Origin: a plasmid
Reading direction: 5' to 3' (one strand)
Length of the DNA: 64,000 nucleotides
Assembly (NCBI RefSeq): GCF_054482595.1
Contig: NZ_JBTHVH010000001.1
Part shown: positions 1 to 64,000 of the stretch, piece by piece
Layout of the letters: each line of letters begins with the position of its first letter
How positions within the stretch are numbered: the stretch's first letter is position 1
Position numbers and translations under genes: made by a program
Notes under the pieces: generated by a model
What the model was told of the DNA's origin: nothing
Databases searched by the model: none
The model's input: the letters and a program-made list of their open reading frames with translations, nothing else

Positions 1-10230: not shown

Positions 10231-10419
10231 ATGAAAAACCGTAAAGCAAAGATTCTGTTAGTTCGTAGAAACGCTCCTGGCGTCTGGCAGTGGGTGAGAC
10301 TCAGCAACCGACGGATGGGGTTAATGAAACATTACGGGATGATGGATTGTGGTTTTTGCAAAAAGCCCAGCGCGGCGCAAAACCGCTGGAAAAACCACTT
10401 GCGCACTAAAGGAGAGTGA
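10231..10419 (+). CDS. small basic protein (62 aa)
   Basis: ATG preceded by GGAGAGCAAAGCG SD. Confidence 0.4.
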   Translation: MKNRKAKILLVRRNAPGVWQWVRLSNRRMGLMKHYGMMDCGFCKKPSAAQNRWKNHLRTKGE

Positions 10420-10420
10420 T

Positions 10421-10936
10421 ATGGCGTTAACACACCGCGAACTCTGTCAGATTGCGTACAAGTTCCTTAAGCGCAACGGGTTCAAGGTTTGTTTTCATGA
10501 CCGCTTTATAGCTGTAACCAGTACCGGAGAACAGCCAGATGCTATGGGATTCAGAAATTCAGCATCATGCCTGATAGAGGCGAAATGTTCTCGTGCTGAC
10601 TTGTTGGCAGATAGAAAAAAGCGTTTTCGTAAAAATCCGTCTCTTGGAATGGGCGACTGGCGATTCTTTATTAGTGAGCCGGGAATTATTTCAATTGAGG
10701 ATTTACCACCTGGCTGGGGATTACTTCACGTTGTTAACGGAAGAGTACGGAAAGTACATGGGTGGCCCAAGGGTAATTGCTGTTGGGGTAATCCTGACGA
10801 TAAGCCATTTACTGGAAATAAGCAGGTTGAATGCGATTACATGTTATCTGCATTAAGGCGCATGGAGTTAAGAGGGCACCTTAATGAAATATATGACGGT
10901 GTAATTGTTAATAAGAAAGAAGGAAACGCGGCATGA
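10421..10936 (+). CDS. PD-(D/E)XK-type nuclease-like protein
   Basis: ATG at 10421 with AAAGGAGAG SD; QPDAMGF...CLIEAKCSRADL (D...E-x-K) motif. Track ORF 10349..10936 is an upstream extension. Confidence 0.45.
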   Translation: MALTHRELCQIAYKFLKRNGFKVCFHDRFIAVTSTGEQPDAMGFRNSASCLIEAKCSRADLLADRKKRFRKNPSLGMGDWRFFISEPGIISIEDLPPGWGLLHVVNGRVRKVHGWPKGNCCWGNPDDKPFTGNKQVECDYMLSALRRMELRGHLNEIYDGVIVNKKEGNAA

Positions 10937-11841
10937 TCACTATTACCAAAGAGCGACTACTGACAATCAAGCAGTGGCGCGAAACATACGGACCTGGTAG
11001 CAACGTTGTACTGCCAGCAGAAGAAGCGGAAGAACTGGCACGAATTGCTCTGGCATCGCTGGAGCAGAATGTACTATCGGGCAACTCTCCGCTTATTCCT
11101 GGTGAAGTGTTGTCCGCAATCCGGGAGGTTGCCAGGATTCGTGCCGATTTCGATGATTTTGACGGTGACAGGCGAGGTATCGGTGATTGTCTGGATGAGG
11201 CCGAGCAAGAGCTTATCGTTACCATTAACAAATATGCCAGTCAGTTGGCAGCAGAACCGATAGCGACTAATGACGTTCGAGAGCAAACAGCCGTTCCGCC
11301 AATACAGGCTGATGTCGCGCAAGCAATTGAAAATCTCAAGCAGAAGTTAGTGGAATGCAATCGCTATAACTACTGCGCAGATGCAGTGAAGAACGTAGAG
11401 GATGCCTGCCGTGCTGTTAGCTATAGCCAAGCCGACAATCAGCCAGCATCTGGCAACCAGGCTGCCGAATCCAATCGCGGTAATGAGTGGACTGGCAATC
11501 CTGATATTGATAACGCCATCATCATGCTCGACCGCATAGATACGCTGGAAAATTGCGATGATGACCGTATTGAGGCTGTTAAGGCTGTTTTGCGTAGACT
11601 GGCTGGCAACTCTCCGGTAACTCCGGATGGTTGGATAAGCTGTAGTGAGCGAATGCCGGATACCAAAACAGCCGTTCTTGTTGCCAGGGAGTTTGACAGG
11701 AAAGGTGACTGGCGAATGAAATGGGCGACTTACATCCCGGGGCATCCTGACGCTAATGATGGGTGGGTAATACCTGGTGCGTCGTGGATTCCATCACACT
11801 GGATGCCGCTACCAGAACCGCCGCAGGAGGTGAATCAATGA
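10933..11841 (+). CDS. DUF551-like C-terminal domain protein
   Basis: C-terminal PDGWISCSERMPDT...HWMPLPEPP pattern. Confidence 0.45.
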   Translation: MITITKERLLTIKQWRETYGPGSNVVLPAEEAEELARIALASLEQNVLSGNSPLIPGEVLSAIREVARIRADFDDFDGDRRGIGDCLDEAEQELIVTINKYASQLAAEPIATNDVREQTAVPPIQADVAQAIENLKQKLVECNRYNYCADAVKNVEDACRAVSYSQADNQPASGNQAAESNRGNEWTGNPDIDNAIIMLDRIDTLENCDDDRIEAVKAVLRRLAGNSPVTPDGWISCSERMPDTKTAVLVAREFDRKGDWRMKWATYIPGHPDANDGWVIPGASWIPSHWMPLPEPPQEVNQ

Positions 11842-11905
11842 GCTGGCCTGAAGCATTCACCACGGTAGGAATTGTGATGGCGGCAGCACTGGGTTTGTAT
11901 TCAAT

Positions 11906-12157
11906 TTGTCGCTGGTGGTAACGATGGGAAAAATAACTTTTGTAGTCGAATTTGAGGATGGCAAAGAGCCACCTGTTAGCGCCAATCTTGATGTTGCTGG
12001 TGGCAGGCTTGTTTCGGTTCTATTTGGTGACTACCGAGATGACTTCTTCCAACCAGAAGAAGTTGATGTAGTGCGAGAGGCATTAAACGAGTTAAGTGTT
12101 GATAACGATGATGCTCATGCGGAAATCATCCAAAAAATGGAACTGCTAACTCACTAA
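11906..12157 (+). CDS. small acidic hypothetical protein
   Basis: Track ORF. Confidence 0.3.
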   Translation: MSLVVTMGKITFVVEFEDGKEPPVSANLDVAGGRLVSVLFGDYRDDFFQPEEVDVVREALNELSVDNDDAHAEIIQKMELLTH

Positions 12158-12205
12158 ATTATCAATTATGGTGCTATCACCTACGACACCGAGAGAAAAT
12201 TTATA

Positions 12206-12331
12206 ATGTCAAAAGTAAATGTTTTGATTTTTTCAGCAATTGTTGGCTTTGGTTTTACTGCCGGAGTGCAGATTTATATTACGTGGGAAAAAATCATCAA
12301 CTACGCATGGAGTTGTTTTATTAAGTGAGGT
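12206..12331 (+). CDS. 41-aa hydrophobic peptide (MSKVNVLIFSAIVGFGFTAGVQIYITWEKIINYAWSCFIK), single predicted TM helix
   Basis: Translated by hand; ATG with GAGAGA upstream; below the track's size cutoff. Confidence 0.35.
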
Positions 12332-12335
12332 AAGT

Positions 12336-12629
12336 ATGTGGAGAGGTAATAGTCATGGCAAAAGCCAGATGATACTTACCGAATATCAGTTTGACCATAA
12401 AACCAATAAATCACGTTCAGTATATTTGCTTCGGCACAATAGCCGCGTAAGGAATACCGTGCTGGAGCAAAATCTGACTGTTGAAATAGATAGTTACGGG
12501 GGCTTCAAGCCAACAATTTCGCTTGATGATTTTCCTCGTGGTTTAAGCGAAAGAGAAGCAATGCTGAAATTAGCAGAATGGCTACAAAGATTAAGCATTG
12601 CTATTGAAGATAACTGGTCTGAACCTTAA
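12336..12629 (+). CDS. hypothetical protein (97 aa)
   Basis: ATG at 12336 with AAGTGAGG SD; same frame as track ORF 12240..12629. Confidence 0.4.
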   Translation: MWRGNSHGKSQMILTEYQFDHKTNKSRSVYLLRHNSRVRNTVLEQNLTVEIDSYGGFKPTISLDDFPRGLSEREAMLKLAEWLQRLSIAIEDNWSEP

Positions 12630-12635
12630 ATTTAT

Positions 12636-13010
12636 ATGATGACACTAAAACATTTTCTTGACCGCCCATTATGGGCGGCAGCCGCAGGCTATGACTTTAA
12701 TTATATGGATTGCATGTCTTATACCGCCAATGCATACGACTATTCCTTCAGTCTGCTGCTTAATTCTTTAAGAATATTGCCGCAAACAGAAGTTGGAGAG
12801 CTTCATTTATGGCTATTGGGCTTTATCGCGGCTGTCGTTGGTATTGCTGTATGGCCTTTTATTTTCTGGCTGGTGGCTGTTGTAGTGTGGTTTAAGTGCA
12901 AGACATACCGGAAAAAGTATTTCTTAGGTGATGGAATGACTGATATTGCCAAAATGAACATTGAAGAATGGACTAAGGAATGTGAAAAGAAATGGCGCAA
13001 AAAGAAATGA
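12636..13010 (+). CDS. small membrane protein (two hydrophobic helices, basic C-terminus)
   Basis: Track ORF; LWLLGFIAAVVGIAVWPFIFWLVAVVVWF segment. Confidence 0.45.
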   Translation: MMTLKHFLDRPLWAAAAGYDFNYMDCMSYTANAYDYSFSLLLNSLRILPQTEVGELHLWLLGFIAAVVGIAVWPFIFWLVAVVVWFKCKTYRKKYFLGDGMTDIAKMNIEEWTKECEKKWRKKK

Positions 13011-13849
13011 CCAGAATAACTGAAGAGCGCATATCAGAGATTATTTCCCGTATCGAAATGTATGGTCACGGTGCTGGATATACGGCAGATGAAGGATTGG
13101 AAATAGCCCAGCAGATGCTGGCCTTGAGACAAAAAGAGCAACATGAAAGTAATACGTGTAGATTGAATTTTGAGCATTGGCTGGAACAGCAACGCGGAAA
13201 AATCGATGTGGACTGTGGTTGTGTGTCCACTGAAACATTCATGCACTGGCTGTGGGTAGCTTACGAGGCTGGCAACTATCCGGATATTCCGGATAGTTCG
13301 GTGCCAGCGCCAGGAAAGGGCGTCACCGGTGAACGTATCCGCATTAAGCCGCATGTTTATCGCGAACTGGTTAACCGTCTCCACGATACAGCGATCAAGT
13401 GTGCTGGCACCCAGCAATTACGAGAAAGAATTAGCCGTGTTTTGGGCGACGTTATTACACCAGATCATCATAAACAAGCCGAGAAAAGTGACCTGGAAAG
13501 GTGTCACCTTGAGGCGGCATTAAACATTAAGCCGGGGCATACGCTTGGCATTATTGATGCACTATTGGTTCATAAGATGGCCAGGGCTTTATTGCCGCTG
13601 GTGGCTGAAAAAGAGAACGCGAGCCTCAAAAAAATGCTGTCGCGGGCGGAAAGGGAATTATCAGGCAAATTATTGCCAGAAGAACTGCCACCAGCAGATA
13701 TACCAGATCGAGTGTCCCAGTGGATGAAGTCTTTTGGTTTGCCGTGGGAGGCTTTTTGGTGCTACGACCATCGCAGATGGTGTGATGAACTTGATAGCAA
13801 TTTTCCCTACTTTGCGGAAGGGAACACCTGCCCTCAATGCAGGGGATAG
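12992..13849 (+). CDS. hypothetical protein (285 aa)
   Basis: Track ORF. Confidence 0.4.
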   Translation: MAQKEMTRITEERISEIISRIEMYGHGAGYTADEGLEIAQQMLALRQKEQHESNTCRLNFEHWLEQQRGKIDVDCGCVSTETFMHWLWVAYEAGNYPDIPDSSVPAPGKGVTGERIRIKPHVYRELVNRLHDTAIKCAGTQQLRERISRVLGDVITPDHHKQAEKSDLERCHLEAALNIKPGHTLGIIDALLVHKMARALLPLVAEKENASLKKMLSRAERELSGKLLPEELPPADIPDRVSQWMKSFGLPWEAFWCYDHRRWCDELDSNFPYFAEGNTCPQCRG

Positions 13850-14184
13850 CATTTGACGAAATCGATCACCCTATCCTGAACTTCAGAAAGAAGGTCTTTT
13901 TCACGCGCCAGGACGTCAGGATATTGACGTTCTGGCCTTACCAGATGCCGGAGCTTCCCATTAAGCAGAATGGCCTCAGAAAACACTTTTACGCTGTGCT
14001 TTATCCCCTCTGTTTCACTTTTCAGCGTCAAAATAAAGCGCAATTGCTTATTAGCCTGATTCGGATTCAATACACGAATTTGCAGTTCGTCTATGCTGTT
14101 TCGCAATGGGATTGATGCCACCACACTGGTGCAGTCTCTGATTGTCTGAATTGAACGGCTAACATTGAGAACGTTATTGTGCAT
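13834..14184 (-). CDS. hypothetical protein, lone minus-strand ORF in a plus-strand block
   Basis: Track ORF; coding status uncertain. Confidence 0.25.
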   Translation of the reverse strand: MHNNVLNVSRSIQTIRDCTSVVASIPLRNSIDELQIRVLNPNQANKQLRFILTLKSETEGIKHSVKVFSEAILLNGKLRHLVRPERQYPDVLAREKDLLSEVQDRVIDFVKCYPLH

Positions 14185-14216
14185 GTGCCTGATCCACTAA
14201 CTCCTGGAGGTTTCTT

Positions 14217-14468
14217 GTGTCAGATCGAAATATAGCAGCTAAAAGCCAGGAAGAGCGAGACAAGGTGAACGTAGACCTTGCCGCCAGCGGCGTTGCTTAC
14301 AAAGAACGGCTGAATATACCTGTGATTGCAGAGCAGGTGGCCCGTGAGCAACCGGAAAACCTGCGCGCCTATTTCATGGAACGGCTACGGCACTACCGGC
14401 AGTTAAGCCTCCAGTTGCCAAAAGGGAGCGATCCGGTGTATCAGAACGAGGATGCACCAAAAAAATAA
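14217..14468 (+). CDS. hot: Hot, homolog of DNA pol III theta subunit
   Basis: [36 protein letters not shown] matches remembered HolE/theta sequence; GTG start with GGAGG SD. Confidence 0.8.
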
Positions 14469-14553
14469 CGGCAAGATGGGGGAGAAATGTGATTAGCCCC
14501 CAGCGTGGCGCGCCTACAAACCCCGCTTTCACAAACTATGCCTTTTCAATGTA

Positions 14554-14573
14554 TACTGTATGAATAAACAGTA
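14554..14573 (+). promoter_or_regulatory. LexA (SOS) box TACTGTATGAATAAACAGTA
   Basis: Perfect CTGT-N8-ACAG about 20 bp upstream of humD. Confidence 0.75.
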
Positions 14574-14591
14574 TCATTGAGGTAAAACGCT

Positions 14592-14981
14592 ATGGGCTTC
14601 CCTTCTCCTGCGGCGGATTATGTTGAAAGCCGAATTTCTCTTGATCAGCAGATAATTAGACATCCTTCAGCGACCTACTTCATGCGGGCAGCTGATAGCC
14701 ATCACCGTGAGGGAATATTGCAGGGTGCTTTGCTGGTGGTTGATTCCTCGCTTACTCCGGTTGATGGTTCTCTGCTTGTGTGCGCTATGGAGGGTGAATA
14801 TCGCATAAAGAGATACAGGAAGTATCCGCGCCAGCACCTGGAGGACTTAAGCACCGGGAAGAAAGAGGCGTTACCAGTAGATGACGATGGATACACGGGC
14901 AGTAATGCTGTTTTTGGTGTGATCACTCATGTCATCAATGATGCCCGAAGTGGGGAATTTGATGATTGTCCGGTTATTTAA
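14592..14981 (+). CDS. humD: HumD, UmuD' homolog
   Basis: FPSPAADYVE...HPSATYF...GVITHVI resemble UmuD; 129 aa; LexA box upstream. Confidence 0.85.
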   Translation: MGFPSPAADYVESRISLDQQIIRHPSATYFMRAADSHHREGILQGALLVVDSSLTPVDGSLLVCAMEGEYRIKRYRKYPRQHLEDLSTGKKEALPVDDDGYTGSNAVFGVITHVINDARSGEFDDCPVI

Positions 14982-15013
14982 GCTGCAAAGTGCTGGTGCT
15001 TTATGCCTGTGAA

Positions 15014-15046
15014 GTTTATAATTGTGTACACATAACGAGTACACGA
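15014..15046 (+). promoter_or_regulatory. phd-doc promoter/operator (-10 TATAAT plus two GTACAC palindromic repeats)
   Basis: TTTATAATTGTGTACACATAACGAGTACACGA directly upstream of phd. Confidence 0.65.
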
Positions 15047-15047
15047 G

Positions 15048-15275
15048 GTGTTTATGCAATCCATTAACTTCCGTACCGCGCGTGGCAACCTTTCTGAAGT
15101 GCTCAACAATGTTGAAGCCGGGGAAGAGGTTGAAATCACCCGCAGAGGCCGTGAGCCAGCAGTAATTGTCAGCAAGGCTACTTTCGAAGCCTACAAAAAA
15201 GCGGCGCTGGATGCTGAATTTGCATCCCTGTTTGACACCCTGGACTCCACCAACAAGGAACTGGTTAACCGATAA
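15048..15275 (+). CDS. phd: Phd antitoxin
   Basis: [39 protein letters not shown] matches P1 Phd; coupled to doc. Confidence 0.9.
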
Positions 15276-15655
15276 TGAGGCATATATCACCGGAAGAACT
15301 TATTGCGCTTCATGATGCGAATATAAACCGCTACGGCGGCCTGCCGGGAATGTCAGATCCGGGTAGGGCAGAGGCCATTATCGGGAGAGTTCAGGCCAGA
15401 GTTGCCTACGAAGAGATCACCGACCTTTTCGAAGTCTCCGCCACCTACCTGGTGGCTACAGCGAGAGGGCATATATTCAATGATGCCAATAAGCGTACCG
15501 CGCTAAACAGCGCGCTGCTATTTCTACGCCGTAACGGGGTGCAGGTATTTGATTCACCTGAACTGGCAGACCTTACTGTAGGCGCTGCGACTGGCGAGAT
15601 ATCTGTATCTTCTGTCGCCGACACGTTACGTAGATTGTATGGTTCTGCGGAGTAG
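15275..15655 (+). CDS. doc: Doc toxin (Fic-fold kinase)
   Basis: Fic motif [10 protein letters not shown]; 126 aa. Confidence 0.9.
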
Positions 15656-15839
15656 ATTAATGGCACGCAAATACAACAAATTGTCCCGTGAAGCGTTAAA
15701 GATGCTTCTTGATGGCGTGAGTCGCCGCAAGGTAAAGCAATACCTGGTTGGTAAGCAAATTGGAGTCAGGACCGCTATTGCTGTGTTATGCCGTCAGGAA
15801 ATGGTTGTGCTTAAACAGAGAATGCCGGGCAGCAGATAA
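15639..15839 (+). CDS. pdcA: post-doc small protein
   Basis: Position after doc as in P1; name from memory. Confidence 0.45.
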
Positions 15840-15866
15840 AGCCCAATCAGTGATTAAAGGTGTGAT

Positions 15867-16910
15867 GTGAAAGCCGTAATTACTCCCTTTGTACAGAAAG
15901 AGCTTGGCCTCGCCACGTTCAAAGTGGATCAGGAGGTCAGAAAGCTGGTGGAGGCTGGCCGTAAATTTATTATGGAGCCGGTGCCGCGTGAGTTAATCGA
16001 GCACATGGAAGACGGCCTCGTTGTTACCGAGCAAACCATGGCAACAAATGAGGCGTTGCAGCCGTTTTTTAACAGCGATGAACTGTTTCGCCGTATTGGT
16101 GGAATTGACGCGCTGGTGGCGTGGTTGCGTAGGAAAGAGAGTCAATGCCAGGCCGCAGATCGTAGTTGGTGTGACAACCATATTGTCCACGCTGAACGAG
16201 ACAATAGCGCGGTGTTGTTGTGCTGGCATCACGATAACCATTACCGGATGCGTGGTTTTAATGAGCTGAAAGAAACGCTGCACAATAATCGCGTTAACTG
16301 GATACTGGATGTCGCCCGTCAGGAAATGGGCCTTTCAAATAGCCATGATTTAAGTATTCAGGAGTTGTGCTGGTGGGCTTTCATGCGCAACATGATGCAC
16401 CTGATGCCGGAAGAAGTCTGCCGCATATCAATAAATAAGATGAAGGCTACTCCGCAGGATAGCGGACCTCTGAAAGAGGCGGATATTCGCCCGTATGACG
16501 ATCGCGCTACAGCATATGTTCAGATGATGGAAGAACGCGCCGCGCCGATGCGTGCAAAAGTATGCCCTGTGGATGTTGACTCCGACCCTGGCATGGCGCA
16601 TTTCAAAATACCAAAACTGCAATCGCTAAAATTACCTGAGTACATGGACTTTGTTGCTTCCCGTCCATGCTGTGGGTGTGGAGCGGCGGGAGCTGGCGCT
16701 CACATTACGCCTTATATCGTTCGTCATAGTCGATTATGCGCGCATGACATTTACGCAATTCCTCTGTGCCAGTCATGCCAGCGTGATATTGAGCGTGACC
16801 GCGATAATTGGGAGAAGACGCACGGTAGGCTGGCGATGCATCAACGATTGTTCTTTGATTACGCGCTTGGAGTCGGCGCTATCACAAGTTACTCGTCGAG
16901 TGTTAGATAA
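15867..16910 (+). CDS. pdcB: post-doc protein (347 aa)
   Basis: Position; GTG start. Confidence 0.5.
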
Positions 16911-16921
16911 AATTACTCTAA

Positions 16922-16938
16922 TATATTGCTATTTCTTT
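16922..16938 (+). promoter_or_regulatory. C1 operator-like site (14/17) upstream of lpa
   Basis: AATTACTCTAATATATTG. Confidence 0.45.
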
Positions 16939-16998
16939 AATCGATGGTATTATATTCCACGTTGATTAGTTGACATGAGCTAATCAGTAGGTGACAGG

Positions 16999-17451
16999 AT
17001 GTTACTTAACTGGCAGGGACGCCACTTCATGGAAATAAATCACTCACGAATAACATCGTACGAGATTGCGGATTACATGATCCGCACTAAATCTCTTCTA
17101 TCAGCGAAAGAACTCGCAGCAATTCTTGAAAAGGAATACCCGCATCTGGATGTCGATAAGCGCGATGTTTATCTGCGCTTAAAGGCTATCGCTGTGTCTA
17201 AGTATTCGTCTGTTTTGATTGATGACAGTACACGCCCACGTAGATTTCAGATCCACTCTCTGAATCCTGAATTCTTTCGCCGTAGCCGCGCTCCGCGCCG
17301 GTTTGATGAAAAACTCCAGAACGAACTCTATATGACGCAGGACGAAAAGGAACGCCGGGAGCACCAGCCTTGGGTAATGGCGCGTCAACTTTTCAATAAG
17401 GTGGCCCGTCAGCACCGTCATTACGGTAATGCCACATCCGCACGTATCTGA
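16999..17451 (+). CDS. lpa: Lpa, late promoter activator (gene 10)
   Basis: 150 aa, positioned before pacA as in P1. Confidence 0.65.
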   Translation: MLLNWQGRHFMEINHSRITSYEIADYMIRTKSLLSAKELAAILEKEYPHLDVDKRDVYLRLKAIAVSKYSSVLIDDSTRPRRFQIHSLNPEFFRRSRAPRRFDEKLQNELYMTQDEKERREHQPWVMARQLFNKVARQHRHYGNATSARI

Positions 17452-17536
17452 TTGATTGCTTGCCCGTTCCGGGCCTTTTGACATGTGACTTTCGTTACCC
17501 TCGCGTCAAAAAGAGTTTTTACGAAAGGAAGCATAA

Positions 17537-18730
17537 GTGACCTGGGACGATCACAAGAAGAATTTTGCTCGCCTGGCGCGAGATGGTGGTTACACCATCG
17601 CACAGTATGCCGCCGAGTTTAATCTTAACCCTAATACTGCACGTCGTTATCTCCGTGCCTTCAAAGAAGACACCAGGACAGCGGACAGCCGCAAGCCAAA
17701 TAAGCCAGTCAGGAAGCCACTAAAAAGCATGATCATTGATCACTCTAATGATCAACATGCAGGTGATCACATTGCGGCTGAAATAGCGGAAAAACAAAGG
17801 GTTAATGCCGTTGTCAGTGCCGCAGTCGAGAATGCGAAGCGCCAAAATAAGCGCATAAATGATCGTTCTGATGATCATGACGTGATCACCCGCGCCCACC
17901 GGACCTTACGTGATCGCCTGGAACGCGACACCCTGGATGATGATGGTGAACGCTTTGAATTCGAAGCTGGCGATTACCTGATAGATAACGTTGAAGCGCG
18001 GAAGGCCGCTCGCGCTATGTTGCGTCGGTCCGGGGCCGATGTTCTGGAAACCACTCTTCTGGAAAAGTCTCTTTCTCATCTCCTTATGCTGGAGAACGCC
18101 AGGGATACGTGTATTCGTCTGGTGCAGGAAATGCGCGATCAGCAAAAAGACGATGATGAAGGGACTCCGCCTGAATATCGTATCGCGAGCATGCTAAACA
18201 GCTGTTCCGCGCAGATAAGCAGCCTGATCAACACCATTTACAGCATCCGGAATAACTATCGAAAAGAAAGCCGGGAGGCGGAAAAGCACGCTTTATCTAT
18301 GGGGCAAGCTGGCATTGTTAAGCTGGCATACGAACGAAAGCGTGAAAATAACTGGTCAGTGCTGGAAGCAGCTGAATTCATCGAGGCGCATGGCGGAAAA
18401 GTGCCGCCCCTGATGCTGGAGCAAATCAAAGCCGATCTGCGTGCTCCTAAGACCAATACCGATGATGAGGAAAGGCAAACAGCCGTCGGTGGCCCTTCTC
18501 TTGAAGATCTGGACAAAGTTGCGCGAGAACGGGCCGCCAACCGCCGCGCCGATGCCGCATTGTGGATTGAGCAGCGTAGGGAAGAAATCGCCGATATCGT
18601 TGATACAGGCGGTTATGGAGATGTTGATACTGAAGGTGCATCAAACGACCCATGGCTGGAACAAGACCTGGACGAAGACGAGGAGGAAGACGAAGAAGTT
18701 ACCCGCAAGCTATACGGGGATGATGATTAA
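17537..18730 (+). CDS. pacA: PacA, terminase small/pac-recognition subunit
   Basis: 397 aa, GTG start; contains the pac hexamer clusters. Confidence 0.85.
17730..17916 (+). other. pac packaging site: two clusters of TGATCA/G hexamers (Dam sites)
   Basis: Hexamers at 17730, 17737, 17749, 17764 and 17860, 17872, 17883, 17911, inside pacA. Confidence 0.7.
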
Positions 18731-20214
18731 TGGCCAGAAGTTGCGTAACGGATCCACGTTGGCGCGAGCTGGTGGCGCTATATCGTTATGACTGGATTGC
18801 TGCCGCTGATGTTTTGTTCGGCAAAACACCTACCTGGCAGCAGGATCTGATTATTGAGTCTGTGCAGGAACAGGGTAGCAAGACATCTGTTTCGTCTGGT
18901 CACGGTACCGGGAAATCAGACATGACTTCTATCATGATCATGTTGTTCATAATCATGTATCCCGGTGCCCGCGCCATTATCGTTGCGAACAAAATTCAGC
19001 AGGTAATGACCGGTATATTCAAGTACATCAAGATAAACTGGGCTACTGCCACCAGCCGTTTTCCATGGCTTGCTGATTATTTTGTTCTGACAGAAACCGC
19101 TTTCTATGAGGTTACTGGTAAAGGTGTATGGACTGTAGTACCGAAGGGCTTTCGTCTGGGAAGTGAAGAAGCTCTCGCCGGTGAACACGCAGATCATCTT
19201 CTGTATATTATCGATGAAGCCTCCGGTGTCAGTGATAGAGCTTTCGGTATCATCACCGGTGCTCTTACCGGACAGGATAACCGCATCTTATTACTGTCAC
19301 AGCCTACACGCCCAAGCGGCTATTTCTACGATACTCATCATAAACTGGCCAAGCGTCCTGGTAACCCTGATGGCGTTTATACGGCGATCACGCTTAACAG
19401 TGAGGAATCACCGCTGGTAACGCCAGCATTTATCAAAATGAAGCTGGCGGAGTACGGCGGGCGCGATAACCCTATGTACATGATTAAGGTACGCGGCCTA
19501 TTCCCTAAATCACAGGATGGCTTCCTTCTTGGACGTGATGAGGTTGAACGTGCAACGCGGCGGAAAGTCAAGATTGCCAAAGGATGGGGCTGGCTTGCAT
19601 GTGTGGACGTTGCTGGTGGTACGGGAAGGGATAAGTCCGTTATCAATATCATGATGGTGTCCGGCCAGAGAAATAAACGCCGTGTAATCAACTATCGAAT
19701 GCTGGAATACACAGACGTTACAGAAACGCAGCTTGCCGCCAAAATTTTCGCAGAATGTAATCCTGAGCGATTCCCAAATATCACCATAGCGATAGACGGC
19801 GATGGGCTGGGTAAAGCAACAGCGGATCTGATGTACGAGTATTATGGTATTACCGTACAGCGTATACGCTGGGGTAAAAAGATGCATAGCCGTGAAGATA
19901 AGAGCCTGTACTTTGATAAACGTGCTTATGCCAACGTTCAAGCCGCAGAGGCCGTAAAATCTGGTCGTATGAGACTGGATAAGGGTAATGAAACTATTGA
20001 GGAAGCGTCGAAAATCCCTGTAGGGATTAACTCCGCAGGTCAATGGAAGGTGATGAGTAAGGAGGATATGAAGAAAAAACTCAACCTGCACTCACCAGAC
20101 CATTGGGATACATATTGTTTCGCTATGCTGGCGGATTATGTTCCCCAGGACGAAGTGCTTAGCGTCGAAGACGAAGCGCAGGTTGATGAAGCTCTGGCAT
20201 GGCTTAATGAATGA
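18730..20214 (+). CDS. pacB: PacB, terminase large subunit
   Basis: 494 aa; Walker-A-like GHGTGKS; ATGA overlap with pacA. Confidence 0.85.
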
Positions 20215-20217
20215 ACA

Positions 20218-20234
20218 TTTGCTCTAATAAATTG
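20218..20234 (+). promoter_or_regulatory. C1 operator (15/17) just after pacB stop, upstream of module A
   Basis: TTTGCTCTAATAAATTG. Confidence 0.55.
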
Positions 20235-20363
20235 TGTTTTTTAACTACCGATGTTACATTGAACCTGACCTCTTGCGCCTTGAGGCATTTTCGGTTTATG
20301 CTTATCAGGCACCTCAGTAAAACGGGTGCCGGGATTGGCCTCCCGCTTAAGTCTAAGGCGATA

Positions 20364-20387
20364 CAGACGCCGCTCGCGTCTTTTTTT
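20364..20387 (+). terminator. hairpin AGACGC-CGCTC-GCGTCT followed by T8
   Basis: Read directly; lies between an upstream target-like copy (GTCTAAGG, 20350-20357) and the c4-like RNA. Confidence 0.4.
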
Positions 20388-20417
20388 TGTATCGGCGTAC
20401 ACGCACACCTCTACAAT

Positions 20418-20497
20418 GGTGGGCTGTATGGGGCTACCTTCGGGTAGGCTGGTTACCTTGGACGCCAGTAAGGCCAACTCCGTACAGTCCACCGCCA
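20418..20497 (+). ncRNA. c4: c4-like structured antisense RNA (module A)
   Basis: 11-bp terminal stem GGTGGGCTGTA/TACAGTCCACC, internal hairpin with TTCG loop, 3' GCCA; single-stranded CCTTGGACG (20456-20464) complementary to CGTCTAAGG (20534-20542) on the downstream SD. Confidence 0.5.
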
Positions 20498-20553
20498 GCA
20501 AGATTGGTCTCTTCTGCGGTGGTTACATACCAACGTCTAAGGAGGCTGCCAAT

Positions 20554-20775
20554 ATGGCTACTATCCCTACCCCAACTCATCCTGAATTTATCTGGCGCTT
20601 TTACTCCTGCCAAAAACGTCACTATCACTTCGTTATTGCACCGACAGAAGATGAGGCACGTTCTCAGCTTCCTGACGCCCCATGTATTTTCTCTGCCCGT
20701 TTTTCCACTGATTCACGCAATTCTCTCAGTTACTGGTGCCTCCCTGTTAACGCTTCTGCTCAGGAGGGACTATGA
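20554..20775 (+). CDS. icd: icd-like small protein (73 aa), coupled to ant
   Basis: ATG with AAGGAGG SD; stop overlaps ant start (ATGA); track ORF 20326..20775 is an extension across the RNA. Confidence 0.55.
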   Translation: MATIPTPTHPEFIWRFYSCQKRHYHFVIAPTEDEARSQLPDAPCIFSARFSTDSRNSLSYWCLPVNASAQEGL

Positions 20776-21890
20776 GAACATCGTTAGTTACCCGTGAAGA
20801 GATGATCGAGGCAATTGAACAGCACACTGCCTGTATCAGTACCAGGGATATACCAGGCGTTATTGCCAACTACTTCATGATCACCAAACAACTTTACCGG
20901 AGAAAGGACAAGAACGCGGTTCACCGTATCCTGTTGTCTGATATCCGCGAATACCTGCTCGAACAGGGTCATCTGAATTACGCAACCGTCGCAGCCGAAT
21001 CACGCAAGGAGGCACACAGAATGAAAGCAACTAACGTTAAATCAGAAAAAATTCATGCACCTTCAGTTCAGGAATCGGAGCTGGTGGTTGTTCAGAATCA
21101 GTCTGATGAAATTCCCGTTCTGGAATGGCAGGGAGTGCGTGTAGTGACAACCGAGACTCTTGCTAGAGGGTATGGGACAGAAACAATCCGTATTCGCCAA
21201 AATCATCATGAGAACAAAGTACGCTTTGTTGAAGGGAAGCACTTTTTCAAAGTTGAAGGAGAATCATTGCGCGAGTTGAAGCACAGAGTAGCTTTAAACT
21301 ACTCTGTAAAAATTGCTCGCAATGTTCGCTCACTCACCCTCTGGACAGAACGCGGCGCAGCCCGCCACGCTAAAATGCTCGAAACCGATCAGGCATGGGC
21401 ATTCTTTGAAAAACTGGAAGACAGCTACTTCCGACAAAAAGAACAGCAACCGATCGCAATCCCCCAAACATTACCAGAAGCCCTACGCCTGGCTGCCGAA
21501 CTGGCTGAACAAAAGCAGCTTCTGGAACAGAAAGCCCACCAGCTAAATCAGCAGCTGGTGGCCGCCGCTCCTAAGGTCGATTTTGCCGACCGGGTATCAG
21601 TAGCTAAAGGGATCCTGATTGGGAATTTTGCAAAGGTTGTTGGACTTAAGCAAAACGCGCTGTTTGTCTGGTTACGGGAGAACGGCATCCTGATAGCGTC
21701 CGGTGGACGTAAAAATGTGCCGTTCCAGCAGTACATCAACGCGGGGTATTTCACGGTGAAAGAAGTGGTGCTGGATGATGAAGATGGCTACCAGATACGG
21801 TTGACGCCTCAATTAACGGGTAAAGGCCAGCAGTGGTTGACGCGTAAACTGCTCGATGCTGGCTTGTTAAAACCGGTGGCGGCTGAATAA
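20772..21890 (+). CDS. ant1: antirepressor Ant1 (372 aa) with in-frame internal start for Ant2 at Met84; C-terminal KilAC/ANT domain
   Basis: Size matches remembered 42/32 kDa Ant1/Ant2; AntA-like middle domain; conserved C-terminal block shared with 25550..26602. Confidence 0.7.
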   Translation: MRTSLVTREEMIEAIEQHTACISTRDIPGVIANYFMITKQLYRRKDKNAVHRILLSDIREYLLEQGHLNYATVAAESRKEAHRMKATNVKSEKIHAPSVQESELVVVQNQSDEIPVLEWQGVRVVTTETLARGYGTETIRIRQNHHENKVRFVEGKHFFKVEGESLRELKHRVALNYSVKIARNVRSLTLWTERGAARHAKMLETDQAWAFFEKLEDSYFRQKEQQPIAIPQTLPEALRLAAELAEQKQLLEQKAHQLNQQLVAAAPKVDFADRVSVAKGILIGNFAKVVGLKQNALFVWLRENGILIASGGRKNVPFQQYINAGYFTVKEVVLDDEDGYQIRLTPQLTGKGQQWLTRKLLDAGLLKPVAAE

Positions 21891-21897
21891 TGGAAGA

Positions 21898-21919
21898 ATG
21901 CCCGGTTGATGCCGGGCAT
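21898..21919 (+). terminator. hairpin ATGCCCGG-loop-CCGGGCAT after ant
   Basis: Read directly. Confidence 0.45.
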
Positions 21920-21922
21920 AAT

Positions 21923-22774
21923 TTATTGCGCGCTTTCGGGGTTGTCGTTTACTGGCTGCCCCTTCTTGGTTTTACGGCTGCGCGTAACTGATGCGGCTGA
22001 CTTAACCTTTTTCTCTTCGCGAGTGATGGCAATTTGTTTTTTTACATTTTCAATATCTGCCAGGCGATATATTTTTGCTTGCGGCCAGCGGTCGCAGATG
22101 ATCGGTTCTATGGAGTCATAAAGGCTAAATTTTGCTTTTTCGAATTCACCGTTGATGATAATTCCATCACGGAGAGTTTCATCGCAGATAAACACGCCAC
22201 ACAGTGGCACATGGTAACTAACTGATTTACCATCATTGTAGTTAGGGCTACTGGAAATGTAGTGGACGCGCAGCATTGTTTCGCTAAAGCCGTGTACGCG
22301 CATACGGAATTTTTCATCCTCCGGGTACTGCCTCATTAGCTCTTTTGTTGCTTCCAGGTTCTCTATGTATTTCGCACTGTGCTCATTGATCCCCGCGCTT
22401 TTTTGGATGCGAATGTCCTTATCAATCAGATGAATAATGCGGCCAGCGGTCATGTTGACGCTGTTCACAGCTTCTGTCTGATAAGTTGTAACCTTGCGCA
22501 CACCGCGAAGGATGTTAGGCACTGGATATAAAATAGTCTTTGGGATATTGAGGTCTGGGTACTGTTCCAGTTCCCGCGCCATTAAAGTCCATTTATCAAT
22601 TTCAGCCTGAATGCTGTCTGTTTCTTTGAACGGTAGAACGACAACCGGGCGTACAGGACGACCGTCGCTGGCGGCATCAACGTGTTGGGCGCGTGCAACA
22701 GCTTTTTTTAGAAAGAGATCCCTGAAGCTGACGAACTCCTGGTACAGTTGTTCGCCGTAGACATAATTTATCAT
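21923..22774 (-). CDS. c1: C1 repressor of lysis
   Basis: 283 aa; N-terminus MINYVYGEQLYQEFVSFRDLFLKKAVARAQ matches remembered P1 C1. Confidence 0.95.
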   Translation of the reverse strand: MINYVYGEQLYQEFVSFRDLFLKKAVARAQHVDAASDGRPVRPVVVLPFKETDSIQAEIDKWTLMARELEQYPDLNIPKTILYPVPNILRGVRKVTTYQTEAVNSVNMTAGRIIHLIDKDIRIQKSAGINEHSAKYIENLEATKELMRQYPEDEKFRMRVHGFSETMLRVHYISSSPNYNDGKSVSYHVPLCGVFICDETLRDGIIINGEFEKAKFSLYDSIEPIICDRWPQAKIYRLADIENVKKQIAITREEKKVKSAASVTRSRKTKKGQPVNDNPESAQ

Positions 22775-22868
22775 TGATCCTCCTCCAGAATTGACATGGT
22801 CAATAACGCCCGGCTGAGAAAACCGGTCATTACTGACCTATATTATAGAGGGATCAAACAAAAATAAT

Positions 22869-22885
22869 AGATTTATTAGTGCATT
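22869..22885 (-). promoter_or_regulatory. C1 operator-like site (14/17) between c1 and coi
   Basis: Reverse complement AATGCACTAATAAATCT. Confidence 0.5.
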
Positions 22886-23094
22886 TATTGTGAGTCTAAC
22901 TGGTTAGTTGTCATGAGATATTCGATTGTGTCAGTGAGGTCATCCAGGTCGTCTTGGGTGATGCGGTACTCCTGATTGGATATCTTTGAGTAGTGTTCAG
23001 CAATGGCGCGGGCAGCGTCGGTTTCGGCAGGGTCTACAGATAAAGCGTTAGAGCAATGTCTAACGTCGTCGATGGTTGGTTGAATGAAAGCCAT
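22885..23094 (-). CDS. coi: Coi, C1 inactivator
   Basis: 69 aa, directly upstream of c1 on the same strand. Confidence 0.85.
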   Translation of the reverse strand: MAFIQPTIDDVRHCSNALSVDPAETDAARAIAEHYSKISNQEYRITQDDLDDLTDTIEYLMTTNQLDSQ

Positions 23095-23332
23095 AATTAT
23101 GCCTCACTGTATTGACAACACAGAGCCCGAAGCTCTGACCTACTGTTTCACCCATGATCCATGCTGGGGTAATCTAACAACATTGCGCTGTGTGTAAGAT
23201 GAGCAATGCATAGCTGTAATGCCGTTGTATAAGGTTTCCCTGTTTGCTCATTTCCTTCTGAGCCGCTCTACAACGCTGAAGACACATTAAATAGTGAATC
23301 CAAAGTCGTATTACGTAACGGCGGCAAAACTA

Positions 23333-23349
23333 TAATTTATTAGAGCAAT
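23333..23349 (-). promoter_or_regulatory. C1 operator (16/17), Op99-type region upstream of coi
   Basis: Reverse complement ATTGCTCTAATAAATTA. Confidence 0.65.
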
Positions 23350-23415
23350 TGTCAAACAACTATGAAAAACAATCCAGTTTTTAGCTGGTGGAGTGGGATT
23401 TTTCTCTCAAAATTT

Positions 23416-23432
23416 ATTGCTCTAATAATTCT
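23416..23432 (+). promoter_or_regulatory. C1 operator (15/17)
   Basis: ATTGCTCTAATAATTCT. Confidence 0.6.
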
Positions 23433-23476
23433 TGATTTTTATGCGCAGCTGGACGTAAACTCCTCTTCGGATCTAA

Positions 23477-23510
23477 TAACTTCGTATAGCATACATTATA
23501 CGAAGTTATA
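23477..23510 (+). other. loxP: loxP recombination site
   Basis: Exact ATAACTTCGTATAGCATACATTATACGAAGTTAT. Confidence 0.97.
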
Positions 23511-23698
23511 TTAAGGGTTATTGAATATGATCAATTTACCTGTAAATCCATACAGTTCAATACTGTAGCAGGTCAAATAGTGACCACTTGATCATTTGAT
23601 CAAGGTTGCGCTACGTAAAATCTGTGAAAAATTGGCGGTGTTAGTCCTACAGATTTCGCGTAGCGCACTTAGCACCACCAATCAATCAGAGGTGAAAA

Positions 23699-23920
23699 AT
23701 GGGATATTCAACTGCTAAAGTGTCCACTCATCTTGAGCTTGAGAAAAACCGTGGTTACTGGCGGGCAAAAGGGTTTGATCGTGATAGTTGCCAACTGTCA
23801 TTATCGCGCGGTGAAGAGAAAATAGAACGCACGCGCGGTCGCTGGCGTTTCTATGACGAGAACCATAAACAGGTAAAGGCAGAGCCGATCCTGTACACTT
23901 TACTTAAAACCATTATCTGA
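23699..23920 (+). CDS. small ORF (73 aa) between loxP and cre
   Basis: ATG with GAGGTG SD; identity unknown. Confidence 0.35.
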   Translation: MGYSTAKVSTHLELEKNRGYWRAKGFDRDSCQLSLSRGEEKIERTRGRWRFYDENHKQVKAEPILYTLLKTII

Positions 23921-23927
23921 GTGTTAA

Positions 23928-24959
23928 ATGTCCAATTTACTGACCGTACACCAAAATTTGCCTGCATTACCGGTCGATGCAACGAGTGATGAGGTTCGCA
24001 AGAACCTGATGGACATGTTCAGGGATCGCCAGGCGTTTTCTGAGCATACCTGGAAAATGCTTCTGTCCGTTTGCCGGTCGTGGGCGGCATGGTGCAAGTT
24101 GAATAACCGGAAATGGTTTCCCGCAGAACCTGAAGATGTTCGCGATTATCTTCTATATCTTCAGGCGCGCGGTCTGGCAGTAAAAACTATCCAGCAACAT
24201 TTGGGCCAGCTAAACATGCTTCATCGTCGGTCCGGGCTGCCACGACCAAGTGACAGCAATGCTGTTTCACTGGTTATGCGGCGGATCCGAAAAGAAAACG
24301 TTGATGCCGGTGAACGTGCAAAACAGGCTCTAGCGTTCGAACGCACTGATTTCGACCAGGTTCGTTCACTCATGGAAAATAGCGATCGCTGCCAGGATAT
24401 ACGTAATCTGGCATTTCTGGGGATTGCTTATAACACCCTGTTACGTATAGCCGAAATTGCCAGGATCAGGGTTAAAGATATCTCACGTACTGACGGTGGG
24501 AGAATGTTAATCCATATTGGCAGAACGAAAACGCTGGTTAGCACCGCAGGTGTAGAGAAGGCACTTAGCCTGGGGGTAACTAAACTAGTCGAGCGATGGA
24601 TTTCTGTCTCTGGTGTGGCTGATGATCCGAATAACTACTTGTTTTGCCGTGTCAGAAAAAATGGCGTAGCTGCGCCATCTGCCACCAGCCAGCTATCAAC
24701 TCGCGCCCTGGAAGGGATTTTTGAAGCAACTCATCGATTGATTTACGGCGCTAAGGATGACTCTGGTCAGAGATACCTGGCCTGGTCTGGACACAGTGCC
24801 CGTGTCGGAGCCGCGCGAGATATGGCCCGCGCCGGAGTTTCAATACCGGAGATCATGCAAGCTGGTGGCTGGACCAACGTAAATATTGTCATGAACTATA
24901 TCCGTAACCTGGATAGTGAAACAGGGGCAATGGTGCGCCTGCTGGAAGATGGCGATTAG
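23928..24959 (+). CDS. cre: Cre site-specific tyrosine recombinase
   Basis: 343 aa; matches the well-known Cre sequence (MSNLLTVHQNLPALPVDATSDEVRKNLMDMF...MVRLLEDGD). Confidence 0.97.
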   Translation: MSNLLTVHQNLPALPVDATSDEVRKNLMDMFRDRQAFSEHTWKMLLSVCRSWAAWCKLNNRKWFPAEPEDVRDYLLYLQARGLAVKTIQQHLGQLNMLHRRSGLPRPSDSNAVSLVMRRIRKENVDAGERAKQALAFERTDFDQVRSLMENSDRCQDIRNLAFLGIAYNTLLRIAEIARIRVKDISRTDGGRMLIHIGRTKTLVSTAGVEKALSLGVTKLVERWISVSGVADDPNNYLFCRVRKNGVAAPSATSQLSTRALEGIFEATHRLIYGAKDDSGQRYLAWSGHSARVGAARDMARAGVSIPEIMQAGGWTNVNIVMNYIRNLDSETGAMVRLLEDGD

Positions 24960-24976
24960 CCATTAACGCGTAAATG

Positions 24977-24993
24977 ATTGCTCTAATTCTTTG
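24977..24993 (+). promoter_or_regulatory. weak C1 operator-like half site (core ATTGCTCTAAT)
   Basis: 13/17. Confidence 0.3.
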
Positions 24994-25009
24994 ATATTTA
25001 TGGCGACAT

Positions 25010-25321
25010 ATGAGAAAGAATTTCAACATCGACGGAAAATATGTAGTGCTGTCAGTGAGCACTAATATTCAGTCGCCAGCCGTCATTGTCACTGTAAAGC
25101 TGAGCGATAGAATGCCTGATATTGACTCAATATCCGTTGCGTTCCCTGTCAGAAGTATGCGTAGTGCTGAACATTTCGTGATGAATGCCACCGAGGAAGA
25201 AGCACGGCGCGGTTTTGCTAAAGTGATGTCTGAGTTTGGCGAATTTTTGGGGCACGTTGACAAAGCCCTCTCAATCAGTTCAGCAAGATCCAAAGCATTA
25301 ACAGCTTCCATGATGAAATAA
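25010..25321 (+). CDS. hypothetical protein (103 aa) downstream of cre
   Basis: Track ORF ending just before a hairpin; weak SD. Confidence 0.35.
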   Translation: MRKNFNIDGKYVVLSVSTNIQSPAVIVTVKLSDRMPDIDSISVAFPVRSMRSAEHFVMNATEEEARRGFAKVMSEFGEFLGHVDKALSISSARSKALTASMMK

Positions 25322-25326
25322 AAAAA

Positions 25327-25345
25327 GCCTGGCAAGGAGCCAGGC
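25327..25345 (-). terminator. hairpin GCCTGGC-AAGGA-GCCAGGC followed by a U-run on the minus strand; terminator for module B
   Basis: Read directly; A7 precedes it on the plus strand. Confidence 0.45.
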
Positions 25346-25549
25346 TGCACAAAAGAGCGGGTTTGTATTCCGCATCCAATCAATCAAGAAGGAGTATAGC
25401 ACACAGGTACTGACGTGAAAAAATATGATTCGCGATAAACAAAATACCTATCATTGCTCTAATTGAGCCGCAGTTTTTGTCAACTACGAAGACGTGGCCA
25501 TTACCTACTCCTTTGAAATCATTGGCGACCATTAGGCCGCCTTTTTTAA

Positions 25550-26602
25550 TCATTCAGCCGCCACCGGTTTTAACAAGCCAGCATCAAGTAGCTTGCGAGT
25601 CAACCACTGCTGGCCTTTACCCGTTAATTGGGGCGTCAGCCGTATCTGGTAGCCATTTTCATCATCCAGCACCACTTCTTTCACCGTGAAATACCCGGCG
25701 TTGATGTACTGTTGGCGCGGTACGTTTTTGCGCGCACCAAAAGCCATGAGAATGCCGTTCTGGCGCAACCATGAGAAAAGGGCGTTTTGCTTCAGTCCAA
25801 CGACCTTTGCAAAGTTCCCGATCAGGATTCCATTAGCCACTGATACCCGAACGGCAAAATCGACTTTAGGGGCTGCGGCCACCAGCTGCTGATTTAGCTG
25901 GTGGGCTTTCTGTTCCAGAAGTTGCTTTTGTTCAGCCAGCTCGGCAGCCAGGCGCAGAGCTTCGGGGAGTGTTTGGGGGAGCACTGGAGAAGCAGTGTTA
26001 GCCTGCTGCAATTCCTCCAGTTTGTCGATCAGCGAACGGCGGACCGCTTTTGACTCGCGCGCGGCAACTCGCAGGGCTTGTTTGTAGGTCATGGAGATAG
26101 TTTCAGATGTTGTGTTGTTTAATTTTTGCACTACGAAAATTTCGTAGTACTCACCATCCAGTTCATCCTTAACTCTGGCAATAAAATCATTATTGCGAAC
26201 TGGTTTTTCGCTGCATAATTTCCGCGCTTCATTGACCATCTTCAACAATGTTTGGCTGTCTATTGTGTCGCCGCTGTTGGGGATAACATTCACGGCTGGT
26301 GCAGTTGTTCCCAAAGACTTCGTAACTACAGCGTCTGGTTTGCTTGCTTTCATTCTGTGTGCCTCCTTGCGTGTTTCGGCTGCGACGGTTGCGTAATTCA
26401 GATGCCCCTGTTCGAGCAGGTATTCACGGATATCGGTTAGCAGAATGCGGTGAACCGCGTGTTTGTCCTTTCTCCGGTAAAGTTGTTTGGTGATCATGAA
26501 GTAGTTGGCAATAACGCCTGGTATATCCCTGGTACTGATACAGGCAGTGTGCTGTTCAATTGCCTCGATCATCTCTTCACGGGTGACTAATGACGTTCTC
26601 AT
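25550..26602 (-). CDS. antirepressor-like protein, paralog of Ant1 with a different central domain (350 aa)
   Basis: First about 85 aa and last about 150 aa near-identical to 20772..21890; middle unrelated. Confidence 0.65.
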   Translation of the reverse strand: MRTSLVTREEMIEAIEQHTACISTRDIPGVIANYFMITKQLYRRKDKHAVHRILLTDIREYLLEQGHLNYATVAAETRKEAHRMKASKPDAVVTKSLGTTAPAVNVIPNSGDTIDSQTLLKMVNEARKLCSEKPVRNNDFIARVKDELDGEYYEIFVVQKLNNTTSETISMTYKQALRVAARESKAVRRSLIDKLEELQQANTASPVLPQTLPEALRLAAELAEQKQLLEQKAHQLNQQLVAAAPKVDFAVRVSVANGILIGNFAKVVGLKQNALFSWLRQNGILMAFGARKNVPRQQYINAGYFTVKEVVLDDENGYQIRLTPQLTGKGQQWLTRKLLDAGLLKPVAAE

Positions 26603-26820
26603 AGTCCCTCCTGAGCAGAAGCGTTAACAGGGAGGCACCAGTAACTGAGAGAATTGCGCAAATCGGTAGAAAAGCGGGCAGAGAAAATACAGGGAGCATC
26701 CGGAAGCTGAGAACGTGCCTCATCTTCTGTTGGTGCGATAACGAAGTGATAGTGACGTTTCTGGCAGGAGTAAAAGCGCCAGATAAATTCAGGGCGTGCG
26801 CAAGGATTGGCATTAACCAT
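26599..26820 (-). CDS. icd-like small protein (73 aa), paralog of 20554..20775
   Basis: PEFIWRFYSCQKRHYHFVIAPTEDEARSQLPDAPCIFSARFSTD block shared; ATGA overlap with downstream gene. Confidence 0.55.
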   Translation of the reverse strand: MVNANPCARPEFIWRFYSCQKRHYHFVIAPTEDEARSQLPDAPCIFSARFSTDLRNSLSYWCLPVNASAQEGL

Positions 26821-26867
26821 AGTTACGGCCTCATGTACAGGTTTAACAACCTGCTATCCGCTGCTAA

Positions 26868-26947
26868 ACGGGTGGCAGGACGTGACGGGGTTAGCAGACT
26901 GGCGTACATGAAACCAGCAGGCCGAAGCCTCCCCATCACGCCCCACC
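26868..26947 (-). ncRNA. c4-like structured antisense RNA (module B), diverged from module A
   Basis: Aligns to the module A RNA with compensatory stem changes; recognition TCATGTAC complementary to GTACATGA on the icd-B SD (plus 26831-26838). Confidence 0.45.
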
Positions 26948-27121
26948 ATAATTCGGGCGTAACGTGGTTTTACGGACACAAAAATACCGCAATATCGGAT
27001 ATCTGCGGTTGTCCGCATGTACATTCAGGCTGCTAAACCCGGTCGCAGAATTTGCTACGACGGCGGAACTATAAGCCTGAATGACAGGAAGATCAATAGT
27101 CTGGCGTTCAATGGTAGTATT

Positions 27122-27154
27122 TTTGCTCCAATAAATCAAATCTATTAGAGCAAT
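27122..27154. promoter_or_regulatory. pair of C1 operator-like sites in tail-to-tail arrangement (13/17 and 16/17) between module B and the MBL gene
   Basis: TTTGCTCCAATAAATCA and reverse complement ATTGCTCTAATAGATTT. Confidence 0.55.
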
Positions 27155-27296
27155 AAATTATTATCCCAAGCTTTACAGTGCGCTGTAAAATTCAAACCTT
27201 CGGGTCAGTGGCGGAATCGTATTTCACTCACGGAATGAGTATTATTAGTTTTGTCATACATAGCTAGGTAATGAATCACTTGAAGGAACTACGAAC

Positions 27297-28097
27297 ATGT
27301 CCGTGACCATTAGCGTCCTGCTGGAAAACAGACTTAAGCTTGGAGTTAAAAACTCGCTGCGTGCTAAAGCAGGACTTAGTCTGTTGATACAGGATGAAAA
27401 CGATTCAATCCTGTTTGATACTGGGCCTGATGATAGCTTCATGTATAACGCAGGTTTAATGGGGGTCGATTTGACAAAACTGACCGCAGTTGTACTTTCC
27501 CATGGTCACTATGACCACTGCGGAGGTGTTCCGTGGATACCAGACACATGCAGGATAATATGCCATCCTATGGTGTCGGATGAGCGCTATTCGGCAATCA
27601 GGTTTTTAGGCTATACCGCCAGAATAAAAAAATTATCATTACATAATGATTTTTCACGTTTCCGCATGGAATACAGCAACACACCATTGCATATCAGTGA
27701 GCGTTTTATGTGGTCAGGAGAGATCCCTGTTGCCAGGCCACGCGCTTACGGTGTTATCGGGTGTAAGAATACGAAAGAAGATTACGTAAAAGATGAGGGG
27801 GTTTTAATTTATAAATCAGACTATGGGTTGATCATTTTTATCGGTTGTGGTCATTGCGGGGTAATTGATATTGTGCGCCACTGCCAAAATATAACCGGGA
27901 TAAATCATATTCATGCAATTTTTGGTGGTCTTCATCTGCGCTGTGCGTCCCCTCTTATGCTCTGGAAGGTGAGACAGTTCTTACGCCTTCATAAACCAGA
28001 TAAGATAATGGGGTGTCATTGTACTGGCAAATGGGGACGCTTGTGGTTACCGGAATCAACCTCTCCGGCAACAGGTGATGTTTATGTTCTTGGATAG
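27297..28097 (+). CDS. MBL-fold metallo-hydrolase
   Basis: HGHYDHCGG (HxHxDH), GCGHCG, GGLHL motifs in order; AAGGAA SD; AT-rich by eye. Confidence 0.65.
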   Translation: MSVTISVLLENRLKLGVKNSLRAKAGLSLLIQDENDSILFDTGPDDSFMYNAGLMGVDLTKLTAVVLSHGHYDHCGGVPWIPDTCRIICHPMVSDERYSAIRFLGYTARIKKLSLHNDFSRFRMEYSNTPLHISERFMWSGEIPVARPRAYGVIGCKNTKEDYVKDEGVLIYKSDYGLIIFIGCGHCGVIDIVRHCQNITGINHIHAIFGGLHLRCASPLMLWKVRQFLRLHKPDKIMGCHCTGKWGRLWLPESTSPATGDVYVLG

Positions 28098-28104
28098 ACA
28101 TGGT

Positions 28105-28221
28105 GCTGTTTCTGTTCATGTCGATTGTGTGGTTGGGGGCAAGAAAGAATTCACCTTGCTGAATAAGTCAGAGATGGAGTTGCTGGCTGACGCCTATGAG
28201 ATGGCAAACGTCATGCACTAA
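28105..28221 (+). pseudogene. ref: possible 3' remnant of ref (no start codon; C-terminal peptide GGKKEFTLLNKSEMELLADAYEMANVMH)
   Basis: Open frame from 28009 with no ATG; tail resembles remembered P1 Ref C-terminus; needs alignment. Confidence 0.35.
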
Positions 28222-28228
28222 TAAATAT
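28212..28228 (+). promoter_or_regulatory. C1 operator-like site (ATGCACTAATAAATATA)
   Basis: 12/17 to consensus, same variant type as the site at 22869. Confidence 0.35.
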
Positions 28229-28414
28229 ATTATTTTTAATGATAAATGATTGACAACTGACAAGTGACTTCAGCCAGAATCATCACACGCCCGGTACGGA
28301 TGGATCCCTTTTCAAATATTCCATGGACGGCACAGTCTGAGTACCGGGCGCTACCTTCAGTTGTATGTATTGCTAAGCCGCCGCTGGTGGCTTTTCTTTT
28401 TTGTAGGGGGCGCT

Positions 28415-29056
28415 ATGGATAAGAAAATATGCGTTGTTTCGATGAGCGTCGGCAAACCGGCGTCAATGACTGCTGCATGGATCAATAACGAGCTGATAAT
28501 GGCTGAGCGGACCAGCTACCCTGAACGCCGCCGCGATATGGAACTCCAGCTGCTGCGCGAATTGCGAGAAAAAGAGGAAAAGGGGTTTATCGTGCTGGTG
28601 GAAGAGGAAAACAGCTTTATTACTGGTCGAGTTGGCCAGCGTGTAAGGTTGCGCGATCCCTTCATGAACGGCAGGCCGGTACTAATTGAGGCAATGCAGA
28701 TTTATAAGGAGTTGGAACGCCAGAAAGCAATCAAGTTACCGCGCAAGGAATCCGGCAAATACATCCTCCACCAAAGCATCTTCGATTCCGAACACGATAA
28801 AAAAGGCGATGAATTTTTCAACATCAACTGGAGCGAAATAACGACAGAGCATGTTCTGACGTTACTATGTTGCTTTGCGACGGAATACAACAACGTTGCC
28901 AGCGCCGACTACATCAGGGCAATGGCTGGAGAAGTTGAGGCACGCCAGGAACCATCGTTACTAAGCCCTCTGATTAACATAATTCGCAGAACCCAAACAC
29001 TGGCGCAAAAACAAGTACCACAAGGGGAATTGACGGGTAAAGGTAATTATCTCTGA
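28415..29056 (+). CDS. hypothetical protein (213 aa from MDKK)
   Basis: ATG at 28415 with GGGGG SD; track ORF starts at TTG 28361; position corresponds to P1 mat (unverified). Confidence 0.4.
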   Translation: MDKKICVVSMSVGKPASMTAAWINNELIMAERTSYPERRRDMELQLLRELREKEEKGFIVLVEEENSFITGRVGQRVRLRDPFMNGRPVLIEAMQIYKELERQKAIKLPRKESGKYILHQSIFDSEHDKKGDEFFNINWSEITTEHVLTLLCCFATEYNNVASADYIRAMAGEVEARQEPSLLSPLINIIRRTQTLAQKQVPQGELTGKGNYL

Positions 29057-29095
29057 AAGATGCCCGGCGATAGACCGGGCAAAAGGGCGGAAAGT

Positions 29096-29344
29096 TTAAT
29101 CAGCATTCAGGAGCAATGCGTTATCTATGATGATCTGCTCCCATTCTTCGAATGCCCGATCGCGGACGCCCTGGGGAACACTGTTAGTTTTGAAATCGAC
29201 GACCGTACGCCATTTCCCGTCCGGACGGTACATGCGCAGAGCTTTACTTCCCCCTTCCCTGCGCACCTCAACGTTATGCTTGTCAGCAAACTCTTGTAAT
29301 GCTCGTAACGTCCCATGCTTTACTGTGTAGTATCGCTTTTTCAA
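29096..29344 (-). CDS. lxc: Lxc/Bof-like C1 co-repressor (82 aa)
   Basis: Size and position downstream of ulx-darB as in P1. Confidence 0.45.
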   Translation of the reverse strand: MKKRYYTVKHGTLRALQEFADKHNVEVRREGGSKALRMYRPDGKWRTVVDFKTNSVPQGVRDRAFEEWEQIIIDNALLLNAD

Positions 29345-29781
29345 GTTTTCTCTCCAGCCTGTGCCAAGGCTTCAACTTCCAAATCATAAGACTCAAACTC
29401 ATAGTCCTGGTCGTCAACTTCTTCAGGCACTGGCAGTAAATGCCAGGCTGAGTATATCTGACCATTATCAAAACGCTCCTGGCTGTAGAGCGTAGCGGCT
29501 ATGAGTGTTAGCGCCGGGCGGTCATAACGGTAAATTTTGCGAACGTCACGGTCAACGAGACGACCGAAATTACCATAACCGCGCTCCAGTAATAATTTTT
29601 TAATTTCCGGCCAGTATGGACCATAGCTGCGGTACAGGCGGGGATTTTTCAGTAATCGCCCGCGTAGCCCTGACAGGAAGAAATCAACGTATTCGTCTTC
29701 TGTCTTTCCTAACAACGCCGTACGCAGTACCGCCTCAAGATATGTTTTATTCGGTTTTATTGTATCAGATAGTGTGGCCAT
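29341..29781 (-). CDS. ulx: Ulx (146 aa)
   Basis: Immediately downstream of darB, overlapping stops. Confidence 0.5.
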   Translation of the reverse strand: MATLSDTIKPNKTYLEAVLRTALLGKTEDEYVDFFLSGLRGRLLKNPRLYRSYGPYWPEIKKLLLERGYGNFGRLVDRDVRKIYRYDRPALTLIAATLYSQERFDNGQIYSAWHLLPVPEEVDDQDYEFESYDLEVEALAQAGEKT

Positions 29782-29814
29782 ATTATGCGACGCCCGGCGA
29801 ACCGGGCGCTCCTG

Positions 29815-32800
29815 TTATGCGTATTGTTGGATGACGGCCAGAACGTCCGCCACGTTGTGTTTTGTCTCGATAATCCACCAGTTACCCGGGAAATCGCTGT
29901 TCTTTGCCTTCGCTGGCAGCCAGCGAGCGCCGAATTTCGCCTTGATTGCGTCTTTCGCACGGAAAAGAATGCCTTTCATGCCGGACGCCTCCTGAAGCCC
30001 AAATACCTCGCCAGCGGCGAATTTTGGTGCGTACATCATCTTCAGGTCGGCGGTGGATACGCGATAATTCAGACCAAGAGACTGAGCTATGCTGGTGGCA
30101 TCACCCTGTATTGATGATAACTCTTCTTGTTTCTCGTTTCTGGCGGCAATTTCTTCCTCCGTGATGTTGCCAAGGGCCAGGTTTATCCGATCAGCGTCGG
30201 CCTGTTTCTCTTCATCGGTGCGCCCGGCAAGAACCGTGTTAATTCTCTGCAATATCTCCACATGATTCTTGCGCATGCTGAGCAATTCCGGCGTAACCTC
30301 GTTAAGATCCACCAGCCCAAGGATGGCAAGGTCGGAAAACATTGATACCAGGTTGTAGGTCATGCGATAGCTGAGTTGGCCATAGGCTGATGGCAACTGC
30401 ACCGCATCCATTTTATAGGCATCCATAAATTTAGAGCCGTCGTTTACGACATCCGCAATTGCCGGTGTGATTTTCCCTGTGGTGGCGGCCTCCCTGATTG
30501 CTGTTACCCACGATTGAGTCAGTGCGGCGACTGCATGATTCAGATTGGCTTCCCGTTCTGCTGCGATGCGCGCGCTTGCTGCGTCCATTGCCTGCTTGAT
30601 CTCGGCTTTATTGCTGTAAATGCCAATGGTGCCAAACTGTGCTGTGGTGATCTCATAATCTGACGCCCGGAACTCATGGGTACCGAAAATGGCATTGGTG
30701 ACCTCAAGTTCAGAATCCCCGTTACGAGTAGCCCCCTGGCTTGTTTTCTCCGGCATTCTGGCGATCGCATCCGCTATTTTCTCCTGAATTGCTTCAGGGG
30801 ATAGCGTATCTCCATATGACGCGATTACATCGCCATAATTGGAGCCAAACAGTTCAGTCAGGAATACTTCTGCCAAACGGACCTGGCGGTTATTCCCTTC
30901 AGACATCATACCAAGCACCCATTTTGCAATTGACGACTTCAGCGCGCCGTCACGGCGATCCGGGTAAACCGCATGCTTCAGTGGGTCCGTATAGGTACCA
31001 ACAAAATCAATGCTATAGCCTGACTCTGTAGTCTGAACGCCGTATGAGTCAGTGATTTTGATCATGCCGCGCTGCTGGAAACGGTAGAAATCGTCACAGG
31101 AAATGATGTCGTTAATCCCGGCGATGGAGACGCCACCACTGATTTTCTGCATAACAGCATCTTCATCGGGAGTTACATCCACCTGTTTATCCAGCGTCTT
31201 CACATCCCAGTTACCCGATTTGGTGCCTCTTAAGGTAAAGATGATCTCCACGTCTGCGCGCTGGCTGTCGAAGTCCAGCGACTTAATGCGAACGATATCA
31301 CCGGCACAATCGTAGTATTGGCCTACACGCCATGAGCGATCGCCGATAACAAGGAACTCATTCGCATGGTTAACCAGATCAGGATCAACATCCAGAATGC
31401 CTTTATTTATTGCATCCTCCACCAGCGGGCGCAGGCGTTTGATATCCGTCGCGGCCTTCTGAGTACGGTTCAATAATTTCTCATAGCGGGAGATGGCCTG
31501 AGAGATATTAGCCTTGCGCTGAATGGCGCTTTTCAACGACGCGCGATACTGTGCTAACAACATACGGTCTGTGTGATGGACACTCCCCCAGCGGGCCTTC
31601 CAGTCTGCGTTATCCGCTGCCTTGGCCATTGCCGCCTGTTTGAATTTAGCTACCTCGGCGGTGGTCTTTTCAAGTTCCGCTTTGCTTCGCTCTAATTCAG
31701 CGGTAAGTACCTCCACATCCTCGCCAGCTGCGTGCTGCGCCTTGATGTAGTTCTGAAGGTCGATAGTAGCCTGTTCTTTCTGGCGAGCGCGTTTCGCAGC
31801 TTTCGCCTTATCCATTTGAACCTGCATCATTGCCAGACGTTCGCCGTCATCCTTCGCGGTATACATCTGCATTTCGATCATGTCATTGGCGTCGGCGTTC
31901 TCCATTTCTGACTTATCTGAACGGAGGATATCGGAGATCCAGCCTGCTTTACGCTTCAGCGTCTTCAGTCGGTATTCATCGAAAGACCCCTTGCCGCAGT
32001 AGTAGTGAACGCGAACGCTTGCACGGTTGGAACCAACTCGGGCACCGCGACCGTTACGCTGTGCGATACTGGCTGGTGTCCACGGCAACGTCAGGTGGTG
32101 GATATCCGTCGTTCCTCGATGCAGGTTGATACCCACCTCTGCCTTTTTGTTGCAGATGATGATCGGAGTCCGGCCCTCCTGGAAGTCGGCTGCAATCTTT
32201 TCCAGACCGCCCAACGACATTTCATTTTGCTGCGCGATATAGGCGTCATACAGAGCCATTTGCTCGTTGTATTTCGCTATCTGTGCATCTGTTGGTTCAT
32301 CCGGTAGCTCTTTCGGCGGTTTAACCGCTTTCAGTTTCTTACCGGTTTTACCTGCCTCGGCAACCGTCTGAGCATTCAGGATCCCCACCTTTGAAGGTTC
32401 AAGGTTTAGAGCATTGCAGATAATGCGCTTGAGCTTCTGGTGCTGCGTTTTTTCATCGGTGAAGATGATTTGCTTACCTTCCGGGAAAAACTCCTTCAGC
32501 GTGGCGATCAGCTTCGCGTATTTCGGCGTAACGGGGTGAGTTACGGTCTGTTCGTCAATGCCAAACCTGGCCAGGCGCTTATTCACTTCCTGCTCGAACG
32601 CTTCCGGAACCTGCAACTGAATAAACTCGCCCTTATCTATCAGGGAGTATTGCGATTGCTGCGTGATTGAATCATCACTGTCGTCGTCTTCGCTGGTGGC
32701 TTGTTTAGGCAAACTGTCCGCCAGCTGCTGCACCGCATCGGCGTACTCCGGCAGGAAACGATAGGTGATCCGGCGATAGTACAGGTCCATGTCAGTACAT

Positions 32801-35800
32801 ACGCGGTCCATATCCCTGATTATTGAGAAGATCGGACGGGCTTTCTCGTGCTCAATCACGCCATCTTCATTGACCGAGGTCGTTACGCCATTGTTGGCTT
32901 TGGCCGCCGCTTCCGCCTGCTGACGCAATTCTTCATACGCCGCCAGTTGTTCTTCAGTAAGTGGTGCATCCTGCTGGTGTTCGTCCAGCTCCGGGATCTC
33001 CACGGTATCCTTAACGTCTTCCGCCGTTTTAAGCGTTACCCAGCGATGGAATATACCGCGCAGCGCATCAAGGTTTTCAAAGCCCACCAGCGCCATTTTT
33101 TCTTCAACTTCACCGCTAATTTTCTGTACCGTTTCCAGCCTGGTCTTGCCGAAGAATTTAACGAAGTCATCAGGACCGTAGATCCCCATGTTCTGCCAGT
33201 ATTCCTTCGGCAGAACATGAGAAAGCATGTTGTATGCATCGATCGGGGTGTTAACGACTGGCGTTGCAGTCAGGAGAACCGGCCCGCGCCCGCCATTCTT
33301 TTTCATCAGGTACGCGTTTTTAATTGCCATATCTCGCGCCGATTGCGCCACCGCGCTGGTGGGCAGATAGGCCAGTTGTGACGCTTCGCGACCATTTTTA
33401 TAGCTATTGCGGTAGTTGTGACCTTCGTCAGCGATCACACTATCGAAGCCCATATCCTCAAAGTACGGATACTTCTCTGCTTTTTCGGTGCCGGTATCTG
33501 AATACTCCGACAATACCCGGCGACGCGCAGCCTCTTTGCGGTGGGAGTCGGAGTCCATTGCGCTGGCTACGCGCCCGGCGGCAACGAAGTCATAAAGCAT
33601 ATCCTGTGCATGCTCATCTACGGTGTCATCACGTAGCGGAATGCGGGCGTATTGTTCTTTGGTAAACACGACTGCACGGTAATTTGAGTGCGGGATCGCG
33701 TTCATCCGCGCCGTGATAGTGGCTTCATCTGCCAGCTTAAGAGCATCGCGCATAACGGGAGTGCCATCTGCACCAACGACAGGTTTACCGTTCTCATCGA
33801 GCACCGGCACCAGGCGAATCTGATCGCCATCCATCAGCACATCAAGACCGACGAACAGGTAGTTACTGAATGCCTCTTCACTCAGAAACTCTTTTGCTTC
33901 GTAATACCAGTTTTCCAGCACTGATTTAGGCACTACATACGCAGTACGGGTGGAACGACCGTTCTCATAGTTGAACGCCTCAAGCGCCAGCGCGGTCGTG
34001 GTTTTACCCAGCCCGGTACCGAAGCCCAGGATGCCGCGCCCATCTTCGGACAGTCGGCGCACCTCGCTATTCTGGTAATCAAATGGCTGTCGCTTACCGC
34101 TTAATCCCTTCAACCCAAGCGGATCGCCAGAGTGTTCATACGGGATATTGCTATTGAACACATCGTTGTATTTGGCAACCAGCTCATCGTAGCGATCGTG
34201 CGTCTTGATCCACGTATTGAACTGGTCCTCAAGCAGTGCCATCTGCTCGCGGTAGCCGTTCGCCGTCGCGCTATCTTTGCCACCGATACGCGCACCATTG
34301 AGATACTTTTCCAGCTGTGCCGGGAACCCGGTCGCGTTTTCACCTGATTTACGGTCCCACTCGTAGCGGATCTCGCCTGTTTCTTTATCCTTGCGCTGGA
34401 CGACACCGTATCGGTGCCCGACGAACAGACCATCACCACCGTGATAGGTGTCAGAAACCATTTCGTCGCCTTCCAGCTGCACTGACTGCACATAGCGCAG
34501 ATCCGGATAGCCGTTTTCCTGCAAAAATTCCAGAATCACGGAACGGTCGAACCAACGGCTATTGAGCTTAAACCGGATATTCTCTGCTGGCGTCTTGATG
34601 CGCTTCTCTTCGATCGCTGCCAGCTGATTAAGGACGTTGTTCTTTACTGGACCGTCGGGGAGCGTGGCGAGGAATTCCTGTTTTGGAGCCACTATCTCGT
34701 TAATGTCGCCGCTGGTGGCGCGGGCGAACGGAACAATCCCGCCATACGGTGAAACCGCAATGCCAGGGGTGCTGGCCAATAAATTAAGCAACTCGTCATC
34801 ACTGGCTGGCAGTTCGCCGGTAAACGCAAGGCGGAAATCATCGAGCTGGATTGGATCGCGGGTAAGATCGCTATAGAGATAACGCAGGGTGTCCTGATAG
34901 CTGGTGGAGTCATAACTGGCGCTGGAATCATGCGTAACCAGCTTTCCTGTCAGCTCGTCAGAAATAGTGCCATCCAGCTTAATTGCACCACGGAAAGCAA
35001 ACCAGGCGCGCGCACCGCTCCCCGATAATTTCGCTATCGGACCGCGACCGGGGTTACCAAAACGGTCAATCTCTGCCTGCAAACGGGATACCAGAGAAAG
35101 GCGCTGCTGTTCGATTTGTTCAGCACTATGCCCGGCGGCCTTCATGTCCTGATATTCAATTAACATCCGGCCAATCATCGCTCCGCGATACAAGCGTTCA
35201 CGGTATTTTTCAGGCTGGCTGTTAATCCAGTCCACCAGCTGCACCATATCGTCGCTGATTGATGTGGTGTACTTATCGCGGACATTTGCCATCTGGGTAA
35301 ATGTCATACCGAGACGGCCTTCTGTTGTAGTCAGGTTACGCTGAAGAGCCTCCCAGCTATCCGCACCATAACTGGCAACCTCAATCTTCAGCTCCTTCCC
35401 GGCATCAGCTTCAATCCAGCGACCACCAGCATATTTTTGCCATACGCCATTAATCAGGCGCATTTCCCCTTCATCAACAACATCTGCGGTCGGTGACGGT
35501 TCAGCCATATCGAGCAAAGACCAGTCGATACGACTTTCGAAACGATGAATCAGCTTCGCTTTAAGAGCCTGGTTATCAATCTGCCCGTCGGCACGAACCT
35601 CAATACGCCCCTGGAATCCCTTCTCCTGAGTGCCATGAACAAACCGGCGGCCGTCCTTTTCAAACCACTTGCCAGAAATAAACGTTGGCCAAAGCACATT
35701 TGCCGATTCAAGAGTGTCTTCATCCACCAGGGGGATTTTCTCAGCCATCTCCGCCGGATGTTTGCGCATCAGCACCACGTCAACGACCGTACTGGTCCCG

Positions 35801-36582
35801 TTTGCGTCAAAAGTACCGGTAGGCAAGCGGTGGGCACCAAGAAATTCAGCTTTCCGTGATAGGCGCAGGCGTAACCGCTTCATGTTTGAACCTGAAACAA
35901 TGGACGGCGGCACAATCACGCACATGAATCCGCCTGGCTTTATCTTGTCCAGCATGCGGAGCATGAAGTAAGAACCCATGTCCGTTTCTTCTGCGTAAGG
36001 CTTATCGATGTTGCGTGTGTTATCACGACCACCGAACGGAACGTTACCCACAACATGGTCGAATGAATCGTTAGGCGTGCTTACAGCCAGTTGTTCGAAC
36101 GGGGAAATCTGTACGCTGTCTTCCGGATGTAACAGCTGGTTTATACGACCGGAAACACTGCTGATCTCAGTCGCGGTCATCACCGTACCAACCGGTTTTG
36201 TCTCATTAAAAACGCCGGTGCCCGCCGATGGTTCCAGAGTGTTACCTACGTCCGCGCCGTAGAGCTTCATGATCTCCCAGACACCTTCAGCGATCGGCTT
36301 TGGTGTGTAATATTCGGAGACGGACCCGCCAATGCCACCTTCACCGGTGTACCCAGCCAGGATCTGGCGCTGTTCATCTGTCAGTGTCGCGCCGTCCACC
36401 AGCGAATTAAGCAAATCTATCGCCTTCTGATTCGCCTCACGGCGCAGTCGGTCATAGCTTTTGCCTTCCACCTTTTCCACGCCGTATTTAATCGGCGCTC
36501 GGTGAGATGTTATTGCCCTAATGTATTTCAATATTTCGCTGACACTTGAACAGCGAAACACCCCCATAGATAGCTTGTTCAT
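29815..36582 (-). CDS. darB: DarB antirestriction protein (N6-adenine methyltransferase plus helicase domains)
   Basis: 2255 aa; EPSAGTG and NVPF methyltransferase motifs; GTGLGKT Walker A and DEGH helicase box. Confidence 0.9.
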   Translation of the reverse strand: MNKLSMGVFRCSSVSEILKYIRAITSHRAPIKYGVEKVEGKSYDRLRREANQKAIDLLNSLVDGATLTDEQRQILAGYTGEGGIGGSVSEYYTPKPIAEGVWEIMKLYGADVGNTLEPSAGTGVFNETKPVGTVMTATEISSVSGRINQLLHPEDSVQISPFEQLAVSTPNDSFDHVVGNVPFGGRDNTRNIDKPYAEETDMGSYFMLRMLDKIKPGGFMCVIVPPSIVSGSNMKRLRLRLSRKAEFLGAHRLPTGTFDANGTSTVVDVVLMRKHPAEMAEKIPLVDEDTLESANVLWPTFISGKWFEKDGRRFVHGTQEKGFQGRIEVRADGQIDNQALKAKLIHRFESRIDWSLLDMAEPSPTADVVDEGEMRLINGVWQKYAGGRWIEADAGKELKIEVASYGADSWEALQRNLTTTEGRLGMTFTQMANVRDKYTTSISDDMVQLVDWINSQPEKYRERLYRGAMIGRMLIEYQDMKAAGHSAEQIEQQRLSLVSRLQAEIDRFGNPGRGPIAKLSGSGARAWFAFRGAIKLDGTISDELTGKLVTHDSSASYDSTSYQDTLRYLYSDLTRDPIQLDDFRLAFTGELPASDDELLNLLASTPGIAVSPYGGIVPFARATSGDINEIVAPKQEFLATLPDGPVKNNVLNQLAAIEEKRIKTPAENIRFKLNSRWFDRSVILEFLQENGYPDLRYVQSVQLEGDEMVSDTYHGGDGLFVGHRYGVVQRKDKETGEIRYEWDRKSGENATGFPAQLEKYLNGARIGGKDSATANGYREQMALLEDQFNTWIKTHDRYDELVAKYNDVFNSNIPYEHSGDPLGLKGLSGKRQPFDYQNSEVRRLSEDGRGILGFGTGLGKTTTALALEAFNYENGRSTRTAYVVPKSVLENWYYEAKEFLSEEAFSNYLFVGLDVLMDGDQIRLVPVLDENGKPVVGADGTPVMRDALKLADEATITARMNAIPHSNYRAVVFTKEQYARIPLRDDTVDEHAQDMLYDFVAAGRVASAMDSDSHRKEAARRRVLSEYSDTGTEKAEKYPYFEDMGFDSVIADEGHNYRNSYKNGREASQLAYLPTSAVAQSARDMAIKNAYLMKKNGGRGPVLLTATPVVNTPIDAYNMLSHVLPKEYWQNMGIYGPDDFVKFFGKTRLETVQKISGEVEEKMALVGFENLDALRGIFHRWVTLKTAEDVKDTVEIPELDEHQQDAPLTEEQLAAYEELRQQAEAAAKANNGVTTSVNEDGVIEHEKARPIFSIIRDMDRVCTDMDLYYRRITYRFLPEYADAVQQLADSLPKQATSEDDDSDDSITQQSQYSLIDKGEFIQLQVPEAFEQEVNKRLARFGIDEQTVTHPVTPKYAKLIATLKEFFPEGKQIIFTDEKTQHQKLKRIICNALNLEPSKVGILNAQTVAEAGKTGKKLKAVKPPKELPDEPTDAQIAKYNEQMALYDAYIAQQNEMSLGGLEKIAADFQEGRTPIIICNKKAEVGINLHRGTTDIHHLTLPWTPASIAQRNGRGARVGSNRASVRVHYYCGKGSFDEYRLKTLKRKAGWISDILRSDKSEMENADANDMIEMQMYTAKDDGERLAMMQVQMDKAKAAKRARQKEQATIDLQNYIKAQHAAGEDVEVLTAELERSKAELEKTTAEVAKFKQAAMAKAADNADWKARWGSVHHTDRMLLAQYRASLKSAIQRKANISQAISRYEKLLNRTQKAATDIKRLRPLVEDAINKGILDVDPDLVNHANEFLVIGDRSWRVGQYYDCAGDIVRIKSLDFDSQRADVEIIFTLRGTKSGNWDVKTLDKQVDVTPDEDAVMQKISGGVSIAGINDIISCDDFYRFQQRGMIKITDSYGVQTTESGYSIDFVGTYTDPLKHAVYPDRRDGALKSSIAKWVLGMMSEGNNRQVRLAEVFLTELFGSNYGDVIASYGDTLSPEAIQEKIADAIARMPEKTSQGATRNGDSELEVTNAIFGTHEFRASDYEITTAQFGTIGIYSNKAEIKQAMDAASARIAAEREANLNHAVAALTQSWVTAIREAATTGKITPAIADVVNDGSKFMDAYKMDAVQLPSAYGQLSYRMTYNLVSMFSDLAILGLVDLNEVTPELLSMRKNHVEILQRINTVLAGRTDEEKQADADRINLALGNITEEEIAARNEKQEELSSIQGDATSIAQSLGLNYRVSTADLKMMYAPKFAAGEVFGLQEASGMKGILFRAKDAIKAKFGARWLPAKAKNSDFPGNWWIIETKHNVADVLAVIQQYA

Positions 36583-36649
36583 TGGTAATCCTTAACAAGT
36601 GACTAGTGTTAAATTTCCGTTCAAACACGATGCGAATTATTCTAATTAA

Positions 36650-39380
<2,731 letters not shown>

Positions 39381-39391
39381 CCACCAAAAAT

Positions 39392-39413
39392 AACCCCGGC
39401 GAGTGCCGGGGTT
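39392..39413. terminator. hairpin AACCCCGGC-GAGT-GCCGGGGTT
   Basis: Read directly after pro stop. Confidence 0.5.
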
Positions 39414-39424
39414 CTCGTTAACTA

Positions 39425-39679
39425 TTATCGACTTCGCCTGCGTGCCATATATTTGCGCACCGCGCGGCGTGGACAATCTGAAGCGGTTTCTTTCTGCTGC
39501 ATCAATCTCGCGGCCATGCTCAAAAATGTCAGGCACAGCCGAAGCCCGGCATACAATAGCGGTTCCAGTGGCCACGTTTCATTAAGCACATATACCGCCA
39601 TGAAAATCGAGTCGAAAACTATCGCTGCCAGCGATAACTTCATTGTCGAAAGTCTGCGGAGCTGCCGGAGTTTATTCAT
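39425..39679 (-). CDS. small membrane protein, holin-like (lydD/lydE position)
   Basis: Hydrophobic core; directly downstream of lyz. Confidence 0.35.
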   Translation of the reverse strand: MNKLRQLRRLSTMKLSLAAIVFDSIFMAVYVLNETWPLEPLLYAGLRLCLTFLSMAARLMQQKETASDCPRRAVRKYMARRRSR

Positions 39680-40229
39680 TGACCAGTCCCGTCAGGCAAA
39701 GCTGGCGTTCTTTTTCACGGCGAATCTTTAAACCTCGCAGGGGCACGCCGTTACTGTTCACAAAATCAGGGAGATGGTTACACATATTCACCCATTCCCC
39801 TTTCTGCGCCCACTTGTGGATGGACGTTTCGACTCGCATGCCTCGCGCTTTGCTGTAGTAGGTCCGTAAGCTATTGCATCCCATATTGAATGCCGCGCTT
39901 GTCATTGCACTAAAGGCATTATCGGGCATGTCTTTGCCCCGGAAGTGCTGATTAATACAGCGTTCAGCGATCAGGATATTCTTTTCCCAATCAGCGGCGA
40001 TTTGCTGGTCGGTTTTTCGCACACCCGGCGTTACCCCGTGTGTATTACCGATCCCGTCAGTCCATACCCCCGCCGGGCACATGTATGGATCACGTCGGCA
40101 ACCTTCAGCGTTACCAATCAGCTCAAGCCCCGCCTGGTTGGTTCGCACATTGCCATTACCCATTACGATGGTAATCATCACCGCGATAGCGCAAATTGCA
40201 CCGCCTCCTGCGGCTGTTTTTCCCTTCAT
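39672..40229 (-). CDS. lyz: Lyz endolysin (T4-lysozyme family, N-terminal signal-anchor)
   Basis: 185 aa; E-x8-D-x5-T catalytic pattern; hydrophobic N-terminus. Confidence 0.85.
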   Translation of the reverse strand: MKGKTAAGGGAICAIAVMITIVMGNGNVRTNQAGLELIGNAEGCRRDPYMCPAGVWTDGIGNTHGVTPGVRKTDQQIAADWEKNILIAERCINQHFRGKDMPDNAFSAMTSAAFNMGCNSLRTYYSKARGMRVETSIHKWAQKGEWVNMCNHLPDFVNSNGVPLRGLKIRREKERQLCLTGLVNE

Positions 40230-40360
40230 AAAGACCTCATAAGCGAATTTTTACGCTCCAGGACAAACACCCATTCACAGCCAATACCGACTGACTCGAT
40301 CCCTTTAGAAGGCACAGGATAATGCAAATCACTTGTTAGCTACGTTTCAAAGATATACAT

Positions 40361-40377
40361 TATTGCTCTAATCATTT
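40361..40377 (+). promoter_or_regulatory. C1 operator (15/17) upstream of ssb
   Basis: ATTGCTCTAATCATTTT. Confidence 0.55.
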
Positions 40378-40397
40378 TATTTTATTAGGTAAGATAA

Positions 40398-40886
40398 GTG
40401 GCACAACGCGGTGTAAACAAAGTCATCCTGATTGGTACCCTGGGGCAAGACCCGGAGATCAGGTATATACCAAATGGCGGAGCGGTCGGAAGACTAAGCA
40501 TCGCAACAAATGAATCATGGCGCGACAAGCAAACGGGCCAACAGAAAGAGCAAACAGAATGGCATAGAGTCGTTTTGTTCGGGAAACTTGCTGAAATTGC
40601 GAGTGAGTATTTACGAAAAGGTTCTCAGGTCTACATCGAAGGGAAACTTAAAACCCGTAAGTGGACAGATGACGCCGGTGTAGAACGTTACACGACGGAA
40701 ATTATCGTCAACCAGGGCGGCACCATGCAAATGATCGGCGCTCGCCGTGACGATTCACAGTCCTCAAATGGCTGGGGGCAATCGAACCAACCTCAAAACC
40801 ACCAGCAATACAGTGGTGGCGGTAAACCTCAGAGCAACGCCAATAACGAACCTCCAATGGACTTTGACGACGATATTCCGTTTTAG
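40398..40886 (+). CDS. ssb: single-stranded DNA-binding protein
   Basis: [16 protein letters not shown]...[12 protein letters not shown]...DDDIPF is classic SSB. Confidence 0.95.
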
Positions 40887-41088
40887 AGTTTATGAGTAAA
40901 AAACGACTGAAAGAAAAGCGGTGGTCAAGACGCCGACAAAAGCACGAACTCGCAAACAAACGCCAAAGTTGGCAATGGCACGCGCTTTTAACGAATAGAA
41001 CACCCCGAGATATTGCTTTCGCTGGTGGGAAAACATTCCTAACCAACCTGAAGGCGCAATACATCAGTTTTTAAGCAGAGAAAAGACT

Positions 41089-41883
41089 ATGACAGCACAA
41101 AATACTAAAACCATTCAATACCGCCTGCGTAATGGCCAGAGTGTAGAAGTGACCATCAATAATGATGGTGTACCTGGCGAAAAGGTTTCGATCTCTGATC
41201 TGGCTATCGAAAAAACCATCATGTGCCACCTTGGCTTTACTGAAGAAGTGAGCAAAAAGCATGGTGTAGCTATCTGGCGCACAATGGATACTGGCATGCG
41301 CAGATTCATTACTGCTCGTACCCCTGGTATGACCATGATGGACCTCATACAGATTGCGCCGCTGTTTGAGTGTGAACCTTTGGATGTATTCAGCAATCCA
41401 GCTATCTGCCAGCAGTTATATGGTGAGATGAAACTCGCGGTTACCCCCATTGTGCTGCATGAAGGATCGCTTGCTGGCGTATGGAAAGTAGAGCGAATTT
41501 CAAGCTACATGCCATTCCACATCCATGTCAACGGCGTAATCGCAGGTGAAAATCAACCTGTTTCCGTTATAAAGTCAGACCTCAATCGCGCAATTCTTGA
41601 AGCAAGTTGTCGAGTTATCGGCCTGGGCAAACAGTCTTATGTTTCCTTCCCGGCTGGTCCTGAAGGCCCGGCAGAAATTCTGATTATGGATGCTGATCTG
41701 CTCTGGCAAATACAGTTTCTGATTGGCAAAAGCATCATCCGTGCTGAAGAACTCGATCAGTACATTACCTGCACGATGACGGATGAAGTCAAAAGTGTGG
41801 CTATAGCCAATGCCCGGAACCTGTGTCGTGCTGCATTAACAGAACCGCAAGAAAACATTCCAGAAGAAACAGAAAGTGACTAA
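41089..41883 (+). CDS. isaA: IsaA-like protein (264 aa)
   Basis: Position after ssb; name from memory of P1 order. Confidence 0.4.
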   Translation: MTAQNTKTIQYRLRNGQSVEVTINNDGVPGEKVSISDLAIEKTIMCHLGFTEEVSKKHGVAIWRTMDTGMRRFITARTPGMTMMDLIQIAPLFECEPLDVFSNPAICQQLYGEMKLAVTPIVLHEGSLAGVWKVERISSYMPFHIHVNGVIAGENQPVSVIKSDLNRAILEASCRVIGLGKQSYVSFPAGPEGPAEILIMDADLLWQIQFLIGKSIIRAEELDQYITCTMTDEVKSVAIANARNLCRAALTEPQENIPEETESD

Positions 41884-42080
41884 TAAAAACCCCGTCAGTT
41901 GGCGGGGAACTCCACGTCAAATGGCCAATTGTTATGTCAGCTAGCAGTTAAAGCGCCTAGTCATCATCTTTTAAAGAAGTCTTTTTAACTTACCTAAATT
42001 AGTGACACCTCCCGTTTTGCTTGCTATTGTACGCATTCATGAATCTATTCATTAATCTATTCACAATAGTAATTAAAACT

Positions 42081-43385
42081 ATGGCTATACATGCAACAAC
42101 AATCCGTAATTTGCTCAATCAAGGTCCTATGACACCAAGACAATTGGTTGAAAGACTAGGTGTTAGCCAACCAACGATATCTAGAGCATTAAGAGATCTT
42201 GGTGATGAAATCGTTAGGATCGGAAATGGAAGATCTATTCAATATGCTTTACGAGACTCTTTTAGAGGATTCGAATCAGTCCCCATTTATCGTATAACTG
42301 AAGAGGGGTGTATTTGCGTTCTTGGTACTCTCATTCCGGTGAGGCCAGAAGGCTATGTTATGGTTGAGGAAGGGAAAAATAACAGGCATAGCGATGGGTT
42401 ACCTTGGTGGTTATTTGATATGCGTCCACAAGGCTTCCTTGGAAGAGCATATGCATCAGCATATGCTCTTGAACTTAACCTTCCCTCAAATCCAGAGCAA
42501 TGGTCAGATACTGACGTGATCAAAGCCTTACTTAAGCATGGGCATGATGTTGTTGGTAATTTGTTAATTGGAGAGCAAGCACGCACGCATTTTTTAGAGA
42601 TGCAGCCTCCTGTTCCTGTTAATCGTGAAAGTGAATATCCTGTATTAGCTTTAGCTGCTGGTGAAGGTGATGTGCCCGGTTCATCTGCTGGAGGTGAACA
42701 ACCCAAATTTTGTACTTTCACAGAGCGTGGACATGTATTAGTGAAATTCTCTGCGCCTAACGACACCCCTATAAGTGAGCGTTGGAGAGATCTCTTGTTT
42801 GCTGAACATCTCGCATTAAAAGTTCTGGGGGTAGAAACAGAAGTTTTTGATTATAACGGTCAGAGATTCTTGGAAATTCCCCGATTTGATCGTGTTGGTC
42901 AACTAGGTCGGGTAGGTGTATTCTCACTTCGTGCACTTGATGCAGAATTTGTTGGGAATGCAAGAGCAACATGGCCCTTGCTGGTTAAAGAGTTGGTAAA
43001 AAATAAGTGCGTCCATCCTGATGCGATTATTATAGCAACAAGGCTATGGTCTTTTGGTTTGCTAATAGGCAATACCGATATGCATAATGGTAACCTATCG
43101 TTTATTAGTAGCCACGGACGCCCATATCATATTGCTCCAGCCTATGACATGTTACCTATGGGTTTTGCTCCACGCTCTGGGGGAGCAATATCTAATGAGC
43201 TTAGAAAAACAGCACTACCAGACTTTGTAAGTCGAAAAATATGGGATGAATCTCTTGAATTGGCTGAAAAATTTTATGCATTGGCCTGTGAGTCCGACAA
43301 ATTCTCAGCTAACTTTACTCCATGTTTAGAAGCGCTACGCATCCACCTAGATGATTGTAAGATACGCATAGCCCGCCTGGCATAA
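42081..43385 (+). CDS. HipA-family Ser/Thr kinase with fused N-terminal HTH (YjjJ/HipH-like)
   Basis: HTH PRQLVERLGVSQPTISRALRDLG; kinase motifs GNTDMHNGNLSF and APAYDM; start uncertain (TTG 42021 or ATG 42081). Confidence 0.7.
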   Translation: MAIHATTIRNLLNQGPMTPRQLVERLGVSQPTISRALRDLGDEIVRIGNGRSIQYALRDSFRGFESVPIYRITEEGCICVLGTLIPVRPEGYVMVEEGKNNRHSDGLPWWLFDMRPQGFLGRAYASAYALELNLPSNPEQWSDTDVIKALLKHGHDVVGNLLIGEQARTHFLEMQPPVPVNRESEYPVLALAAGEGDVPGSSAGGEQPKFCTFTERGHVLVKFSAPNDTPISERWRDLLFAEHLALKVLGVETEVFDYNGQRFLEIPRFDRVGQLGRVGVFSLRALDAEFVGNARATWPLLVKELVKNKCVHPDAIIIATRLWSFGLLIGNTDMHNGNLSFISSHGRPYHIAPAYDMLPMGFAPRSGGAISNELRKTALPDFVSRKIWDESLELAEKFYALACESDKFSANFTPCLEALRIHLDDCKIRIARLA

Positions 43386-43390
43386 ACAAC

Positions 43391-43414
43391 AAATCCCGCC
43401 GATTGGCGGGATTT
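43391..43414. terminator. perfect hairpin AAATCCCGCC-GATT-GGCGGGATTT, bidirectional
   Basis: Between convergent hipA-like and hxr. Confidence 0.55.
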
Positions 43415-43416
43415 CT

Positions 43417-43725
43417 TCAATATACGATCTGGTCTGCATGATCACCAAAATCATCGTCGTCGTCCTCATCGCCACCATCTACTGCTGGCCAATCAACAAA
43501 CCAGCCAGCGTAAAGATGCAGCGTTCGGAGAACATCACTTGCGGGAGCATCAAGGGTGTTAACGAATCCCATATAGCTATTGGGATTTGCCCCAGCTATG
43601 GCTTCAGCGATCATGTCCTCGGTAATGTCACCGGAGATAATGCTTAAACGCCCGGAAACTTCTTCATTATCATCAAATTCGATAATGGCATCTCCGCCTA
43701 ATGGCGCTGCGATTTTAATCTGCAT
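43417..43725 (-). CDS. hxr: last gene of dar operon (hxr position), acidic 102-aa protein
   Basis: Position; name from memory. Confidence 0.35.
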   Translation of the reverse strand: MQIKIAAPLGGDAIIEFDDNEEVSGRLSIISGDITEDMIAEAIAGANPNSYMGFVNTLDAPASDVLRTLHLYAGWFVDWPAVDGGDEDDDDDFGDHADQIVY

Positions 43726-46702
43726 TATTTAGCTCCTTTGCCACACCTAATAACAGTTCCAGCAATCCGTCACCATTCATCAGTGATGCGGCAGCGGCCT
43801 CTTTGTCATGATACAACTGAAGAGCCATAGAGAATACTTCCGTTGCTGACGTTTTGGAAATAGTCGGTGATTTCTGCCGAATTTTCCCGGTGTTACTTAC
43901 TGAGGCTGGCGGGTATACCTTCGCCATATAAATATTACTCAATCGAGATCTGAAGCACCATTCAGGCTTGCCACGCCCACCGATATTAACGAAAGATGGC
44001 TTATCCCCTTCAACATTGGCCTTCAGGAATGACCGGGCTTTCTCTAACAAACCAGGGTTACTGTACTCAAGATGATGACCCAGCTCGTGCCACAGTGCAC
44101 TTGCATTTTCATCGTTCAAATTGACAGCAACAACACCATTAAGATTTGCATATGCCCTTCCCTGGTGGTGAACCACCTTTGATAAGGTCGATATTTTCCC
44201 GCCGGTCAGGCGATAAATATCAGCAAGTTCCTTGCGCAGGTCTATCCCACCACTCTGTCCAGCGCGGGCTTCTTCCACTTCTTCCGTGATAAAAGAGTCG
44301 GCCCACTCAAGAGCTTTTTCTTCAGATACGGATGAGTTGGCTATCGCACTATTCATGGCAGATAACACTTTCTCGTGGACCGAACCCATACTTCGCTGAT
44401 TCATTTGCCAGCGTGTCTGCGGGTTATATGAGAATCGCTTAAGTAGTTGGTCAAGATGCTCAAGTTCTTCTTCGCTGACATACTTTTTAGCCTCACCAAT
44501 AATGCCGGGGAGAATATTGCCGTTAGGATTAAACGCTCGCGAAAGGAAGAGTTTCAGCGCCCCCATGCCCTCCGATGCTTCAATATCACCAATAACACGG
44601 TTAACAATGGCCGCACTCTTCGGATTAGCATCCGCCAACGCTCTGGCTACGATTTGCAGGGACGATACGACCTCACGCTGCATATCAGTCCTGATCTCAT
44701 CAATAAACTCTGGCGTTATGCCGTGCTCTTTAAGGATATCCCTGCCTTCCGCCGTTACCCCATCGATATCACCGACATGTTTATTAACCTGACTTTGCAA
44801 TGCCTTAAATGCCTTCAGAATTCCACGGGCATCATCAGCTTTACTAACGGCCTTCCTGAATGCTGGCAAGAAGTCAGAGTTAACCTCATTTTGTTGATCG
44901 GCCCACTGAATGGAGGCTTCTTTCATCTCGTCCAGAGTCAGATCACCCAACGCGGTATGGTCTGTGAATATGAGCGACAACCTCTGAACCATTTCTGCCA
45001 ATGGTGATGCCGAATGCGCCGCGCTAAGGAATGCTTTCACCCTGGTTGGGCGAATGGAAAACCAGTCAATAGCTGGTGGCATATCTCCGTTTTTTATCGC
45101 CTGCGCTATCTCGTCAAAGCCATCGCGCCCAAGGGAGGATGCGTGATTTAACAAGCCGCGAAGTAACGAATTGCTGATACCGAATAATCGGCACCATTTT
45201 TTCACGTCGGCAACAGGCATTCGAACAAAATGCGCAAGCACTTGTACAAGCTGTTCATCCTGGGGATCTGTGCGGGAAAGCAGCCTGATCAGATGAATAA
45301 TGTCTTTGATGCCGGATGCCCGATGTAATAGCAAACTGGTATACGGAGCAACACCGTTGTAACTACCGCCGGAAACGGACTCGAAAAGACCGCCGGATAT
45401 CCCTTGCATGCCTTCGTTTTCCAGTTCCTGAGACACCTGGCGAAGGATATCCTGTAACGACACATCACCACCGCCAAACATATCCCCCAGCGCCTGGCCC
45501 TGGTGCTGTAACTCATCATTGATACGTTGAGCCATCAATTTAAAGGCGGTGGCCATACGCTTCGCGCTACGGTTATTCGCGACGATGAACAACGCGAGCG
45601 CTTTCACTTCCGGGGCTGTTTCGCTGAACATATCCCCCTGAGCAATAACATCGATAATATGTTGGCCTGACTCCTTCGATTGCCTTACCAGGTCTACCGC
45701 ATCTTTCAATGCCGCCAGCGCCTTTTTATCGAGACTATCCGCTGTCTCAATACCATCAACAATAGTTGTCACAGCCTGCTTGTGCGCTTCTCCTGATAAA
45801 GCCTGCATCTGGACAAAATCATTGGCTGCCGCATTAAGCGCCGTCAGAACATTACGCATATCCGGATCAGGTTCTTCTGCAACCATCCTTACCAGGCGCG
45901 CATCCTTATATGCCTTGGCAAAGATCGCGTTTTGTATACGGTCTACAAGTTGCCGTGTTGGTCGCCCATCTTCCGTTACAAGGCCAGCAGCCTGTGTGGC
46001 ACCAACTTGCGTCATGAATCCGCGAATAAACGCGTCATTACTGCGGCTAAGCAGATCTCCGCTTTCTGATGGGTTAAACAGCGTCATCATCGCCGGAGTT
46101 ATGCTGTCAGCATCAACAAAAGCCTTTTCACTGGCTGCCATTTCCTGAAGATCAGAAATATTTGAGTCCTTGGCAAACTGAACGCGGTCAACCTTAGTTA
46201 ACCGGCGGCGCACCAGTACCGGAGCCGCCATTGATTCAACCTTTTCAGGTCGTATGCCGAATTCGGTCGCATGATCAATCAGGTACTCACGATACCGATC
46301 CGCATTGCCGTCCTGATAGGCTTTGATGATCCCCATGGTCCGTCCATTACCTGACTCAACGGCATTGTCCTCACCAATTATCGGCGCGCCATGGCTGGAT
46401 AAACCGGAATCGGTAAGCTGGGCAGGACGCAAATCCTTGGATATCTGGTTGACCTGAAGAAGACTGGATGCGCGGGTCCGGTCGCGCGGCTGAAGTTCCT
46501 GGGGATAGTCAGGGTTAATTTTCCCGTCCAGAGTATTGGATACCAAAAGAGCTGAGGCATCGACGATATCAAACGCTGTTTTTACCTCGTCTCCCTTCGC
46601 TGTCACCACATACGAAACCCGCCCGTAATTGGGCAGGTTTTTTAGCAGCTCGATCAGCGTTTCTATGCTGGTGGCCATTACCACCTGATCGCTTAAGCTC
46701 AT
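43715..46702 (-). CDS. ddrB: DdrB (995 aa)
   Basis: Large ORF downstream of ddrA-darA. Confidence 0.55.
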   Translation of the reverse strand: MSLSDQVVMATSIETLIELLKNLPNYGRVSYVVTAKGDEVKTAFDIVDASALLVSNTLDGKINPDYPQELQPRDRTRASSLLQVNQISKDLRPAQLTDSGLSSHGAPIIGEDNAVESGNGRTMGIIKAYQDGNADRYREYLIDHATEFGIRPEKVESMAAPVLVRRRLTKVDRVQFAKDSNISDLQEMAASEKAFVDADSITPAMMTLFNPSESGDLLSRSNDAFIRGFMTQVGATQAAGLVTEDGRPTRQLVDRIQNAIFAKAYKDARLVRMVAEEPDPDMRNVLTALNAAANDFVQMQALSGEAHKQAVTTIVDGIETADSLDKKALAALKDAVDLVRQSKESGQHIIDVIAQGDMFSETAPEVKALALFIVANNRSAKRMATAFKLMAQRINDELQHQGQALGDMFGGGDVSLQDILRQVSQELENEGMQGISGGLFESVSGGSYNGVAPYTSLLLHRASGIKDIIHLIRLLSRTDPQDEQLVQVLAHFVRMPVADVKKWCRLFGISNSLLRGLLNHASSLGRDGFDEIAQAIKNGDMPPAIDWFSIRPTRVKAFLSAAHSASPLAEMVQRLSLIFTDHTALGDLTLDEMKEASIQWADQQNEVNSDFLPAFRKAVSKADDARGILKAFKALQSQVNKHVGDIDGVTAEGRDILKEHGITPEFIDEIRTDMQREVVSSLQIVARALADANPKSAAIVNRVIGDIEASEGMGALKLFLSRAFNPNGNILPGIIGEAKKYVSEEELEHLDQLLKRFSYNPQTRWQMNQRSMGSVHEKVLSAMNSAIANSSVSEEKALEWADSFITEEVEEARAGQSGGIDLRKELADIYRLTGGKISTLSKVVHHQGRAYANLNGVVAVNLNDENASALWHELGHHLEYSNPGLLEKARSFLKANVEGDKPSFVNIGGRGKPEWCFRSRLSNIYMAKVYPPASVSNTGKIRQKSPTISKTSATEVFSMALQLYHDKEAAAASLMNGDGLLELLLGVAKELNNAD

Positions 46703-46714
46703 CCCTGTTACGCC

Positions 46715-47080
46715 TTACTCTGCCTCTTTAATGTTGGCGGCTATCCATGCCGCCGTGTGCTGTTTAACCTGGTCCAGATCGATGTATGTGCCAACATATT
46801 GACTCAAGTCCTGCAACGTACCGATAAATGCATCGGTGCTCTGATCGACGAATTTATCAGCCAGGAAATCAGCAACCAGTTTTGGCACACCATCATGTAC
46901 CGAAGGTTGTTTTTCCTCGCCACTACTGCCGCCGGACACACCGTACCCCATCTGTTGCATGATCTGGTCAATTTCATCGCTGATATCCAGCAACTCCATG
47001 CCACTCGCGGTAGCCGCTTTGGACATCAGAGCATCCAACTTATCGCTGAGATCCATTAACTCAATAGCTGATAGTGTCAT
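46715..47080 (-). CDS. ddrA: DdrA (121 aa)
   Basis: Position. Confidence 0.5.
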   Translation of the reverse strand: MTLSAIELMDLSDKLDALMSKAATASGMELLDISDEIDQIMQQMGYGVSGGSSGEEKQPSVHDGVPKLVADFLADKFVDQSTDAFIGTLQDLSQYVGTYIDLDQVKQHTAAWIAANIKEAE

Positions 47081-48996
47081 GCCGCTACCCCCGCTTTCTG
47101 GATTGCTACCAACAGATCAGCCAGGTGGCGAGCTGCGCCGTTAACCAGCTCTTCGTTTTCCTCAAAACGTCCGGCAGCCTGAAGGGCTGCAATCGCTTCC
47201 CGGACATTGCCCCGGGCGTTACGGATCTCCGCCATGTCAGTGCTTTGTATATCCATCACGTTATTGAGATATTCAATGGCTTTATTAGCCTCTGCATCTG
47301 CTTCGCTAACCGTTTCATCAGGCTGTGCCGGGGCCGGTTCTGGCTGAGTAATCTCACCGACTTCGGCCTGCAATGCATTGATCATGCTCTGCACCATTTT
47401 CTCGGTGCCAGCGCCCCCAGGAAACGCAATATTGGGGAAAGTTTTTTGAAACTGAGTTTTCAGCATTACGCGGAACTCGTCTGGTGAGCTGGTGGCCAGC
47501 TCCAGAGCTTTTTGTGCATATTTGCCAAACGGACCATTAGTAAGTGTCTTCGCCAGGAAGTCGAAAGAATCCTCGCGAGGCAATAACTTCAGGTCGTACT
47601 CACTCATTTGCTGATCAGAAAGCGGGGTATCGTAAGTAGCAATGCCGTAGCGTGCATATTCATAATACGGGTCACCTTCATCAGGGCGCGGCAGAATTGC
47701 TTTGTTACCTTCAGGTATTGCGCCAGGGGCCGCCGGACGCATTTGCAAGGCATATCGATATGCACCTACAGAGACTTCTGGTTCAGGCGAAGAGCTACCG
47801 GTATCCTCCGCTGGTTCAGGTTCGACGTTTTCCGGTTTATGTTCTTCTGGTTGGACCAGATATTCCGATACATTACCCGCTTTGTAGGCTTTAAACAGCT
47901 TGCCGATCGCATCTGCCATGTCCACACCCTGTATGGATTTAGCCTTGATCATGTACACGCTGCCATCCGAATCGGTTAACTGGATATACCCTTCGCCGTC
48001 CTCAATGAATTGCTTCATTGATGCTCCATTACTGAGCGTCACTTCCCCGTTCATATGCATACGATTTTTGATACTGGCAAGGCGATCCGTCAGCGCGCGC
48101 GAGTGCCCACCAGTCATCCCCGCTGGATCAATGGTATCGCGCCCACCTGTGCGATTGAGCTGATCAATCTCCGTCTGCAAACGCTCATTCTCTTCATAAA
48201 GAGAATCCGCTTCCGATGCAACAGCGTTAATTTTCTGCTCCAGATCTACCTTCTGCCCTTCTACCGCTGCCACCTGATCCGCGAGGTCGCTCATGGCATC
48301 CTCTTTCTGGTCACTGTCAGCCTGTAGTTGGGTTATTTCATCAACCAGGGCTTTTTTCTTCTTCTGCGCACGCTGGAATTTTGCCGAGTTTTTCTCTGCA
48401 AGGTTGGCAAGTTTCATGGTGACCTGCGCCAGCGTCATATCACGTCCACTCATCGGAGCAACGGTGTGAGTAACGTCTTTTTTATTCAGTAAGAACTGGA
48501 AAGCAACCAGCGTATCGCTATTGGTGATCCGGTTTTCCGCTGTCGGGCTATGAAACAGAATGCTGATAGTCTGACCATCACTGAGCGGAATAATGGCTGG
48601 CAGGACCGGCAGCCCGTTAACGTTACGTGCCCGGCCAATTTCAGCACCGCCGATCGCGCGCGCGCCGCTCTGGGCCACCTCCCCCGTTTTATCACTCCCC
48701 GCAGAGATTCCGGTACCATTCAGCTTCTGGTTCAATGCCCGGACAAATGCCTGCATGGTCCGGTGTAACTGCAAACGAGTAGAACTAATCGCCTCCAGTA
48801 AATCCGTAGCACACCAGTGGATCGGCGTGTCATAGAAGAACGTAGCCTCGATTTCCTCCAGGGTGTTGGATTCCGTCATCAGATAGCGGTCCTCACCGGC
48901 CATTAATGCGCGATATTCATCATCAGTCACTGGCGGGGGAAGCACGTCAAGCCCAGGCTTGATCGTCACCCCTTTATTGATATTTAACTGTTCCAT
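47077..48996 (-). CDS. darA: DarA antirestriction/head protein
   Basis: 639 aa, matching remembered DarA size. Confidence 0.75.
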   Translation of the reverse strand: MEQLNINKGVTIKPGLDVLPPPVTDDEYRALMAGEDRYLMTESNTLEEIEATFFYDTPIHWCATDLLEAISSTRLQLHRTMQAFVRALNQKLNGTGISAGSDKTGEVAQSGARAIGGAEIGRARNVNGLPVLPAIIPLSDGQTISILFHSPTAENRITNSDTLVAFQFLLNKKDVTHTVAPMSGRDMTLAQVTMKLANLAEKNSAKFQRAQKKKKALVDEITQLQADSDQKEDAMSDLADQVAAVEGQKVDLEQKINAVASEADSLYEENERLQTEIDQLNRTGGRDTIDPAGMTGGHSRALTDRLASIKNRMHMNGEVTLSNGASMKQFIEDGEGYIQLTDSDGSVYMIKAKSIQGVDMADAIGKLFKAYKAGNVSEYLVQPEEHKPENVEPEPAEDTGSSSPEPEVSVGAYRYALQMRPAAPGAIPEGNKAILPRPDEGDPYYEYARYGIATYDTPLSDQQMSEYDLKLLPREDSFDFLAKTLTNGPFGKYAQKALELATSSPDEFRVMLKTQFQKTFPNIAFPGGAGTEKMVQSMINALQAEVGEITQPEPAPAQPDETVSEADAEANKAIEYLNNVMDIQSTDMAEIRNARGNVREAIAALQAAGRFEENEELVNGAARHLADLLVAIQKAGVAA

Positions 48997-48997
48997 G

Positions 48998-49609
48998 TTA
49001 ATTTCCTGCTTTCAGTTGCTTAAGACGACGTTTGAGTTCGCCATTCCGTGCCTTTTCGTTATTGAGTCGGCCCGTCTCCTTATCCAGCTTCGCCCGCAAA
49101 TCAGTGATCTGCTGTTGATTGAAAGACACCGAATTCTGCGCGGACTTATAAGCGGCAACCACCTGAGCATTCCGCTGTTTTGCTTCTTGCAGGCGCTGAA
49201 AGTTGGATTTAACTGCCGGTTTCTTGTCTACCGGATTGGCAACACGCTTCGCTTTGGCGATCAGTGATTTCTGGAATTTTGCGGAGTTTTTGCGGGCCGC
49301 CTGTCCCATGACGGTACCAAGCGTCTTGATATCCGGCGACTGAGCGTTAGGAATAGCTTTTCCATTCAGTTTCACAGACGATATATCGCCAGTATCGTTT
49401 ACCTGTATGGCAAGAATTTGTCCGTCGTTAAGAACCAGCTTTGCGGTTTTAACTTTAACGCCATCTTTCGTTGTTGCGCGGTTGCTGGAGTCAACCTCAA
49501 TTACCGTAACACCGGTTTTATTGATCGCCGCGATAAGGGATTTCAGCCCCTTTTCATTAACCTGGTCAAAATCGACCGTTGCATACTTATTTTTCGTCAT
49601 CTGACACAT
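48998..49609 (-). CDS. hdf: Hdf (203 aa)
   Basis: Position upstream of darA. Confidence 0.5.
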   Translation of the reverse strand: MCQMTKNKYATVDFDQVNEKGLKSLIAAINKTGVTVIEVDSSNRATTKDGVKVKTAKLVLNDGQILAIQVNDTGDISSVKLNGKAIPNAQSPDIKTLGTVMGQAARKNSAKFQKSLIAKAKRVANPVDKKPAVKSNFQRLQEAKQRNAQVVAAYKSAQNSVSFNQQQITDLRAKLDKETGRLNNEKARNGELKRRLKQLKAGN

Positions 49610-50030
49610 CCTGTGCGAGATTTATTACGTAACTTCTGCGGATTTGCTGAGTAACAGGGAAAATCCGATACAACGGGTTAATGAACGAGTCGCCATGCGT
49701 AACCATGATGTTGAAATGCCACAGTCGCTCTCCTTTACCCATATATTCAGTGGGTATGTACAACCATTCACTGTTTTCGCCCTGTTCAGCCGACGTCAGA
49801 CAACGTTGTTCACCTTCAATCACTGTCGTCGGCTTCTGAACATCGCGGATCCAATATCTGACCGTTGCGCCGCGCAAAAACGGGAATTTAGACCGGTACT
49901 TGAACGGCACCCGGATGAAACCCGGTTTAATTTCCACATCACCAAGTTCTAAATGCGTGATGTCCTTGCGTTTTAGCAAATAGCGATCGGCTAAGGCTAA
50001 CGCAAGAACGCATACACCCCAGCCAATCAT
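49587..50030 (-). CDS. lydB: LydB
   Basis: 147 aa after holin. Confidence 0.5.
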   Translation of the reverse strand: MIGWGVCVLALALADRYLLKRKDITHLELGDVEIKPGFIRVPFKYRSKFPFLRGATVRYWIRDVQKPTTVIEGEQRCLTSAEQGENSEWLYIPTEYMGKGERLWHFNIMVTHGDSFINPLYRIFPVTQQIRRSYVINLAQDVSDDEK

Positions 50031-50356
50031 TTCCCGCCTCCCTTTTTCACCAAACTTGTAAGAACATTCAGAATGCTATCGATATTCACTCGTTTCATCC
50101 CTGAAATCACCTCATGACCGTTATTGCTGGCTATCGTTACCATTAAGTACGTAATTGATAACTCCCAGCCCTCGTGTTGCCCCAATAGGTACGCCACCGC
50201 GCCAGCTGTCACTGCAACAAAGATCTCCGTAACCAATCCCAACAAATTGCCAGACTGGCGACCGTCTCGGACATCCATCAGGAACGTGCCTATCCCACCA
50301 ATTACTGAAAGCAGGAGCGCAATAGCAACTGGAGCTAATTCCTGTGTGTCAAGCAC
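50027..50356 (-). CDS. lydA: LydA holin
   Basis: 109 aa with hydrophobic helices. Confidence 0.6.
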   Translation of the reverse strand: MLDTQELAPVAIALLLSVIGGIGTFLMDVRDGRQSGNLLGLVTEIFVAVTAGAVAYLLGQHEGWELSITYLMVTIASNNGHEVISGMKRVNIDSILNVLTSLVKKGGGK

Positions 50357-50423
50357 AAGTTCCCTCCTACGTTGTCAGGAGGTAATGGTATGCAAAGTAA
50401 CTTCTCAACCGGTCATTTGTTGC

Positions 50424-50705
50424 TTAAGAGGCATTTCTATTGAGGTACGAATCGATAATCCTTTGTAACTTTTCAAGAATGAGCCTGTTATTGATGCTGC
50501 AAATAATAGTCACGCAATTCTGAAGACTTTCATCCATACCCTTATATTCCGCGAAATACATGCCTATAAAGCCTGCAAGTACGGCAGCAATACACTCGGC
50601 CATCAATTGCCTGTATGACGCTTCGTAACGTTTTTCACGAACCCCATTCAGAAACGAATGCACCCCGCCAAGGATGGAGAGGAGCATTATTGTGAAATCA
50701 CACAT
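50424..50705 (-). CDS. LydC-like holin-family membrane protein
   Basis: 93 aa, hydrophobic helices. Confidence 0.4.
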   Translation of the reverse strand: MCDFTIMLLSILGGVHSFLNGVREKRYEASYRQLMAECIAAVLAGFIGMYFAEYKGMDESLQNCVTIICSINNRLILEKLQRIIDSYLNRNAS

Positions 50706-50832
50706 AACTATTTCCTTAATAGTGAATTAAATATCATTGGGAAACGGTATGTACTTTGTGATTTCCACACATACTGGTTTTTGTTAATTAAAATCCGCAG
50801 CTTGCTATAAATAACGATAGTGAGCAGAAAAT

Positions 50833-50967
50833 ATGCTAATAGGCTATGTACGCGTATCAACAAATGAACAAAACACTGCTTTACAACGAAACGCTCTTGA
50901 AAGCGCAGGATGTGAGCTAATTTTTGAGGACAAGGCGAGTGGAAAAAAGGCTGAACGACCAGAGTGA
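50833..50967 (+). pseudogene. cin: cin remnant: first 44 codons of a Cin/Hin-family serine invertase, then stop
   Basis: [44 protein letters not shown] then TGA; resolvase-family N-terminus with catalytic Ser. Confidence 0.6.
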
Positions 50968-51140
50968 AAAAGGCTTTTGATAGGTAAACTCTGGTCGTAT
51001 GAAAGTTAAATTTGCGTGGGTGCAGCATGCGCTCACTCTTGAGGCATGAACGGTAATCATCTGATAACTTGTAGCTCGATTATCCGGACGCACTGGAACC
51101 AGTCGATGCTTCCAGCGATCCAGATATTTCATTAAATGGA

Positions 51141-51551
51141 CTACGCCTCCGGGAACGCTGGCCAATTGACATCTGGTGCAGTGCTGGTATCCGTTGCGGT
51201 CACCGCATCGATATAATCCAGCACAGCGTTAAGACGGGTGGTTTCAGCCTGCGTAAGATTCCGCCCGGCCTGTAATTTCAGTTGAATAAGACTAATGGAA
51301 GCCATTGCGGTATCAATCAGCGACTGTTTTTTCTGTTCAGCGTCAGCTACCAGTTCATCATGAGAACGTTCCGGAGTGGGTGGCGCAGTAAATCCCCCGT
51401 CTGAATACACCCAGCCGATTCCGGGCTGCTCACTGATATCAGAAATATTAATGAGCTGCTGATTATCCGGCACTGTGAATTCAGCCTCGCCATCCCAGAC
51501 AATGACATTCACAACCATCCCATTTTCAATAACTGCATATGATGTATTCAT
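51141..51551 (-). CDS. tail fibre assembly/chaperone protein (U-like)
   Basis: ATG at 51551 overlaps S stop (TAATG); ends ...NWPAFPEA. Confidence 0.6.
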   Translation of the reverse strand: MNTSYAVIENGMVVNVIVWDGEAEFTVPDNQQLINISDISEQPGIGWVYSDGGFTAPPTPERSHDELVADAEQKKQSLIDTAMASISLIQLKLQAGRNLTQAETTRLNAVLDYIDAVTATDTSTAPDVNWPAFPEA

Positions 51552-54500
51552 TATGCAAACTCCTCGATAATACAAATCCCTGCAGCGCCTTTCCCGCCCG
51601 TCATACTGGTTCCGCTATAACCGGCATCGTATGCACCACCGCCGCCCGAACCATATGCCCGACCGATAACGCCACCGCCAGCGCCTGCGCGACCACCGCC
51701 CCCCCAGAACGATGATCCTCCTTCACCACTGACGCTGATATTTCCGGACTGACCGTCACCTCCATGCCCACCAATAATGCGGACATCACCAGTATTCGGC
51801 GCGCCTCCATTACCACCGTTCGTGTTTGTGACTCCTACTTTCCCGCCGCCTTCACCGCCAGGGGCTATTACCGTTCCGAACGAGCTATCACCGCCCTTGA
51901 GGCCGTTCGTCGCACCAACACCGCCGCCCCCACCTGCGCCGATAGTGACTGGATAACTATTCTGTGTCGGGGTCATTATTGAAATTATTGTCCCACCGGC
52001 CCCACCGCCAGCACCGAAAAACGTCTCGTTATTGGATGTAGCCTGGCAGCCACCACCTCCGCCACCGCCGCCCGTAATTGTGACCCTGATTCGTTTTGTT
52101 CCTGGCGTCGGGGTATACGTACCTGATGAAGTGAAAACCCGGGTATTCACCAAACGCCCAACATATCCGCTTGAATCGCTCAGGCCAAGGTTAGCAGCAG
52201 TTAAAGTAATATTTGCAGAACCATCAAACTTAACACCGTTGATAGTGCGTGCAGTCTGTAGTTTCGTTGCGGTTGCGGCATTACCGGTAGTGCTCTGATT
52301 ACCTGCTTTATTCACGCCCGGCAGGTCGATATTGGCACTACCATCGAATGACACTCCGCCTATTGTGCGTGCTGTTTGCAGTTTTGTTGCAGTTGCAGCA
52401 TTGCCGGTAGTGCTCTGATTACCTGTTTTATTCACGCCCGGCAGGTCGATATTGGCACTACCATCAAATGACACCCCGCCGATTGTGCGTACTGTTTGCA
52501 GTTTCGTAGCGGTTGCAGCATTGCCGTTCAAACTACCATTGATGCCGCCAGTAACATTGAGTCCATTACCGATCGTAACAGTACCATTGGCATTGTTAAT
52601 GATAAGCGGCCTTAAATTATTATAGGTTCCCAGGCTGTTACCCGAATTGGTCAACATGAAATATGTGTTTGAACCATCGTTTCGGATAAAGAATCCGTAG
52701 TTTCCGTAGGCAATGCGCAGACCATTCGCCGATTTTGAAATGATCTCACCAGTAGCCGTTAAACCGCCGTTGAGATTTCCTCCGGTTATTGGTAATGCGC
52801 CGACATCCGTGGCGGTCGGTTTAATGTGCGAACTGTAAATTACATATACAGTTCCATCTGTCAGGCCTGTTGGTTTATTCGCTGTATAAGATGGTGATGT
52901 ATGAATCGTTACGCTGGCGTTACTGGTATAATCCCACTGAATATTAACACGTGTGGTGTAATTACCTATTTCAACATAAACATCATAGGTATCACCGGAT
53001 GTATTCACCCATGCAAAATTAGTAAATCCAACCGATGTCCGTCGCCATAACGCACCAGTAAGACCTTTTGGATTCCCATTTCCCGCACGAAGAACAAGTT
53101 CAGATATACCAGCCTGCATAGGGGAGTTAACATTATATCCAGAACCACCAATCAGGCTTATGTAAACCACGGAACTGGACTGTGGCATGGTTACAGTTGC
53201 CAGCTTGAACCATCCAGTACCACCACTAAAAGACATTGTTGTTGAGTTGATCGTGCCTATAGACCTTGGAGTTAGCTCAATGTTTTTAGAACCGTCAAAC
53301 AACACCCCATTTATAGTTCTAGCGGTTTGTAACTTGGTCGCTGTCGCTGCATTACCGGATGTATTCTGATTACCCGCAACGTTAACACCAGGTAAATTAA
53401 TATTCGCAGTACCATCAAAGCTAACTCCGCCGATAGTTCTTGCCGTCTGTAGTTTTGTAGCAGTTGCCGCATTGCCAGTTGTATTCTGATTGCCAGTGGC
53501 ATTCACACCAGGAATGGAGTCCCTTGATGTATATACCTGCGCCCACGCTGACCATGCCGCATCAGTGTGATCTCTTCGGGAGCGAATGAAAACCGGCGCA
53601 TGTGCACCGCTCGTACCACTCCAGCCAATAAGCAACTCGCCCTCACCAGCAGCACTCGCACCTTTCATGTGCAATACGTTGCCATACGCGGTCGGGTAGC
53701 TATTGTTGTACGCCTCATACATCTGCAATCCAGTAGAAGCACCTTGTGTTGTATCGGTGAGCGCAGTAACACGCCCTCTGGACGCAATTGTTGGTATCGA
53801 AATGTTCGCAGAACCATCAAACTTAACACCGTTGATTGTGCGTGCTGTTTGCAGTTTTGTTGCAGTTGCGGCATTACCGGTAGTGCTCTGATTACCTGCT
53901 TTATTCACGCCCGGCAGGTCGATATTGGCACTACCATCAAATGACACCCCGCCGATTGTGCGTACTGTTTGCAGTTTCGTAGCGGTTGCAGCATTGCCGG
54001 TAGTGCTCTGATTACCTGCTTTATTCACGCCCGGCAGGTCGATATTGGCACTACCATCGAACGACACTCCGCCGATTGTGCGTGCTGTTTGCAGTTTTGT
54101 GGCGGTGGATGCATTACCTGTCAAAGATCCACTAAGAGCCACGGCACTAAGAGACTTAACACTTACATCCTGACCCCATCCGGAAACAACAACCTGACTC
54201 CACGCTGTCCAGTTTCCATTAACAACAAAGCGAACGTATATACGTTTTGTGTCGCTGTTAATCAGCGTTTGCATGTTCGCATAATCTGATCCCGTAGTCT
54301 TACGAATCGACTCTACACGAACCAAAAAGTTACCGCTTACGCCGTCAGGCTTATTGGTAATATTTGCACCACCTGCGACAGTTTTGCATTGATAGTATTT
54401 AACGGATCCAGCTTCTGTATTAGCAATAATCAAGTCGTTTAAATCAATAGCCCGGCCGTCAATGGCTTCCGGCTCGATGGCTCCTGCTATCCCGGCACTG

Positions 54501-55978
54501 AATGTAGCAGCGGCTGAAAACGCTGTCTTACCTTTGAAAGTCTGTTGAGAACTCCAGGTATTAGCTGTGCTCAACAGGGGGATCTTTTCGCCGCTGGTTC
54601 CGATTTCTCTTAAACCAAGGTATTGGATAACAGCCAGTGTGCTTGTTTTAGCCAGGATATCGCGACCGACTGACGTTAAATCAGTCTGGGAAACAGTGTC
54701 TGTACCGGTAAAGTACGGCAATTTATTTGCGCCTGTCGCAAGACCAGCAAGCGCGGTTAAAGTTGCATCCAGAGGCTGTTTGCCTGCCAGCGCATTTGTC
54801 ATTGTTGTCGCAAAGTTCGGGTCATTGCCCAGTGCTGCTGCAAGCTCATTCAGGGTATCAAGAGCTTCAGGTGATGAGCCGACCAATGCAGAGATAGCAG
54901 CTCTTACATAAGCGGTCGTAGCAATCTGCGTGTTATTCGTACCCTGTGCAGCGGTAGGCGCAGTAGGTATTCCCGTTAATGCAGGACTTGCTAAAGGAGC
55001 TTTAAGAGCCAGAGCATTGTTGATAGTTGTGCTGAAATTCGGGTCGTTATTGATCGCAGCAGCTATTTCTTTAAGCGTATCCAGTGTGCCAGGTGCACCG
55101 TTGATAAGTGCCGTTACAGCTGCCTTAACAAAGGCTGTATTTGCGATCTGCGTGCTGTTTGTACCTTGCGCTGCCGTCGGCGCGGTTGGCGTTCCTGTCA
55201 GACTCGGGCTTTCTATTGGCGCTTTGGTATCAGCCAGCTCTTTTACAGACTTAACGGCTTTAGGGGTAGCCGCCATTGTTTCGCTGTCGCTGTTAGTTGC
55301 GCTACTGAGCTGAACTAATCCCTTTTGTGTTGTGCTTGCATCCTGCGCCGTATACTTGCTTTTAGCCAGATCGTAGGCTTTTTTAACCGCCAGCGAACTT
55401 GCAGCGACATCACTTCTGGTACTGGTTACAGAGTCGGAAATTTCAATGCCTATCGCGAGATCGATGCGGTCGGATACATCTATCATTTCCTTAGTAATAG
55501 CAGATACGCCAGCAGGGATATTCACCGTACAAACAAGCAGTTCCCCATCTCCTAACTGATATGAATCGGTATAGGTTCTGGCAACAAATTCAGCCGCATG
55601 AATATGTGACGCGGTATTAACCTGATAAGAATCTTCTCCAAGGAGGTATCTTCCCTTCAGCACAATTGCATATTTCTTACCTGCGCTAAGTGCAAGAGAA
55701 ATATCCTTACGCTGCTGAATAGTTACCTGGTAGAATTCACCAATATTCACTGACGCCGCGCCAGCGGTTTTATCACCATCCACTGAGGTGATTAACAGGT
55801 TCATCCCACCGCCAGGCTTAGGAAAAAAACCGGCATAAAATCCAGGGTCAACAATTCCCCTGAATTTTCGGTTTAGCGCGGCTGACAGATATGGTTCGTG
55901 GTATTGCACATCAGCCACCAGAGCCAACGACTCGGGTGATGGGTAAGTAACCGATGTGACAACTGTAACGTCATTCAT
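51551..55978 (-). CDS. tail fibre protein S (1475 aa) with phage-fibre repeats and glycine-rich C-terminus
   Basis: ATG at 55978 with AAGGA SD (track ORF extends to 56065); about 8 copies of GNAATATKLQTARTIGGVSFDGSANIDLPGVN. Confidence 0.8.
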   Translation of the reverse strand: MNDVTVVTSVTYPSPESLALVADVQYHEPYLSAALNRKFRGIVDPGFYAGFFPKPGGGMNLLITSVDGDKTAGAASVNIGEFYQVTIQQRKDISLALSAGKKYAIVLKGRYLLGEDSYQVNTASHIHAAEFVARTYTDSYQLGDGELLVCTVNIPAGVSAITKEMIDVSDRIDLAIGIEISDSVTSTRSDVAASSLAVKKAYDLAKSKYTAQDASTTQKGLVQLSSATNSDSETMAATPKAVKSVKELADTKAPIESPSLTGTPTAPTAAQGTNSTQIANTAFVKAAVTALINGAPGTLDTLKEIAAAINNDPNFSTTINNALALKAPLASPALTGIPTAPTAAQGTNNTQIATTAYVRAAISALVGSSPEALDTLNELAAALGNDPNFATTMTNALAGKQPLDATLTALAGLATGANKLPYFTGTDTVSQTDLTSVGRDILAKTSTLAVIQYLGLREIGTSGEKIPLLSTANTWSSQQTFKGKTAFSAAATFSAGIAGAIEPEAIDGRAIDLNDLIIANTEAGSVKYYQCKTVAGGANITNKPDGVSGNFLVRVESIRKTTGSDYANMQTLINSDTKRIYVRFVVNGNWTAWSQVVVSGWGQDVSVKSLSAVALSGSLTGNASTATKLQTARTIGGVSFDGSANIDLPGVNKAGNQSTTGNAATATKLQTVRTIGGVSFDGSANIDLPGVNKAGNQSTTGNAATATKLQTARTINGVKFDGSANISIPTIASRGRVTALTDTTQGASTGLQMYEAYNNSYPTAYGNVLHMKGASAAGEGELLIGWSGTSGAHAPVFIRSRRDHTDAAWSAWAQVYTSRDSIPGVNATGNQNTTGNAATATKLQTARTIGGVSFDGTANINLPGVNVAGNQNTSGNAATATKLQTARTINGVLFDGSKNIELTPRSIGTINSTTMSFSGGTGWFKLATVTMPQSSSVVYISLIGGSGYNVNSPMQAGISELVLRAGNGNPKGLTGALWRRTSVGFTNFAWVNTSGDTYDVYVEIGNYTTRVNIQWDYTSNASVTIHTSPSYTANKPTGLTDGTVYVIYSSHIKPTATDVGALPITGGNLNGGLTATGEIISKSANGLRIAYGNYGFFIRNDGSNTYFMLTNSGNSLGTYNNLRPLIINNANGTVTIGNGLNVTGGINGSLNGNAATATKLQTVRTIGGVSFDGSANIDLPGVNKTGNQSTTGNAATATKLQTARTIGGVSFDGSANIDLPGVNKAGNQSTTGNAATATKLQTARTINGVKFDGSANITLTAANLGLSDSSGYVGRLVNTRVFTSSGTYTPTPGTKRIRVTITGGGGGGGGCQATSNNETFFGAGGGAGGTIISIMTPTQNSYPVTIGAGGGGGVGATNGLKGGDSSFGTVIAPGGEGGGKVGVTNTNGGNGGAPNTGDVRIIGGHGGDGQSGNISVSGEGGSSFWGGGGRAGAGGGVIGRAYGSGGGGAYDAGYSGTSMTGGKGAAGICIIEEFA
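52170..54130. repeat. three clusters of tandem about 129-bp coding repeats inside S (52180-52560, 53280-53520, 53800-54120)
   Basis: Near-identical DNA blocks read directly. Confidence 0.6.
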
Positions 55979-55989
55979 CAAGCATATCC

Positions 55990-56424
55990 TTATGCTGTAG
56001 TCGTGTTTATGGCCATAACTGCGGTATATGTTTTGCCCACATACAGCGAGTCTTCCTGGACACAAATAATGGCGATTGGCTTGTTCTCGTTATCCAGAAC
56101 AACCAGAGTGTTGAATGGGTAGTTTTTCCCTTTCTGCAACTGGCTTTGATCAAGGTCCATTCGGACAGTAATTATCCCGCCTGAGTAGGTTGGGACGAGG
56201 TTGATGGTGCAAAATTTACTGGTCAGTTCTGCCAGATCGAAAGCCTTTGGCAGTTCTCCAATCTCATAAGTGCCATCTCCTTTCTTAGTAACCAGTGAAC
56301 TGGTACCGAAAACGGCCTTGCTGATTAAAAATCGAGAGCCTTTGTTAATGGACGATTCAGCGCGCCGCTGATAGTAATAGTCCAACAACTGACTCTTATA
56401 GAGGTTTGTTGAGACGTCAGACAT
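55990..56424 (-). CDS. R-like tail protein (144 aa)
   Basis: Position upstream of S. Confidence 0.45.
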   Translation of the reverse strand: MSDVSTNLYKSQLLDYYYQRRAESSINKGSRFLISKAVFGTSSLVTKKGDGTYEIGELPKAFDLAELTSKFCTINLVPTYSGGIITVRMDLDQSQLQKGKNYPFNTLVVLDNENKPIAIICVQEDSLYVGKTYTAVMAINTTTA

Positions 56425-56474
56425 GATTTTCCCTAATCAATGTTGTGAAGCCTCATTGTAAGAAAAGTAACTTG

Positions 56475-56499
56475 TCACCCCGCCCTGCGGACGGGGTGA
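56475..56499 (-). terminator. hairpin TCACCCCG-loop-CGGGGTGA between gene 16-like and R-like
   Basis: Read directly. Confidence 0.3.
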
Positions 56500-56502
56500 T
56501 TG

Positions 56503-57342
56503 TCAGGCGTCGCTATCCAGCAACAAATCATCTGCGCGTGTGCGATCAAACGTAGGTGTCGCTTTCACAATAGTGCCACCAGGCGTTGCGGTGATCGGGG
56601 CGCTAATCGACGTAACTCCAGTAAGCGAAGTTGTATCCGAAGTTTCAAACCAGCAGTACGCTTTTTCGGTATCAGAAATCTCGTTCAAAGTGATCATGTC
56701 GGCCTGTTCATTCACAACAACCGACAAATAGAGCGTAAGCCCATCAAACACTATATGCAGTGGCAGTAGAGGCTTTACGAACTGATTAAACTTTCTGAGA
56801 ATTTCTTCTGTAATTGCGGACTGATCTATCGTGCCAGTAATACCCATTGTCCGGGCCAGGTCGTTTATGGGAATACTGATCATCCCTCTGGAAGTCAGAA
56901 ACATCTCACCGAATGTGCCGCCGGTAGTTTCCAGTGTGCTTTCTGGTATTAGAACTGTGCCATAGGGATGACGTTCAAGGTCCACCGGTGCATATATCGG
57001 ATCCCATAAAACAGAAATACCATTAAATTCGCGGTAAATTGTCTGGTTTATAGGGCGTTCAGTCCCCTTAAAGTGAATCTCATCAAGCCGCTGTTGTAAC
57101 AACATCGGAACGGAAGATGAGTTTGAGGTTCTGATAGTAAAGAACTGGCCAAGTTCATTTGTCCTGGTCTCCAGATCCTCCTTGCTCATGGAAAAAATAG
57201 ACTTCCGGTTGGTAATTCGCTCCAACCATGGGTCAACAAAGGTGTCCATCATTGACTGAACCAAATCAGCCAATGATTTATAGAGCAATGACTTTTGCTT
57301 AGCTGATGTAAGCCGATTATTAAACCAGGAACGTTGCATCAC
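56503..57342 (-). CDS. baseplate protein (gene 16-like)
   Basis: Position. Confidence 0.45.
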   Translation of the reverse strand: MMQRSWFNNRLTSAKQKSLLYKSLADLVQSMMDTFVDPWLERITNRKSIFSMSKEDLETRTNELGQFFTIRTSNSSSVPMLLQQRLDEIHFKGTERPINQTIYREFNGISVLWDPIYAPVDLERHPYGTVLIPESTLETTGGTFGEMFLTSRGMISIPINDLARTMGITGTIDQSAITEEILRKFNQFVKPLLPLHIVFDGLTLYLSVVVNEQADMITLNEISDTEKAYCWFETSDTTSLTGVTSISAPITATPGGTIVKATPTFDRTRADDLLLDSDA

Positions 57343-58772
57343 TCCTCCTCATACGAAATATTAAAGGTGGAGTTTTCTGTATCCAGATAAACGAAATCGT
57401 AAAAGCCGTTGGACTCATTCCACTCGACAAATTCCAGATAAAAGTCGCGGAAATAACCCAGCGTTTCGATAAATGCCCAAACGTCTTTTTTCTTGATCAG
57501 GATGTACTTGCCGACACCGTTCGGATCAAAGAAATTTGAGTCGCGCCCAAATTTTGTTTCCAGTGCCGACTTCAACTCATCAGTCACGTTCTCAATAGTC
57601 AGGCTTGCCGATATCCGCCCGGTGATGGTTATCTTAAATGGTAGTTTTCTGACCTCTTTATAAGAGAATTTCTTGTTCAGTTCATTCGGTACCTTCTTAA
57701 AGGCAGTCAGGATCATTTCTTCAAGCTCTGACTGGCTTTTATTTGGATGCCATCCTGAAATAAATATCTTATTGATATTCTGAACATTATAAGCACCATC
57801 TAATTTCTCTTGCTGGCCTTCGCCCCATGCCTTTACCCAGGACAGCCCCGGGATGTTACGAACCAGAAAATACGTATAGTCCCCGCCCCATACGACCTGA
57901 TCATCATAGGCAAGGTAATATTGTGCACGGTTACGTGTGATCTCCGTTGTTTCAGCATCGGTACCTGCGGTTATAGGTGTCGTTGTCTTAACTGAAATCA
58001 AATTAGCTAAATTAGCCGCAGAATCGACAGGCGTCAGGTTTTGGCCAGCAACCAGGGTTATATCGCCGTTGGTGCACCATACCTTAAGCGTAATTGTCGA
58101 ACCTTCTGGCGGTATTTGCCCAATTAGCCCATCGCCGAATCGAACCCCCAACTGCTCGGATGGTTTATAAAACTCAACGTAGACCTGGCTTTTACTACCG
58201 GCTAACCGGAACATAGTGCTGGAAGACCACTGCGTGGTCTTACCATCGGTCGTCACGAATACTTCCAGCTTATAGCAGACAGCAGTAAGAGCCTTTGATA
58301 ACACGACTTCCAGAAATTCTTTGGCTGCCGTAACGGTATATGTCACCTCCTGGATTTCCAACTGTGCCACTTCTACCGTACCGGTGCCGTCAACCAACCT
58401 GCATACATCCATAGTCATGTAAGGGTACTGGTCGTCAGATATTAAAGGCATGTTTTTGGGGATTACCGCTGGGGCATCTTCACTTGTGGCGGTGATCTCA
58501 ATCATCCCCGATGACGGTGTTGGCTTGGTACCAACGTAACTATTCGTTTCTGCCGCTGCCAGGATAGAGGAACGCCGCGTCGCGGTCGATATAAAGCCTT
58601 CAGCCAGCGCCGCATCGGCATACTGAAAGCACCTGTAGACAATCTGGGTAATAAACAATGTCAGCATCGAGACAAATTGAGAGCCGACAAACTTCGACCA
58701 GAATGAATCTTTCTCGACAAGCTCTTCAAACTCTGCACGAATACTGTCTTTAGTCGGTGTTGTTTTACTCAT
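57339..58772 (-). CDS. baseplate protein BplA-like
   Basis: 477 aa, position. Confidence 0.5.
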   Translation of the reverse strand: MSKTTPTKDSIRAEFEELVEKDSFWSKFVGSQFVSMLTLFITQIVYRCFQYADAALAEGFISTATRRSSILAAAETNSYVGTKPTPSSGMIEITATSEDAPAVIPKNMPLISDDQYPYMTMDVCRLVDGTGTVEVAQLEIQEVTYTVTAAKEFLEVVLSKALTAVCYKLEVFVTTDGKTTQWSSSTMFRLAGSKSQVYVEFYKPSEQLGVRFGDGLIGQIPPEGSTITLKVWCTNGDITLVAGQNLTPVDSAANLANLISVKTTTPITAGTDAETTEITRNRAQYYLAYDDQVVWGGDYTYFLVRNIPGLSWVKAWGEGQQEKLDGAYNVQNINKIFISGWHPNKSQSELEEMILTAFKKVPNELNKKFSYKEVRKLPFKITITGRISASLTIENVTDELKSALETKFGRDSNFFDPNGVGKYILIKKKDVWAFIETLGYFRDFYLEFVEWNESNGFYDFVYLDTENSTFNISYEEE

Positions 58773-59128
58773 AGCACCACGTCCTGTGTGATAGTTATAT
58801 CCCTGATACGAATGGATATTTTCAACTTATCAAAAGCATCTCCCTCGGCTACTGACAAGCCAGAAATCGGTATGTCAGGTAAATCTACCGTCAGTTTTTG
58901 CAACAGCATTGCCTCAACCGCAATTTGAACATGCGACAAGTTGGTCGGTTCGTGTTTAAACTGCGGTAAAACATTGCCCCATGACGGATCTCCGTATACC
59001 TCACCCTGATAAGTGTTTAGCCACTCATATAAACGAGCGCCCCAGGCCTCCTCCTGGGACTCATACGTTTTTACGCCGGATAACTCCAGCGTCAGCAAAG
59101 GATCAATTTCGTTATTGTTGGCCATCAA
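58769..59128 (-). CDS. PmgA-like morphogenetic protein
   Basis: Position. Confidence 0.4.
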   Translation of the reverse strand: MMANNNEIDPLLTLELSGVKTYESQEEAWGARLYEWLNTYQGEVYGDPSWGNVLPQFKHEPTNLSHVQIAVEAMLLQKLTVDLPDIPISGLSVAEGDAFDKLKISIRIRDITITQDVVL

Positions 59129-62100
59129 TCAACTCTCGCGTAGTCATTCATCAACGGATCATCAATTGACAGTGGTACCGTGCGCATAACGCCCGGCTGA
59201 GGCGTGCTGACCTTTACGACAGTTCCCTGGCCTTTCGCCGAGTCTTTGGTGTGCTCTTCAATCCTGGCAAGCAATGAGGTCATCTGCGCAAACAGCCGCT
59301 TCGTTTCACCATCAAGTGAAACGGTATTATCAGCCAACTGCATTGTCGGCTTGGCACCGGAACCGCCAAGGTCACTAATAACCTGCCCGTCTATCTGCAT
59401 ACGACCGGTTGGTTGCTGCAAATCGTTGGCGGCAGTCGTCACCTTGGACGTGGAGGCTGGTTCAGGCGCATTATTTTTCCGCATCCCCGGCGAGTTGCGG
59501 AGTTTATCGAATAGTCCATCAATCCCCATTTGTGCGCCGAGTTGGTCAAAGTAACTTGAGTTGCTGGCCACCGGACGCGCCTCTTCAACTGGCATCGGAA
59601 TATCAACATACACATTGCCAGCTGCTGTTGCGGTCCCCTTCCCTCGTGCACGTTCTTCGAGCGTTCCCTGAACGACTTCCCGACGCATACCCCGGCCATT
59701 CATGAATTTGTTGACCAGATCGTTAACGCCAACAGCATTGCCGATTTTGTCTACCAGACCGCCTTTCTCAAACGGGCTATCACCAGGGGTAAACGCCAGG
59801 CCAGTAGACTGATCGATAACAGCGTTATCAGGCAGTGGTCCCCTCACTCCATATTGCGCCCCACCCTGTGCTCCTGCTCCAGGTGTATAGATTTCACCAC
59901 CTAAATAGCGAGCACGATGAGTATTGACCTTGATCGCGTACTCACGGTTTTCTTTCGATAAGTCACCTGTGCCTTTTTTCCACTTATTGATAGTGCCAAA
60001 CCCAGCGTTATATGCAGTGATGGCCTCGTTTAAGTCTCCATTGGCTTGCTTCAGATACTTGCTCATGAGAAGAGCCGCAGCTTCTGCCGATTTCACAGGA
60101 TCAAACGATTCACCTTCAGCTAAGCCAGTCTCTTCACGAGCAATCCCCGTGAACTGAAACATTCCCAGAGCACCGGTTTGGGATTTTGCATACGGATTAC
60201 CACCAGATTCAGTTGCAGCAATCGCGTAAAGAGTGCCTTCTGGAAGACCATATTTATTCTCTAGTTCAGCAAAATACGGAGCCAACTTATCGAGATTTGC
60301 CTTACCTTCAGATCCAAGACTTCCGACTTTTACATCCAAGCGGCCATTGTTGTAGGTATCCGCAGCTTTCTGAATGTCACTCCTGGTGCCAGTGGTATTA
60401 AGCGACGATGATGACGAGCTATTTTGACCAATAGCTTTATCAATTTTCTGCAACGCGCTATTGCCCGTTTCTACGGCATTTGCATTGATAATCTGATTCG
60501 CAGTTTCTTTAACTGTTTTATTGCTATCTTTCGCCGTGTCCAGTGCCGCATTTATCACGCGGGTAACAATATTAGTCTGTTTGGCATCGGATTCAGTTTT
60601 AGAATCAGATGTCTCCTGGTGGCTATTAACCGGAGCTTTTAACTCTGGAGTGATTTCTTTGGCATTAGCCTCGCTATTAACCGGAGCTTTTAACTGTGGA
60701 GCGATTTCTTTCGCATTAGCCTCGCTATTAACCGGAGCTTTTAACTCTGGAGTGATTTCTTTCGCATTAGCCTCGCCGATCGGATTGGGTATTTTTGATA
60801 CAATCATTGCCGCAGGGGTATTTTTAACGGCATCAACCGCTGCATCTAATGCTTTACCAGGTAAATTTTTAACCCCATCCCAAATATTACCAGCCGCCTC
60901 TTTAATGTGTTTCCCTGGGTTCTTAATGAAATCAATTGCACTATCAATTGCATCACTGAAAACCTGTTTCAGGTTATCAACAGTAAAGAAGTCTTTGATG
61001 GCATCCAGCTTTTCAAGCAGCTTATTAGATGTATCGCTAAACCATGCTGAAACAGCATCACCAATCTTTGCTGTGTAATCTTCGAACTTGGTAGAAATGG
61101 TGTCGCCAAGGTTAGAAATATATGTTTCTAAGTTGGTAATCCCACTATCAATGGCCTGGGCAATACTTTCCGTCGAAAATGATTGCAACATATTGCCGAT
61201 ATCCTCAAATCCAAGTGATTTGAGAACCTCACCAATGGCGCTGCTAATACCAGATACCAGTCCCCCCATATCAAGAACATTGGCTAACGTATAAGCGGCT
61301 TTTTGCTGGAATGATGGATCTTGTCCTGATTTAAGCCCAAACGCTCGACGTTGCGCTTCTGTATCATTCCAACCGGTTACCGCATCATAAATACCTCCAG
61401 CCACTGTGCCGACTAAGGGAATTGCGCGTAACGCCCCTTTACCAACTGCCTTTAATCCAAGTTTACCTGCTGCCCGGGCAGCCAAATCTCCACCTTCATG
61501 GGCGATAGTCTTCTTGCCACCACCGCGTAGCATTCCTACAAGTTTCTTTGCCCCCAGAGCGCCAAAAGCGAGTGCTCCAGCTTTTTTCAGCATGCCACGC
61601 CCCATTAACAACGACGCGACGCCACCGGCCCCCTTCCCTAACAGGCTAAATAGTTTGGACAGCAAGCCGCCCTTCTTTTTCCCGGTGTTTTTGGCTATCT
61701 GATCAAGGGCGCTGAGAATCTTGTCATTGCCCTCTTTAATTTCGCTGGTCTGCTCCTGAAGTTCCTGAACTGTCCGTTTTTGGGTGTTAACCTGAACGAC
61801 ATCGGCACTATTTTGCGATTTACGCCTAAAAAAACCTTTTCTACGGCTGTTATCGTCATTGCCACGAATCACATCGGCAATAGACTTTCTGGCACCATTA
61901 AGCGATCCACCAACTTCTTTTGATATCCCGCCAAGCTCCTTCCCTGCTGCCCACAATGGACCAGCAACGGCATAACCTAACGCATCAACGGCACGAGTCT
62001 CTGAAGGGTTACCTATGCCTTCAGCTACTTTTGACAGTTTTTTTAATAAACCTGATTCAGCATTTAGACGCTCATCATCCTCTTTACGCCTGGCCTTTTC

Positions 62101-62916
62101 AGCACGTTCAGCACGGGCATCTTCCGCTGCGGCCTTACTCCCTGACTTTCCAATAAAACGACCACGCGCATCGCGTTGGTTTTGGCTTTTTTGCGCACCG
62201 CCTTTTTGATCGAACATTTCGCGAGCGTGTTCGGCTGCTTCGGTCCGTTGTGCCTTTATATCCTCTGGTATAGCCTTCCTGCGTCGTTTTTTACCCTTTG
62301 GTGTAGTTGATTTGGCCTGCTGTTCCTGTTGAGCAATGCCCTCCTGAACTACACGAGAAACGTCCCCTAAATTAAGCCGTTTCATTGCGTCAACAATAGG
62401 GTCTACTGATGGCGCATTGGCCACAAAGTCTGGCCGGGAATTTTCGATTGTTCGATTTAATGCCGACACACTGCGAGATACTGGGTCAACCGTTGCAACG
62501 CGTTCCCCTTTCAAATCACGAGCGAGTTTAACCGTTTCTAACCGCTGTGCTTTAACATCCTCTGTTATTGCCTCTCTTCGTCTATTTGGGGGATTGTGCG
62601 CTGTTGGTGCAGCCTGCTGTGCACGGTTAGTGACTTTGTCCTCCCGTATACGAGAAACGTCCCCTAAATTAAGCCGTTTTATTGCGTCAACAATAGGGTC
62701 CACTGATGGCGCATTGGTCACAAAGTCAGGACGTGAATTTTCGATTGTGCGATTTAATGCCGACACACTGCGAGAGACAGGATCAACAGTTGCAACTCGT
62801 TCCCCTTTCAAATCTTCAACAGCTTCCCGAATACCTGCAAGCTCTTCCAGCTCTTTCGCGCTGGCGGTTTCAACTGTCCTTATAACATCGTCAATATTGG
62901 CGTTTTTTCTTTCCAT
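59125..62916 (-). CDS. sit: Sit, structural injection transglycosylase (tape-measure-like, SLT domain)
   Basis: 1263 aa; SLT motif AIAATESGGNPYAKSQTGALGMFQF. Confidence 0.85.
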   Translation of the reverse strand: MERKNANIDDVIRTVETASAKELEELAGIREAVEDLKGERVATVDPVSRSVSALNRTIENSRPDFVTNAPSVDPIVDAIKRLNLGDVSRIREDKVTNRAQQAAPTAHNPPNRRREAITEDVKAQRLETVKLARDLKGERVATVDPVSRSVSALNRTIENSRPDFVANAPSVDPIVDAMKRLNLGDVSRVVQEGIAQQEQQAKSTTPKGKKRRRKAIPEDIKAQRTEAAEHAREMFDQKGGAQKSQNQRDARGRFIGKSGSKAAAEDARAERAEKARRKEDDERLNAESGLLKKLSKVAEGIGNPSETRAVDALGYAVAGPLWAAGKELGGISKEVGGSLNGARKSIADVIRGNDDNSRRKGFFRRKSQNSADVVQVNTQKRTVQELQEQTSEIKEGNDKILSALDQIAKNTGKKKGGLLSKLFSLLGKGAGGVASLLMGRGMLKKAGALAFGALGAKKLVGMLRGGGKKTIAHEGGDLAARAAGKLGLKAVGKGALRAIPLVGTVAGGIYDAVTGWNDTEAQRRAFGLKSGQDPSFQQKAAYTLANVLDMGGLVSGISSAIGEVLKSLGFEDIGNMLQSFSTESIAQAIDSGITNLETYISNLGDTISTKFEDYTAKIGDAVSAWFSDTSNKLLEKLDAIKDFFTVDNLKQVFSDAIDSAIDFIKNPGKHIKEAAGNIWDGVKNLPGKALDAAVDAVKNTPAAMIVSKIPNPIGEANAKEITPELKAPVNSEANAKEIAPQLKAPVNSEANAKEITPELKAPVNSHQETSDSKTESDAKQTNIVTRVINAALDTAKDSNKTVKETANQIINANAVETGNSALQKIDKAIGQNSSSSSSLNTTGTRSDIQKAADTYNNGRLDVKVGSLGSEGKANLDKLAPYFAELENKYGLPEGTLYAIAATESGGNPYAKSQTGALGMFQFTGIAREETGLAEGESFDPVKSAEAAALLMSKYLKQANGDLNEAITAYNAGFGTINKWKKGTGDLSKENREYAIKVNTHRARYLGGEIYTPGAGAQGGAQYGVRGPLPDNAVIDQSTGLAFTPGDSPFEKGGLVDKIGNAVGVNDLVNKFMNGRGMRREVVQGTLEERARGKGTATAAGNVYVDIPMPVEEARPVASNSSYFDQLGAQMGIDGLFDKLRNSPGMRKNNAPEPASTSKVTTAANDLQQPTGRMQIDGQVISDLGGSGAKPTMQLADNTVSLDGETKRLFAQMTSLLARIEEHTKDSAKGQGTVVKVSTPQPGVMRTVPLSIDDPLMNDYARVD

Positions 62917-62997
62917 GATCTTATCGCCTACCGTTTCGGTTTAAGTTTTTCTTCCAGTTTCTCCAACAGGAAAAACGCATAGGATTCAGTAAGCCTT

Positions 62998-63879
62998 TCA
63001 GCGTCCTGAATCGGTATACCCCCATACAAAACCAGGTTGGACACTAAGGTCTGATAGCTTTTCAATCCCCACCTGTGGAATGAAGTCGGTAGCCCGAAAG
63101 GGCACCCACAGACGGGTATATGCACCCTCTGTGGACTCCTTTTTATCCTGATTTGGGCATTTATGCGGCGGGAGACGAAGACGCATTTCACCTTTATCGA
63201 TGTAGCACGGTAAACCATGTTCGAGCTTTTCATGAGCCAGTCGGATGTGTGCCGCCAGCTTCATAAATTCAGTATCAATGGCCATCCGTTTAATCGTTTC
63301 ATAACGACGCTCAGCCTGATCTTCACGAGTACCGCTAACATCGTTATAAAGCTCACACTGATAAGCGAATTCCCAAAAACGCAAATCAACGATCGCTTCT
63401 TTGAATTCCGCGTCGTCTTCAGCTGGCAATGCTGCACGGCGCATCTCCAGCATTTCCATTGCCCAACCATCAAGCGGCACGATACGCCATTGATAAGGTA
63501 CTCCCTCTACAGACACCTCAATATCGTCAATGAAAGGTTCCACTTCCAGGACCTGGATATCTTCAGCCAGAGCATTCATATCGCAATCGTAATAATGCTC
63601 TTTACCGCAATGTTTACAGGTGTAGGTGAATGTCTCGACCGGTGTTTCACGGGAGCCGGTAAATATCCACCATAACGCGGTAATCCGGTCCTGCGCCGTC
63701 CATGTCAGGGGATCATGTTTCGCGGGTTCAGCCAGCAAGGCTTTTAAATACGCCGTTGTCTGTTGTTCTTGTTCCTCCGGTGTTATCGAGTTGAAACGCA
63801 TCGCATCAGCAATATTTGGCTGACGGAACTGGATCAATTCAGTTGGCCGCGATGGTAGCGGGAAAAGGGGTAAAAGCAT
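62998..63879 (-). CDS. PmgB-like protein
   Basis: Position upstream of sit. Confidence 0.4.
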   Translation of the reverse strand: MLLPLFPLPSRPTELIQFRQPNIADAMRFNSITPEEQEQQTTAYLKALLAEPAKHDPLTWTAQDRITALWWIFTGSRETPVETFTYTCKHCGKEHYYDCDMNALAEDIQVLEVEPFIDDIEVSVEGVPYQWRIVPLDGWAMEMLEMRRAALPAEDDAEFKEAIVDLRFWEFAYQCELYNDVSGTREDQAERRYETIKRMAIDTEFMKLAAHIRLAHEKLEHGLPCYIDKGEMRLRLPPHKCPNQDKKESTEGAYTRLWVPFRATDFIPQVGIEKLSDLSVQPGFVWGYTDSGR

Positions 63880-64000
63880 CCTTGCTCCTTAATTCAAAGA
63901 GAAAAACTAAAGCCCAGAAGGGAAGCCAAAGAACTTGAGGATTGGTTAAACGTGCTGTGCAATGCGAAGGTCATTGGGAATGACTTAAATTCCGTAACCT

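Follow-up and report, generated by a model that had tools for sequence, protein, structure and literature searches.

A C4-type antisense RNA and an IsrK-type leader in an additional icd-ant module of a P1-like phage-plasmid of E. coli

The DNA between pacB and c1 of a P1-like phage-plasmid raises the question of whether the stretch ahead of a 73-codon reading frame specifies a C4-like antisense RNA directed at the ribosome-binding site of that frame, as the original prediction had it for positions 20340-20560, and of what such an RNA would control. The stretch of DNA that we analysed (64,000 nt, called the window here; all coordinates refer to it) was found to be a P1-like (Punavirus) phage-plasmid of E. 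coli, in which pacA and pacB are followed by the region under study (module A), by the oppositely oriented c1 and coi, and by cre. Plasmid pAPEC201602 carries the module A region unchanged (100% identity), and phage vB_EcoM-673R5 matches it at 98.8% identity. The region is common: of 5426 complete E. coli genomes, 389 contained a match, 108 RefSeq records from E. coli were at least 99% identical to the query, 26 IMG/VR loci carried an identical C4, and the P1-like plasmids and prophages of E. coli that have module A number in the hundreds. For pTZ20_1P and RCS47, an insertion of an ant gene and two short ORFs between pacB and c1 has been described, with the RNAs unmentioned (PMC6906374).

A C4-type RNA and an IsrK-type leader ahead of icd and ant

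The 73-codon frame (20554..20775, + strand) is an icd-like gene that matched NCBIfam phage_ICD_like with E = 2.6e-13, and its product is 80% identical to P1 Icd over 66 aligned residues. The start codon of the following antirepressor gene (20772..21890, + strand; 372 aa) overlaps the icd stop codon (ATGA). The product of this ant gene matched Pfam ANT/KilAC (3.7e-30) and ORF6N (4.6e-19), and both RefSeq and the RCS47 annotation call the gene an antirepressor. NCBIfam returned nothing for either of the two Ant proteins of the window, or for the 46-aa peptide read through C4.

A scan of the entire window with Rfam models at the gathering threshold gave four matches, two of them to C4, one to isrK, and one to c4-a1b1. 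The C4 antisense RNA model (RF01695) covered 20412-20499 (+ strand) over its full length (model positions 1-87) with 75.9 bits, far above the gathering score of 45 (E = 4.7e-13), and P1 C4 scored 68.8 bits on the same model for comparison. The covariance-model search therefore bears out the C4-like antisense RNA predicted at this locus. The fold also proved stable: the minimum free energy of the 88-nt stretch was -41.6 kcal/mol (z = -3.53), and none of 200 shuffled sequences folded as well. The predicted mature form (20418..20497, + strand), delimited from the Rfam match, the fold, and the annotated P1 c4, consists of a closing stem of 16-17 bp (20417/18-20433 with 20478-20494), a UUCG-capped hairpin (20434-20447), a second hairpin with a loop of about 10-12 nt that carries the recognition segment b', a junction that carries the recognition segment a', and a 3' GCCA (20494-97). 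The UUCG hairpin and the 3' GCCA of the original 80-nt fold were retained, but its terminal stem of 11 bp turned out to be too short. Three internal helices of C4 were 100% paired in the 26 leaders compared below, with nine pairs changed on both sides.

The ends of the mature C4 (about 77-80 nt) were placed by analogy with the annotated P1 c4 and with an RNase P site, GGU, that a passage of PMC5320573 reports for P1/P7 C4, citing Hartmann 1995. Module A has features compatible with RNase P, in that its C4 carries GGU where the 5' end is predicted and an acceptor-like stem that precedes GCCA; no tRNA was found in the C4 region by ARAGORN.

Upstream of C4, the Rfam isrK model (RF01394) matched 20309-20386 (+ strand) at full length (model positions 1-77) with 60 bits relative to a gathering score of 50. 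The corresponding IsrK-family leader small RNA (20309..20388, + strand) folds into three hairpins, with target a1 in hairpin 2, target b1 in a single-stranded stretch, and an intrinsic terminator (20365..20388, + strand; stem AGACGC/GCGUCU and U8) that was also found by a terminator scan. The terminator is invariant in the A-type leaders, and b1 ends 6 nt before its stem. A hairpin followed by T8 had been noted upstream of C4 in the original prediction, and this holds with a shift in position, the stem lying at 20365-81 and T8 at 20381-88; that the upstream decoy, hairpin, and T8 together make up an isrK match had not been recognised. The predicted region began inside the isrK RNA and hence omitted a1, the conserved promoter, and a C1 operator-like site.

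On module A the c4-a1b1 model (RF03163) scored 20.5 bits, below its gathering score of 46.7, though in register. The P1-type leader of a second module in the window (module B, described below) matched isrK at 46.3 bits, terminator included, and the isrK of Gifsy-1 passes c4-a1b1 (48.1 vs 46.7 bits). These reciprocal matches indicate that the isrK and c4-a1b1 families of Rfam describe one homologous leader, and the leader of module A, being below the c4-a1b1 threshold, is therefore filed under isrK as a homologous description of the same leader.

A putative sigma-70 promoter (20273..20302, + strand) consists of a -35 hexamer TTGCGC (20273-78), an 18-nt spacer, and a -10 hexamer TATGCT (20297-302). 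It was identified by conservation, both hexamers recurring in 10 elements at a constant spacing from the 5' end of isrK; these elements include Stx phages, phiP27, yong2, cdtI, and D6. Against its proposed role, the promoter agrees poorly with the consensus (8 of 12 positions), and a sigma-70 consensus scan found no promoter on the + strand, the module A promoter falling below threshold. The transcription start would be G20309, by homology to IsrK. A site resembling the C1 repressor operator (TTTGCTCTAATAAATTG, 20218..20234, + strand), with 2 mismatches to the P1 operator consensus, lies directly 3' of the pacB stop codon and 38 bp upstream of the -35 hexamer. RCS47 and JL22 keep the site at -91 and another locus (L035) keeps it at -86, and it is absent from lambdoid relatives. 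In P1, Oc4 is equivalently placed relative to the P1c4 promoter, and we regard the module A site as a putative operator. The window contains 12 C1-operator-like 17-mers with at most 3 mismatches (for example at 7177, 23333, 23416, 27138, and 40362), compared to 0.29 expected by chance, a distribution that agrees with a P1-type C1 regulon likely to be spread across the window.

Pairing of C4 with its targets across related elements

The recognition segment b' (CCUUGGACG, 20456..20464, + strand), located in the 12-nt loop of C4 hairpin 2, is complementary over 9 bp with one G.U to the target b2 (CGUCUAAGG, 20534-42, + strand), exactly as had been claimed. This target overlaps the Shine-Dalgarno sequence AAGGAGG (20539-45), which is situated 8 nt before the icd ATG at 20554 and is partly covered by b2. 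A near-copy of the target upstream of C4, the b1 site (GUCUAAGG, 20351..20358, + strand), is single-stranded in the leader and forms a duplex of 8 bp with b', again with one G.U; the copy itself was correctly noticed, but the octamer GTCTAAGG is found at 20351-58 and not at 20350-57. Overlooked in the original prediction was a second recognition pair, in which a' (AGGCCAA, 20471..20477, + strand), in the single-stranded junction of C4, forms a perfect 7-bp duplex with a1 (UUGGCCU, 20335..20341, + strand), in the loop of leader hairpin 2, and a 7-bp duplex with one G.U with a2 (UUGGUCU, 20504..20510, + strand). The wobbles at both b sites and at a2 leave these duplexes below maximal strength, which counts against a regulatory role.

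The octamer GTCTAAGG occurs exactly twice in the 64 kb, both copies flanking C4, and its count alone is not significant, as 22 of 100 shuffled sequences contained two or more copies. Motif counts are thus indecisive, and the decisive evidence comes from a comparison of leaders. We fetched 80 loci by means of the Icd protein, plus reference phages, and aligned 27 leaders of the module A type, 26 of them distinct. Three a-specificities (UUGAGAC, UUGGAAC, and UUGGCCU) and three b-specificities (GCAAAAGG, GUCAAAGG, and GUCUAAGG) were present among the 27 leaders, in five combinations, and in every leader a', a1, and a2 shifted jointly, as did b', b1, and b2. All 7 pairs of the a'-a2 contact were kept (100% paired), 4 of them covarying, and the a1-a' contact likewise kept 7 of 7 pairs in the 26 distinct leaders, with 4 covarying. 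The b1-b' contact kept 8 of 8 pairs, 3 covarying; for b'-b2, 8 of 9 pairs were kept in all leaders, with 3 covarying, and the ninth pair exists only in the window type. Controls in which one partner was slid along the sequence gave 29-55% pairing. Therefore, all four contacts keep their pairing through compensatory changes on both sides.

By direct inspection, triads of recognition segment and two targets were also seen at equivalent positions in seven further isrK-type elements (RCS47, D6, Ss-VASD, F039, phiP27, yong2, and cdtI), and the position of a1 is held in 8 diverse elements. Fifteen P1-type leaders, among them P1, P7, and twelve variants, were inspected in the same way and also keep the triads, with five b- and two a-specificities. 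Family membership, the fold, the four complementarities with their co-evolution, and the identities of the genes are thus matters of direct observation.

The comparison also brought out an alternative helix, in which the 3' strand of the C4 closing stem with the discriminator base (CCACCGC, 20489-20495) pairs with GCGGUGG (20516-20522), placing a2 in a 20-nt hairpin loop. In 15 elements, including P1, P7, and Gifsy-1, this helix was 89% paired, with 4 of 8 pairs covarying, compared to 21-58% in slid controls. This conserved helix may gate the folding or the processing of C4 in the precursor.

Two observations were made in passing on individual loci. In L053 (IMGVR_UViG_2609459791_000005, at about 1140-1203), the coding sequence of pacB is joined directly to CCAACGTCTAAGGAGG and icd, with the promoter, isrK, and C4 deleted, such that its icd-ant copy would be without the RNA repressor. 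In Shigella phage Ss-VASD (L006), positions 3524-3607 matched sRNA-Xcc1 (RF02221) with 79.6 bits, just 3' of the Rha/Ant-like gene that follows isrK and C4; there was no match to sRNA-Xcc1 in the window.

The strength of the contacts was estimated from duplex energies and opening energies, in place of RNAcofold, which gave trivial tail pairing only for C4 with its targets and is uninformative here because it cannot represent loop-loop contacts. The predicted opening costs of b' (2.5 kcal/mol) and a' (0.4 kcal/mol) suggest that both segments are accessible, and in the terminated leader a1 and b1 are predicted to cost 1.5-1.6 kcal/mol. In the isolated icd leader, the predicted costs were 5.7 kcal/mol for a2 and 9.1 kcal/mol for b2, which counts against repression at this site, and the net binding of C4 to the isolated icd leader looks weak in these calculations; the local fold in question, however, is not a conserved one. 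When twelve 3' leaders were folded to a consensus, no conserved structure hiding the Shine-Dalgarno sequence emerged, and therefore the high opening cost of b2 should not be over-read. The low cost of opening a1/b1 compared to a2/b2 makes the leader a plausible competitor for C4, although the asymmetry is only suggestive because the mRNA fold is not conserved.

A second module and related systems

The window contains a further complete immI-type module (module B, 25550-27154, - strand), which is located downstream of cre, not beside sim/kilA. It comprises, all on the - strand, a C1 operator recognised by sequence match (27154-27138), a c4-a1b1 leader (27074-27022; Rfam, 55.5 bits), a C4 (26953-26868; Rfam C4, 71.7 bits), icd (26820-26599), and ant (26602-25550). 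With CUGCUAA as a' and UCAUGUAC as b', module B has a specificity unlike that of module A and of P1. For the b' loops of modules A and B, cognate duplexes were calculated at -8.9 to -13.9 kcal/mol and non-cognate duplexes at -3.7 to -6.8 kcal/mol, whereas the a' contacts separate less cleanly, a' of module A having a 4-bp GGCC match of -8.8 kcal/mol to the leader of module B. On these predicted energies, the two modules are orthogonal in RNA specificity. The icd genes of the two modules are nearly identical beyond the first few codons, whereas the RNA specificity regions differ. The two Ant proteins are mosaic, with residues 1-88 and the last ~140 residues nearly identical and a different middle part, the ORF6N domain being present in the Ant of module A only.

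The closest known system is the immI region (c4-icd-ant1/2) of P1 and P7, to which the locus had been likened in the original prediction, and the likeness extends to the whole architecture. The C4 fold is the same, and the order is shared with annotated P1: a C1 operator (putative in module A), promoter(s), a1, b1, a terminator-like hairpin, C4, a2, and b2 at the ribosome-binding site of icd, with icd overlapping ant. P1 has a 77-nt c4, an icd of 73 aa, and an ant1 that overlaps the icd stop codon, and the Icd of module A is also 73 aa and its gene overlaps ant. Specificity is borne by a' and b', as in P1/P7 heteroimmunity. Module A differs in its location, between pacB and c1 rather than between sim and kilA; in its isrK-type leader with a strong terminator, below the c4-a1b1 threshold; in its recognition sequences (a' AGGCCAA and b' CCUUGGAC), which include G.U wobbles; in its 3' tail, which is GCCA compared to ACC in P1/P7; and in the ORF6N middle domain of its Ant. 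It follows from the architecture, the stable fold, and the Rfam matches that the earlier reading of this locus is supported as essentially right, and was incomplete rather than wrong.

The isrK-orf45(STnc1160)-anrP region of the Salmonella prophage Gifsy-1 resembles module A in having an isrK match, a C4 match (69 bits) about 25 nt further on, which is the stretch that the authors call orf45/STnc1160, and then an antirepressor gene. In Gifsy-1, part of the IsrK transcripts read through the terminator, and an inactive 'structure A' arises when the central part of IsrK pairs in cis with the region 3' of it (PMC4825925). Short and read-through isoforms from the equivalent terminator would be expected in module A as well, and the cis pairing predicted for module A (below) corresponds to 'structure A'. 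The two differ in that module A has a separate icd between C4 and ant, which Gifsy-1 is without; in that the frame through C4 runs into icd in module A but ends in a stop overlapping the ant start in Gifsy-1; and in their hosts, a plasmid prophage under C1 compared to a lambdoid prophage with AntQ. The homologous region of Gifsy-1 was interpreted as a translated orf45 (PMC4825925), which counts against an RNA reading of module A, and the IsrK authors compared IsrK with P4 seqA/CI and not with P1 c4. Hfq binding and the activation in trans of downstream translation are known for Gifsy-1 IsrK only (PMC4825925). IsrK and c4 are listed as separate items in a 2025 review.

IsrK and C4 had already been placed side by side in GenBank LC710660 and in a paper on APSE phages. 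The Stx phages with isrK-C4 pairs (e.g., F039, GenBank LC710660) share about 78-80% identity with the window across isrK-C4-b2, and the F039 record names an 'isrK Hfq binding RNA' and a 'C4 antisense RNA'. Unlike module A, the Stx phages have other a/b specificities and no icd, with a Rha/Ant-like gene directly next.

By its description, the CI RNA of P4, with seqA and seqC, can also be likened to the C4 of module A, being a processed small RNA from its own operon leader that pairs upstream and downstream. P4 CI makes the transcription of replication genes terminate prematurely, and module A is unlike it in its downstream target, which is the ribosome-binding site before icd-ant.

Proposed regulation and alternative readings

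We consider it very probable that the region is a complete P1-immI-type RNA switch that controls a second antirepressor. The steps set out here, from transcription and processing to translational repression, Rho polarity, and the role of a competitor, are modelled on the work on P1/P7 and Gifsy-1. The promoter with a start at about 20309, 3' of the C1 operator-like site, would transcribe the leader, and many transcripts would end at the hairpin-U8 terminator to yield an IsrK-type RNA of about 80 nt with a1 and b1, while read-through transcripts would contain C4, icd, and ant. RNase P would cut between U20417 and G20418, with the tRNA-like acceptor stem and the 3' GCCA as the recognition element, and free C4 (about 77-80 nt). 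The a' junction and the b' loop of C4 would then pair with a2 and b2 on the mRNA of its own operon and cover the icd Shine-Dalgarno sequence. Without icd translation, ant would be untranslated and, through Rho-dependent polarity, untranscribed; with no ant expressed, the C1 repressor would remain active and lysogeny would be maintained. The P1/P7 C4 mechanism summarised in PMC5320573 is the one proposed here. In the predicted fold of the full-length leader, a1/b1 pair with a'/b' in cis and the C4 fold is not formed, which counts against this scheme; the formation of C4 would therefore need co-transcriptional folding or processing.

The a1 and b1 sites of the leader would compete for C4 and thereby tune or relieve repression, and the label 'decoy' given to the upstream sites appears reasonable. 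The closest experimental support is that the short IsrK of Gifsy-1 activates downstream translation in trans (PMC4825925). These sites might instead act in cis as an attenuator, with C4 binding to the nascent leader and altering termination at U8, as P4 CI RNA does on seqA, in which case C4 would autoregulate its own synthesis together with icd-ant. The short distance of 6 nt between b1 and the terminator stem fits such an arrangement, as does the presence of a terminator between the targets and C4 in every relative, P1-type leaders included, and the P4 seqA/CI analogy was raised by the IsrK authors themselves (PMC4825925). However, no alternative anti-terminator pairing was found in the module A leader, and in Gifsy-1 the constitutive expression of the C4-homologous region did not lower the effect of IsrK (PMC4825925). 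We regard attenuation as possible but unlikely; it is compatible with the immI-type switch and does not exclude it.

A protein-coding reading would make the stretch from 20416/20428 to 20553 mainly an orf45, an 'Ash family' peptide, or an N-terminal extension of Icd, and the RNA match secondary. The frame of an AUG at 20416 runs without a stop into that of icd, and the in-frame spacing (138, 135, or 129 nt) is present in 12 of 12 P1-like and lambdoid elements, the frame being open in 6. Pfam Phage_ASH (PF10554, model positions 31-107) matches the translation of 20383-20589, 20428-20529 is a partial 'ash family protein' in the PGAP annotation, the C4 gene being marked in RefSeq/PGAP as an incomplete pseudogene of that name, and translation of orf45 was reported to matter in Gifsy-1 (PMC4825925). 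Yet the AUG at 20416 has no Shine-Dalgarno sequence before it, and the frame closes after 14 codons in P1, after 31 in P7 and module B, and after 39 in RCS47, JL22, and D6, and is out of frame in Gifsy-1 (offset 134 nt). Substitutions are paired across the RNA helices and alter the peptide, a passage of PMC12197685 that cites the IsrK paper describes the nucleotide sequence as conserved and the amino-acid sequence as variable, and the c4 of P1 is an established RNA repressor. The missing Shine-Dalgarno sequence, the early closure of the frame, and the RNA-paired substitutions led us to judge the coding reading unlikely, with only a slim chance of being correct. The Phage_ASH protein family may itself be partly built on translated RNA genes. 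An even smaller chance is given to the notion that module A is a decaying passenger relic in a P1-like backbone that regulates nothing. A deletion has removed isrK and C4 from the IMG/VR contig L053, and part of the region is flagged as a pseudogene by RefSeq, but icd and ant are intact, and the identical C4 of the 26 IMG/VR loci and the 108 RefSeq records at 99% identity or more speak for maintenance. Moreover, the specificity variants always alter the RNA and both targets jointly, and this joint change requires ongoing selection.

Two features of the reading frames are recorded here in their own right. The multiple-of-three distance from the AUG conserved at the 5' boundary of C4 to the next start codon (window 20416-20556; also loci L003-L008 and L089-L092) may reflect either a coding constraint or a simple scarcity of indels, and in yong2, phiP27, and cdtI annotated CDSs traverse isrK and C4.

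The immI-type reading can be extended into a more tentative proposal, to which we give less than even weight. IsrK and the a1/b1 leader of P1, in whose record a1/b1 are still annotated only as 'putative', would be one element, a terminated small RNA that sponges C4, and P1-type loci would be three-RNA circuits of decoy, antisense RNA, and mRNA. The a1/b1 sites would set the threshold between promoter activity and antirepressor release, the alternative helix (20489-95 with 20516-22) would gate the maturation of C4, and the plasmid would carry two orthogonal circuits.

Module A is confirmed as a genuine but ordinary C4 with an IsrK-type leader, in an extra immunity module of a P1-like phage-plasmid, and it reveals no new mechanism. 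Of most use beyond this are the annotation fix, the equation of IsrK with the a1/b1 leader, and the conserved alternative helix. The annotation is corrected for a region labelled in RefSeq as a partial 'ash family protein' pseudogene, and the IsrK and C4 literatures, so far separate, become linked. As predicted from the recognition sequences, a second antirepressor switch is present in these P1-like phage-plasmids and has an RNA specificity of its own, and this second switch bears on superinfection immunity and on the induction of resistance-carrying P1-like elements.

Follow-up and report, generated by a model that had tools for sequence, protein, structure and literature searches.

Two extra, self-contained immI-type operons flank the immC/lox-cre block of this plasmid, probably as a set of stacked, orthogonal, antisense-controlled antirepressor modules. 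The window analysed here, a stretch of 64,000 nucleotides from plasmid record NZ_JBTHVH010000001.1 (GCF_054482595.1), carries one icd-ant unit between pacB and c1 on the plus strand (left module) and another between c8 and ref on the minus strand (right module), both of which are extra relative to reference P1 and P7. The roles of Ant, C4 and the C1 operators in both modules are those that we infer from homology and from covariation of the antisense boxes.

Organization of the left and right icd-ant modules

The left module is preceded by a predicted C1 operator at 20218-20234 (+) (TTTGCTCTAATAAATTG, two mismatches to the consensus ATTGCTCTAATAAATTT) that was invariant across 11 left leaders. 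Downstream lies an IsrK-type leader (20309-20386, +), which scored 60 bits against the Rfam isrK model (RF01394; gathering score 50). The model match includes an intrinsic terminator detected by a terminator scan at 20365-20381 and followed by a T8 run. Reading the leader sequence directly, we found an a1 box, UUGGCC, in a hairpin loop and a b1 box, GUCUAAGG. A full-length match to the C4 antisense RNA family (RF01695, 75.9 bits; gathering score 45) occupies 20412-20499 (+) and presents the boxes b' CCUUGGAC and a' GGCCAA. The target region of this RNA (20504-20553, +) holds a2 (UUGGUC, 20504-20509) and b2 (GUCUAAGG, 20535-20542), the latter overlapping the icd Shine-Dalgarno sequence AAGGAGG. 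The 73-aa icd (20554-20775, +; PHROG 1426, 1e-45) is joined by an ATGA overlap at 20772-20775 to ant1 (20772-21890, +; 372 aa), which was assigned to PHROG 63, 'anti-repressor Ant' (1e-131), and contains a nested Ant2 start at 21021-21023 (M84). Left Ant1 consists of an N-terminal extension shared with the right protein, an ORF6N central domain (residues 116-202, 4.6e-19) and a KilAC/ANT C-terminal domain (Pfam ANT, residues 260-361, 3.7e-30). The terminator scan placed a hairpin terminator at 21898-21919, where left ant and c1 converge.

The right module has the same parts on the minus strand. Its control region (27068-27189) contains a predicted C1 operator at 27138-27154, with one mismatch to the consensus, and two promoter-like sites, TTGATC-17-TATAGT at 27096-27068 and TTTACA-18-GATAAT at 27189-27160. 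By analogy with P1 immI, where these names are reportedly in use (Heinrich et al. 1995; Lobocka et al. 2004), we take the former to be at the position of P51b and the latter at that of P51a. The leader (27022-27074, -) is of the c4-a1b1 type rather than the isrK type (RF03163, 55.5 bits; gathering score 46.7), with a1 UUAGCAG and b1 GUACAUG. The C4 antisense RNA gene (26868-26953, -) is again a full-length match to RF01695 (71.7 bits; gathering score 45) and carries b' CAUGUAC and a' CUGCUAA. In its target region (26832-26867, -), a2 (UUAGCAG) lies at 26861-26867 and b2 (GUACAUG) at 26832-26838, adjoining the icd Shine-Dalgarno sequence GAGG. The right icd (26599-26820, -; 73 aa; PHROG 1426, 5e-46) and ant1 (25550-26602, -; 350 aa; PHROG 63, 3e-112; Pfam ANT, residues 238-339, 9.6e-28) overlap in ATGA at 26599-26602, and the nested Ant2 start is at 26351-26353 (M84). 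Right Ant1 has a P1-type central domain and a KilAC/ANT C-terminal domain and aligned with P1 Ant over its full length; the module as a whole was 79.8% identical to P1 c4-icd-ant across 1557 nt.

The two modules bracket a stretch of P1 backbone (21923-25547) that is 95-97% identical to P1 and P7 and comprises c1 (21923-22774, -), coi (22885-23094, -), a single loxP (23476-23509, an exact 34-mer), cra (23699-23920, +), cre (23928-24959, +), c8 (25010-25321, +) and a remnant of the c8-ref intergenic region (25322-25547). Three C1 operators lie within it (22869-22885, 23333-23349 and 23416-23432), and the first-pass annotation was right to place one at the 5' flank of each module as well. Matches to the C1 operator numbered 12 in the whole window, compared with 0.29 expected by chance. 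The same annotation had stated that c1 follows pacB directly in P1; the two genes are indeed immediate neighbors in reference P1 (NC_005856), pacB running to 93206 and c1, on the opposite strand, spanning 93231-94082. The right module was inserted after c8 and replaces the 5' part of ref.

Both modules have the hallmarks of immI: a C4 antisense RNA encoded upstream of icd, a' and b' loops complementary to a2/b2 and to the upstream a1/b1, a C1 operator in the control region, an icd-ant1 ATGA overlap, and an in-frame nested ant2 with its own RBS, the conserved internal AAGGAGGCACACAGAATG coinciding in the alignment with the annotated RBS and ant2 start of P1 (X15639). The order of parts, with a1/b1 in the leader and a2/b2 over the icd RBS, is that of P1 and P7 immI. 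They differ from P1 and P7 immI in position, since they lie at pacB-c1 and c8-ref and not at the immI map position (sim to kilA-repL), in being additional to the canonical locus in close relatives, in the icd/Ant1 N-extension, which is only about 70% identical, and in C4 boxes unlike those of P1. The left module also resembles the isrK-orf45-anrP locus of Salmonella Gifsy-1, where a leader complementary to a downstream region and a structured RNA likewise accompany a translationally coupled antirepressor, and where IsrK was reported to activate anrP translation in trans (PMC4825925). Unlike that locus, the left module has a recognizable C4 RNA followed by a 73-aa icd, is preceded by a predicted C1 operator and belongs to a P1-like plasmid.

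Specificity and covariation of the C4 boxes

The predicted free energies of the cognate a plus b duplexes were -21 to -24 kcal/mol for the left and right modules (left: a, -9.2; b, -14.5 kcal/mol), whereas the left-right cross pairs gave only -5.7 and -6.6 kcal/mol. The canonical module of a surrogate plasmid has the same a box as the right module and another b, and cross duplexes between these two ranged from -11 to -12.5 kcal/mol; because only b differs, orthogonality of this pair is less certain. We infer that the left and right C4 specificities are orthogonal and that the canonical immI of near-identical plasmids represents a third. Each of three triple-module plasmids carried three different box combinations, and at least two a and at least four b alleles of the P1 type, as well as at least four IsrK-type combinations, were seen.

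Among 13 P1-type leaders, variation downstream of the promoter fell mostly inside the a and b boxes and showed three-way compensation (a1-a'-a2 and b1-b'-b2). The covariation test of a'-a2 and b'-b2 of the P1 type found all 154 cells paired (154/154), with double changes in 7 of the 14 pairs; none of 500 shuffles reached the observed value, and controls in which the boxes were slid were 22-50% paired. At the left site, too, the boxes covary with a'/b' across four alleles. Compensation in both sets points to selection acting on the antisense lock of the ectopic copies. Covarying a and b boxes are reportedly the known basis of P1/P7 heteroimmunity (Citron & Schuster 1990; Heinrich et al. 1995).

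Inverted-repeat arms and orientation of the bracketed segment

The icd-ant units had been described from the sequence as inverted repeats with unrelated central domains. The repeats are present, and pairwise alignment bore out the unrelated centers, but the 5' arm is about 450 nt long and not about 260 nt. The 5' arms (20581-21030, left; 26344-26793, right, complementary) are 94% identical over 450 nt, with a longest perfectly identical run of 122 nt, and the 3' arms (21460-21901, left; 25539-25980, right) are 87% identical over 442 nt. The 5' arm spans icd beyond its first ~26 nt together with the 83 N-terminal codons specific to Ant1, and it ends precisely where Ant2 has its conserved internal RBS and ATG. 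Past the first 26 nt of icd, the arms showed no fixed left/right differences, and mean identities were 95.4% (left-left), 95.9% (right-right) and 94.9% (left-right). Because the arms thus share one allele pool, some exchange between the two sites must have occurred over evolutionary time; left and right arms of the same plasmid were no more alike (94.7%) than those of different plasmids (94.9%), and thus gave no indication that intramolecular conversion is ongoing.

One could envisage, as had been proposed, that homologous recombination between the arms flips the c1-coi-loxP-cre segment to give two functional isomers and that, in a variant of this scheme, a crossover in the 5' arms also swaps the Ant bodies between leaders. 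The length and identity of the arms, the past movement of sequence between the sites, and the fact that every gene would remain intact after inversion are compatible with such a switch, which we nevertheless regard as very improbable. No isomer was found: pacB and cre/c8 were in inverted relative orientation in 0 of 704 P1-like plasmid records, 0 of 1067 E. coli records matched the in silico inverted sequence through the unique flanks, and all of the two-module plasmids (at least 43) had the orientation of the window. In addition to the absence of any sign of ongoing conversion, the ends have no short recombinase crossover sites and the region 20200-27300 no invertase gene. Sequence divergence of 6-13% is strongly anti-recombinogenic in mismatch-repair-proficient cells, and the arms, which diverge to this extent, would be hindered from recombining in such a host. 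No regulatory consequence of inversion is evident, since both junctions stay convergent. The likeness to the P1 C-segment with Cin and to shufflons is therefore confined to a gene block bracketed by inverted repeats; here the repeats are long, diverged coding homologies rather than short crossover sites, there is no dedicated invertase, and a second orientation was not found in public records.

Distribution among P1-like plasmids and relation to the canonical immI locus

Both units occur together in at least 43 plasmids of PLSDB and in 31 complete E. coli genomes, and there are also records with the left module alone and with the right module alone. The pacB-c1 site was occupied in 384 of 705 P1-like records (PLSDB), making occupancy the majority state, and the c8 site in 56 of 706. 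RCS47, JL22 and vB_EcoM-673R5 matched the left module at 93-97%. Repeats of ~450 nt can mislead short-read assemblers, and one might suspect an assembly artefact or a chimeric duplication of a single icd-ant locus. Against this, the layout recurs, with 92-99.6% identity, in complete plasmids from dozens of independent assemblies (two-module plasmids came from E. coli, E. albertii, E. fergusonii and Shigella), and each copy has its own type of leader, its own C4 boxes and its own Ant central domain, unlike the product of a collapse or duplication. The chance of an artefact is accordingly negligible.

It had also been suggested, on the grounds that immI maps far from immC in P1, that the arrangement arose by rearrangement or acquisition. 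The premise holds, in that immI adjoins kilA-repL in reference P1. If the canonical immI had been moved or duplicated next to immC, its usual position between sim and kilA-repL would lack it. Neither kilA nor repL, and only two C4 genes, are present in the window, and pSvP1, in which icd-ant homologues lie where P1 has res-mod, was reported to have a modified ImmI (PMC6906374), as relocation might predict. However, the window ends ~2.7 kb short of the canonical locus as placed in the 99.6% identical plasmid NZ_CP123256.1, which keeps c4-icd-ant-kilA-repL (record positions 99072-2032, across the record start). Two further two-module plasmids, NZ_CP027590.1 and CP043256.1, keep it as well, retention having been judged in these three triple-module plasmids. 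Moreover, the canonical immI arm shares only ~70% identity with the 5' arm of either ectopic module, which argues that the modules are old paralogues rather than copies made recently. Relocation is thus improbable; of the two origins suggested, acquisition of extra ectopic operons that P1 and P7 lack stands, and a relocated immI does not.

The arrangement is also much less unusual than had been supposed: apart from the frequency of the left insertion, each insertion separately is already in the literature. For RCS47 and pTZ20_1P, Venturini et al. (2019, PMC6906374) reported an additional ant separating pacB from c1, and for pSvP1 they reported icd-ant1/2 homologues within RD-1; the two insertion sites and the genes involved are those of the modules described here. 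That study differs from ours in listing separate insertions in different plasmids, and it mentions neither the C4 RNAs and their distinct specificities nor the co-occurrence of the inverted pair with canonical immI.

Discussion

The explanation that we favor, and consider likely, is that immI-type modules were inserted at two intergenic hot spots, pacB-c1 and the region after c8, and are stacked, presumably together with the canonical locus that near-identical plasmids keep. Each module is laid out like P1 immI, with a C1 operator, one or more promoters, a leader with putative decoy a1/b1 boxes, C4, a2/b2 covering the icd RBS, and an icd whose translation is coupled to that of the antirepressor genes, ant1 and the nested ant2. 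If the P1/P7 mechanism applies, each C4 in the prophage would pair with its own a2/b2 and block icd translation, so that the Ant of that module stays silent. Immunity would arise where an incoming relative has its ant under the same C4 specificity and is likewise silenced, and anti-immunity where an Ant escapes recognition by the resident C4 RNAs, is made and inactivates C1. Given that the left, right and canonical specificities differ, the element appears to stack several immunity and anti-immunity specificities, and stacking would widen both. The inverted geometry would simply follow from the fact that both modules are transcribed towards the immC block, and would not constitute a switch.

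A further proposal, which we advance tentatively and hold at somewhat less than even odds, is that these modules constitute a combinatorial 'immunity barcode'. Up to three C4/Ant modules (canonical, pacB-c1 and c8-ref) with interchangeable a and b alleles would be combined such that co-resident modules are non-redundant, and recombination through the arms would reassort leaders and Ant bodies among sites and plasmids. If this is true, the set of modules would decide which relatives are excluded and which resident prophages are induced.

Since the known immI mechanism is unchanged by these findings, their significance is incremental. The three-way covariation of the C4 boxes offers ready-made, natural orthogonal antisense-RNA/target pairs. 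Reference P1 turns out to be atypical: most sequenced P1-like plasmids have at least one extra antisense-guarded antirepressor adjoining c1, and a minority have two extra modules plus the canonical one. Resistance genes such as mcr-1 and those for ESBLs are carried by P1-like phage-plasmids; should the modules function as the sequence suggests, they would set the rules for superinfection immunity, prophage cross-induction and co-existence among these elements.

Two immI-type operons flank the c1-loxP-cre segment

The window is a P1-like phage-plasmid backbone in which pacA (17537-18730, + strand) and pacB (18730-20214, +) are followed by an icd-ant unit, the left module (icd, 20554-20775, +; ant, 20772-21890, +), and then by c1 (21923-22774, −), coi (22885-23094, −), loxP (23476-23509), cra (23699-23920), cre (23928-24959) and c8 (25010-25321). 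After c8 lies a second unit, the right module (ant, 25550-26602, −; icd, 26599-26820, −), with an MBL-fold ORF (27297-28097), mat (28361-29056) and darB (29815-36582, −) beyond it. A repeat finder detected two inverted pairs, a 5' arm pair (20581-21030 and 26344-26793; 450 nt, 94%) and a 3' arm pair (21460-21901 and 25539-25980; 442 nt, 87%), and pairwise alignment of the left and right modules showed that the centres between the arms are unrelated. The first-pass annotation, which had described an inverted icd-ant pair with unrelated central domains around c1-coi-loxP-cre, therefore holds on this point, although the 5' arm that it put at about 260 bp measures about 450 nt. The arm boundaries track functional units: the 5' arm runs from 27 nt inside icd to the internal start of Ant2, whose RBS and ATG are conserved (M84; 21021-21023 in the left module, 26351-26353 in the right), the variable stretch is the N-terminal half of Ant2, and the 3' arm is the KilAC/ANT domain.

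Judged by sequence, each unit is a complete immI-type operon; all sequence-level features of the immI operon are present in both, and the difference lies in map position. An Rfam scan of the whole window (gathering score 45) returned exactly two C4 antisense RNAs, at 20412-20499 (left, +, 75.9 bits) and 26868-26953 (right, −, 71.7 bits). Upstream of C4 each module has a leader motif, of the isrK type on the left (20309-20386, 60 bits) and the P1-type c4-a1b1 motif on the right (27022-27074, 55.5 bits), and the C1 operators claimed for both 5' flanks were found as matches at 20218-20234 and 27138-27154. The window contains 12 C1-operator matches against 0.29 expected; other operator-like sites with one to three mismatches, at 1412, 5036, 5085, 7177, 16912, 36512 and 40362, are scattered as expected of a P1-type C1 regulon. 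The left C4 loops b' (CCUUGGAC) and a' (GGCCAA) are complementary, respectively, to the leader and target boxes b1/b2 (GUCUAAGG) and to a1 (UUGGCC) and a2 (UUGGUC), with left b2 lying partly over the Shine-Dalgarno sequence of icd. The right loops, b' CAUGUAC and a' CUGCUAA, are complementary to b1/b2 GUACAUG and a1/a2 UUAGCAG. In both modules icd and ant overlap at ATGA; Icd matches PHROG 1426, and Ant matches PHROG 63 (anti-repressor Ant). The central domain of the left Ant is ORF6N; the right Ant is P1-like over its full length, and P1 c4-icd-ant aligned with the right module at 79.8% over 1557 nt.

Part of the variable centre of right ant (26003-26266) is about 90% identical in nucleotide sequence to antirepressor genes of many Stx2a-converting lambdoid phages (48 records), a similarity suggesting that Ant domains have been exchanged between P1-like and lambdoid phages. 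The stretch covering the left leader and C4 (20211-20528; 20012-20329 in L001, the surrogate plasmid NZ_CP123256.1) is annotated by RefSeq/PGAP as an 'ash family protein' pseudogene, and in other plasmids as a small ash CDS; probably an RNA leader has here been mistaken for coding sequence. The leader itself, directly upstream of left C4, matches the Salmonella Gifsy-1 IsrK sRNA above the gathering score, a match suggesting that a single leader exists in two versions, 'isrK' and 'c4-a1b1', and that a C4-type RNA may correspond to the 'orf45' region of Gifsy-1.

The two C4 RNAs differ in their recognition boxes

Duplex energies calculated at the level of the boxes were −21 to −24 kcal/mol for cognate pairs, compared with −5.7 and −6.6 kcal/mol for the left-right cross duplexes and −6 to −11 kcal/mol for either module against P1; the left and right C4 locks are thus different. 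When the whole C4 was paired with the whole target using RNAduplex, values of −27 to −42 kcal/mol were obtained throughout, but these are uninformative because the calculation unfolds the C4 stem, and box-level duplexes and a covariation count were used in their place.

Leaders were compared across another 12 plasmids that carry both modules and come from E. coli, E. albertii, E. fergusonii and Shigella. In the P1-type leaders the stretch from promoter to icd is highly conserved and the a and b boxes hold most of the variation, with two a-alleles (UUAGCAG and UUGACAG) and four b-alleles (GUACAUG, GAUUGUG, GUUAGUG and ACGAAUG). Box changes were always compensated, either across a1, a' and a2 or across b1, b' and b2. 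All 154 cells (100%) in the count of a'-a2 and b'-b2 pairs were paired, with changes on both sides in 7 of the 14 pairs; slid controls gave 22-50% pairing, and none of 500 shuffles reached the observed covariation. Left-site leaders, with four box combinations, behaved alike. This is the pattern expected of a functional antisense lock that is under diversifying selection, and the compensated changes argue against the ectopic modules being passengers in decay.

Both insertions recur in P1-like plasmids

Coverage of the 7.1-kb region 20200-27300 reached at least 80% in 43 plasmids of PLSDB and in 31 complete E. coli genomes, with NZ_CP123256.1 matching best (99.6%), and an assembly artefact was rejected on this recurrence. 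The left module alone was found in phages vB_EcoM-673R5, JL22 and RCS47 and in records H119-120, and the right module alone in records H112-118. Junction queries placed the 3' end of ant next to c1 in 384 of 705 P1-like plasmid records, so the left insertion is the majority state, and next to c8 in 56 of 706.

Reference P1 has neither insertion. As the first-pass annotation had stated, c1 (93231-94082) directly follows pacB (end at 93206) in P1, with 24 nt between them; P1 c8 is followed by Oref/Pref and ref. Of the proposed rearrangement or acquisition, acquisition is accordingly borne out, the insertions being missing from P1, but relocation of the canonical immI, the c4-icd-ant operon between sim and kilA-repL, was rejected, as that locus is retained in NZ_CP123256.1 (icd-ant, 517-1778; C4, 1826-1911; repL, 99072-99917; kilA spans the origin), NZ_CP027590.1 and CP043256.1. 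On NZ_CP123256.1 the window extends to about record position 4755, leaving a gap of roughly 2.7 kb to canonical immI, and by analogy a third module is expected in this genome outside the window. All three modules are also present in NZ_CP027590.1 and CP043256.1, and the three box combinations differ within each of the three triple-module plasmids, which is consistent with co-resident modules being non-redundant (n = 3).

Several features of the surroundings were also observed. Positions 25322-25547 keep the intergenic sequence between P1 c8 and ref (P1 nt 1830-2069) with Oref and the two ref promoters, but ref itself is lost; by analogy with L001 27908-28021, a remnant of it is placed farther along, at about 28107-28220. 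The C1-controlled ref promoters now face the 3' end of right ant and would yield antisense transcripts into it once C1 is inactivated. The MBL-fold metallo-hydrolase ORF (266 aa), between the right module and mat, is present in L001 and absent from the 12 other two-module plasmids examined, in which mat or a hypothetical gene directly follows the right leader. A SIR2-family gene between mat and an 82-aa ORF in NZ_CP123256.1 (L001 28908-30212) is absent from the window (about 29056-29096), giving a 1.2-kb indel, and P1 res-mod is in neither. Two segments, 41857-43391 and 50953-55289, did not align to the surrogate, which is elsewhere 96-99% identical to the window; they are probably variable cargo or the tail-fibre/C-segment region.

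The arms share one allele pool and no inversion isomer was found

The first-pass annotation had spotted a real feature and interpreted it correctly in part; its further proposal, that the repeats could support inversion of the immunity/loxP segment, was not supported. The two possible inversion products were built in silico, and none of 1067 E. coli records matched the full-length product through the unique flanks. Hits covering at least 80% of this query turned out to be ordinary arrangements aligned in reverse, an effect of the quasi-palindromic ends of the segment that lies between the arms. With a cleaner query, the pacB 3' end joined to the reverse complement of cre/c8, the inverted relative orientation was found in 0 of 704 plasmid records. 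Rare RecA-dependent inversion may occur in culture, as the longest identical run between the arms is 122 nt, but a programmed or commonly fixed inversion switch is not supported. Inversion would keep the junctions convergent and the genes intact, and so would have no obvious regulatory meaning.

Past the first 26 nt of icd, the left and right 5' arms show no fixed differences, and identities are 95.4% (left-left), 95.9% (right-right) and 94.9% (left-right). The arms thus form one allele pool, from which the canonical arm stands apart at only about 70% identity, and sequence has therefore moved between the left and right sites in the course of evolution. Within single plasmids gene conversion was not supported, since left and right arms are no more alike there (94.7%) than they are between plasmids, so that ongoing intramolecular conversion is not evident.

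Stacked C4 specificities and their possible role in immunity

The inverted module pair is ordinary and widespread in P1-like plasmids, and the modules add to the known immI family at hot spots that are likewise known. Already in Venturini et al. 2019 (PMC6906374) there is mention of 'an antirepressor (ant)' that is located, as in RCS47, between pacB and c1, and of 'homologs of P1 icd-ant1/2' where P1 carries res-mod. Our literature search, of incomplete coverage, found no paper that reports the C4 RNAs of the ectopic copies, how their specificities differ or the occurrence of three modules together, and none analysing several C4 specificities within a single P1-like element. The sole new angle, and a mildly novel one, is the stacking of orthogonal C4 specificities with combinatorial a/b box alleles.

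By the mechanism reportedly operating in P1 and P7, C4 RNA would block icd translation and hence Ant synthesis from its own module, and a resident C4 would likewise silence any module of matching specificity that enters; C1 would be inactivated by Ant that the resident C4 RNAs fail to silence. The left IsrK-type leader may add a second control layer, because IsrK of Gifsy-1 is reported to act in trans as an activator of antirepressor translation (PMC4825925). Stacked modules with different locks would broaden both the range of relatives excluded and the range of resident prophages that can be induced.

Follow-up and report, generated by a model that had tools for sequence, protein, structure and literature searches.

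The 64,000-nt stretch of plasmid DNA analysed here (the window) carries a loxP site followed by cre, and the question raised by this locus is what the interval between them (23511-23927) contains and, in particular, whether an inverted repeat located there takes part in the control of cre. Both loxP and cre, which an earlier note had recognised from the letters alone, are annotated in the P1 records. Alignment to the P1 region upstream of cre, as that note had proposed, gave a 99.6% match with P1 (AF234172, NC_005856) over 521 bases around the locus, with 2 differences in 468 nt, as for a P1-like plasmid variant. Identity over the locus was 98.7% with X03453, the 1986 cre sequence, and an E. 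coli plasmid of 97 kb was 100% identical to the loxP-cre spacer. The Cra and Cre proteins are 100% identical to those of P1, and the neighbours are ORFs for the C1 repressor (283 aa) and Coi (69 aa) upstream, and for Cre (343 aa) and c8 downstream. The window is collinear with the P1 reference for loxP, ORF1/cra and cre, and all hexamers and GATCs are found at the P1 coordinate + 23492 (P1 coordinate 1 is window position 23493). Positions 23476-23927 are, as judged by this alignment, the canonical loxP-cra-cre control region of a P1-type phage-plasmid, on which loxP, Dam sites 1-3, pR1, pR2, pR3, ORF1 (cra), P2coi and the LexA box map base for base. The feature tables of AF234172, X03453 and AF503408 annotate every feature listed below except the inverted repeat. 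The GATCs, ORF and promoters of the P1 cre region are already known, having been described in 1986 and 2004, and as first listed are of little importance. Sternberg, Sauer, Hoess and Abremski (1986) are reportedly the source of X03453 and of ORF1, and the annotation of AF234172 is said to come from Lobocka et al. (2004).

The loxP site is located at 23476-23509, two bases to the left of where it had first been placed, with 13-bp arms at 23476-23488 and 23497-23509 and the 8-bp spacer GCATACAT, in agreement with the P1 lox annotation; since it ends at 23509, the interval under study begins 2 nt past it. The suggestion that this spacer is regulatory was borne out by the annotated Dam sites, by the promoters P3cre (pR1), P2cre (pR2), P1cre (pR3) and P2coi, and by the LexA box. 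The sigma-70 promoter P2coi occupies 23533-23560 on the minus strand (-10 at 23533-23538, -35 at 23555-23560; complement of P1 41-68) and overlaps an annotated LexA binding site (23538-23557, CTGT-N8-ACAG core at 23540-23555) that is also present in phage JK004 and in locus L233. On the plus strand, pR1 extends from 23596 to 23621, with a TTGATC -35 at 23596-23601 and a TAAAAT -10 at 23616-23621. Its two hexamers are separated by 14 bp, or by 22 bp if the alternative -35 is used, both distances being non-canonical, and they are labelled 'putative' in X03453; accordingly, a consensus scan of 23300-24000 found no canonical sigma-70 promoter. Two further plus-strand promoters lie inside cra: pR2 at 23775-23804 and pR3 at the cra end (23892-23916). 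The cre gene itself (343 aa, 23928-24959, plus strand) begins 7 nt past the cra stop codon.

P2coi and pR1 stand back to back just to the right of loxP, P2coi firing leftward across lox to imcA/imcB/coi and pR1 firing rightward into cra-cre with two Dam sites in its -35 region. Dam methylation site 1 of the cre regulatory region is the GATC at 23529-23532, and sites 2 and 3 form a GATC-N4-GATC motif at 23590-23601 (GATCs at 23590-23593 and 23598-23601) that overlaps both alternative -35 hexamers (TTGATC) of pR1. The -35 of pR2, also TTGATC, includes the GATC at 23777-23780. A GATC inside a TTGATC -35, present twice in pR1 (23590, 23598) and once in pR2 (23777), is the arrangement of Dam-sensitive promoters such as pIN of IS10 and the P1 cre pR1 itself. 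According to its GenBank annotation and the title of the 1986 work, pR1 would be methylation-sensitive because of its Dam sites.

Three closely spaced GATCs had been placed at 23545-23600. Three are indeed annotated, at 23529, 23590 and 23598, with further ones at 23470, 23777 and 23887, but their spacing is that expected by chance. The window contains 8 GATC triplets within 73 nt versus 9.2 +/- 3.2 under random placement, and GATC-N4-GATC occurs once versus 0.84 expected. GATC density is not above chance, and the significance of these sites rests on conservation and published work. Among 61 distinct P1-like versions of the lox-cre interval, 2 of the 19 columns of the region of the GATC pair (23588-23606) vary, both in rare variants only, and JK004 and L233 carry a close GATC pair just upstream of the repeat as well. 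The proposed ArgR box (MacDonald et al. 2008) has no bearing on the loxP-cre spacer: it is situated on the other side of lox, towards c1, and ArgR was shown not to bind it.

The inverted repeat is composed of two 19-nt arms, TGCGCTACGTAAAATCTGT at 23607-23625 and ACAGATTTCGCGTAGCGCA at 23649-23667, that pair with each other at 17 of 19 positions, leaving one T.G and one A.C opposition in the middle of the stem. The left arm holds the pR1 -10 (23616-23621). The repeat had been given as 18 bp with a 23-bp spacer; the repeat and its spacer stand (23626-23648), while the arms are longer and imperfect. In the 17-nt arm register of the family described below, the loop is 25 nt (23625-23649). The 64 kb contain no other inverted repeat of that quality; on average, 0.13 such repeats were obtained in 30 shuffles. 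The folding z was -4.6 for the plus-strand RNA, -4.3 for the minus-strand RNA and -3.2 for DNA, and the hairpin predicted for the plus-strand RNA has an energy of -30.2 kcal/mol. The repeat is not a feature in any P1 or P7 record examined. A literature search with its sequence strings, which did not cover Sternberg et al. 1986 and Lobocka et al. 2004, where an earlier mention is possible, returned no match.

Comparison of the 61 variants shows a left arm that hardly changes and a loop that varies more than any other segment of the interval (12 of 23 columns). Of the 31 nt from the repeat to the cra ATG, 3 vary; this stretch includes the conserved leader CCAATCAATCAG plus Shine-Dalgarno (23678-23694, plus strand), with GAGGTG at 23689-23694, four bases ahead of the ATG. 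At the same place, JK004 carries a repeat with a different upper stem (GCTACGTGAATT-N31-AATTCACGTAGC) and a Salmonella relative carries a hybrid form (GCGCTACGTAAAATCTG-N25-CAGAATTCACGTAGCGC). The leader CCAATCAATCA...GAGG, 3' of the repeat, is common to P1, JK004 and the Salmonella relative. In JK004 and L233 it also follows the repeat and is itself followed by a different first gene than in P1.

The proposal that the repeat is an attenuator for cre was not supported. No intrinsic terminator was detected in 23300-24000 and no U/T run follows either arm. Moreover, with its -10 inside the left arm, pR1 would give a transcript that starts in the loop and lacks this arm. The position of the repeat relative to the true pR1 start is uncertain because the hexamers are putative, with a spacing of 14 or 22 bp. 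A search of Rfam 15 gave chance-level matches only in the window (mir-137, E = 1) and none in plasmid or chromosomal copies. Several other identities were considered and rejected. A conserved coding sequence does not agree with the different frames in which the P1 and Klebsiella copies are read, and a sigma-54 or ECF-type promoter with its -35 in the loop would have the wrong spacing, in a loop with almost no family-wide information content. By-eye likeness to IS1 ends (from locus L009), and likeness to Tn3-family ends, to the P1 ParB box A (ATTTCAC) and parS half-sites, to CRP, Fis, IHF, OxyR and Zur motifs and to a 16S rRNA segment, were unconvincing.

We then asked how far the repeat extends beyond P1. 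By blastn of the spacer against plasmids, a 74-bp segment (23595-23668) was found at 78-80% identity in about 320 large plasmids of Klebsiella and Raoultella; a search with one of the plasmid copies gave over 1,800 matching records, the virulence plasmid pRJF293 among them. The P1-to-plasmid homology is limited to the palindrome. A scan of a one-genome-per-species collection with the pattern GCTACNNNAAATCTG-N20-28-CAGATTT yielded 108 loci, in Serratia, Yersinia, Hafnia, Pantoea, Cedecea, Pseudomonas, Alteromonas, Bowmanella, Shewanella, Moritella and others, and in 83 arm occurrences at 72 distinct loci the spacer was exactly 25, as in P1. With the outer stem alone anchored and loops of 21-31 allowed, a 25-nt loop was again observed in 56 of 59 copies. 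The family consensus is GCGCTACGTGAAATCTG-N25-CAGATTTCACGTAGCGC, from which P1 departs by one base per arm (the search form of the motif is GTGAAATCTG-N25-CAGATTTCAC). No copy was detected in E. coli chromosomes by blastn, which has limited sensitivity here, and a scan of viral contigs returned essentially P1-like contigs only, L082 and a few others being probably chance matches.

As judged by these comparisons, the inverted repeat is the P1 copy of a conserved, portable palindromic module of 59 bp. The GATCs lie outside this module, because the repeat copies in Klebsiella plasmids and Alteromonas have no GATC pair. Far from being peculiar to P1, this conspicuous palindrome in much-used DNA belongs to a strongly conserved family found with divergent Cre/lox systems and on Klebsiella plasmids, pRJF293 among them. 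That the palindrome over pR1 belongs to a family linked to Cre/lox and psiA might be new even to a P1 specialist; it leaves the known status of the region unchanged.

The contexts of the family are of several kinds. The commonest neighbour of the repeat is a Cre homolog (11 loci). At these loci 34-bp lox-like sites are found beside the repeat, and their arms are entirely different (TAACTTCATATAA... at L227, CTGACCTAATATAA... at the Pantoea locus L140 and TTCACGCATGATAA... in Alteromonas). The recombinases of these loci are 42%, 39% and 23% identical to Cre, whereas 15-17 of the 17 positions of the repeat arms are identical. Because the lox arms of P1, Pantoea and Alteromonas differ completely and the repeat arms are constant, the repeat is not a recombinase-binding site; a Cre-binding half-site was rejected on the same ground, as the arms do not co-vary with lox. 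The layout of the Pantoea locus is that of P1: lox, 96 nt, repeat, 36 nt, cre, the lox-to-repeat distance in P1 being 97 nt. On this comparative evidence, Cre/lox modules have a conserved companion in the repeat. Pairs of recombinase and lox-like site that may be of practical use are also provided by the Pantoea and Alteromonas loci.

Other copies have no recombinase beside them. In Serratia and Cedecea, the repeat is located 22 nt upstream of the Shine-Dalgarno of a gene that we take, from its sequence, to be DUF4440-like; further copies are found upstream of a cupin gene and at one Yersinia locus. The repeat is usually 20-45 nt upstream of a start codon. Its loop, asymmetric and conserved in part, can point either way with respect to the gene beside it (L173 versus L227), and loop orientation might conceivably set a direction of action. 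Two copies, a few kb apart, are present at loci L147 and L226, the second one with a symmetric GAATTC stem variant; with copies kilobases apart and not arrayed, an integron-like cassette array was rejected.

In the Klebsiella and Raoultella plasmids, the copies lie in a long non-coding gap, with a DUF1173 gene on one side and a hypothetical gene followed by psiA on the other, a region that is taken to be the leading region of these plasmids. An oriT was rejected in the Klebsiella plasmids, as neither an F-type nic motif nor an rfsF-like site was found within 3 kb. In their location, the plasmid copies resemble the single-strand initiation (Frpo) hairpin promoters of plasmid leading regions. 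Frpo elements are hairpins of about 300 nt carrying the -35 and -10 in the stem. The 17-19 bp stem of the repeat is too short for both hexamers, which argues against such a single-strand promoter; unlike Frpo, the repeat is also found on chromosomes and on a phage with double-stranded DNA.

How might the repeat act? Three readings were compared, which the evidence separates only partly: a site recognised as duplex, a passenger copy of a mobile element, and a folded single strand. We rank the first highest, tentatively and somewhat short of calling it probable. The repeat would be an operator-like candidate protein-binding site, with two sequence-specific half-sites at a fixed 25-bp distance to which a conserved protein would bind, much as at an operator or insulator. 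Of the two proposals made for the repeat at the outset, regulatory binding site is therefore the one retained, as the best reading of its conservation across the family, and an effect on cre expression is inferred. The P1 left half-site would cover the pR1 -10 and start region, so that its occupancy would gate cra-cre transcription and separate it from P2coi. If a factor binds the repeat, it would represent a new input into natural Cre control, and perhaps into the control of the psiA-region genes of plasmids.

Several observations point to recognition of duplex DNA. The arms are conserved across large distances as sequence and not just as pairing, while the spacer is constant in length and little conserved in sequence. 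The central pyrimidine-purine step of the stem (positions 7 and 8) is Watson-Crick in only 18 and 10, respectively, of 46 distinct copies, and varies by transitions, independently on each arm. The single variable stem position changes symmetrically, from A-T to T-A in 4 copies, with 2 mismatched intermediates; the other pairs are invariant and uninformative. In addition, one Serratia locus carries an arm without inverted partner and, by our own reading of its context, a degenerate direct copy about 48 nt upstream. One trend is against a duplex: in the P1-like, Pantoea and Alteromonas copies, G.T oppositions are, as judged by eye, more frequent than A.C ones on the cre-sense strand, which is what a hairpin of RNA or single-stranded DNA predicts.

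That the repeat is instead a passenger, a copy of a small mobile palindromic element of the MITE/REP type with no dedicated function in P1 beyond a fortuitous -10-like TAAAAT for pR1, appears to us rather unlikely. Like REP/BIME, ERIC and Correia-type MITEs, the repeat is a short intergenic palindrome, multi-copy in some genomes and often near gene starts or ends. Pseudomonas, Serratia and Yersinia have multiple, scattered copies of it, and the contexts of the family are unrelated, from the plasmid psiA region to the DUF4440-like and cupin genes. In Pseudomonas, the repeat is central in a repeated unit of about 210 bp with 23-bp terminal inverted repeats (GGCCGATTCTGTTGAAAAAGTCG), found at many loci and in at least 2 copies per genome. 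This nesting, with the dispersed copies and terminal inverted repeats of MITE- or REP-like elements, points to a mobile, possibly selfish element and against an operator. Moreover, the family consensus has TGAAAT at the position of the P1 TAAAAT and lacks the key A of a -10; TGAAAT being a poor -10, the P1 hexamer looks like a lineage-specific local adaptation. On the other hand, the left arm is near-invariant in the 61 P1-like variants whereas the flanking spacer is variable, and no transposase partner or target-site duplication was seen in a look that was not systematic. The lox-repeat-cre order and the 97/96-nt distance in P1 and Pantoea persist even though Cre is down to 42% identity and the lox arms are completely different, which argues for retention by selection. 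The repeat further differs from REP, ERIC and Correia elements by its strictly fixed 25-bp spacer, its single copy on P1 and plasmids, its recurrence beside Cre/lox and the absence of an Rfam match. Its arm sequence also appears unlike their consensus sequences.

We consider it unlikely that the repeat acts as a folded single strand, either as an RNA hairpin in the cra-cre leader or in a leftward transcript, or as a DNA hairpin or cruciform; such a structure would stabilise or process the message, as a 5' stem-loop or an RNase III-type site. The stable predicted hairpin of the plus-strand RNA, the excess of G.T over A.C on the cre-sense strand, the one A-T to T-A exchange and the location of most copies 20-45 nt upstream of a start codon are all consistent with it. 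In the Pantoea locus and some Alteromonas loci, by our own reading, -10-like boxes stand just upstream of the stem base, so that the whole hairpin would be transcribed. Against it stands the annotated pR1 -10 of P1, which would give an RNA without the left arm in which it lies. Structure alone also does not need an arm sequence kept across Pseudomonas, Alteromonas and enterics, and at the two central positions most copies are unpaired. For an RNA, a loop constant at 25 nt but free in sequence is unusual, there is neither a U-run nor an Rfam family, and copies exist without complementary lower arm or without any inverted partner.

Coming back to a site recognised as duplex, its combination with the rest of the locus, namely the P1 control region, a real cra gene and the repeat as an operator- or insulator-like duplex module, is the joint reading to which we incline, if not strongly. 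A much bolder version can be formulated, which we hold to be quite doubtful. The palindrome would be a portable cis-regulatory module, new to description, recognised by a conserved gammaproteobacterial factor, and in P1 it would be the missing operator through which a host signal acts on cre expression and perhaps on P2coi, itself under SOS control. It would have been associated with Cre/lox modules since before the recombinases of P1, Pantoea and Alteromonas diverged to 23-42% identity, and would have been recruited also to plasmid psiA regions and chromosomal genes.

The last feature of the interval is the 73-aa ORF at 23699-23920, reported in the earlier note with its GAGGTG Shine-Dalgarno and found here at exactly that place. 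It starts with ATG on the plus strand and is ORF1 or cra, annotated as 'putative cre associated function'. The pooled pairwise pN/pS of cra was 0.25 in frame versus 1.33 and 1.39 in the other two frames. The frame is intact in 58 of 60 variants and frameshifted in 2, and variable columns fall at codon positions 1, 2 and 3 in the proportion 11/12/26. Homologs of 71 aa, 54-68% identical, were found in P1-like elements of Cronobacter (phage JK004), Salmonella, Klebsiella and other Enterobacteriaceae. More distant ones, 40% identical, are located in SSU5-like phage-plasmids at the end of a small-gene operon adjoining repA, without a recombinase nearby, so that 'Cre-associated' is not universal. 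W21, W49, K24 and G25 are invariant in these homologs (40-68% identity, P1-like and SSU5-like), loci without cre included. Non-conservation of the frame as coding in related genomes, which would have spoken against a gene, is thus not what was observed. As judged by this pattern of substitution, cra is a genuine protein-coding gene under purifying selection.

The family is tiny, with 10 representatives at E <= 1e-3 among 1.84 billion. Cra is assigned to PHROG 804 and contains no Pfam domain. An AlphaFold model built with 15 sequences is all-beta with a C-terminal helix, at low confidence (pLDDT 61.7), and a fold search with it gave no significant match; weak matches of Cra to repeats in two large proteins were uninformative. 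That the ORF is untranslated, the region being a mere transcribed leader carrying pR2 and pR3, is highly improbable: the missing Pfam domain, the poor model without fold match, the two frameshifted variants and a CRISPRi screen in which cra was non-essential for plaque formation (PMC10695390) would fit it, but purifying selection specific to the frame, homologs with four invariant residues even where cre is absent, and a strong and conserved Shine-Dalgarno all speak for translation. This amounts to a clean computational confirmation of cra as a selected gene, 40 years after it was first seen beside one of the most used enzymes in genetics. Housing pR2 and pR3 and stopping 7 nt before the cre start codon, cra would have as its minimal role to bring ribosomes and transcripts to cre. 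The 71-aa homologs end 7 nt ahead of the Cre homolog, the same gap as in P1, and in JK004-type relatives a 356-aa gene, sometimes together with a 68-aa ORF, is inserted between the repeat and cra.

The palindrome lying between loxP and cra recurs outside P1-like elements, and comparison of its relatives bears on the history of its loop. Two Pantoea-type loci, L173 (12772-12834) and L227 (3280-3336), share identical palindrome arms, but their asymmetric loop, which is conserved in part (…GCAGGGG…), points in opposite directions with respect to the adjoining cre-like gene. An inversion of the 25-bp loop has evidently taken place in the course of evolution. In Pseudomonas genomes, the P1-type palindrome occupies the centre of a repeated unit of ~210 bp, for which the alignment gives 23-bp terminal inverted repeats GGCCGATTCTGTTGAAAAAGTCG. 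This unit was found at loci L161, L162, L174, L175, L189, L193, L203 and others, and a literature search with its sequence strings returned no match. The 1-kb non-coding gap that carries the palindrome on Klebsiella plasmids also contains a separate and much larger nested inverted repeat (L004 1927-2184, with arms for example at 1956-1968/2016-2028 and 1927-1950/2161-2184), which could be a single-strand element of the Frpo/ssi type.

Many RefSeq/NCBI records label the 71-73-aa cra homologs 'creatininase', a name that seems to have arisen by spelling out the gene symbol Cra; no homology found in this analysis supports such an identity. The Cra protein (window 23699-23920) carries an internal duplication, RGYWR... 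/ RGRWR..., with copies ~28 residues apart, seen at the DNA level as the direct repeat D3 (at 23750 and 23834); this duplication suggests a pair of beta-hairpin repeats. Weak matches of Cra to repeats of two large proteins were uninformative on inspection. Among 60 P1-like contigs, cra was frameshifted in two (L025 and L067, variants v36 and v47), which could reflect sequencing errors or genuine pseudogenes.

The neighbourhood of cra varies among relatives. P1-like elements of the type of the Cronobacter phage JK004 carry an additional 356-aa gene, of unassigned function, between the repeat/leader and cra (L011 2733-3803; L233-L238 1434-2504), and this gene overlaps the cra start (ATGA). Another ORF of 68 aa precedes this gene in Salmonella and one Klebsiella lineage (L233-L238 1188-1394). 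In SSU5-like phage-plasmids, among them plasmids of Yersinia pestis and Salmonella, a Cra homolog (40% identical; 3510-3722 in both L012 and L013) is the final gene of a small-gene operon adjoining repA, with no recombinase nearby.

Candidate lox-like sites, with inverted arms of 13-14 bp and a 6-8-bp spacer, adjoin Cre homologs at L140 (8042-8075), L227 (3175-3206), L143 (10173-10206) and L132 (2909-2942). The Pantoea and Alteromonas homologs, respectively 39-42% and 23% identical to Cre, may form with these sites further orthogonal recombinase/site pairs, perhaps already described (e.g. Panto/pox).

Three ATTGCTCTAATAA-type sequences, which we take to match the P1 C1-repressor operator consensus, surround lox-cre in the window. 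Two are inverted copies of each other and lie left of loxP (23326-23349 and 23416-23439); the third (24977-24993) is located directly past cre, upstream of c8. Further left, ~5.6 kb from loxP, the densest GATC clusters of the window form two compact groups of four sites each (17731, 17738, 17750 and 17765; 17861, 17873, 17884 and 17912). The region 17731-17915 is presumably the methylation-dependent pac packaging site of P1.

Follow-up and report, generated by a model that had tools for sequence, protein, structure and literature searches.

A P1-like phage-plasmid region with a second immI-type cassette, an MBL-fold hydrolase gene, a ref remnant and an empty res/mod slot

The interval between cre and darB in this P1-like phage-plasmid is best explained as a known variable region carrying a rare but ordinary mosaic, and we give this explanation as a whole a probability of about 0.7. 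The region, part of a 64,000-nucleotide stretch of plasmid contig NZ_JBTHVH010000001.1 (hereafter the window), would owe its make-up to recombination at two cargo sites that adjoin each other, the first between c8 and mat in the ATTG-repeat/Oref region and the second where mat and lxc converge with their 3' ends. On the minus strand of the first site is a second, complete immI-type cassette (module B), which is an ectopic, additional copy, and against which an intact rightward gene for an MBL-fold metallo-hydrolase is butted; the second site (slot 2) is empty. The initial annotation had taken the interval for a cargo hot spot, and both the breakpoints against P1 and the variation among relatives agree with this.

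Table 1. Features of the cre-darB interval (window coordinates)
Feature	Position	Strand	Remarks
cre, left anchor	23928..24959	+	343-aa ORF; P1 cre is 436-1467
c8	25010..25321	+	collinear with P1 c8 1518-1829; PHROG 1968, E 3e-52
Degenerate Oref/P2ref region	25453..25469	+	alignment to P1 1830-2130
Replacement block	25548..28111		2,564 bp; stands for P1 2070-2527 (ref codons 1-150); blastn breakpoints, junction alignments
ant-like antirepressor, module B	25550..26602	-	PHROG 63 'anti-repressor Ant', E 2e-111
icd-like gene, module B	26599..26820	-	NCBIfam phage_ICD_like 49.9 bits (cut-off 25); PHROG 1426, E 6e-45
C4 antisense RNA, module B	26868..26953	-	Rfam RF01695, 71.7 bits (gathering score 45)
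a1/b1 target region of C4	27016..27074	-	Rfam RF03163, 55.5 bits (gathering score 46.7) at 27022-27074
Oc4-type C1 operator	27122..27154	-	strong site 27138-27154 (-), weak inverted partner 27122-27138 (+)
Junction segment	27155..27204		palindrome TTACAGTGCGCTGTAA at 27173-27188
Native upstream region of MBL gene	27205..27296	+	inverted repeat ACTCA-CGGAA-TGAGT, 27226-27240
MBL-fold metallo-hydrolase cargo gene, intact	27297..28097	+	266 aa; Pfam Lactamase_B, E 3e-15
ref remnant, pseudogene	28108..28221	+	last 36-37 codons; P1 homology from 28112
Omat operator	28212..28228	+	CATGCACTAATAAATAT, four mismatches to consensus; identical to P1 2628-2645 region (alignment)
mat, 213-aa form, intact	28415..29056	+	PHROG 1837, E 5e-113, full length
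Empty res/mod slot	29057..29095		39-bp intergenic stretch; hairpin GCCCGG-CGATAGA-CCGGGC, 29062-29080
lxc (bof)	29096..29344	-	98.4% P1 match from 9743 on (blastn); PHROG 2160
ulx	29341..29781	-	PHROG 1629 'Ulx-like anti-restriction', E 4e-66
darB, right anchor	29815..36582	-	2255-aa ORF, collinear with P1 darB

Layout and breakpoints relative to P1

Breakpoints were placed by blastn and junction alignments against P1 (NC_005856), in which cre, c8, mat, lxc, ulx, and darB lie in the same order, at 94 to 98% nucleotide identity to the window. The P1 gene order given in the initial annotation needs correction, as cra is upstream of cre, and c8 is followed in P1 by ref, mat, res, and mod, in that order. 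The left match extends over P1 1-2069 (97.4%, blastn) with cre inside it, so that lox-cra-cre-c8 is retained in 23493-25547 together with the promoter region of ref. The 103-aa ORF of the initial annotation is present, but it is c8, which had gone unrecognized there and is a conserved P1 backbone gene and not cargo; a terminator-like hairpin (25326-25346) follows it. Oref differs from its P1 counterpart by a 13-bp deletion between ATTG repeats, which leaves ATTGCTCTAATTGAGCC with five mismatches to the C1 operator consensus; the ATTG cluster (P1 1957-1982) is a named insertion hot spot (PMC6906374).

The block that follows, in which the immI-type and MBL cassettes make up a 2.56-kb insertion, ends where P1 homology returns (28112-29025) with the ref tail, Omat, and mat. 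The frame that stops at 28221 is identical to residues 150-186 of P1 Ref in 33 of 37 positions, and it aligns with positions 150-186 of the 186-position Ref PHROG (E 8e-14). This is in keeping with the truncated ref and Ref-like tail first described, and in relatives PGAP labels this stretch 'Ref family ... incomplete; missing N-terminus'. What is left is a dead remnant and Ref function is therefore lost. Capture of the MBL gene may have deleted ref codons 1-150; because no intermediate with module B and an intact ref was found among the relatives, the order of events is one that we infer. Omat and Pmat are retained from P1, with the Pmat/LPmat region 3' of Omat reaching to ~28290, and a duplicated TGTA (4 bp) near 28363-28370 costs mat no more than the upstream start annotated in P1.

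At slot 2, ~63 bp (29026-29088) replaces P1 3438-9742, which comprises res, mod, and IS5 (blastn). The absence of res and mod had been noted from ORF sizes alone, the largest ORFs in 24960-29060 being of 350, 266, and 231/213 aa, and it holds. P1 carries EcoP1I res/mod in this slot, whereas that of the window is empty and therefore offers no restriction or defence cargo at the mat-lxc position. The CapRel-SJ46 locus of Salmonella phage SJ46 likewise uses the mat-lxc slot, there filled with a defence gene, and relatives carry SIR2, DUF2971, GNAT, EAL+HTH, CapRel, or type III RM genes.

The second immI-type cassette and control of the MBL gene

Read leftward, module B comprises a C1 operator, promoters, a1/b1, the C4 RNA, a2/b2, icd, and ant, which are the parts, order, and spacing of immI in P1 and P7 (Oc4/Op51, C4 antisense RNA, icd, ant1/2), with operator position and a/b target logic in common. 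The initial annotation had located the module and missed that it is a full immI-type cassette. Its Ant is 75% identical to P1 Ant1 over the full length, and a leftward promoter-like TTGATC-17-TATAGT (27096-27068) matches P1c4/P51b in position. The C4 loops are a' (26891-26897) and b' CATGTAC (26904-26910), and the targets are a1 (27030-27037), b1 (27016-27022), a2 (26861-26868), and b2 (26832-26838). The b' loop pairs with the module's own b1/b2 GTACATG, a b specificity new relative to P1 (CACTAAC/GTTAGTG) and P7 (CACAATC/GATTGTG). Judged from these pairings, the C4 specificity of module B differs from both, and the co-variation of loop and targets suggests that the cassette is probably functional. 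The module B operator also differs from that of immI in having a weak inverted partner, and its neighbor is the MBL gene, in the place of simABC in P1 and of upf50.5/50.0 in P7.

The window contains 12 C1 operator sites with three or fewer mismatches, against 0.29 expected. The strong site of the module B operator, ATTGCTCTAATAGATTT, departs from the consensus at one position. It has the same placement and orientation in alignments as P1 Oc4 (former Op51), P7 Op(c4), and their module A counterpart, and precedes the leftward c4-icd-ant transcript. It bears out one half of the divergent C1 operator pair originally proposed, but the plus-strand partner has four mismatches and is only a weak half-site. 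The TTACAG-N4-CTGTAA palindrome is as reported, with TGCG as its spacer. It lies in a segment seen only in the MBL lineage, missing from module-B plasmids that lack the MBL gene, and outside the part common to other MBL copies. Both half-site and palindrome could have a regulatory role.

Homology with other MBL copies runs from ~85 to 90 bp upstream of the ATG to the stop codon; the native upstream region is homologous to upstream DNA of Enterobacter and Citrobacter plasmid copies and of an Edwardsiella chromosomal copy, and the stem at 27226-27240 shows a compensatory change among MBL copies. The gene would thus have been captured together with this DNA from an enterobacterial chromosome/plasmid gene pool, and most likely it is a lysogenic-conversion ('moron') gene that stands outside the C1 regulon and is driven by its native upstream DNA.

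Control by C1, as first suggested, is not borne out, and we regard it as unlikely that the MBL gene stands in for ref as a member of the C1 regulon, with a rightward promoter overlapping 27122-27154 that is shut off in the lysogen and active at induction or infection. It is consistent with such an arrangement that ref is C1 controlled in P1 through Oref, that the strong operator lies 143 bp 5' of the MBL ATG with an inverted partner that gives a bivalent-looking site, and that P1 offers a precedent for divergent cargo in its simA promoter, 6 bp from Oc4. However, by position and direction the operator is the Oc4 homologue of the leftward cassette and is unchanged in relatives without the MBL gene, including pO111_2-type plasmids, and the MBL gene brought its own upstream DNA. 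A consensus scan from the operator to the MBL start (27100-27296) found no plus-strand sigma-70-like promoter, only leftward matches, and the plus-strand -10-like hexamers TAAAAT (27186-27191) and TATTAT (27159-27164) are without a usable -35. The original Oref is 1.8 kb off and degenerate, with an opposed cassette in between. No promoter for the MBL gene was recognized on either model.

Distribution among P1-like plasmids

Both hot spots have been published, as RD-1 (res-mod) and as the c8-mat site at ATTG repeats (Venturini et al. 2019, PMC6906374), and the variable regions of that study are the same two sites as in the window. P1-like plasmids are described there in which res-mod is absent and element-specific ORFs are present instead; the study also describes additional ORFs that separate c8 from mat, icd-ant homologues in extra copies, and a further ant located between pacB and c1. 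The word 'hydrolase' has 0 occurrences in that paper (PMC6906374), and the combination found in the window is not described in it.

Comparison across P1-like plasmids, proposed in the initial annotation, finds the interval variable. Of 5,426 complete E. coli genomes, 12 have the MBL gene, 100% identical and in every case (12/12) on a P1-like plasmid, and slot 2 is empty in 31 of 693 P1-like plasmids in PLSDB. The carriers, pYZMc17-1_100k (NZ_CP123256) and 11 others, share module B, the MBL gene, and the ref remnant with the window at 99 to 100% identity, and PGAP annotates an 'MBL fold metallo-hydrolase' beside the incomplete Ref pseudogene. Slot 2 content, available for nine of the 12, varies independently: eight have SIR2 or DUF2971 and CP122494 has a type III RM system, whereas the slot in the window is empty, as it is in pO111_2 and NZ_CP060930. 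No record with both the MBL gene and an empty slot 2 was found in the collections searched, and the mosaic in the window is therefore unmatched in them. Records of the MBL lineage come from China and from Stanley-labelled wastewater plants.

It is quite improbable, in our view, that the MBL gene is carried along as a neutral hitch-hiker, a recent capture that serves no function for the phage-plasmid and is kept because the lineage is young. The identity of all 12 E. coli copies does imply a recent lineage, so these copies provide no evidence of selection since capture, and the gene is present in only 12 of the 782 genomes bearing P1-like elements (~1.5%). The lack of a recognizable promoter and the truncation of the Pantoea and Citrobacter copies point the same way. 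Nonetheless, the ORF is intact with all 66 of 66 family-invariant residues kept, and the family is under purifying selection, with a dN/dS of 0.11 to 0.14 between this gene and diverged copies. The occurrence of the lineage in chickens, pigs, humans, and wastewater, with slot 2 reshuffled in at least four ways, further suggests persistence.

The MBL-fold protein

The protein is a member of an uncharacterized enterobacterial chromosomal family whose genes are solitary and found in unrelated chromosomal and plasmid contexts. A tblastn search of 50,697 phage records detected no homologue, which agrees with the earlier view of the gene as foreign cargo and not a conserved P1 gene. Its description as an MBL-fold gene also stands, although 'AT-rich' was mildly overstated (GC content 43.9%, against 48.5% for the window). 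The protein has an HxHxDH motif (residues 69-74), and its AF2 model (pLDDT 88.6) is closest to 2p4z of T. tengcongensis (Foldseek TM-score 0.84), 3h3e (TM1679; 0.81), and 7dck ('phosphodiesterase tw9814'; 0.74 to 0.81). These are full-length matches in sequence and fold, with E values in PDB profile searches of 4e-40 (2p4z), 5e-34 (3h3e), and down to 7e-25 across the three, but at only 18 to 25% identity. The protein is thus predicted to be a cytoplasmic two-metal hydrolase of the 2p4z/TM1679/tw9814 subfamily. The sole biochemical label in this subfamily is the PDB title of 7dck, for which our literature search found no paper, and most likely the protein is a phosphodiesterase whose substrate is a small phosphoester or a nucleotide. 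The next Foldseek matches are the phosphodiesterases PhnP, Apyc1, and YhfI and tRNase Z (TM ~0.5 to 0.57).

Were the protein instead an anti-defence phosphodiesterase of the Apyc1 type, cutting the cyclic-nucleotide signals of Pycsar, CBASS, Thoeris, or type III CRISPR systems, it would help the phage-plasmid to establish in new hosts, but we consider this very doubtful. The two share an MBL fold, similar size, and carriage on mobile elements; the two-metal motif is intact, Apyc1 structures (7u2s, 7u2r) are among the nearest matches outside the family (E ~1e-6), and homologues have a 'faint' precomputed match to PF23023 (Anti-Pycsar_Apyc1). The gene also adjoins the anti-restriction cluster ulx-darB, and ref, which it replaces, is likewise an accessory gene of DNA metabolism. 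However, the TM-score to Apyc1 is only 0.50 to 0.55 at 10 to 11% identity, there is no significant sequence match, and no Apyc1 chain is among the best 60 PDB profile matches (down to E ~0.06), and we do not count the protein as a member of that group. Neither the phage genomes, with 0 homologues, nor viral structural neighbors, none above TM 0.53, favor such a role, the PADLOC match is non-significant, and family members are found on the chromosomes of Serratia, Kluyvera, Edwardsiella, and Salmonella LT2, where their surroundings are not mobile.

We reject a class B beta-lactamase, and hence antibiotic resistance cargo, as having a negligible probability: despite the Pfam Lactamase_B assignment, weak N-terminal matches to B3 enzymes, and the P1-like plasmids that published abstracts describe as known resistance gene carriers, NCBIfam scores are far below the cut-offs (bla_subclass_B3, 21 bits against 240; bla_class_B_core, 21.3 against 100) and span residues 27-81 only, the N-terminus MSVTISVLLENRLK is without a signal peptide, and the structural neighbors are cytoplasmic hydrolases, with beta-lactamases at a TM-score of only ~0.35 to 0.42.

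Backbone and breakpoints of the cre-lxc interval

The interval lies in a P1-like (Punavirus) backbone, in which cre-c8-mat-lxc-ulx-darB are collinear with phage P1 (NC_005856) in three blocks at 94.9 to 98.4% identity (blastn), separated by two segments without a P1 counterpart. We interpret the interval as most likely a known variable region in a rare mosaic form, with an added immunity cassette and a captured enterobacterial hydrolase of the metallo-beta-lactamase (MBL) fold. All of the elements described in the initial annotation are found where it placed them, and its interpretation of a hot-spot with foreign MBL cargo and a truncated ref holds, but its proposal of C1 control is not supported. 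It also placed cra between cre and lxc in P1; the P1 annotation puts cra upstream of cre, with the order c8, ref, mat, res, mod, lxc, ulx, darB. The 103-aa ORF that it reported is c8.

Features of the cre-lxc interval and of module A in the window, with P1 counterparts
Feature	Window position	Strand	P1 position	Identity to P1	Content
Module A	20218-21890	+			second immI-type cassette
Block 1	23493-25547		1-2069	97.4% (blastn)	lox, cra, cre, c8, ref promoter/Oref region
c8	25010-25321				103 aa
Oref (degenerate)	25453-25469		1962-1985		13-bp deletion
Hairpin and T run	25524-25547				GGCGACC-ATTA-GGCCGCC + TTTTTT
Without P1 counterpart	25548-28111		in place of 2070-2527		2,564 bp; replaces first 150 codons of ref
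Module B	25550-27154	-			immI-type cassette
ant-like gene	25550-26602	-		75% to P1 Ant1, full length	
icd-like gene	26599-26820	-			score above NCBIfam cut-off
C4 antisense RNA	26868-26953	-			Rfam RF01695, 71.7 bits (gathering score 45)
a1/b1 leader	27022-27074	-			Rfam RF03163, 55.5 bits (gathering score 46.7)
Proposed partner operator	27122-27138				four mismatches
Oc4 homologue	27138-27154	-			one mismatch
Junction segment	27155-27204				50 bp
TTACAG-N4-CTGTAA palindrome	27173-27188				TTACAGTGCGCTGTAA
Inverted repeat	27226-27240				ACTCA-CGGAA-TGAGT
MBL gene	27297-28097	+			266 aa
ref remnant	28108-28221	+			Ref residues 150-186
Block 2	28112-29025		2528-3437	94.9%	last 110 nt of ref, Omat, Pmat, mat
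TGTA duplication	~28363-28370				4 bp
Terminator-like hairpin	28375-28393				
mat	start 28415				213 aa
Without P1 counterpart	29026-29088		in place of 3438-9742		~63 bp; replaces res, mod, IS5
Block 3	29089 onward		9743 onward	98.4%	lxc, ulx, darB

The absence of res and mod, noted at the outset, is borne out: no ORF over 350 aa lies between cre and lxc or elsewhere in 24960-29814, the mat-lxc spacer is 39 bp, and no Res- or Mod-sized ORFs of an EcoP1I-type type III restriction-modification (RM) system lie between mat and lxc (P1 res is 2.9 kb). The res-mod region of P1 (RD-1; 3,469-9,749) is a hot-spot where element-specific ORFs replace res and mod, and a further site, at ATTG repeats (P1 1,957-1,982) between c8 and mat, receives insertions, with additional icd-ant homologues, and an additional ant between pacB and c1, also described (Venturini et al. 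2019; PMC6906374). Type III RM, CapRel, dGTPase, and PrrC are among the defense cargo of P1-like elements reported in a 2025 preprint. The texts searched make no mention of this MBL cargo, which does not prove that it is unreported elsewhere.

The frame ending at 28221 is indeed a truncated ref, sharing 33 of 37 residues with the C-terminal part of P1 Ref and also matching positions 150-186 of the 186 in the Ref PHROG. With only residues 150-186 encoded, it falls outside the Ref family of RecA-dependent nucleases (full length ~186 aa, with the nuclease core), and PGAP annotates it as a pseudogene in relatives. At Oref, a C1 operator of P1, the deletion between ATTG direct repeats collapses the operator and removes the P2ref -10; this ATTG cluster is that of the published c8-mat insertion hot-spot (PMC6906374). 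The degenerate Oref, 1.8 kb upstream of the MBL gene, points at the 3' end of ant, which is further evidence against C1 control of that gene. The P1ref promoter region is separated from the insertion junction by a hairpin, which in P1 has a perfect stem, and because the foreign block begins directly after its T run, residual transcription from the ref promoter is predicted to end here, probably before reading antisense into ant. On the other side, the TGTA duplication, which P1 and pO111_2 lack, shifts the upstream mat start annotated in P1 to a different frame; mat is intact from the start in the table, and a terminator-like hairpin lies between this start and Pmat.

Module B and its C4 specificity

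The immI-type cassette that forms module B, with c8 on one side and the ref remnant on the other, is complete. Both its C4 antisense RNA and its a1/b1 leader exceed the Rfam gathering scores, the C4 loop is complementary to the a2/b2 targets of the cassette itself in front of icd, and the operator upstream is followed by intact icd and ant genes. These parts are in register with those of P1 immI (Oc4, P2c4 + P1c4, a1, b1, c4, a2, b2, icd, ant), P7 immI, and module A, which is located between pacB and c1, and the strong operator of module B is the homologue of Oc4 (former Op51). Functionally, an immI-type cassette is one in which C4 represses Ant synthesis and Ant inactivates C1, and judging from its sequence module B is probably a working additional immunity cassette.

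The a' segment of module B, CTGCTAA, pairs with TTTAGCAG. The b' loop and its b1/b2 targets are CATGTAC and GTACATG in module B, CACTAAC and GTTAGTG in P1, CACAATC and GATTGTG in P7, and CCTTGGAC and GTCTAAGG in module A. Loop and targets have changed together across the four, as expected of a functioning antisense system that has acquired a new specificity. In the near-identical plasmid NZ_CP123256, a canonical P7-type immI (517-2015 of piece L022) is present as well, and the lineage therefore has three cassettes. Such stacking of cassettes with distinct b' loops suggests that antisense immunity is combinatorial where P1-like elements compete, and with two cassettes in the window plus a further one in its relative this competition becomes directly testable. 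We consider these stacked and internally covaried specificities a more useful by-product than the MBL finding.

Control, origin, and family of the MBL gene

Of the divergent C1 operator pair proposed upstream of the MBL gene, the minus-strand member is strong, and the partner, with four mismatches, is a weak half-site. Twelve C1 operator sites with three or fewer mismatches are present in the window vs 0.29 expected by chance. The strong operator is assigned to the leftward cassette, and control of the MBL gene by C1 is not supported. This operator is unchanged in relatives that carry module B without the MBL gene, in which ref is wholly gone and ~61 bp separate the operator from Omat, also a C1 operator of P1. 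Around the operator, a consensus promoter scan yields leftward sites only; on the plus strand it shows no promoter-like site in 27100-27296, which does not prove that one is absent. The prediction is that expression of the MBL gene is most likely autonomous, with no part played by C1.

The palindrome described between the operator and the MBL gene is present, and is carried by a junction segment unique to the MBL lineage, which is shared neither with module-B plasmids that lack MBL nor with the MBL cassette elsewhere. It is not a LexA box, as its half-sites are in the wrong order. In all immI copies examined, the site divergent from Oc4 (window 27122-27296) accommodates cargo, with simABC in P1 (compared region 48108-48156), the lipoprotein genes upf50.5/50.0 in P7 (3064-3883 of piece L014), and the MBL gene in the window.

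Homology with other MBL copies extends from ~85 to 90 bp before the ATG to the stop codon, indicating that the gene was captured as a compact unit together with its own upstream DNA; about a dozen bases at most separate it from the middle of ref. The inverted repeat within this upstream DNA is replaced in the Enterobacter, Citrobacter, and Edwardsiella copies by ACTCC-GGGAAT-GGAGT, a compensatory change that keeps the stem, and on this pattern it may belong to the native control region of the gene, either as an operator or as an RNA hairpin. No riboswitch or leader RNA upstream of the gene is matched in Rfam at E ≤0.1. Homologues with 55 to 88% identity occur singly in the chromosomes of Serratia, Kluyvera, and Edwardsiella, where their contexts are unrelated, an orthologue is recorded in Salmonella LT2 (Q8ZME5), and further copies are on IncF-type plasmids of Enterobacter, Edwardsiella, Citrobacter, and Pantoea. 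There is no conserved partner gene, the neighbors being different in each context examined. The gene illustrates cleanly how a transducing phage-plasmid acquires an enterobacterial gene of chromosomal type; its AT richness had been overstated and is mild (43.9% GC vs 48.5% for the window). In contrast to the housekeeping surroundings of the chromosomal copies, an 82%-identical copy on the Edwardsiella tarda plasmid pET-ATCC-159-1 (L004, 1-9322) lies within a toxin-antitoxin/defense-like island with genes for RES, a helix-turn-helix (HTH) protein, VapBC, MazEF, and DUF3800.

The assignment to the MBL superfamily stands (Pfam Lactamase_B, PF00753, E 3e-15), with the HxHxDH motif present as SHGHYDH at residues 68-74. 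All 66 residues invariant in a 31-member family alignment are kept, and dN/dS is 0.11 to 0.14 against diverged copies. Profile searches place it nearest to the solved structures 2p4z (E 4e-40), TM1679/3h3e (5e-34), and 7dck (7e-25), and an AlphaFold model (pLDDT 88.6) superimposes on these with TM scores of 0.84, 0.81, and 0.74 to 0.81, respectively. Both full-length sequence and fold thus put it in the 2p4z/TM1679/tw9814 (COG1237-like) subfamily. The PDB title of 7dck is 'phosphodiesterase tw9814', the next structural neighbors (TM ~0.5 to 0.57) are the phosphodiesterases PhnP, Apyc1, YhfI, and tRNase Z, and the protein is probably a phosphodiesterase. A search of the literature on 7DCK/tw9814 and COG1237/TM1679 found nothing useful; the protein is a reasonable, although low-priority, candidate for enzymology.

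We think it very unlikely that a new anti-defense phosphodiesterase family, distinct from Apyc1, has its founding phage-borne representative in the 266-aa protein, recruited by P1-like phage-plasmids from enterobacterial chromosomes, placed beside an Oc4-type C1 operator, and degrading a nucleotide immune signal at establishment or induction. Membership of Apyc1 itself is rejected, with TM scores of 0.50 to 0.55 and Apyc1 absent among the best 60 PDB profile matches; the PF23023 match on MBL homologues is only 'faint'. A role as a defense-system component is rejected too, PADLOC giving only a nonsignificant match to RTasMBL (E 0.006). A regular phage gene is likewise rejected, as there is only a generic PHROG match (E 2.5e-4), tblastn finds no homologue in 50,697 phage genomes, and BFVD holds no close viral fold. 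A class B beta-lactamase is excluded by NCBIfam scores (21 bits vs a cut-off of 240, and 21.3 vs 100), an N terminus without a signal peptide, and structural neighbors that are cytoplasmic hydrolases. Some homologues are named as pterin synthases of the methanopterin pathway, which we take to be an automated label; this pathway is not known from Enterobacterales.

Distribution and the mat-lxc slot

Matches to the interval are common and the MBL gene is not: it is present in only 8 of 830 matching PLSDB plasmids and in 12 of 5,426 complete Escherichia coli genomes (~0.2%), 782 of which match the region. All 12 E. coli copies are on plasmids of 94 to 102 kb and are 100% identical, and PGAP annotates an 'MBL fold metallo-hydrolase' next to an incomplete Ref pseudogene on MBL-bearing plasmids. 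The mat-lxc slot of the MBL-bearing E. coli plasmids codes for SIR2 (n = 5), DUF2971 (n = 3), or type III RM (at least one), and none of the MBL-bearing records listed combines the gene with an empty slot. An empty slot is found in 31 of 693 PLSDB matches, including pO111_2, and NZ_CP060930, a record with an empty slot and an intact ref, shares 99.3% identity with the right part of the window (28112-29400). Known modules are thus recombined in the window, in a combination absent from the records listed from the collections searched. No plasmid with module B and an intact ref was found, and the order of insertion and deletion thus stays inferred.

The main value of the window is that it shows the cargo shuffling of P1-like phage-plasmids at two published hot-spots. 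The block of MBL gene and ref remnant stays fixed while the neighboring defense slot varies among SIR2, DUF2971, type III RM, and nothing. With the same flanks and differing contents in relatives, the mat-lxc slot is a cargo and defense hot-spot, and other relatives have GNAT, PIN, EAL+HTH, and RelA/SpoT genes there. In phage SJ46, a RelA/SpoT (CapRel) gene occupies the slot that is empty in the window.

Follow-up and report, generated by a model that had tools for sequence, protein, structure and literature searches.

The immunity regions (immI) of phages P1 and P7 are the closest described systems to the locus analyzed here. They lie between the sim genes and kilA-repL and are arranged in the order operator, P51b-type promoter, a1, b1, hairpin, c4, a2, b2, icd and ant. 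The 5' end of the c4 antisense RNA is processed from a precursor by RNase P. In the immI region of phage P22 a small antisense RNA, sar, keeps the antirepressor gene ant silent in the prophage; sar is a true cis-antisense transcript that overlaps the ant ribosome-binding site, has no homology to c4 and, unlike c4, is not a structured RNA with a two-element code of short sites. The c4 of P1 is a 77-base RNA, as given in the P1 record and in the title of a paper cited in PMC8546580. P1 and P7 are heteroimmune owing to c4 (PMC12197685, PMC6906374), which has been described as the trans-acting repressor that determines heteroimmunity (PMC8546580, PMC12197685). The a1 and b1 sites of the leader were originally proposed to compete with a2 and b2 for c4, as restated in the supplement of PMC2864571. 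The same architecture is found in the isrK-C4-antirepressor cassettes of Stx-converting phages and of Gifsy-1 (IsrK-orf45-AnrP, PMC4825925), and in one of the cassettes described below (module A): an a1/b1 leader with a terminator, a C4-fold RNA, a2/b2 at the ribosome-binding site, and a small ORF coupled to an antirepressor gene. The Gifsy-1 work views the middle RNA as an open reading frame, orf45, and gives the activator function to IsrK; in P1 the RNA in this middle place is the c4 repressor. Gifsy-1 IsrK activates the downstream antirepressor in trans by binding the intervening RNA, which yields a processed species of ~80 nt (PMC4825925). P1-like phage-plasmids are recognised carriers of resistance genes (PMC6906374) and extra antirepressor genes have been reported in them: icd-ant1/2 in the RD-1 region of pSvP1, ant between pacB and c1 in pTZ20_1P and RCS47 (PMC6906374), and a second c4/icd region in the D6-like pYU39_89 (PMC6799933). 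These reports cover the same insertion sites and genes as those found here in the form of gene lists, in which the RNAs, recognition sequences and targets were not analysed. In the searchable literature we did not find c4 specificities beyond those of P1 and P7; the classic c4, P1-genome and D6-genome papers may discuss such diversity.

The window analyzed in this work (the whole stretch of 64,000 nucleotides) contains a region with the ORF content of a P1-like phage-plasmid, in the order pacA, pacB, an icd-ant pair, c1, coi, cre, cra, a second icd-ant pair, an MBL-fold gene, mat and darB. The first pair belongs to module A and the second, on the opposite strand, to the cassette that is the main subject here, module B. 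In the ORF list module B is located between cra (25010-25321) and the MBL-fold metallo-hydrolase gene (27297-28097), at the site where P1 carries res-mod. This site is RD-1, a known variable region of P1-like plasmids (PMC6906374). Module B is therefore not at the canonical immI location between the sim genes and kilA-repL, and it is not accompanied by the sim and kilA-repL genes that flank canonical immI; it sits beside cra/cre and co-exists with other cassettes in the replicon. Its features are as follows.

27138-27154, minus strand: C1-operator-like site ATTGCTCTAATAGATTT, one mismatch to the consensus, at the position of P1 Oc4 (Op51)
27068-27096, minus strand: sigma-70 promoter-like site (TTGATC, 17 nt, TATAGT) from the promoter scan, homologous to P1c4 (P51b)
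27022-27074, minus strand: c4-a1b1 leader motif with two hairpins (Rfam RF03163, 55.5 bits versus a gathering score of 46.7)
27030-27036, minus strand: a1, UUAGCAG, in the loop of the second leader hairpin
27015-27022, minus strand: b1, GUACAUGC, upstream complement of the c4 b' loop
26974-27014, minus strand: hairpin followed by a U-run, terminator-like (RNAfold, -17.6 kcal/mol)
26871-26947, minus strand: c4-B antisense RNA, mature form of 77 nt predicted from homology with the 77-nt P1 RNA
26904-26911, minus strand: b' of c4-B, UCAUGUAC, in the loop of hairpin 2
26891-26897, minus strand: a' of c4-B, CUGCUAA, in a single-stranded junction
26861-26867, minus strand: a2, UUAGCAG, in the icd leader
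26831-26838, minus strand: b2, GUACAUGA, overlapping the icd Shine-Dalgarno sequence GAGG (26829-26832)
26599-26820, minus strand: icd-B, 73-aa Icd-like cell-division inhibitor (NCBIfam NF033153, 49.8 bits versus a cutoff of 25)
25550-26602, minus strand: ant-B, 350-aa antirepressor, homologous to P1/P7 Ant1

A candidate C1 operator (Op51) and P51b promoter of the P1/P7 type are both present at the sequence level. The operator-like site aligns with the annotated P1 operator and is one of 12 such sites in the window, versus 0.29 expected; the promoter aligns with the -35 (TTGACC) and -10 (TATAGT) elements annotated in P1, and its -10 is almost invariant among the 59 modules of the survey described below. 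A second copy of the targets (a1 and b1) lies upstream of c4 inside the RF03163 motif. The sequence-only reading had placed a GUACAUGC copy, a hairpin and a T-run upstream, and we found the copy at 27015-27022 and the hairpin with its U-run directly after it. The simple terminator scan made no call on this hairpin (26974-27014) because its loop is too long for the scan rules, but both RNAfold and the isrK model back its terminator-like character. The hairpin and U-run join the a1b1 motif in an IsrK-like short-RNA unit. The isrK model (Rfam RF01394, IsrK Hfq-binding RNA) matches the module B leader over its full length (26980-27061) with 46.3 bits (E 2e-9) versus a gathering score of 50, so that the leader resembles IsrK below the membership threshold; the leader of P1 itself scored 35.1 bits against the same model. 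At the downstream end, the GAGG Shine-Dalgarno sequence precedes the icd ATG (26820) by 8 nt. The a' and b' elements of c4-B are the complements of a2 and b2, and b2 covers the ribosome-binding site; a copy at this position overlapping GAGG had been pointed out before, and it is indeed there, on the minus strand. The icd-B product is 81% identical to P1 Icd, and the icd-B stop codon overlaps the ant start codon (ATGA), as in an icd-like ORF translationally coupled to an Ant gene. Ant-B aligns with P1/P7 Ant1 along its length, the C-terminal ~150 aa being near-identical, and is annotated in RefSeq as a KilAC-domain antirepressor on plasmid pYZMc17-1_100k. Since the NCBIfam search gave no family for either Ant protein (A or B), the Ant identity rests on the Ant1 alignment and the RefSeq annotation. 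The cassette is complete and shows no sign of decay: operator-like site, promoter, leader, c4, targets, and coupled icd and ant are all in place.

The RNA itself matches Rfam family RF01695 at 26868-26953 (minus strand) with 71.7 bits versus a gathering score of 45, and the match covers model positions 1-87 of 87. The C4 fold, in which two hairpins are enclosed by a long closing helix, is given both by the CM alignment and by an independent MFE fold (-44.9 kcal/mol); b' occupies the 9-nt loop of the second hairpin, and a' is left single-stranded in the 3' junction. An RNA at 26868-26947 had been proposed from the letters and called c4-like. The RNA and its C4 identity stand; by P1 homology the mature form is 26871-26947, and the wording was too weak in that module B carries the P1/P7 c4 scaffold itself. 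c4-B is identical to P7 c4 at 73 out of 77 positions, with all four differences in the b' loop, and to P1 c4 at 71 out of 77 (six differences). Because c4-B equals P7 c4 outside the b' loop, the determinants of folding and processing are unchanged, and processing of c4-B to a 77-nt RNA is predicted from this identity. The alleles are UCACUAAC (b') and CUGUCAA (a') in P1, UCACAAUC and CUGCUAA in P7, and UCAUGUAC and CUGCUAA in module B, which thus has the a' of P7. In each of the three, b1 and b2 are complementary to b' and a1 and a2 to a', the b1 and b2 of module B being changed to match its own b'. These results support the view that c4-B truly belongs to the C4 family of antisense RNAs and that its recognition sequence has changed in step with its targets. 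Judged from the alignments, module B is a third b' allele on the P1/P7 c4 scaffold, and the comparison with the P1 versus P7 difference that had been drawn at the outset is exact. With 6 occurrences versus 1.6 expected, the bare 8-mer GTACATGA is not a significantly rare word in the window, and an argument from chance on this 8-mer alone was dropped for that reason. The b1/b'/b2 match is considered non-random because the three copies are at homologous P1 positions and because the pairing covaries across the family.

Module A, between pacB and c1, has the following features.

20218-20234, plus strand: C1-operator-like site TTTGCTCTAATAAATTG, two mismatches to the consensus
20309-20386, plus strand: leader, IsrK-type RNA with an intrinsic terminator (Rfam RF01394, 60 bits)
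20335-20340, plus strand: a1, UUGGCC, in the leader
20351-20358, plus strand: b1, GUCUAAGG, in the leader
20418-20493, plus strand: c4-A antisense RNA (Rfam RF01695 match 20412-20499, 75.9 bits)
20456-20464, plus strand: b' of c4-A, CCUUGGACG
20472-20477, plus strand: a' of c4-A, GGCCAA
20504-20509, plus strand: a2, UUGGUC, cognate duplex -9.2 kcal/mol
20534-20542, plus strand: b2, CGUCUAAGG, abutting the Shine-Dalgarno sequence AGGAGG, cognate duplex -14.5 kcal/mol
20554-20775, plus strand: icd-A
20772-21890, plus strand: ant-A

The module A leader also matches the c4-a1b1 model (20.5 bits), the fold of c4-A has an energy of -40.1 kcal/mol, and over 20581-21030 its payload and the matching stretch of module B have 94% identity. 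The scaffolds of isrK-type cassettes are about 78% identical to that of module B or less, and their a' and b' differ. Between the two RNAs of the window, the Rfam model alignments bear out the stem difference noticed earlier in hairpin 1 (CUACC-UUCG-GGUAG in A versus AGGC-UUCG-GCCU in B), as well as the different loop of hairpin 2 (UUACCUUGGACG in A versus UUUCAUGUACG in B). The recognition element proposed from that loop was correct for b; the a element had been missed, which in B consists of a' CUGCUAA with a1 and a2 UUAGCAG. The two modules differ in both elements, a' being GGCCAA in A and CUGCUAA in B, and b' CCUUGGACG in A and UCAUGUAC in B. The module A scaffold is monomorphic in P1-like contigs (32 copies, one allele). 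Within the isrK-type lineage, module A, the Stx2 phage F039 and the RCS47 pacB-c1 cassette have three different codes, and in each case the four target sites of the cassette fit its own code. Cross-talk of module A with Stx-phage cassettes was considered and rejected for phage F039, whose a' and b' are different.

The arrangement of modules A and B is not confined to this plasmid. The region 20200-27300 of the window is 99.6% identical to pYZMc17-1_100k (NZ_CP123256.1), a plasmid of E. coli. The A-to-B arrangement is found in 43 plasmids, which have at least 80% of this region. Plasmid pYZMc17-1_100k has three C4 genes: besides those of modules A and B there is one in a P7-type cassette, which occupies the canonical site and whose c4 carries the a' of module B. 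The window runs collinear with this plasmid up to its last base, with position 64000 corresponding to plasmid position 4755. Based on this collinearity a third cassette is expected ~3 kb past the window end, and the source plasmid probably carries the P7-type cassette there. Twelve complete E. coli plasmids have a regulatory region 100% identical to that of module B.

We then compared predicted duplex energies within and between cassettes. The summed energies are -21 to -24 kcal/mol for cognate combinations and -5 to -13 kcal/mol for non-cognate ones. In module B the cognate b'-b2 duplex has -12.0 kcal/mol. The a'-a2 duplex of CUGCUAA with UUAGCAG has -9.3 kcal/mol and is fully cognate also between B and the P7-type cassette, which both have these elements. 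Predicted cross-pairing between A and B amounts to -7 kcal/mol, and this weak pairing makes two hetero-specific circuits the natural reading, as the sequence-only reading had proposed; its number is probably an undercount in view of the third, P7-type cassette. On the strength of the complementarity and of the P1/P7 analogy, A and B are very likely orthogonal. The B/P7 combinations reach -12.5 and -10.9 kcal/mol and fall in the range of those of P1 with P7 (-10.8 and -12.0). By the same analogy B and the P7-type c4 are likely orthogonal as well, with less certainty than A and B because a' is common to both and may allow partial cross-talk.

To follow the pairings across the family, a viral contig collection was scanned with the P1/P7/B scaffold pattern, in which the b' and a' positions were left free. 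The scan gave 117 loci with seven b' alleles (UCACAAUC, UCACUAAC, UCAUGUAC, UCGUAAGU, UCAUUCGU, UCACAAGU and UCUUGAAC) and two a' alleles, and five of the b' alleles are found with both a' alleles. The covariation alignment was made of 59 distinct full P1-backbone modules from the viral contigs. All 885 out of 885 cells of b'-b2 and a'-a2 are paired, and so are 826 out of 826 cells of a1-a' and b1-b'. For b'-b2 all modules pair (59/59) and 6 of the 8 base pairs have changes on both sides; a'-a2 likewise pairs in 59/59 with two pairs changed on both sides, giving eight pairs with two-sided changes in total. The leader sites behave in the same way, b1-b' pairing in 59/59 modules with both sides changed in 6 of 7 pairs, and a1-a' in 59/59. 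When the partners were slid by 1-3 columns as a control, pairing fell to 27-48% with almost no compensatory changes. The mean entropy is 0.58 in the six recognition blocks versus 0.09 elsewhere (P = 2e-9); the scan pattern fixed 32 c4 bases, which in part accounts for the lack of variation at these scaffold positions. No such constraint applied to the a1, b1, a2 and b2 partner sites, which the pattern did not include. The covariation, together with the concentration of variation in the recognition blocks, supports selection on the a and b pairings. The earlier claim that antisense and target co-vary between modules, which concerned the b element, is confirmed by the pairing in these 59 modules.

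The viral contigs also answer the earlier suggestion to look for dual modules: 15 of them have at least two cassettes, and one contig of 97 kb has five. The cassettes are found at the canonical immI site, beside cra/cre, in the pacB-c1 gap and close to the 5' end of darB. Several contigs have pairs of cassettes that differ only in b', and one contig has two cassettes with the same b' and a different a'; specificity may be set by either the a or the b element, or by both. Duplicate codes within a contig were observed once versus 3.7 expected (P about 0.08). This trend is not significant, and it is confounded by the linkage between alleles and insertion sites; the one duplicate stems from a recent tandem duplication of module A. 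In genome 2565956613 the c4 of one cassette (L033) has the b' UCAUUCGU, yet its own b2 is GUUAGUGA and its a2 UUAGCAG. A second cassette next to cre (L032) has a c4 with UCACUAAC and CUGCUAA, which matches the a2 and b2 of L033. This natural pair supports recognition by c4 in trans. Taken with the duplex energies, it points to c4-B as a putative repressor of ant in trans that would set heteroimmunity specificity.

From homology and complementarity we consider it probable, with good confidence, that module B is a complete and functional extra immI-type cassette of a P1-like phage-plasmid that works as a separate circuit. In the proposed mechanism, which has RNA processing, repression in trans, orthogonality and an ecological role as its predicted elements, a promoter flanked by a C1 operator would give a transcript with a leader (decoy a1 and b1, terminator-like hairpin), the 77-nt c4, a2/b2 and icd-ant. 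Processed c4-B would pair through its b' loop UCAUGUAC with b2 over the icd ribosome-binding site and through a' CUGCUAA with a2. This pairing would block icd translation, so that the coupled Ant antirepressor is not expressed; Ant, when not blocked, would inactivate the C1 repressor. A decoy function of the leader fits its likeness to IsrK. Because b' differs from those of P1, P7 and module A, and b1 and b2 have changed along with it, a separate lock-and-key circuit is expected, in which c4-B would silence only ant cassettes with the same code and Ant-B would escape c4 RNAs of other codes.

The shared a' raises the question of whether module B and the P7-type c4 cross-repress each other, the cassette being a partly redundant back-up with no new specificity. 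The a', a1 and a2 sequences are identical in module B and the P7-type cassette of pYZMc17-1_100k, the a'-a2 duplex between the two is fully cognate as given above, and cassette pairs that differ only in b' occur in several contigs. We nevertheless regard cross-repression as unlikely: b2, not a2, covers the ribosome-binding site, the b elements of B and P7 form duplexes of no more than -1.6 to -3.2 kcal/mol, the total for B with P7 is the same as for P1 with P7, which are heteroimmune, and seven b' alleles kept in register at three sites would make little sense without discrimination by b. The covarying pairings could instead serve mainly to fold the long precursor in cis, the alleles then reflecting structure-locked drift and not immunity specificities. 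It is true that all six elements are on one transcript with a terminator-like hairpin in its leader, and that the homologous isrK-orf45 RNA of Gifsy-1 takes alternative intramolecular structures (PMC4825925). Such drift would not concentrate variation in 8 + 2 positions of a near-invariant region of ~300 nt, and it would not bring five b' alleles into combination with each of the two a' alleles. Action in trans is needed to account for L033 and L032, and the c4 of P1 and P7 has been described as a repressor of that kind (PMC8546580, PMC12197685). We judge this explanation quite improbable as the main function of the pairings. Folding in cis and recognition in trans are not mutually exclusive.

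Module B might also be an inert remnant of recombination, a duplicated immI fragment without present function, as could be suspected from its lack of sim and kilA-repL and its position in the variable RD-1 (PMC6906374). This is hardly credible, since all parts are intact, the sequence is kept at 100% identity in the 12 complete plasmids, and a private b' matched at both b1 and b2 requires continued selection. The preferred reading remains an additional immI-type circuit and, by comparison with the described systems, module B is a new predicted specificity allele of the known P1/P7 immI system. At the sequence level it agrees with the C4 family and the P1/P7 immI type in every feature compared, and it departs from them in its location alone. 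What may be new is that one scaffold carries many alleles, which are written in three copies each and reassorted, and that a replicon can have a stack of up to five cassettes.

It is also possible, though on balance somewhat doubtful, that P1-like phage-plasmids use a population-wide two-element RNA address code under diversifying selection, which would define the relatives that are excluded and the lysogens that can be induced. Such a code would comprise at least seven b' and two a' alleles on a near-invariant scaffold and further codes on the isrK-type scaffold. Each code would be written in triplicate, as decoy (a1b1), antisense (a'b') and operator (a2b2), with a and b alleles reassorted, replicons having cassettes at as many as four or five sites, and occasional cassettes wired in trans to the c4 of another cassette. 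It would reach far past the P1 and P7 specificities, the two found in the searchable literature. Since the C1 repressor is conserved, superinfection and induction among relatives should depend largely on the c4/ant code. Each added cassette would widen both the range of relatives to which a prophage is immune and the range of lysogens that the phage can break into. If the cassettes are orthogonal, the set of c4 alleles of a plasmid would predict its immunity group from sequence, and the near-invariant scaffold with a programmable loop of 4-6 nt would be a natural set of orthogonal antisense regulators. The homology of the leader with IsrK would then also connect the a1/b1 sites of P1, so far unexplained, with the IsrK activator that has been studied experimentally in Gifsy-1. 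P1-like phage-plasmids are common in E. coli: 535 out of 5,426 complete genomes (~10%) contain a P1-type c4 leader region, at 664 places in total, of which 655 are on plasmids, with up to five in one genome.

Modules A and B of this P1-like phage-plasmid, each a c4/icd/ant cassette in which the c4 antisense RNA is predicted to silence a coupled icd-ant payload, share much of that payload. Window positions 20581-21030 of module A, a stretch that begins at roughly codon 10 of icd and reaches into the 5' portion of ant, are 94% identical to the corresponding part of module B (around 26345-26793). The RNA cassette preceding the module A payload is of another lineage than that of module B. Because the icd/ant stretch is so similar and the RNA cassettes differ in lineage, the regulatory RNA unit seems to have been swapped as a block ahead of a common payload. 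The central part of Ant-A, the module A antirepressor, is unlike Ant-B and also unlike Ant of P1 or P7.

The leaders carrying the a1 and b1 targets of c4 were compared with the Rfam isrK model:

Window 26980-27061, minus strand: module B a1b1 leader; full-length alignment to isrK, 46.3 bits, under the threshold of 50
L001 2905-2986, minus strand: a1b1 leader of P1; full-length alignment to isrK, 35.1 bits, under the threshold of 50
Window 20309-20386, plus strand: module A leader; bona fide isrK match, with a weak match to c4-a1b1 as well

Since the module B and P1 leaders align to isrK and the module A leader matches both models, IsrK appears to be the same element as the a1b1 leader of P1. 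The Gifsy-1 'orf45' region, with its processed RNA of ~80 nt, is probably C4 RNA. The B-allele targets are quasi-palindromic: b1 (window 27014-27023, minus strand) includes AUGUACAU and b2 (26831-26838, minus strand) includes UGUACA, so b1, b2 and the c4 element b' could pair with themselves or with one another.

Cassettes are also stacked elsewhere in the viral contig collection. The 97-kb contig IMGVR_UViG_2703718869_000013 (L083-L086), which may represent a single replicon or two that were assembled together, holds five c4 cassettes, two of which have b' UCAUGUAC in common and differ only in a'. In L135 (1-2700) module A is tandemly duplicated with a period of 1,566 bp at 97% identity, giving two c4-A genes with one code. 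At L033 (contig 2565956613_000015) the b' of its own c4, UCAUUCGU, mismatches its own b2, GUUAGUGA; its a2 and b2 fit the c4 of L032 (contig 2565956613_000004), another cassette of the same genome, in what looks like natural wiring in trans.

The 5'-end marker of darB lies near c4 at some loci (e.g., L074, L110, and L116), which makes the vicinity of the darB 5' end a fourth place where c4 cassettes are inserted; in the window this site is empty of a c4 cassette. In the near-identical plasmid pYZMc17-1_100k, mat and the small ORFs preceding darB are separated by an extra SIR2-family gene, which is missing from the window (junction near 29052-29084). Divergently adjoining module B, where P1 has res-mod, is:

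Window 27297-28097, plus strand: MBL-fold hydrolase gene

The C1 operator consensus (≤3 mismatches) has 12 matches in the window vs. 0.29 expected, consistent with a dispersed P1-type regulon of the main repressor C1. Examples of the operator-like sites are:

Window 7177-7193: consensus match
Window 23333-23349: consensus match
Window 23416-23432: consensus match
Window 40362-40378: consensus match

Follow-up and report, generated by a model that had tools for sequence, protein, structure and literature searches.

At the middle promoters of phage T4, the sigma-70 holoenzyme and the -10 element are kept, and an activator box recognised by a phage protein (the MotA box) replaces the -35 element, an arrangement described as 'sigma appropriation'. 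The MotA box is centred at -30, and the phage co-activator AsiA is needed to remodel region 4 of sigma. The late promoters of phage P1 differ from these in using a host protein, SspA, and in having their box at -22, and the likeness drawn here between the two is one of promoter layout. In P1, expression of the late genes requires the late promoter activator Lpa together with SspA (PMC8201110; PMC11228462). SspA binds RNA polymerase (beta' and sigma-70) and not DNA, and Lpa is the sequence-specific partner (PMC11228462). It has been suggested that Lpa may touch SspA as PigR does MglA-SspA in Francisella (PMC2763202), an analogy drawn by the authors of that paper themselves. The two systems are alike in that a sequence-specific activator is proposed to contact an SspA-family protein associated with RNA polymerase; they differ in that PigR and Lpa belong to different families of DNA-binding proteins, and the contact between Lpa and SspA is hypothetical.

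Eleven late promoters are annotated in P1 (AF234172) and were extracted for comparison: LPmat, LPpro, LPlyz, LPdar, LPs, LPsit, LP23, LP26, LPpmgL, LPhot and LPpac. In ten of the eleven, a 9-bp box (consensus AAGTGACTT) is followed after a 4-nt spacer by a -10 element, which takes the form TAnnnT in eight of the ten; LPhot has a 9-nt spacer. LPpro, with which we are mainly concerned here, is annotated in P1 as 'late promoter LPpro' at 17251-17269, with a '-22 region' at 17251-17259 and a -10 at 17264-17269, and P7 (AF503408) bears the same annotation.

The DNA analysed here (referred to below as the window) is the whole 64,000-nucleotide stretch, which on sequence comparison is a mosaic P1-type phage-plasmid. 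It is colinear with P1 (AF234172) but mosaic, running from approximately 77.1 kb through the record origin to approximately 45.5 kb in P1 coordinates, with segments replaced in the res/mod, hot and IS1 regions and over part of the invertible tail-fibre segment. Positions 35000-38000 are 98% identical to P1 and to its relatives P7, RCS47 and SJ46. An E. coli plasmid matches the 601 bases around LPpro at 100% identity, and this stretch is found in about 490 plasmid records. Eight of the eleven P1 late promoters map into the window, as listed in Table 1; the LPhot region is missing, and LPsit and LP23 lie outside. LP26 and LPpmgL were mapped from the P1 annotation through a 79-nt context that is 100% identical.

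Table 1. Late promoters, their parts and related features. Positions are those of the window except where P1 or D6 coordinates are indicated.
Feature	Position	Strand	Sequence or remark
LP26	1369-1387	-	Box AAATGACTA at 1379-1387, -10 TAGAAT at 1369-1374; from P1 annotation
LPpmgL	1379-1397	+	Box of LP26 read as TAGTCATTT, -10 AATATT at 1392-1397; divergent from LP26
lpa (late promoter activator)	16999-17451	+	100% identity to P1 Lpa; PF25716 BPP1_LPA, 193 bits; phrog_1704
LPpac	17483-17501	+	ATGTGACTT-tcgt-TACCCT; between lpa and pacA
LPmat	28262-28280	+	AAGTGACTT-cagc-CAGAAT
LPpro, 5' flank of box	36595-36596	+	AC; conserved, outside the annotated 9-bp box
LPpro, -22 box	36597-36605	+	AAGTGACTA; presumed Lpa-binding 9-bp imperfect inverted repeat; the '-22 region' annotated in P1 and P7
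LPpro, -10 hexamer	36610-36615	+	TAAATT; annotated minus_10_signal in P1 and P7
prt (portal), first gene from LPpro	36659-38368	+	TTG start 43 nt past the -10
LPlyz	40316-40336	-	AC at 40335-40336, box AAGTGATTT at 40326-40334, -10 TATCCT at 40316-40321; P1 20969-20987
LPdar, promoter of lydA-lydB-dar	50385-50403	-	Box AAGTTACTT at 50395-50403, tgca, -10 TACCAT at 50385-50390; P1 31212-31230
Third site of the first-pass annotation	50412-50424	-	AGCAACAAATGAC; between the lydC stop (50424) and LPdar; judged not to be a late-promoter element
D6-type late-promoter-like element	50744-50764	-	AAATCACAAAGTA-ca-TACCGT; upstream of lydC (ATG 50705)
LPs	56455-56473	-	AAGTTACTT-ttct-TACAAT; upstream of tail-fibre gene R
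D6 13-mer sites	19215, 25229, 31519, 38123, 45499, 54132, 56906, 67401, 72108 (D6)		MF356679

The 19-mer AAGTGACTAGTGTTAAATT at 36597-36615 (+) is identical to the annotated LPpro of both P1 and P7. As in P1, it is flanked by darB and prt in the same orientation, in a genome that also encodes the activator; a single T added directly behind the -10 in the window (TAAATTTCC, compared with TAAATTCC in P1) is a trivial difference. We are highly confident that this element corresponds to LPpro, the Lpa-dependent late promoter of a P1-type phage-plasmid, a function that we infer from its identity to P1. All the parts expected of such a promoter can be recognised. The box matches the consensus at eight of nine positions, and is separated from the -10 by the 4-nt spacer gtgt, so that 36606-36615 reads as gtgt followed by TAAATT; a TG at 36607-36608 precedes the -10, giving it the form of an extended -10. 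A sigma-70 scan of 36400-36800 gives no promoter that uses this -10, consistent with the lack of a -35 element, and the hexamer 17 nt upstream of the -10 is AATCCT. The cognate activator gene, lpa, is encoded in the window. LPpro occupies a 76-bp gap bounded by the starts of darB (36582, minus strand) and prt (36659, plus strand), and precedes prt and pro on the same strand by 43 nt.

LPpro fires toward prt and pro only, and not toward darB. Divergent use of its box toward darB, on the pattern of LP26 and LPpmgL, was considered and rejected: on the minus strand the hexamer at +4 reads AGGATT, and the box is only 14 nt from the darB ATG. We also rejected a -35-like hexamer (xxxACA) overlapping the box at 12-nt spacing, its resemblance to a -35 coming almost wholly from the conserved ACA, as judged from the aligned sites. 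The first-pass annotation, which was made from the letters alone, had described a 19-mer, TAACAAGTGACTAGTGTTA, in the darB/prt gap, and had proposed it as a candidate Lpa-dependent late-promoter element. This 19-mer is present exactly as described, at 36593-36611 (+), and the proposal is borne out by the annotation of LPpro in P1 and P7 on identical sequence and by the presence of lpa in the window. Because LPpro is already annotated in P1 and P7, it is a known feature, and the finding is right in substance but ordinary.

Two further features of the surrounding DNA can be described. At 36512-36528 (+), inside the 5' end of darB, the sequence ATTGCCCTAATGTATTT resembles the P1 C1-repressor operator. 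P7 annotates this site as 'hypothetical operator Op(pro)' controlling the pro operon, and it is unannotated in P1; at the same position JK004 and pCVMN1543 (described below) have ATTGCTCTAATAAATC, which is nearer to the consensus. In the prt leader, at 36634-36652 (+), a block AATTATTCTAAT-N-AAGGT is invariant even in relatives of approximately 70% identity. It holds the prt ribosome-binding site and TAGAAT (36639-36644), which is the reverse complement of the -10 of the predicted sigma-70 promoter PdarB.

The composite pattern AAGTGACTT-N4-TAnnnT with at most one mismatch matches the window six times, compared with 0.32 expected, and none of 100 shuffles reaches six. All six matches are annotated P1 late promoters, and allowing two mismatches adds LP26 only. 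Each of the eight late promoters reads into a late operon on its own strand, at a distance of 19-88 nt from the first gene of that operon (gene 26, pmgL, pacA, mat, prt, lyz, lydA or R), and these operons are concerned with morphogenesis, lysis or packaging; for LPlyz, the lyz ATG at 40229 is 86 nt downstream. A blind search of the 5.3 kb of non-coding DNA for 9-mers placed 4 nt before TAnnnT returned AAGTGACTT joint top with the C1-operator core, at a count reached by one of 200 simulations. The same blind search conducted genome-wide lacks power, the five copies of AAGTGACTT being the typical simulation maximum, and its top matches are tail-fibre repeats and C1 operators. A position weight matrix (PWM) found no further late promoters above chance in the non-P1 segments of the window. 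The best extra match, at 50073-50094 (-) inside lydA, scores 12.6 bits, which is the mean simulation maximum. A full-text literature search for AAGTGACTT returned unrelated primer sequences only. All eight late promoters of a P1-like plasmid are thus placed, which should be useful for annotation.

We note that the composite pattern with at most two mismatches matches only the seven true sites, though 4.6 matches are expected by chance. This shortage of spurious matches may reflect avoidance, and is not significant (rough Poisson P approximately 0.07).

The region of LPpro was aligned between the window, P1, P7, Cronobacter phage JK004 and the Salmonella plasmid pCVMN1543. JK004 is a usefully diverged relative, having an Lpa that is 67% identical and DNA that is approximately 72% identical at the LPpro region. 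The LPpro box is nearly invariant in JK004 and pCVMN1543, and the stretch ATCCTT-N-ACAAGTGAC-N-AGTGTTA is invariant across the three lineages, while the neighbouring darB codons diverge heavily. The composite pattern has 11 matches in JK004 compared with 1.8 expected; eight of these are upstream of same-strand genes, and include the orthologues of LPpro, LPlyz, LPs, LP23, LP26 and LPpac. When a PWM built only from these eight JK004 sites was run on the window, LPpro came first with 24.7 bits, compared with a simulation maximum of 17.2, and LPpac, LPlyz and LPs followed with 20-23 bits. A scan of viral contigs for more diverse Lpa loci produced only copies that were 99-100% identical and was uninformative.

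Two other good late-promoter matches in JK004 have no annotated P1 counterpart. One, at 83285-83303 (+), diverges from LPlyz and is directed toward gene_114, which occupies the position of ssb; the other is at 69127-69145 (-), upstream of gene_100 in the pmgN region.

Directly 5' of the -22 box, the dinucleotide AC is conserved to the same degree as the box. Across nine P1 and eight JK004 sites, A is found in 17 of 17 and C in 16 of 17, where the JK004 sites were chosen by position and not by the presence of AC. In the window, six of the eight sites have AC, compared with a background AC frequency of 5.4% (P approximately 6e-7), the two others being LPdar (GAG) and LPpmgL (CGC). The pattern ACAARTKAYTW, which combines this flank with the box, has five matches compared with 0.44 expected. 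No symmetric GT is found 3' of the box. The late-promoter element is therefore asymmetric (ACAAGTGACTT), because the 5' AC has no 3' GT partner, and the AC may be what gives an otherwise palindromic box its direction. The AC is also the real content of the 'TAAC' with which the motif of the first-pass annotation begins.

That annotation had placed a third copy of its motif upstream of lydA, as a 9/11 variant. The variant, CAACAAATGAC, does exist, at 50412-50422 (-); it is not, however, LPdar, the actual late promoter of this operon (lydA start, GTG at 50356), whose box lies further downstream (Table 1). The box-like 9-mer within the third site, AAATGACCG, matches the consensus at six of nine positions and stands 15 bp upstream of the LPdar box. 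The hexamer at +4 is AGAAGT, which does not fit TAnnnT.

It could be argued that the third site is nevertheless a real auxiliary half-site for Lpa, forming a tandem box that compensates for the missing AC flank of LPdar, a lack that sets LPdar apart from all other canonical sites in the window. The left 11 nt of the LP26 element are the same as CAACAAATGAC, and we put at approximately 0.013 the chance that a match of this kind would fall in the 100 nt before lydA and on the correct strand. Against this, the site has no -10 at the proper distance, and a 9/11 match is at chance level, equalled by 13 other scattered and presumably random matches. In P1-like plasmids that lack lydC, a homology breakpoint runs through the site and its left part is replaced; the sequence is TTTGCATGACC in CP027575, a 2-nt deletion is seen in CP033848, and these plasmids are identical from ATGACCGG onward, LPdar included. 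The site is also absent from pCVMN1543 and JK004, in which the spacing and -10 of LPdar persist; the orthologue there keeps the right half-site, the spacing and the -10, as AAAGCACTT-N4-TAACAT. We therefore regard an auxiliary role as improbable, and take LPdar alone to be the late promoter upstream of lydA.

The breakpoint between P1-like plasmids with and without lydC falls at the third site itself (50412-50425). It is just upstream of LPdar, and this late promoter therefore marks a module boundary.

The first-pass annotation had also drawn attention to an outer dyad, TAACA/TGTTA, around its motif. The dyad is a real 5-bp inverted repeat, but it is specific to LPpro and not functional as such. 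If TAACA-N9-TGTTA were instead a separate operator, or a hairpin in the DNA or in the darB leader RNA, distinct from the Lpa box, this would fit with the perfect inverted repeat formed by the arms, with the invariance of the right arm in three lineages, and with the position of the predicted sigma-70 promoter PdarB (annotated in P1), from which the stretch would be transcribed as darB leader, immediately ahead of the ribosome-binding site of darB. The calculated folding speaks against it: the hairpin has a free energy of -1.8 to -1.9 kcal/mol, no better than shuffled sequences (z -0.19 and -0.11), and in the case of the 56-nt leader the shuffles fold better (z +0.87). Nor does any terminator-like site overlap the 19-mer, whose stem-loop is the one of -1.8 kcal/mol (z -0.19). 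The pattern of conservation points the same way, the left arm TAACA being TCACA in JK004 and pCVMN1543 with no compensation in the right arm, and such arms being found at no other late promoter. The right arm, TGTTA (36607-36611), consists of the end of the spacer (the TGn of the extended -10) and the first two bases of the -10; and the centre of the dyad at 36602 is offset by 1 nt from that of the Lpa box at 36601. We estimate that chance alone would place roughly one 5-bp inverted repeat, contained within 20 nt, in a region of 76 bp. A separate operator or hairpin is thus very improbable, and we conclude that the outer dyad is incidental to the Lpa box and its -10.

The functional unit had been put forward as a 10-mer, TAACAAGTGA. 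This recurs as claimed, with one further exact copy at 40329-40338 (-), which precedes the lyz start (40229) by 100 nt, and this second copy overlaps the annotated LPlyz. As a unit, however, the 10-mer does not hold: it is the LPpro element read 4 nt too far upstream, comprising TAAC and box positions 1-6 and leaving out both the right half-site and the -10. The actual unit is a AAGTGACTT-like box followed by N4 and TAnnnT. Compared with the published consensus, it agrees in substance, containing six of nine box positions and the 5' AC, and differs in register. In this register a motif search finds no enrichment, the 10-mer with at most one mismatch having five matches compared with 3.86 expected, a count equalled by 40 of 100 shuffles, and the 11-mer with at most two mismatches having 20 compared with 14 expected; both were dropped as motif definitions for want of enrichment. 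One of the one-mismatch matches of the 10-mer, at 28258, is LPmat. It could be held that TAACAAGTGA recurs by coincidence and that its copies have no function in common, given this lack of enrichment and a prior probability of approximately 0.12 that a given 10-mer will have another exact copy in 128 kb (both strands counted), but three of the five matches (28258, 36593 and 40329) sit on annotated late promoters and the properly registered motif is strongly enriched and correctly placed, so that coincidence is the least probable of the alternatives and is effectively refuted. A reading of the sequence alone thus recovered a genuine regulatory motif, in the wrong register.

We found no solved structure of Lpa. 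An AlphaFold model, made with 15 homologues, has a winged helix-turn-helix at residues 17-95 (pLDDT approximately 90) and a long C-terminal helix of lower certainty. The nearest solved folds found by Foldseek are all winged-helix DNA-binding domains (Fur/PerR, MarR, Forkhead and PadR), with weak scores (E 0.02-0.1). A MerR-like architecture was considered and rejected, the predicted topology being that of a canonical winged helix, with no MerR protein among the 50 Foldseek matches listed. In the light of this model we infer that Lpa would contact the box through its winged helix.

The start of Lpa deserves comment. Most of the diverged homologues begin at Met11 of the open reading frame in the window (MSRN..RITSYEIA), and residues 1-13 have pLDDT below 50; the true lpa start may therefore be the internal ATG.

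The mechanism that we propose would begin early in lytic growth, when C1 repression is lifted and Lpa would be made and accumulate. Lpa would bind the box, which would stand in for the -35 and is centred approximately 21-22 bp upstream of the predicted start. With the SspA associated with RNA polymerase, it would enable the sigma-70 holoenzyme to start at promoters that lack a -35, using the -10. LPpro would then drive prt (portal) and pro (head protease), the element at 40316-40334 (-) would drive lyz, and six further copies would drive the packaging, tail, tail-fibre, lysis and Dar genes.

Phage D6 (MF356679) provides a more distant comparison. It is like P1 in being the same type of genome, in having an Lpa homologue, in having a box that abuts the -10 in place of a -35, and in the location of these boxes upstream of orthologous late operons (prt, lydA, R, gene 23, mat and others); it is unlike P1 in the sequence and spacing of the box. 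The D6 element consists of a recurrent 13-mer, AAATCACAAACTG, followed by N2 and an nAnnnT -10, and is found upstream of nine late or lysis operons. Overall the 13-mer has 11 matches compared with 3.7 expected, two of which are intragenic with no -10. The Lpa of D6 has 31% identity to that of P1 and a different predicted recognition helix, and a change of box alongside divergence of Lpa is the pattern that would be expected if the box sets the specificity of the activator. The argument from co-variation is not clean, as D6 has, between its gene 26 and mat, one late promoter that is perfectly P1-type (gacAAGTGACTTtcatTAATCT, 71096-71114 (+)), the only site of this type in D6.

The window in turn holds a D6-type element, upstream of the holin-like gene lydC (Table 1). 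Its 13-mer is identical to that upstream of D6 gene 23. The whole element is identical in P1, where no promoter is annotated, and is kept in an allele that is 85% identical. We offer, as a speculative proposal that is more doubtful than probable, that Lpa may read an asymmetric 11-mer comprising AC and AAGTGACTT, and not a symmetric 9-bp repeat, with the AC then fixing the direction of the promoter, and, separately, that P1-type genomes carry a D6-class promoter upstream of lydC. The latter, if true, hints at cross-talk of activators between phage-plasmids, or at a second specificity of Lpa. The AC flank, the change of box with divergence of Lpa in D6 and the element upstream of lydC are mildly useful by-products of an analysis that adds nothing to the biology of LPpro beyond the P1 and P7 annotations.

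Finally, one repeat was noted in DNA with no P1 homology. In the tail-fibre/invertible-segment region, the sequence caggTCGATATTGgcacTACCAT is present in four identical copies, at 52326, 52446, 53919 and 54039 (+), which form two pairs with their members 120 nt apart.
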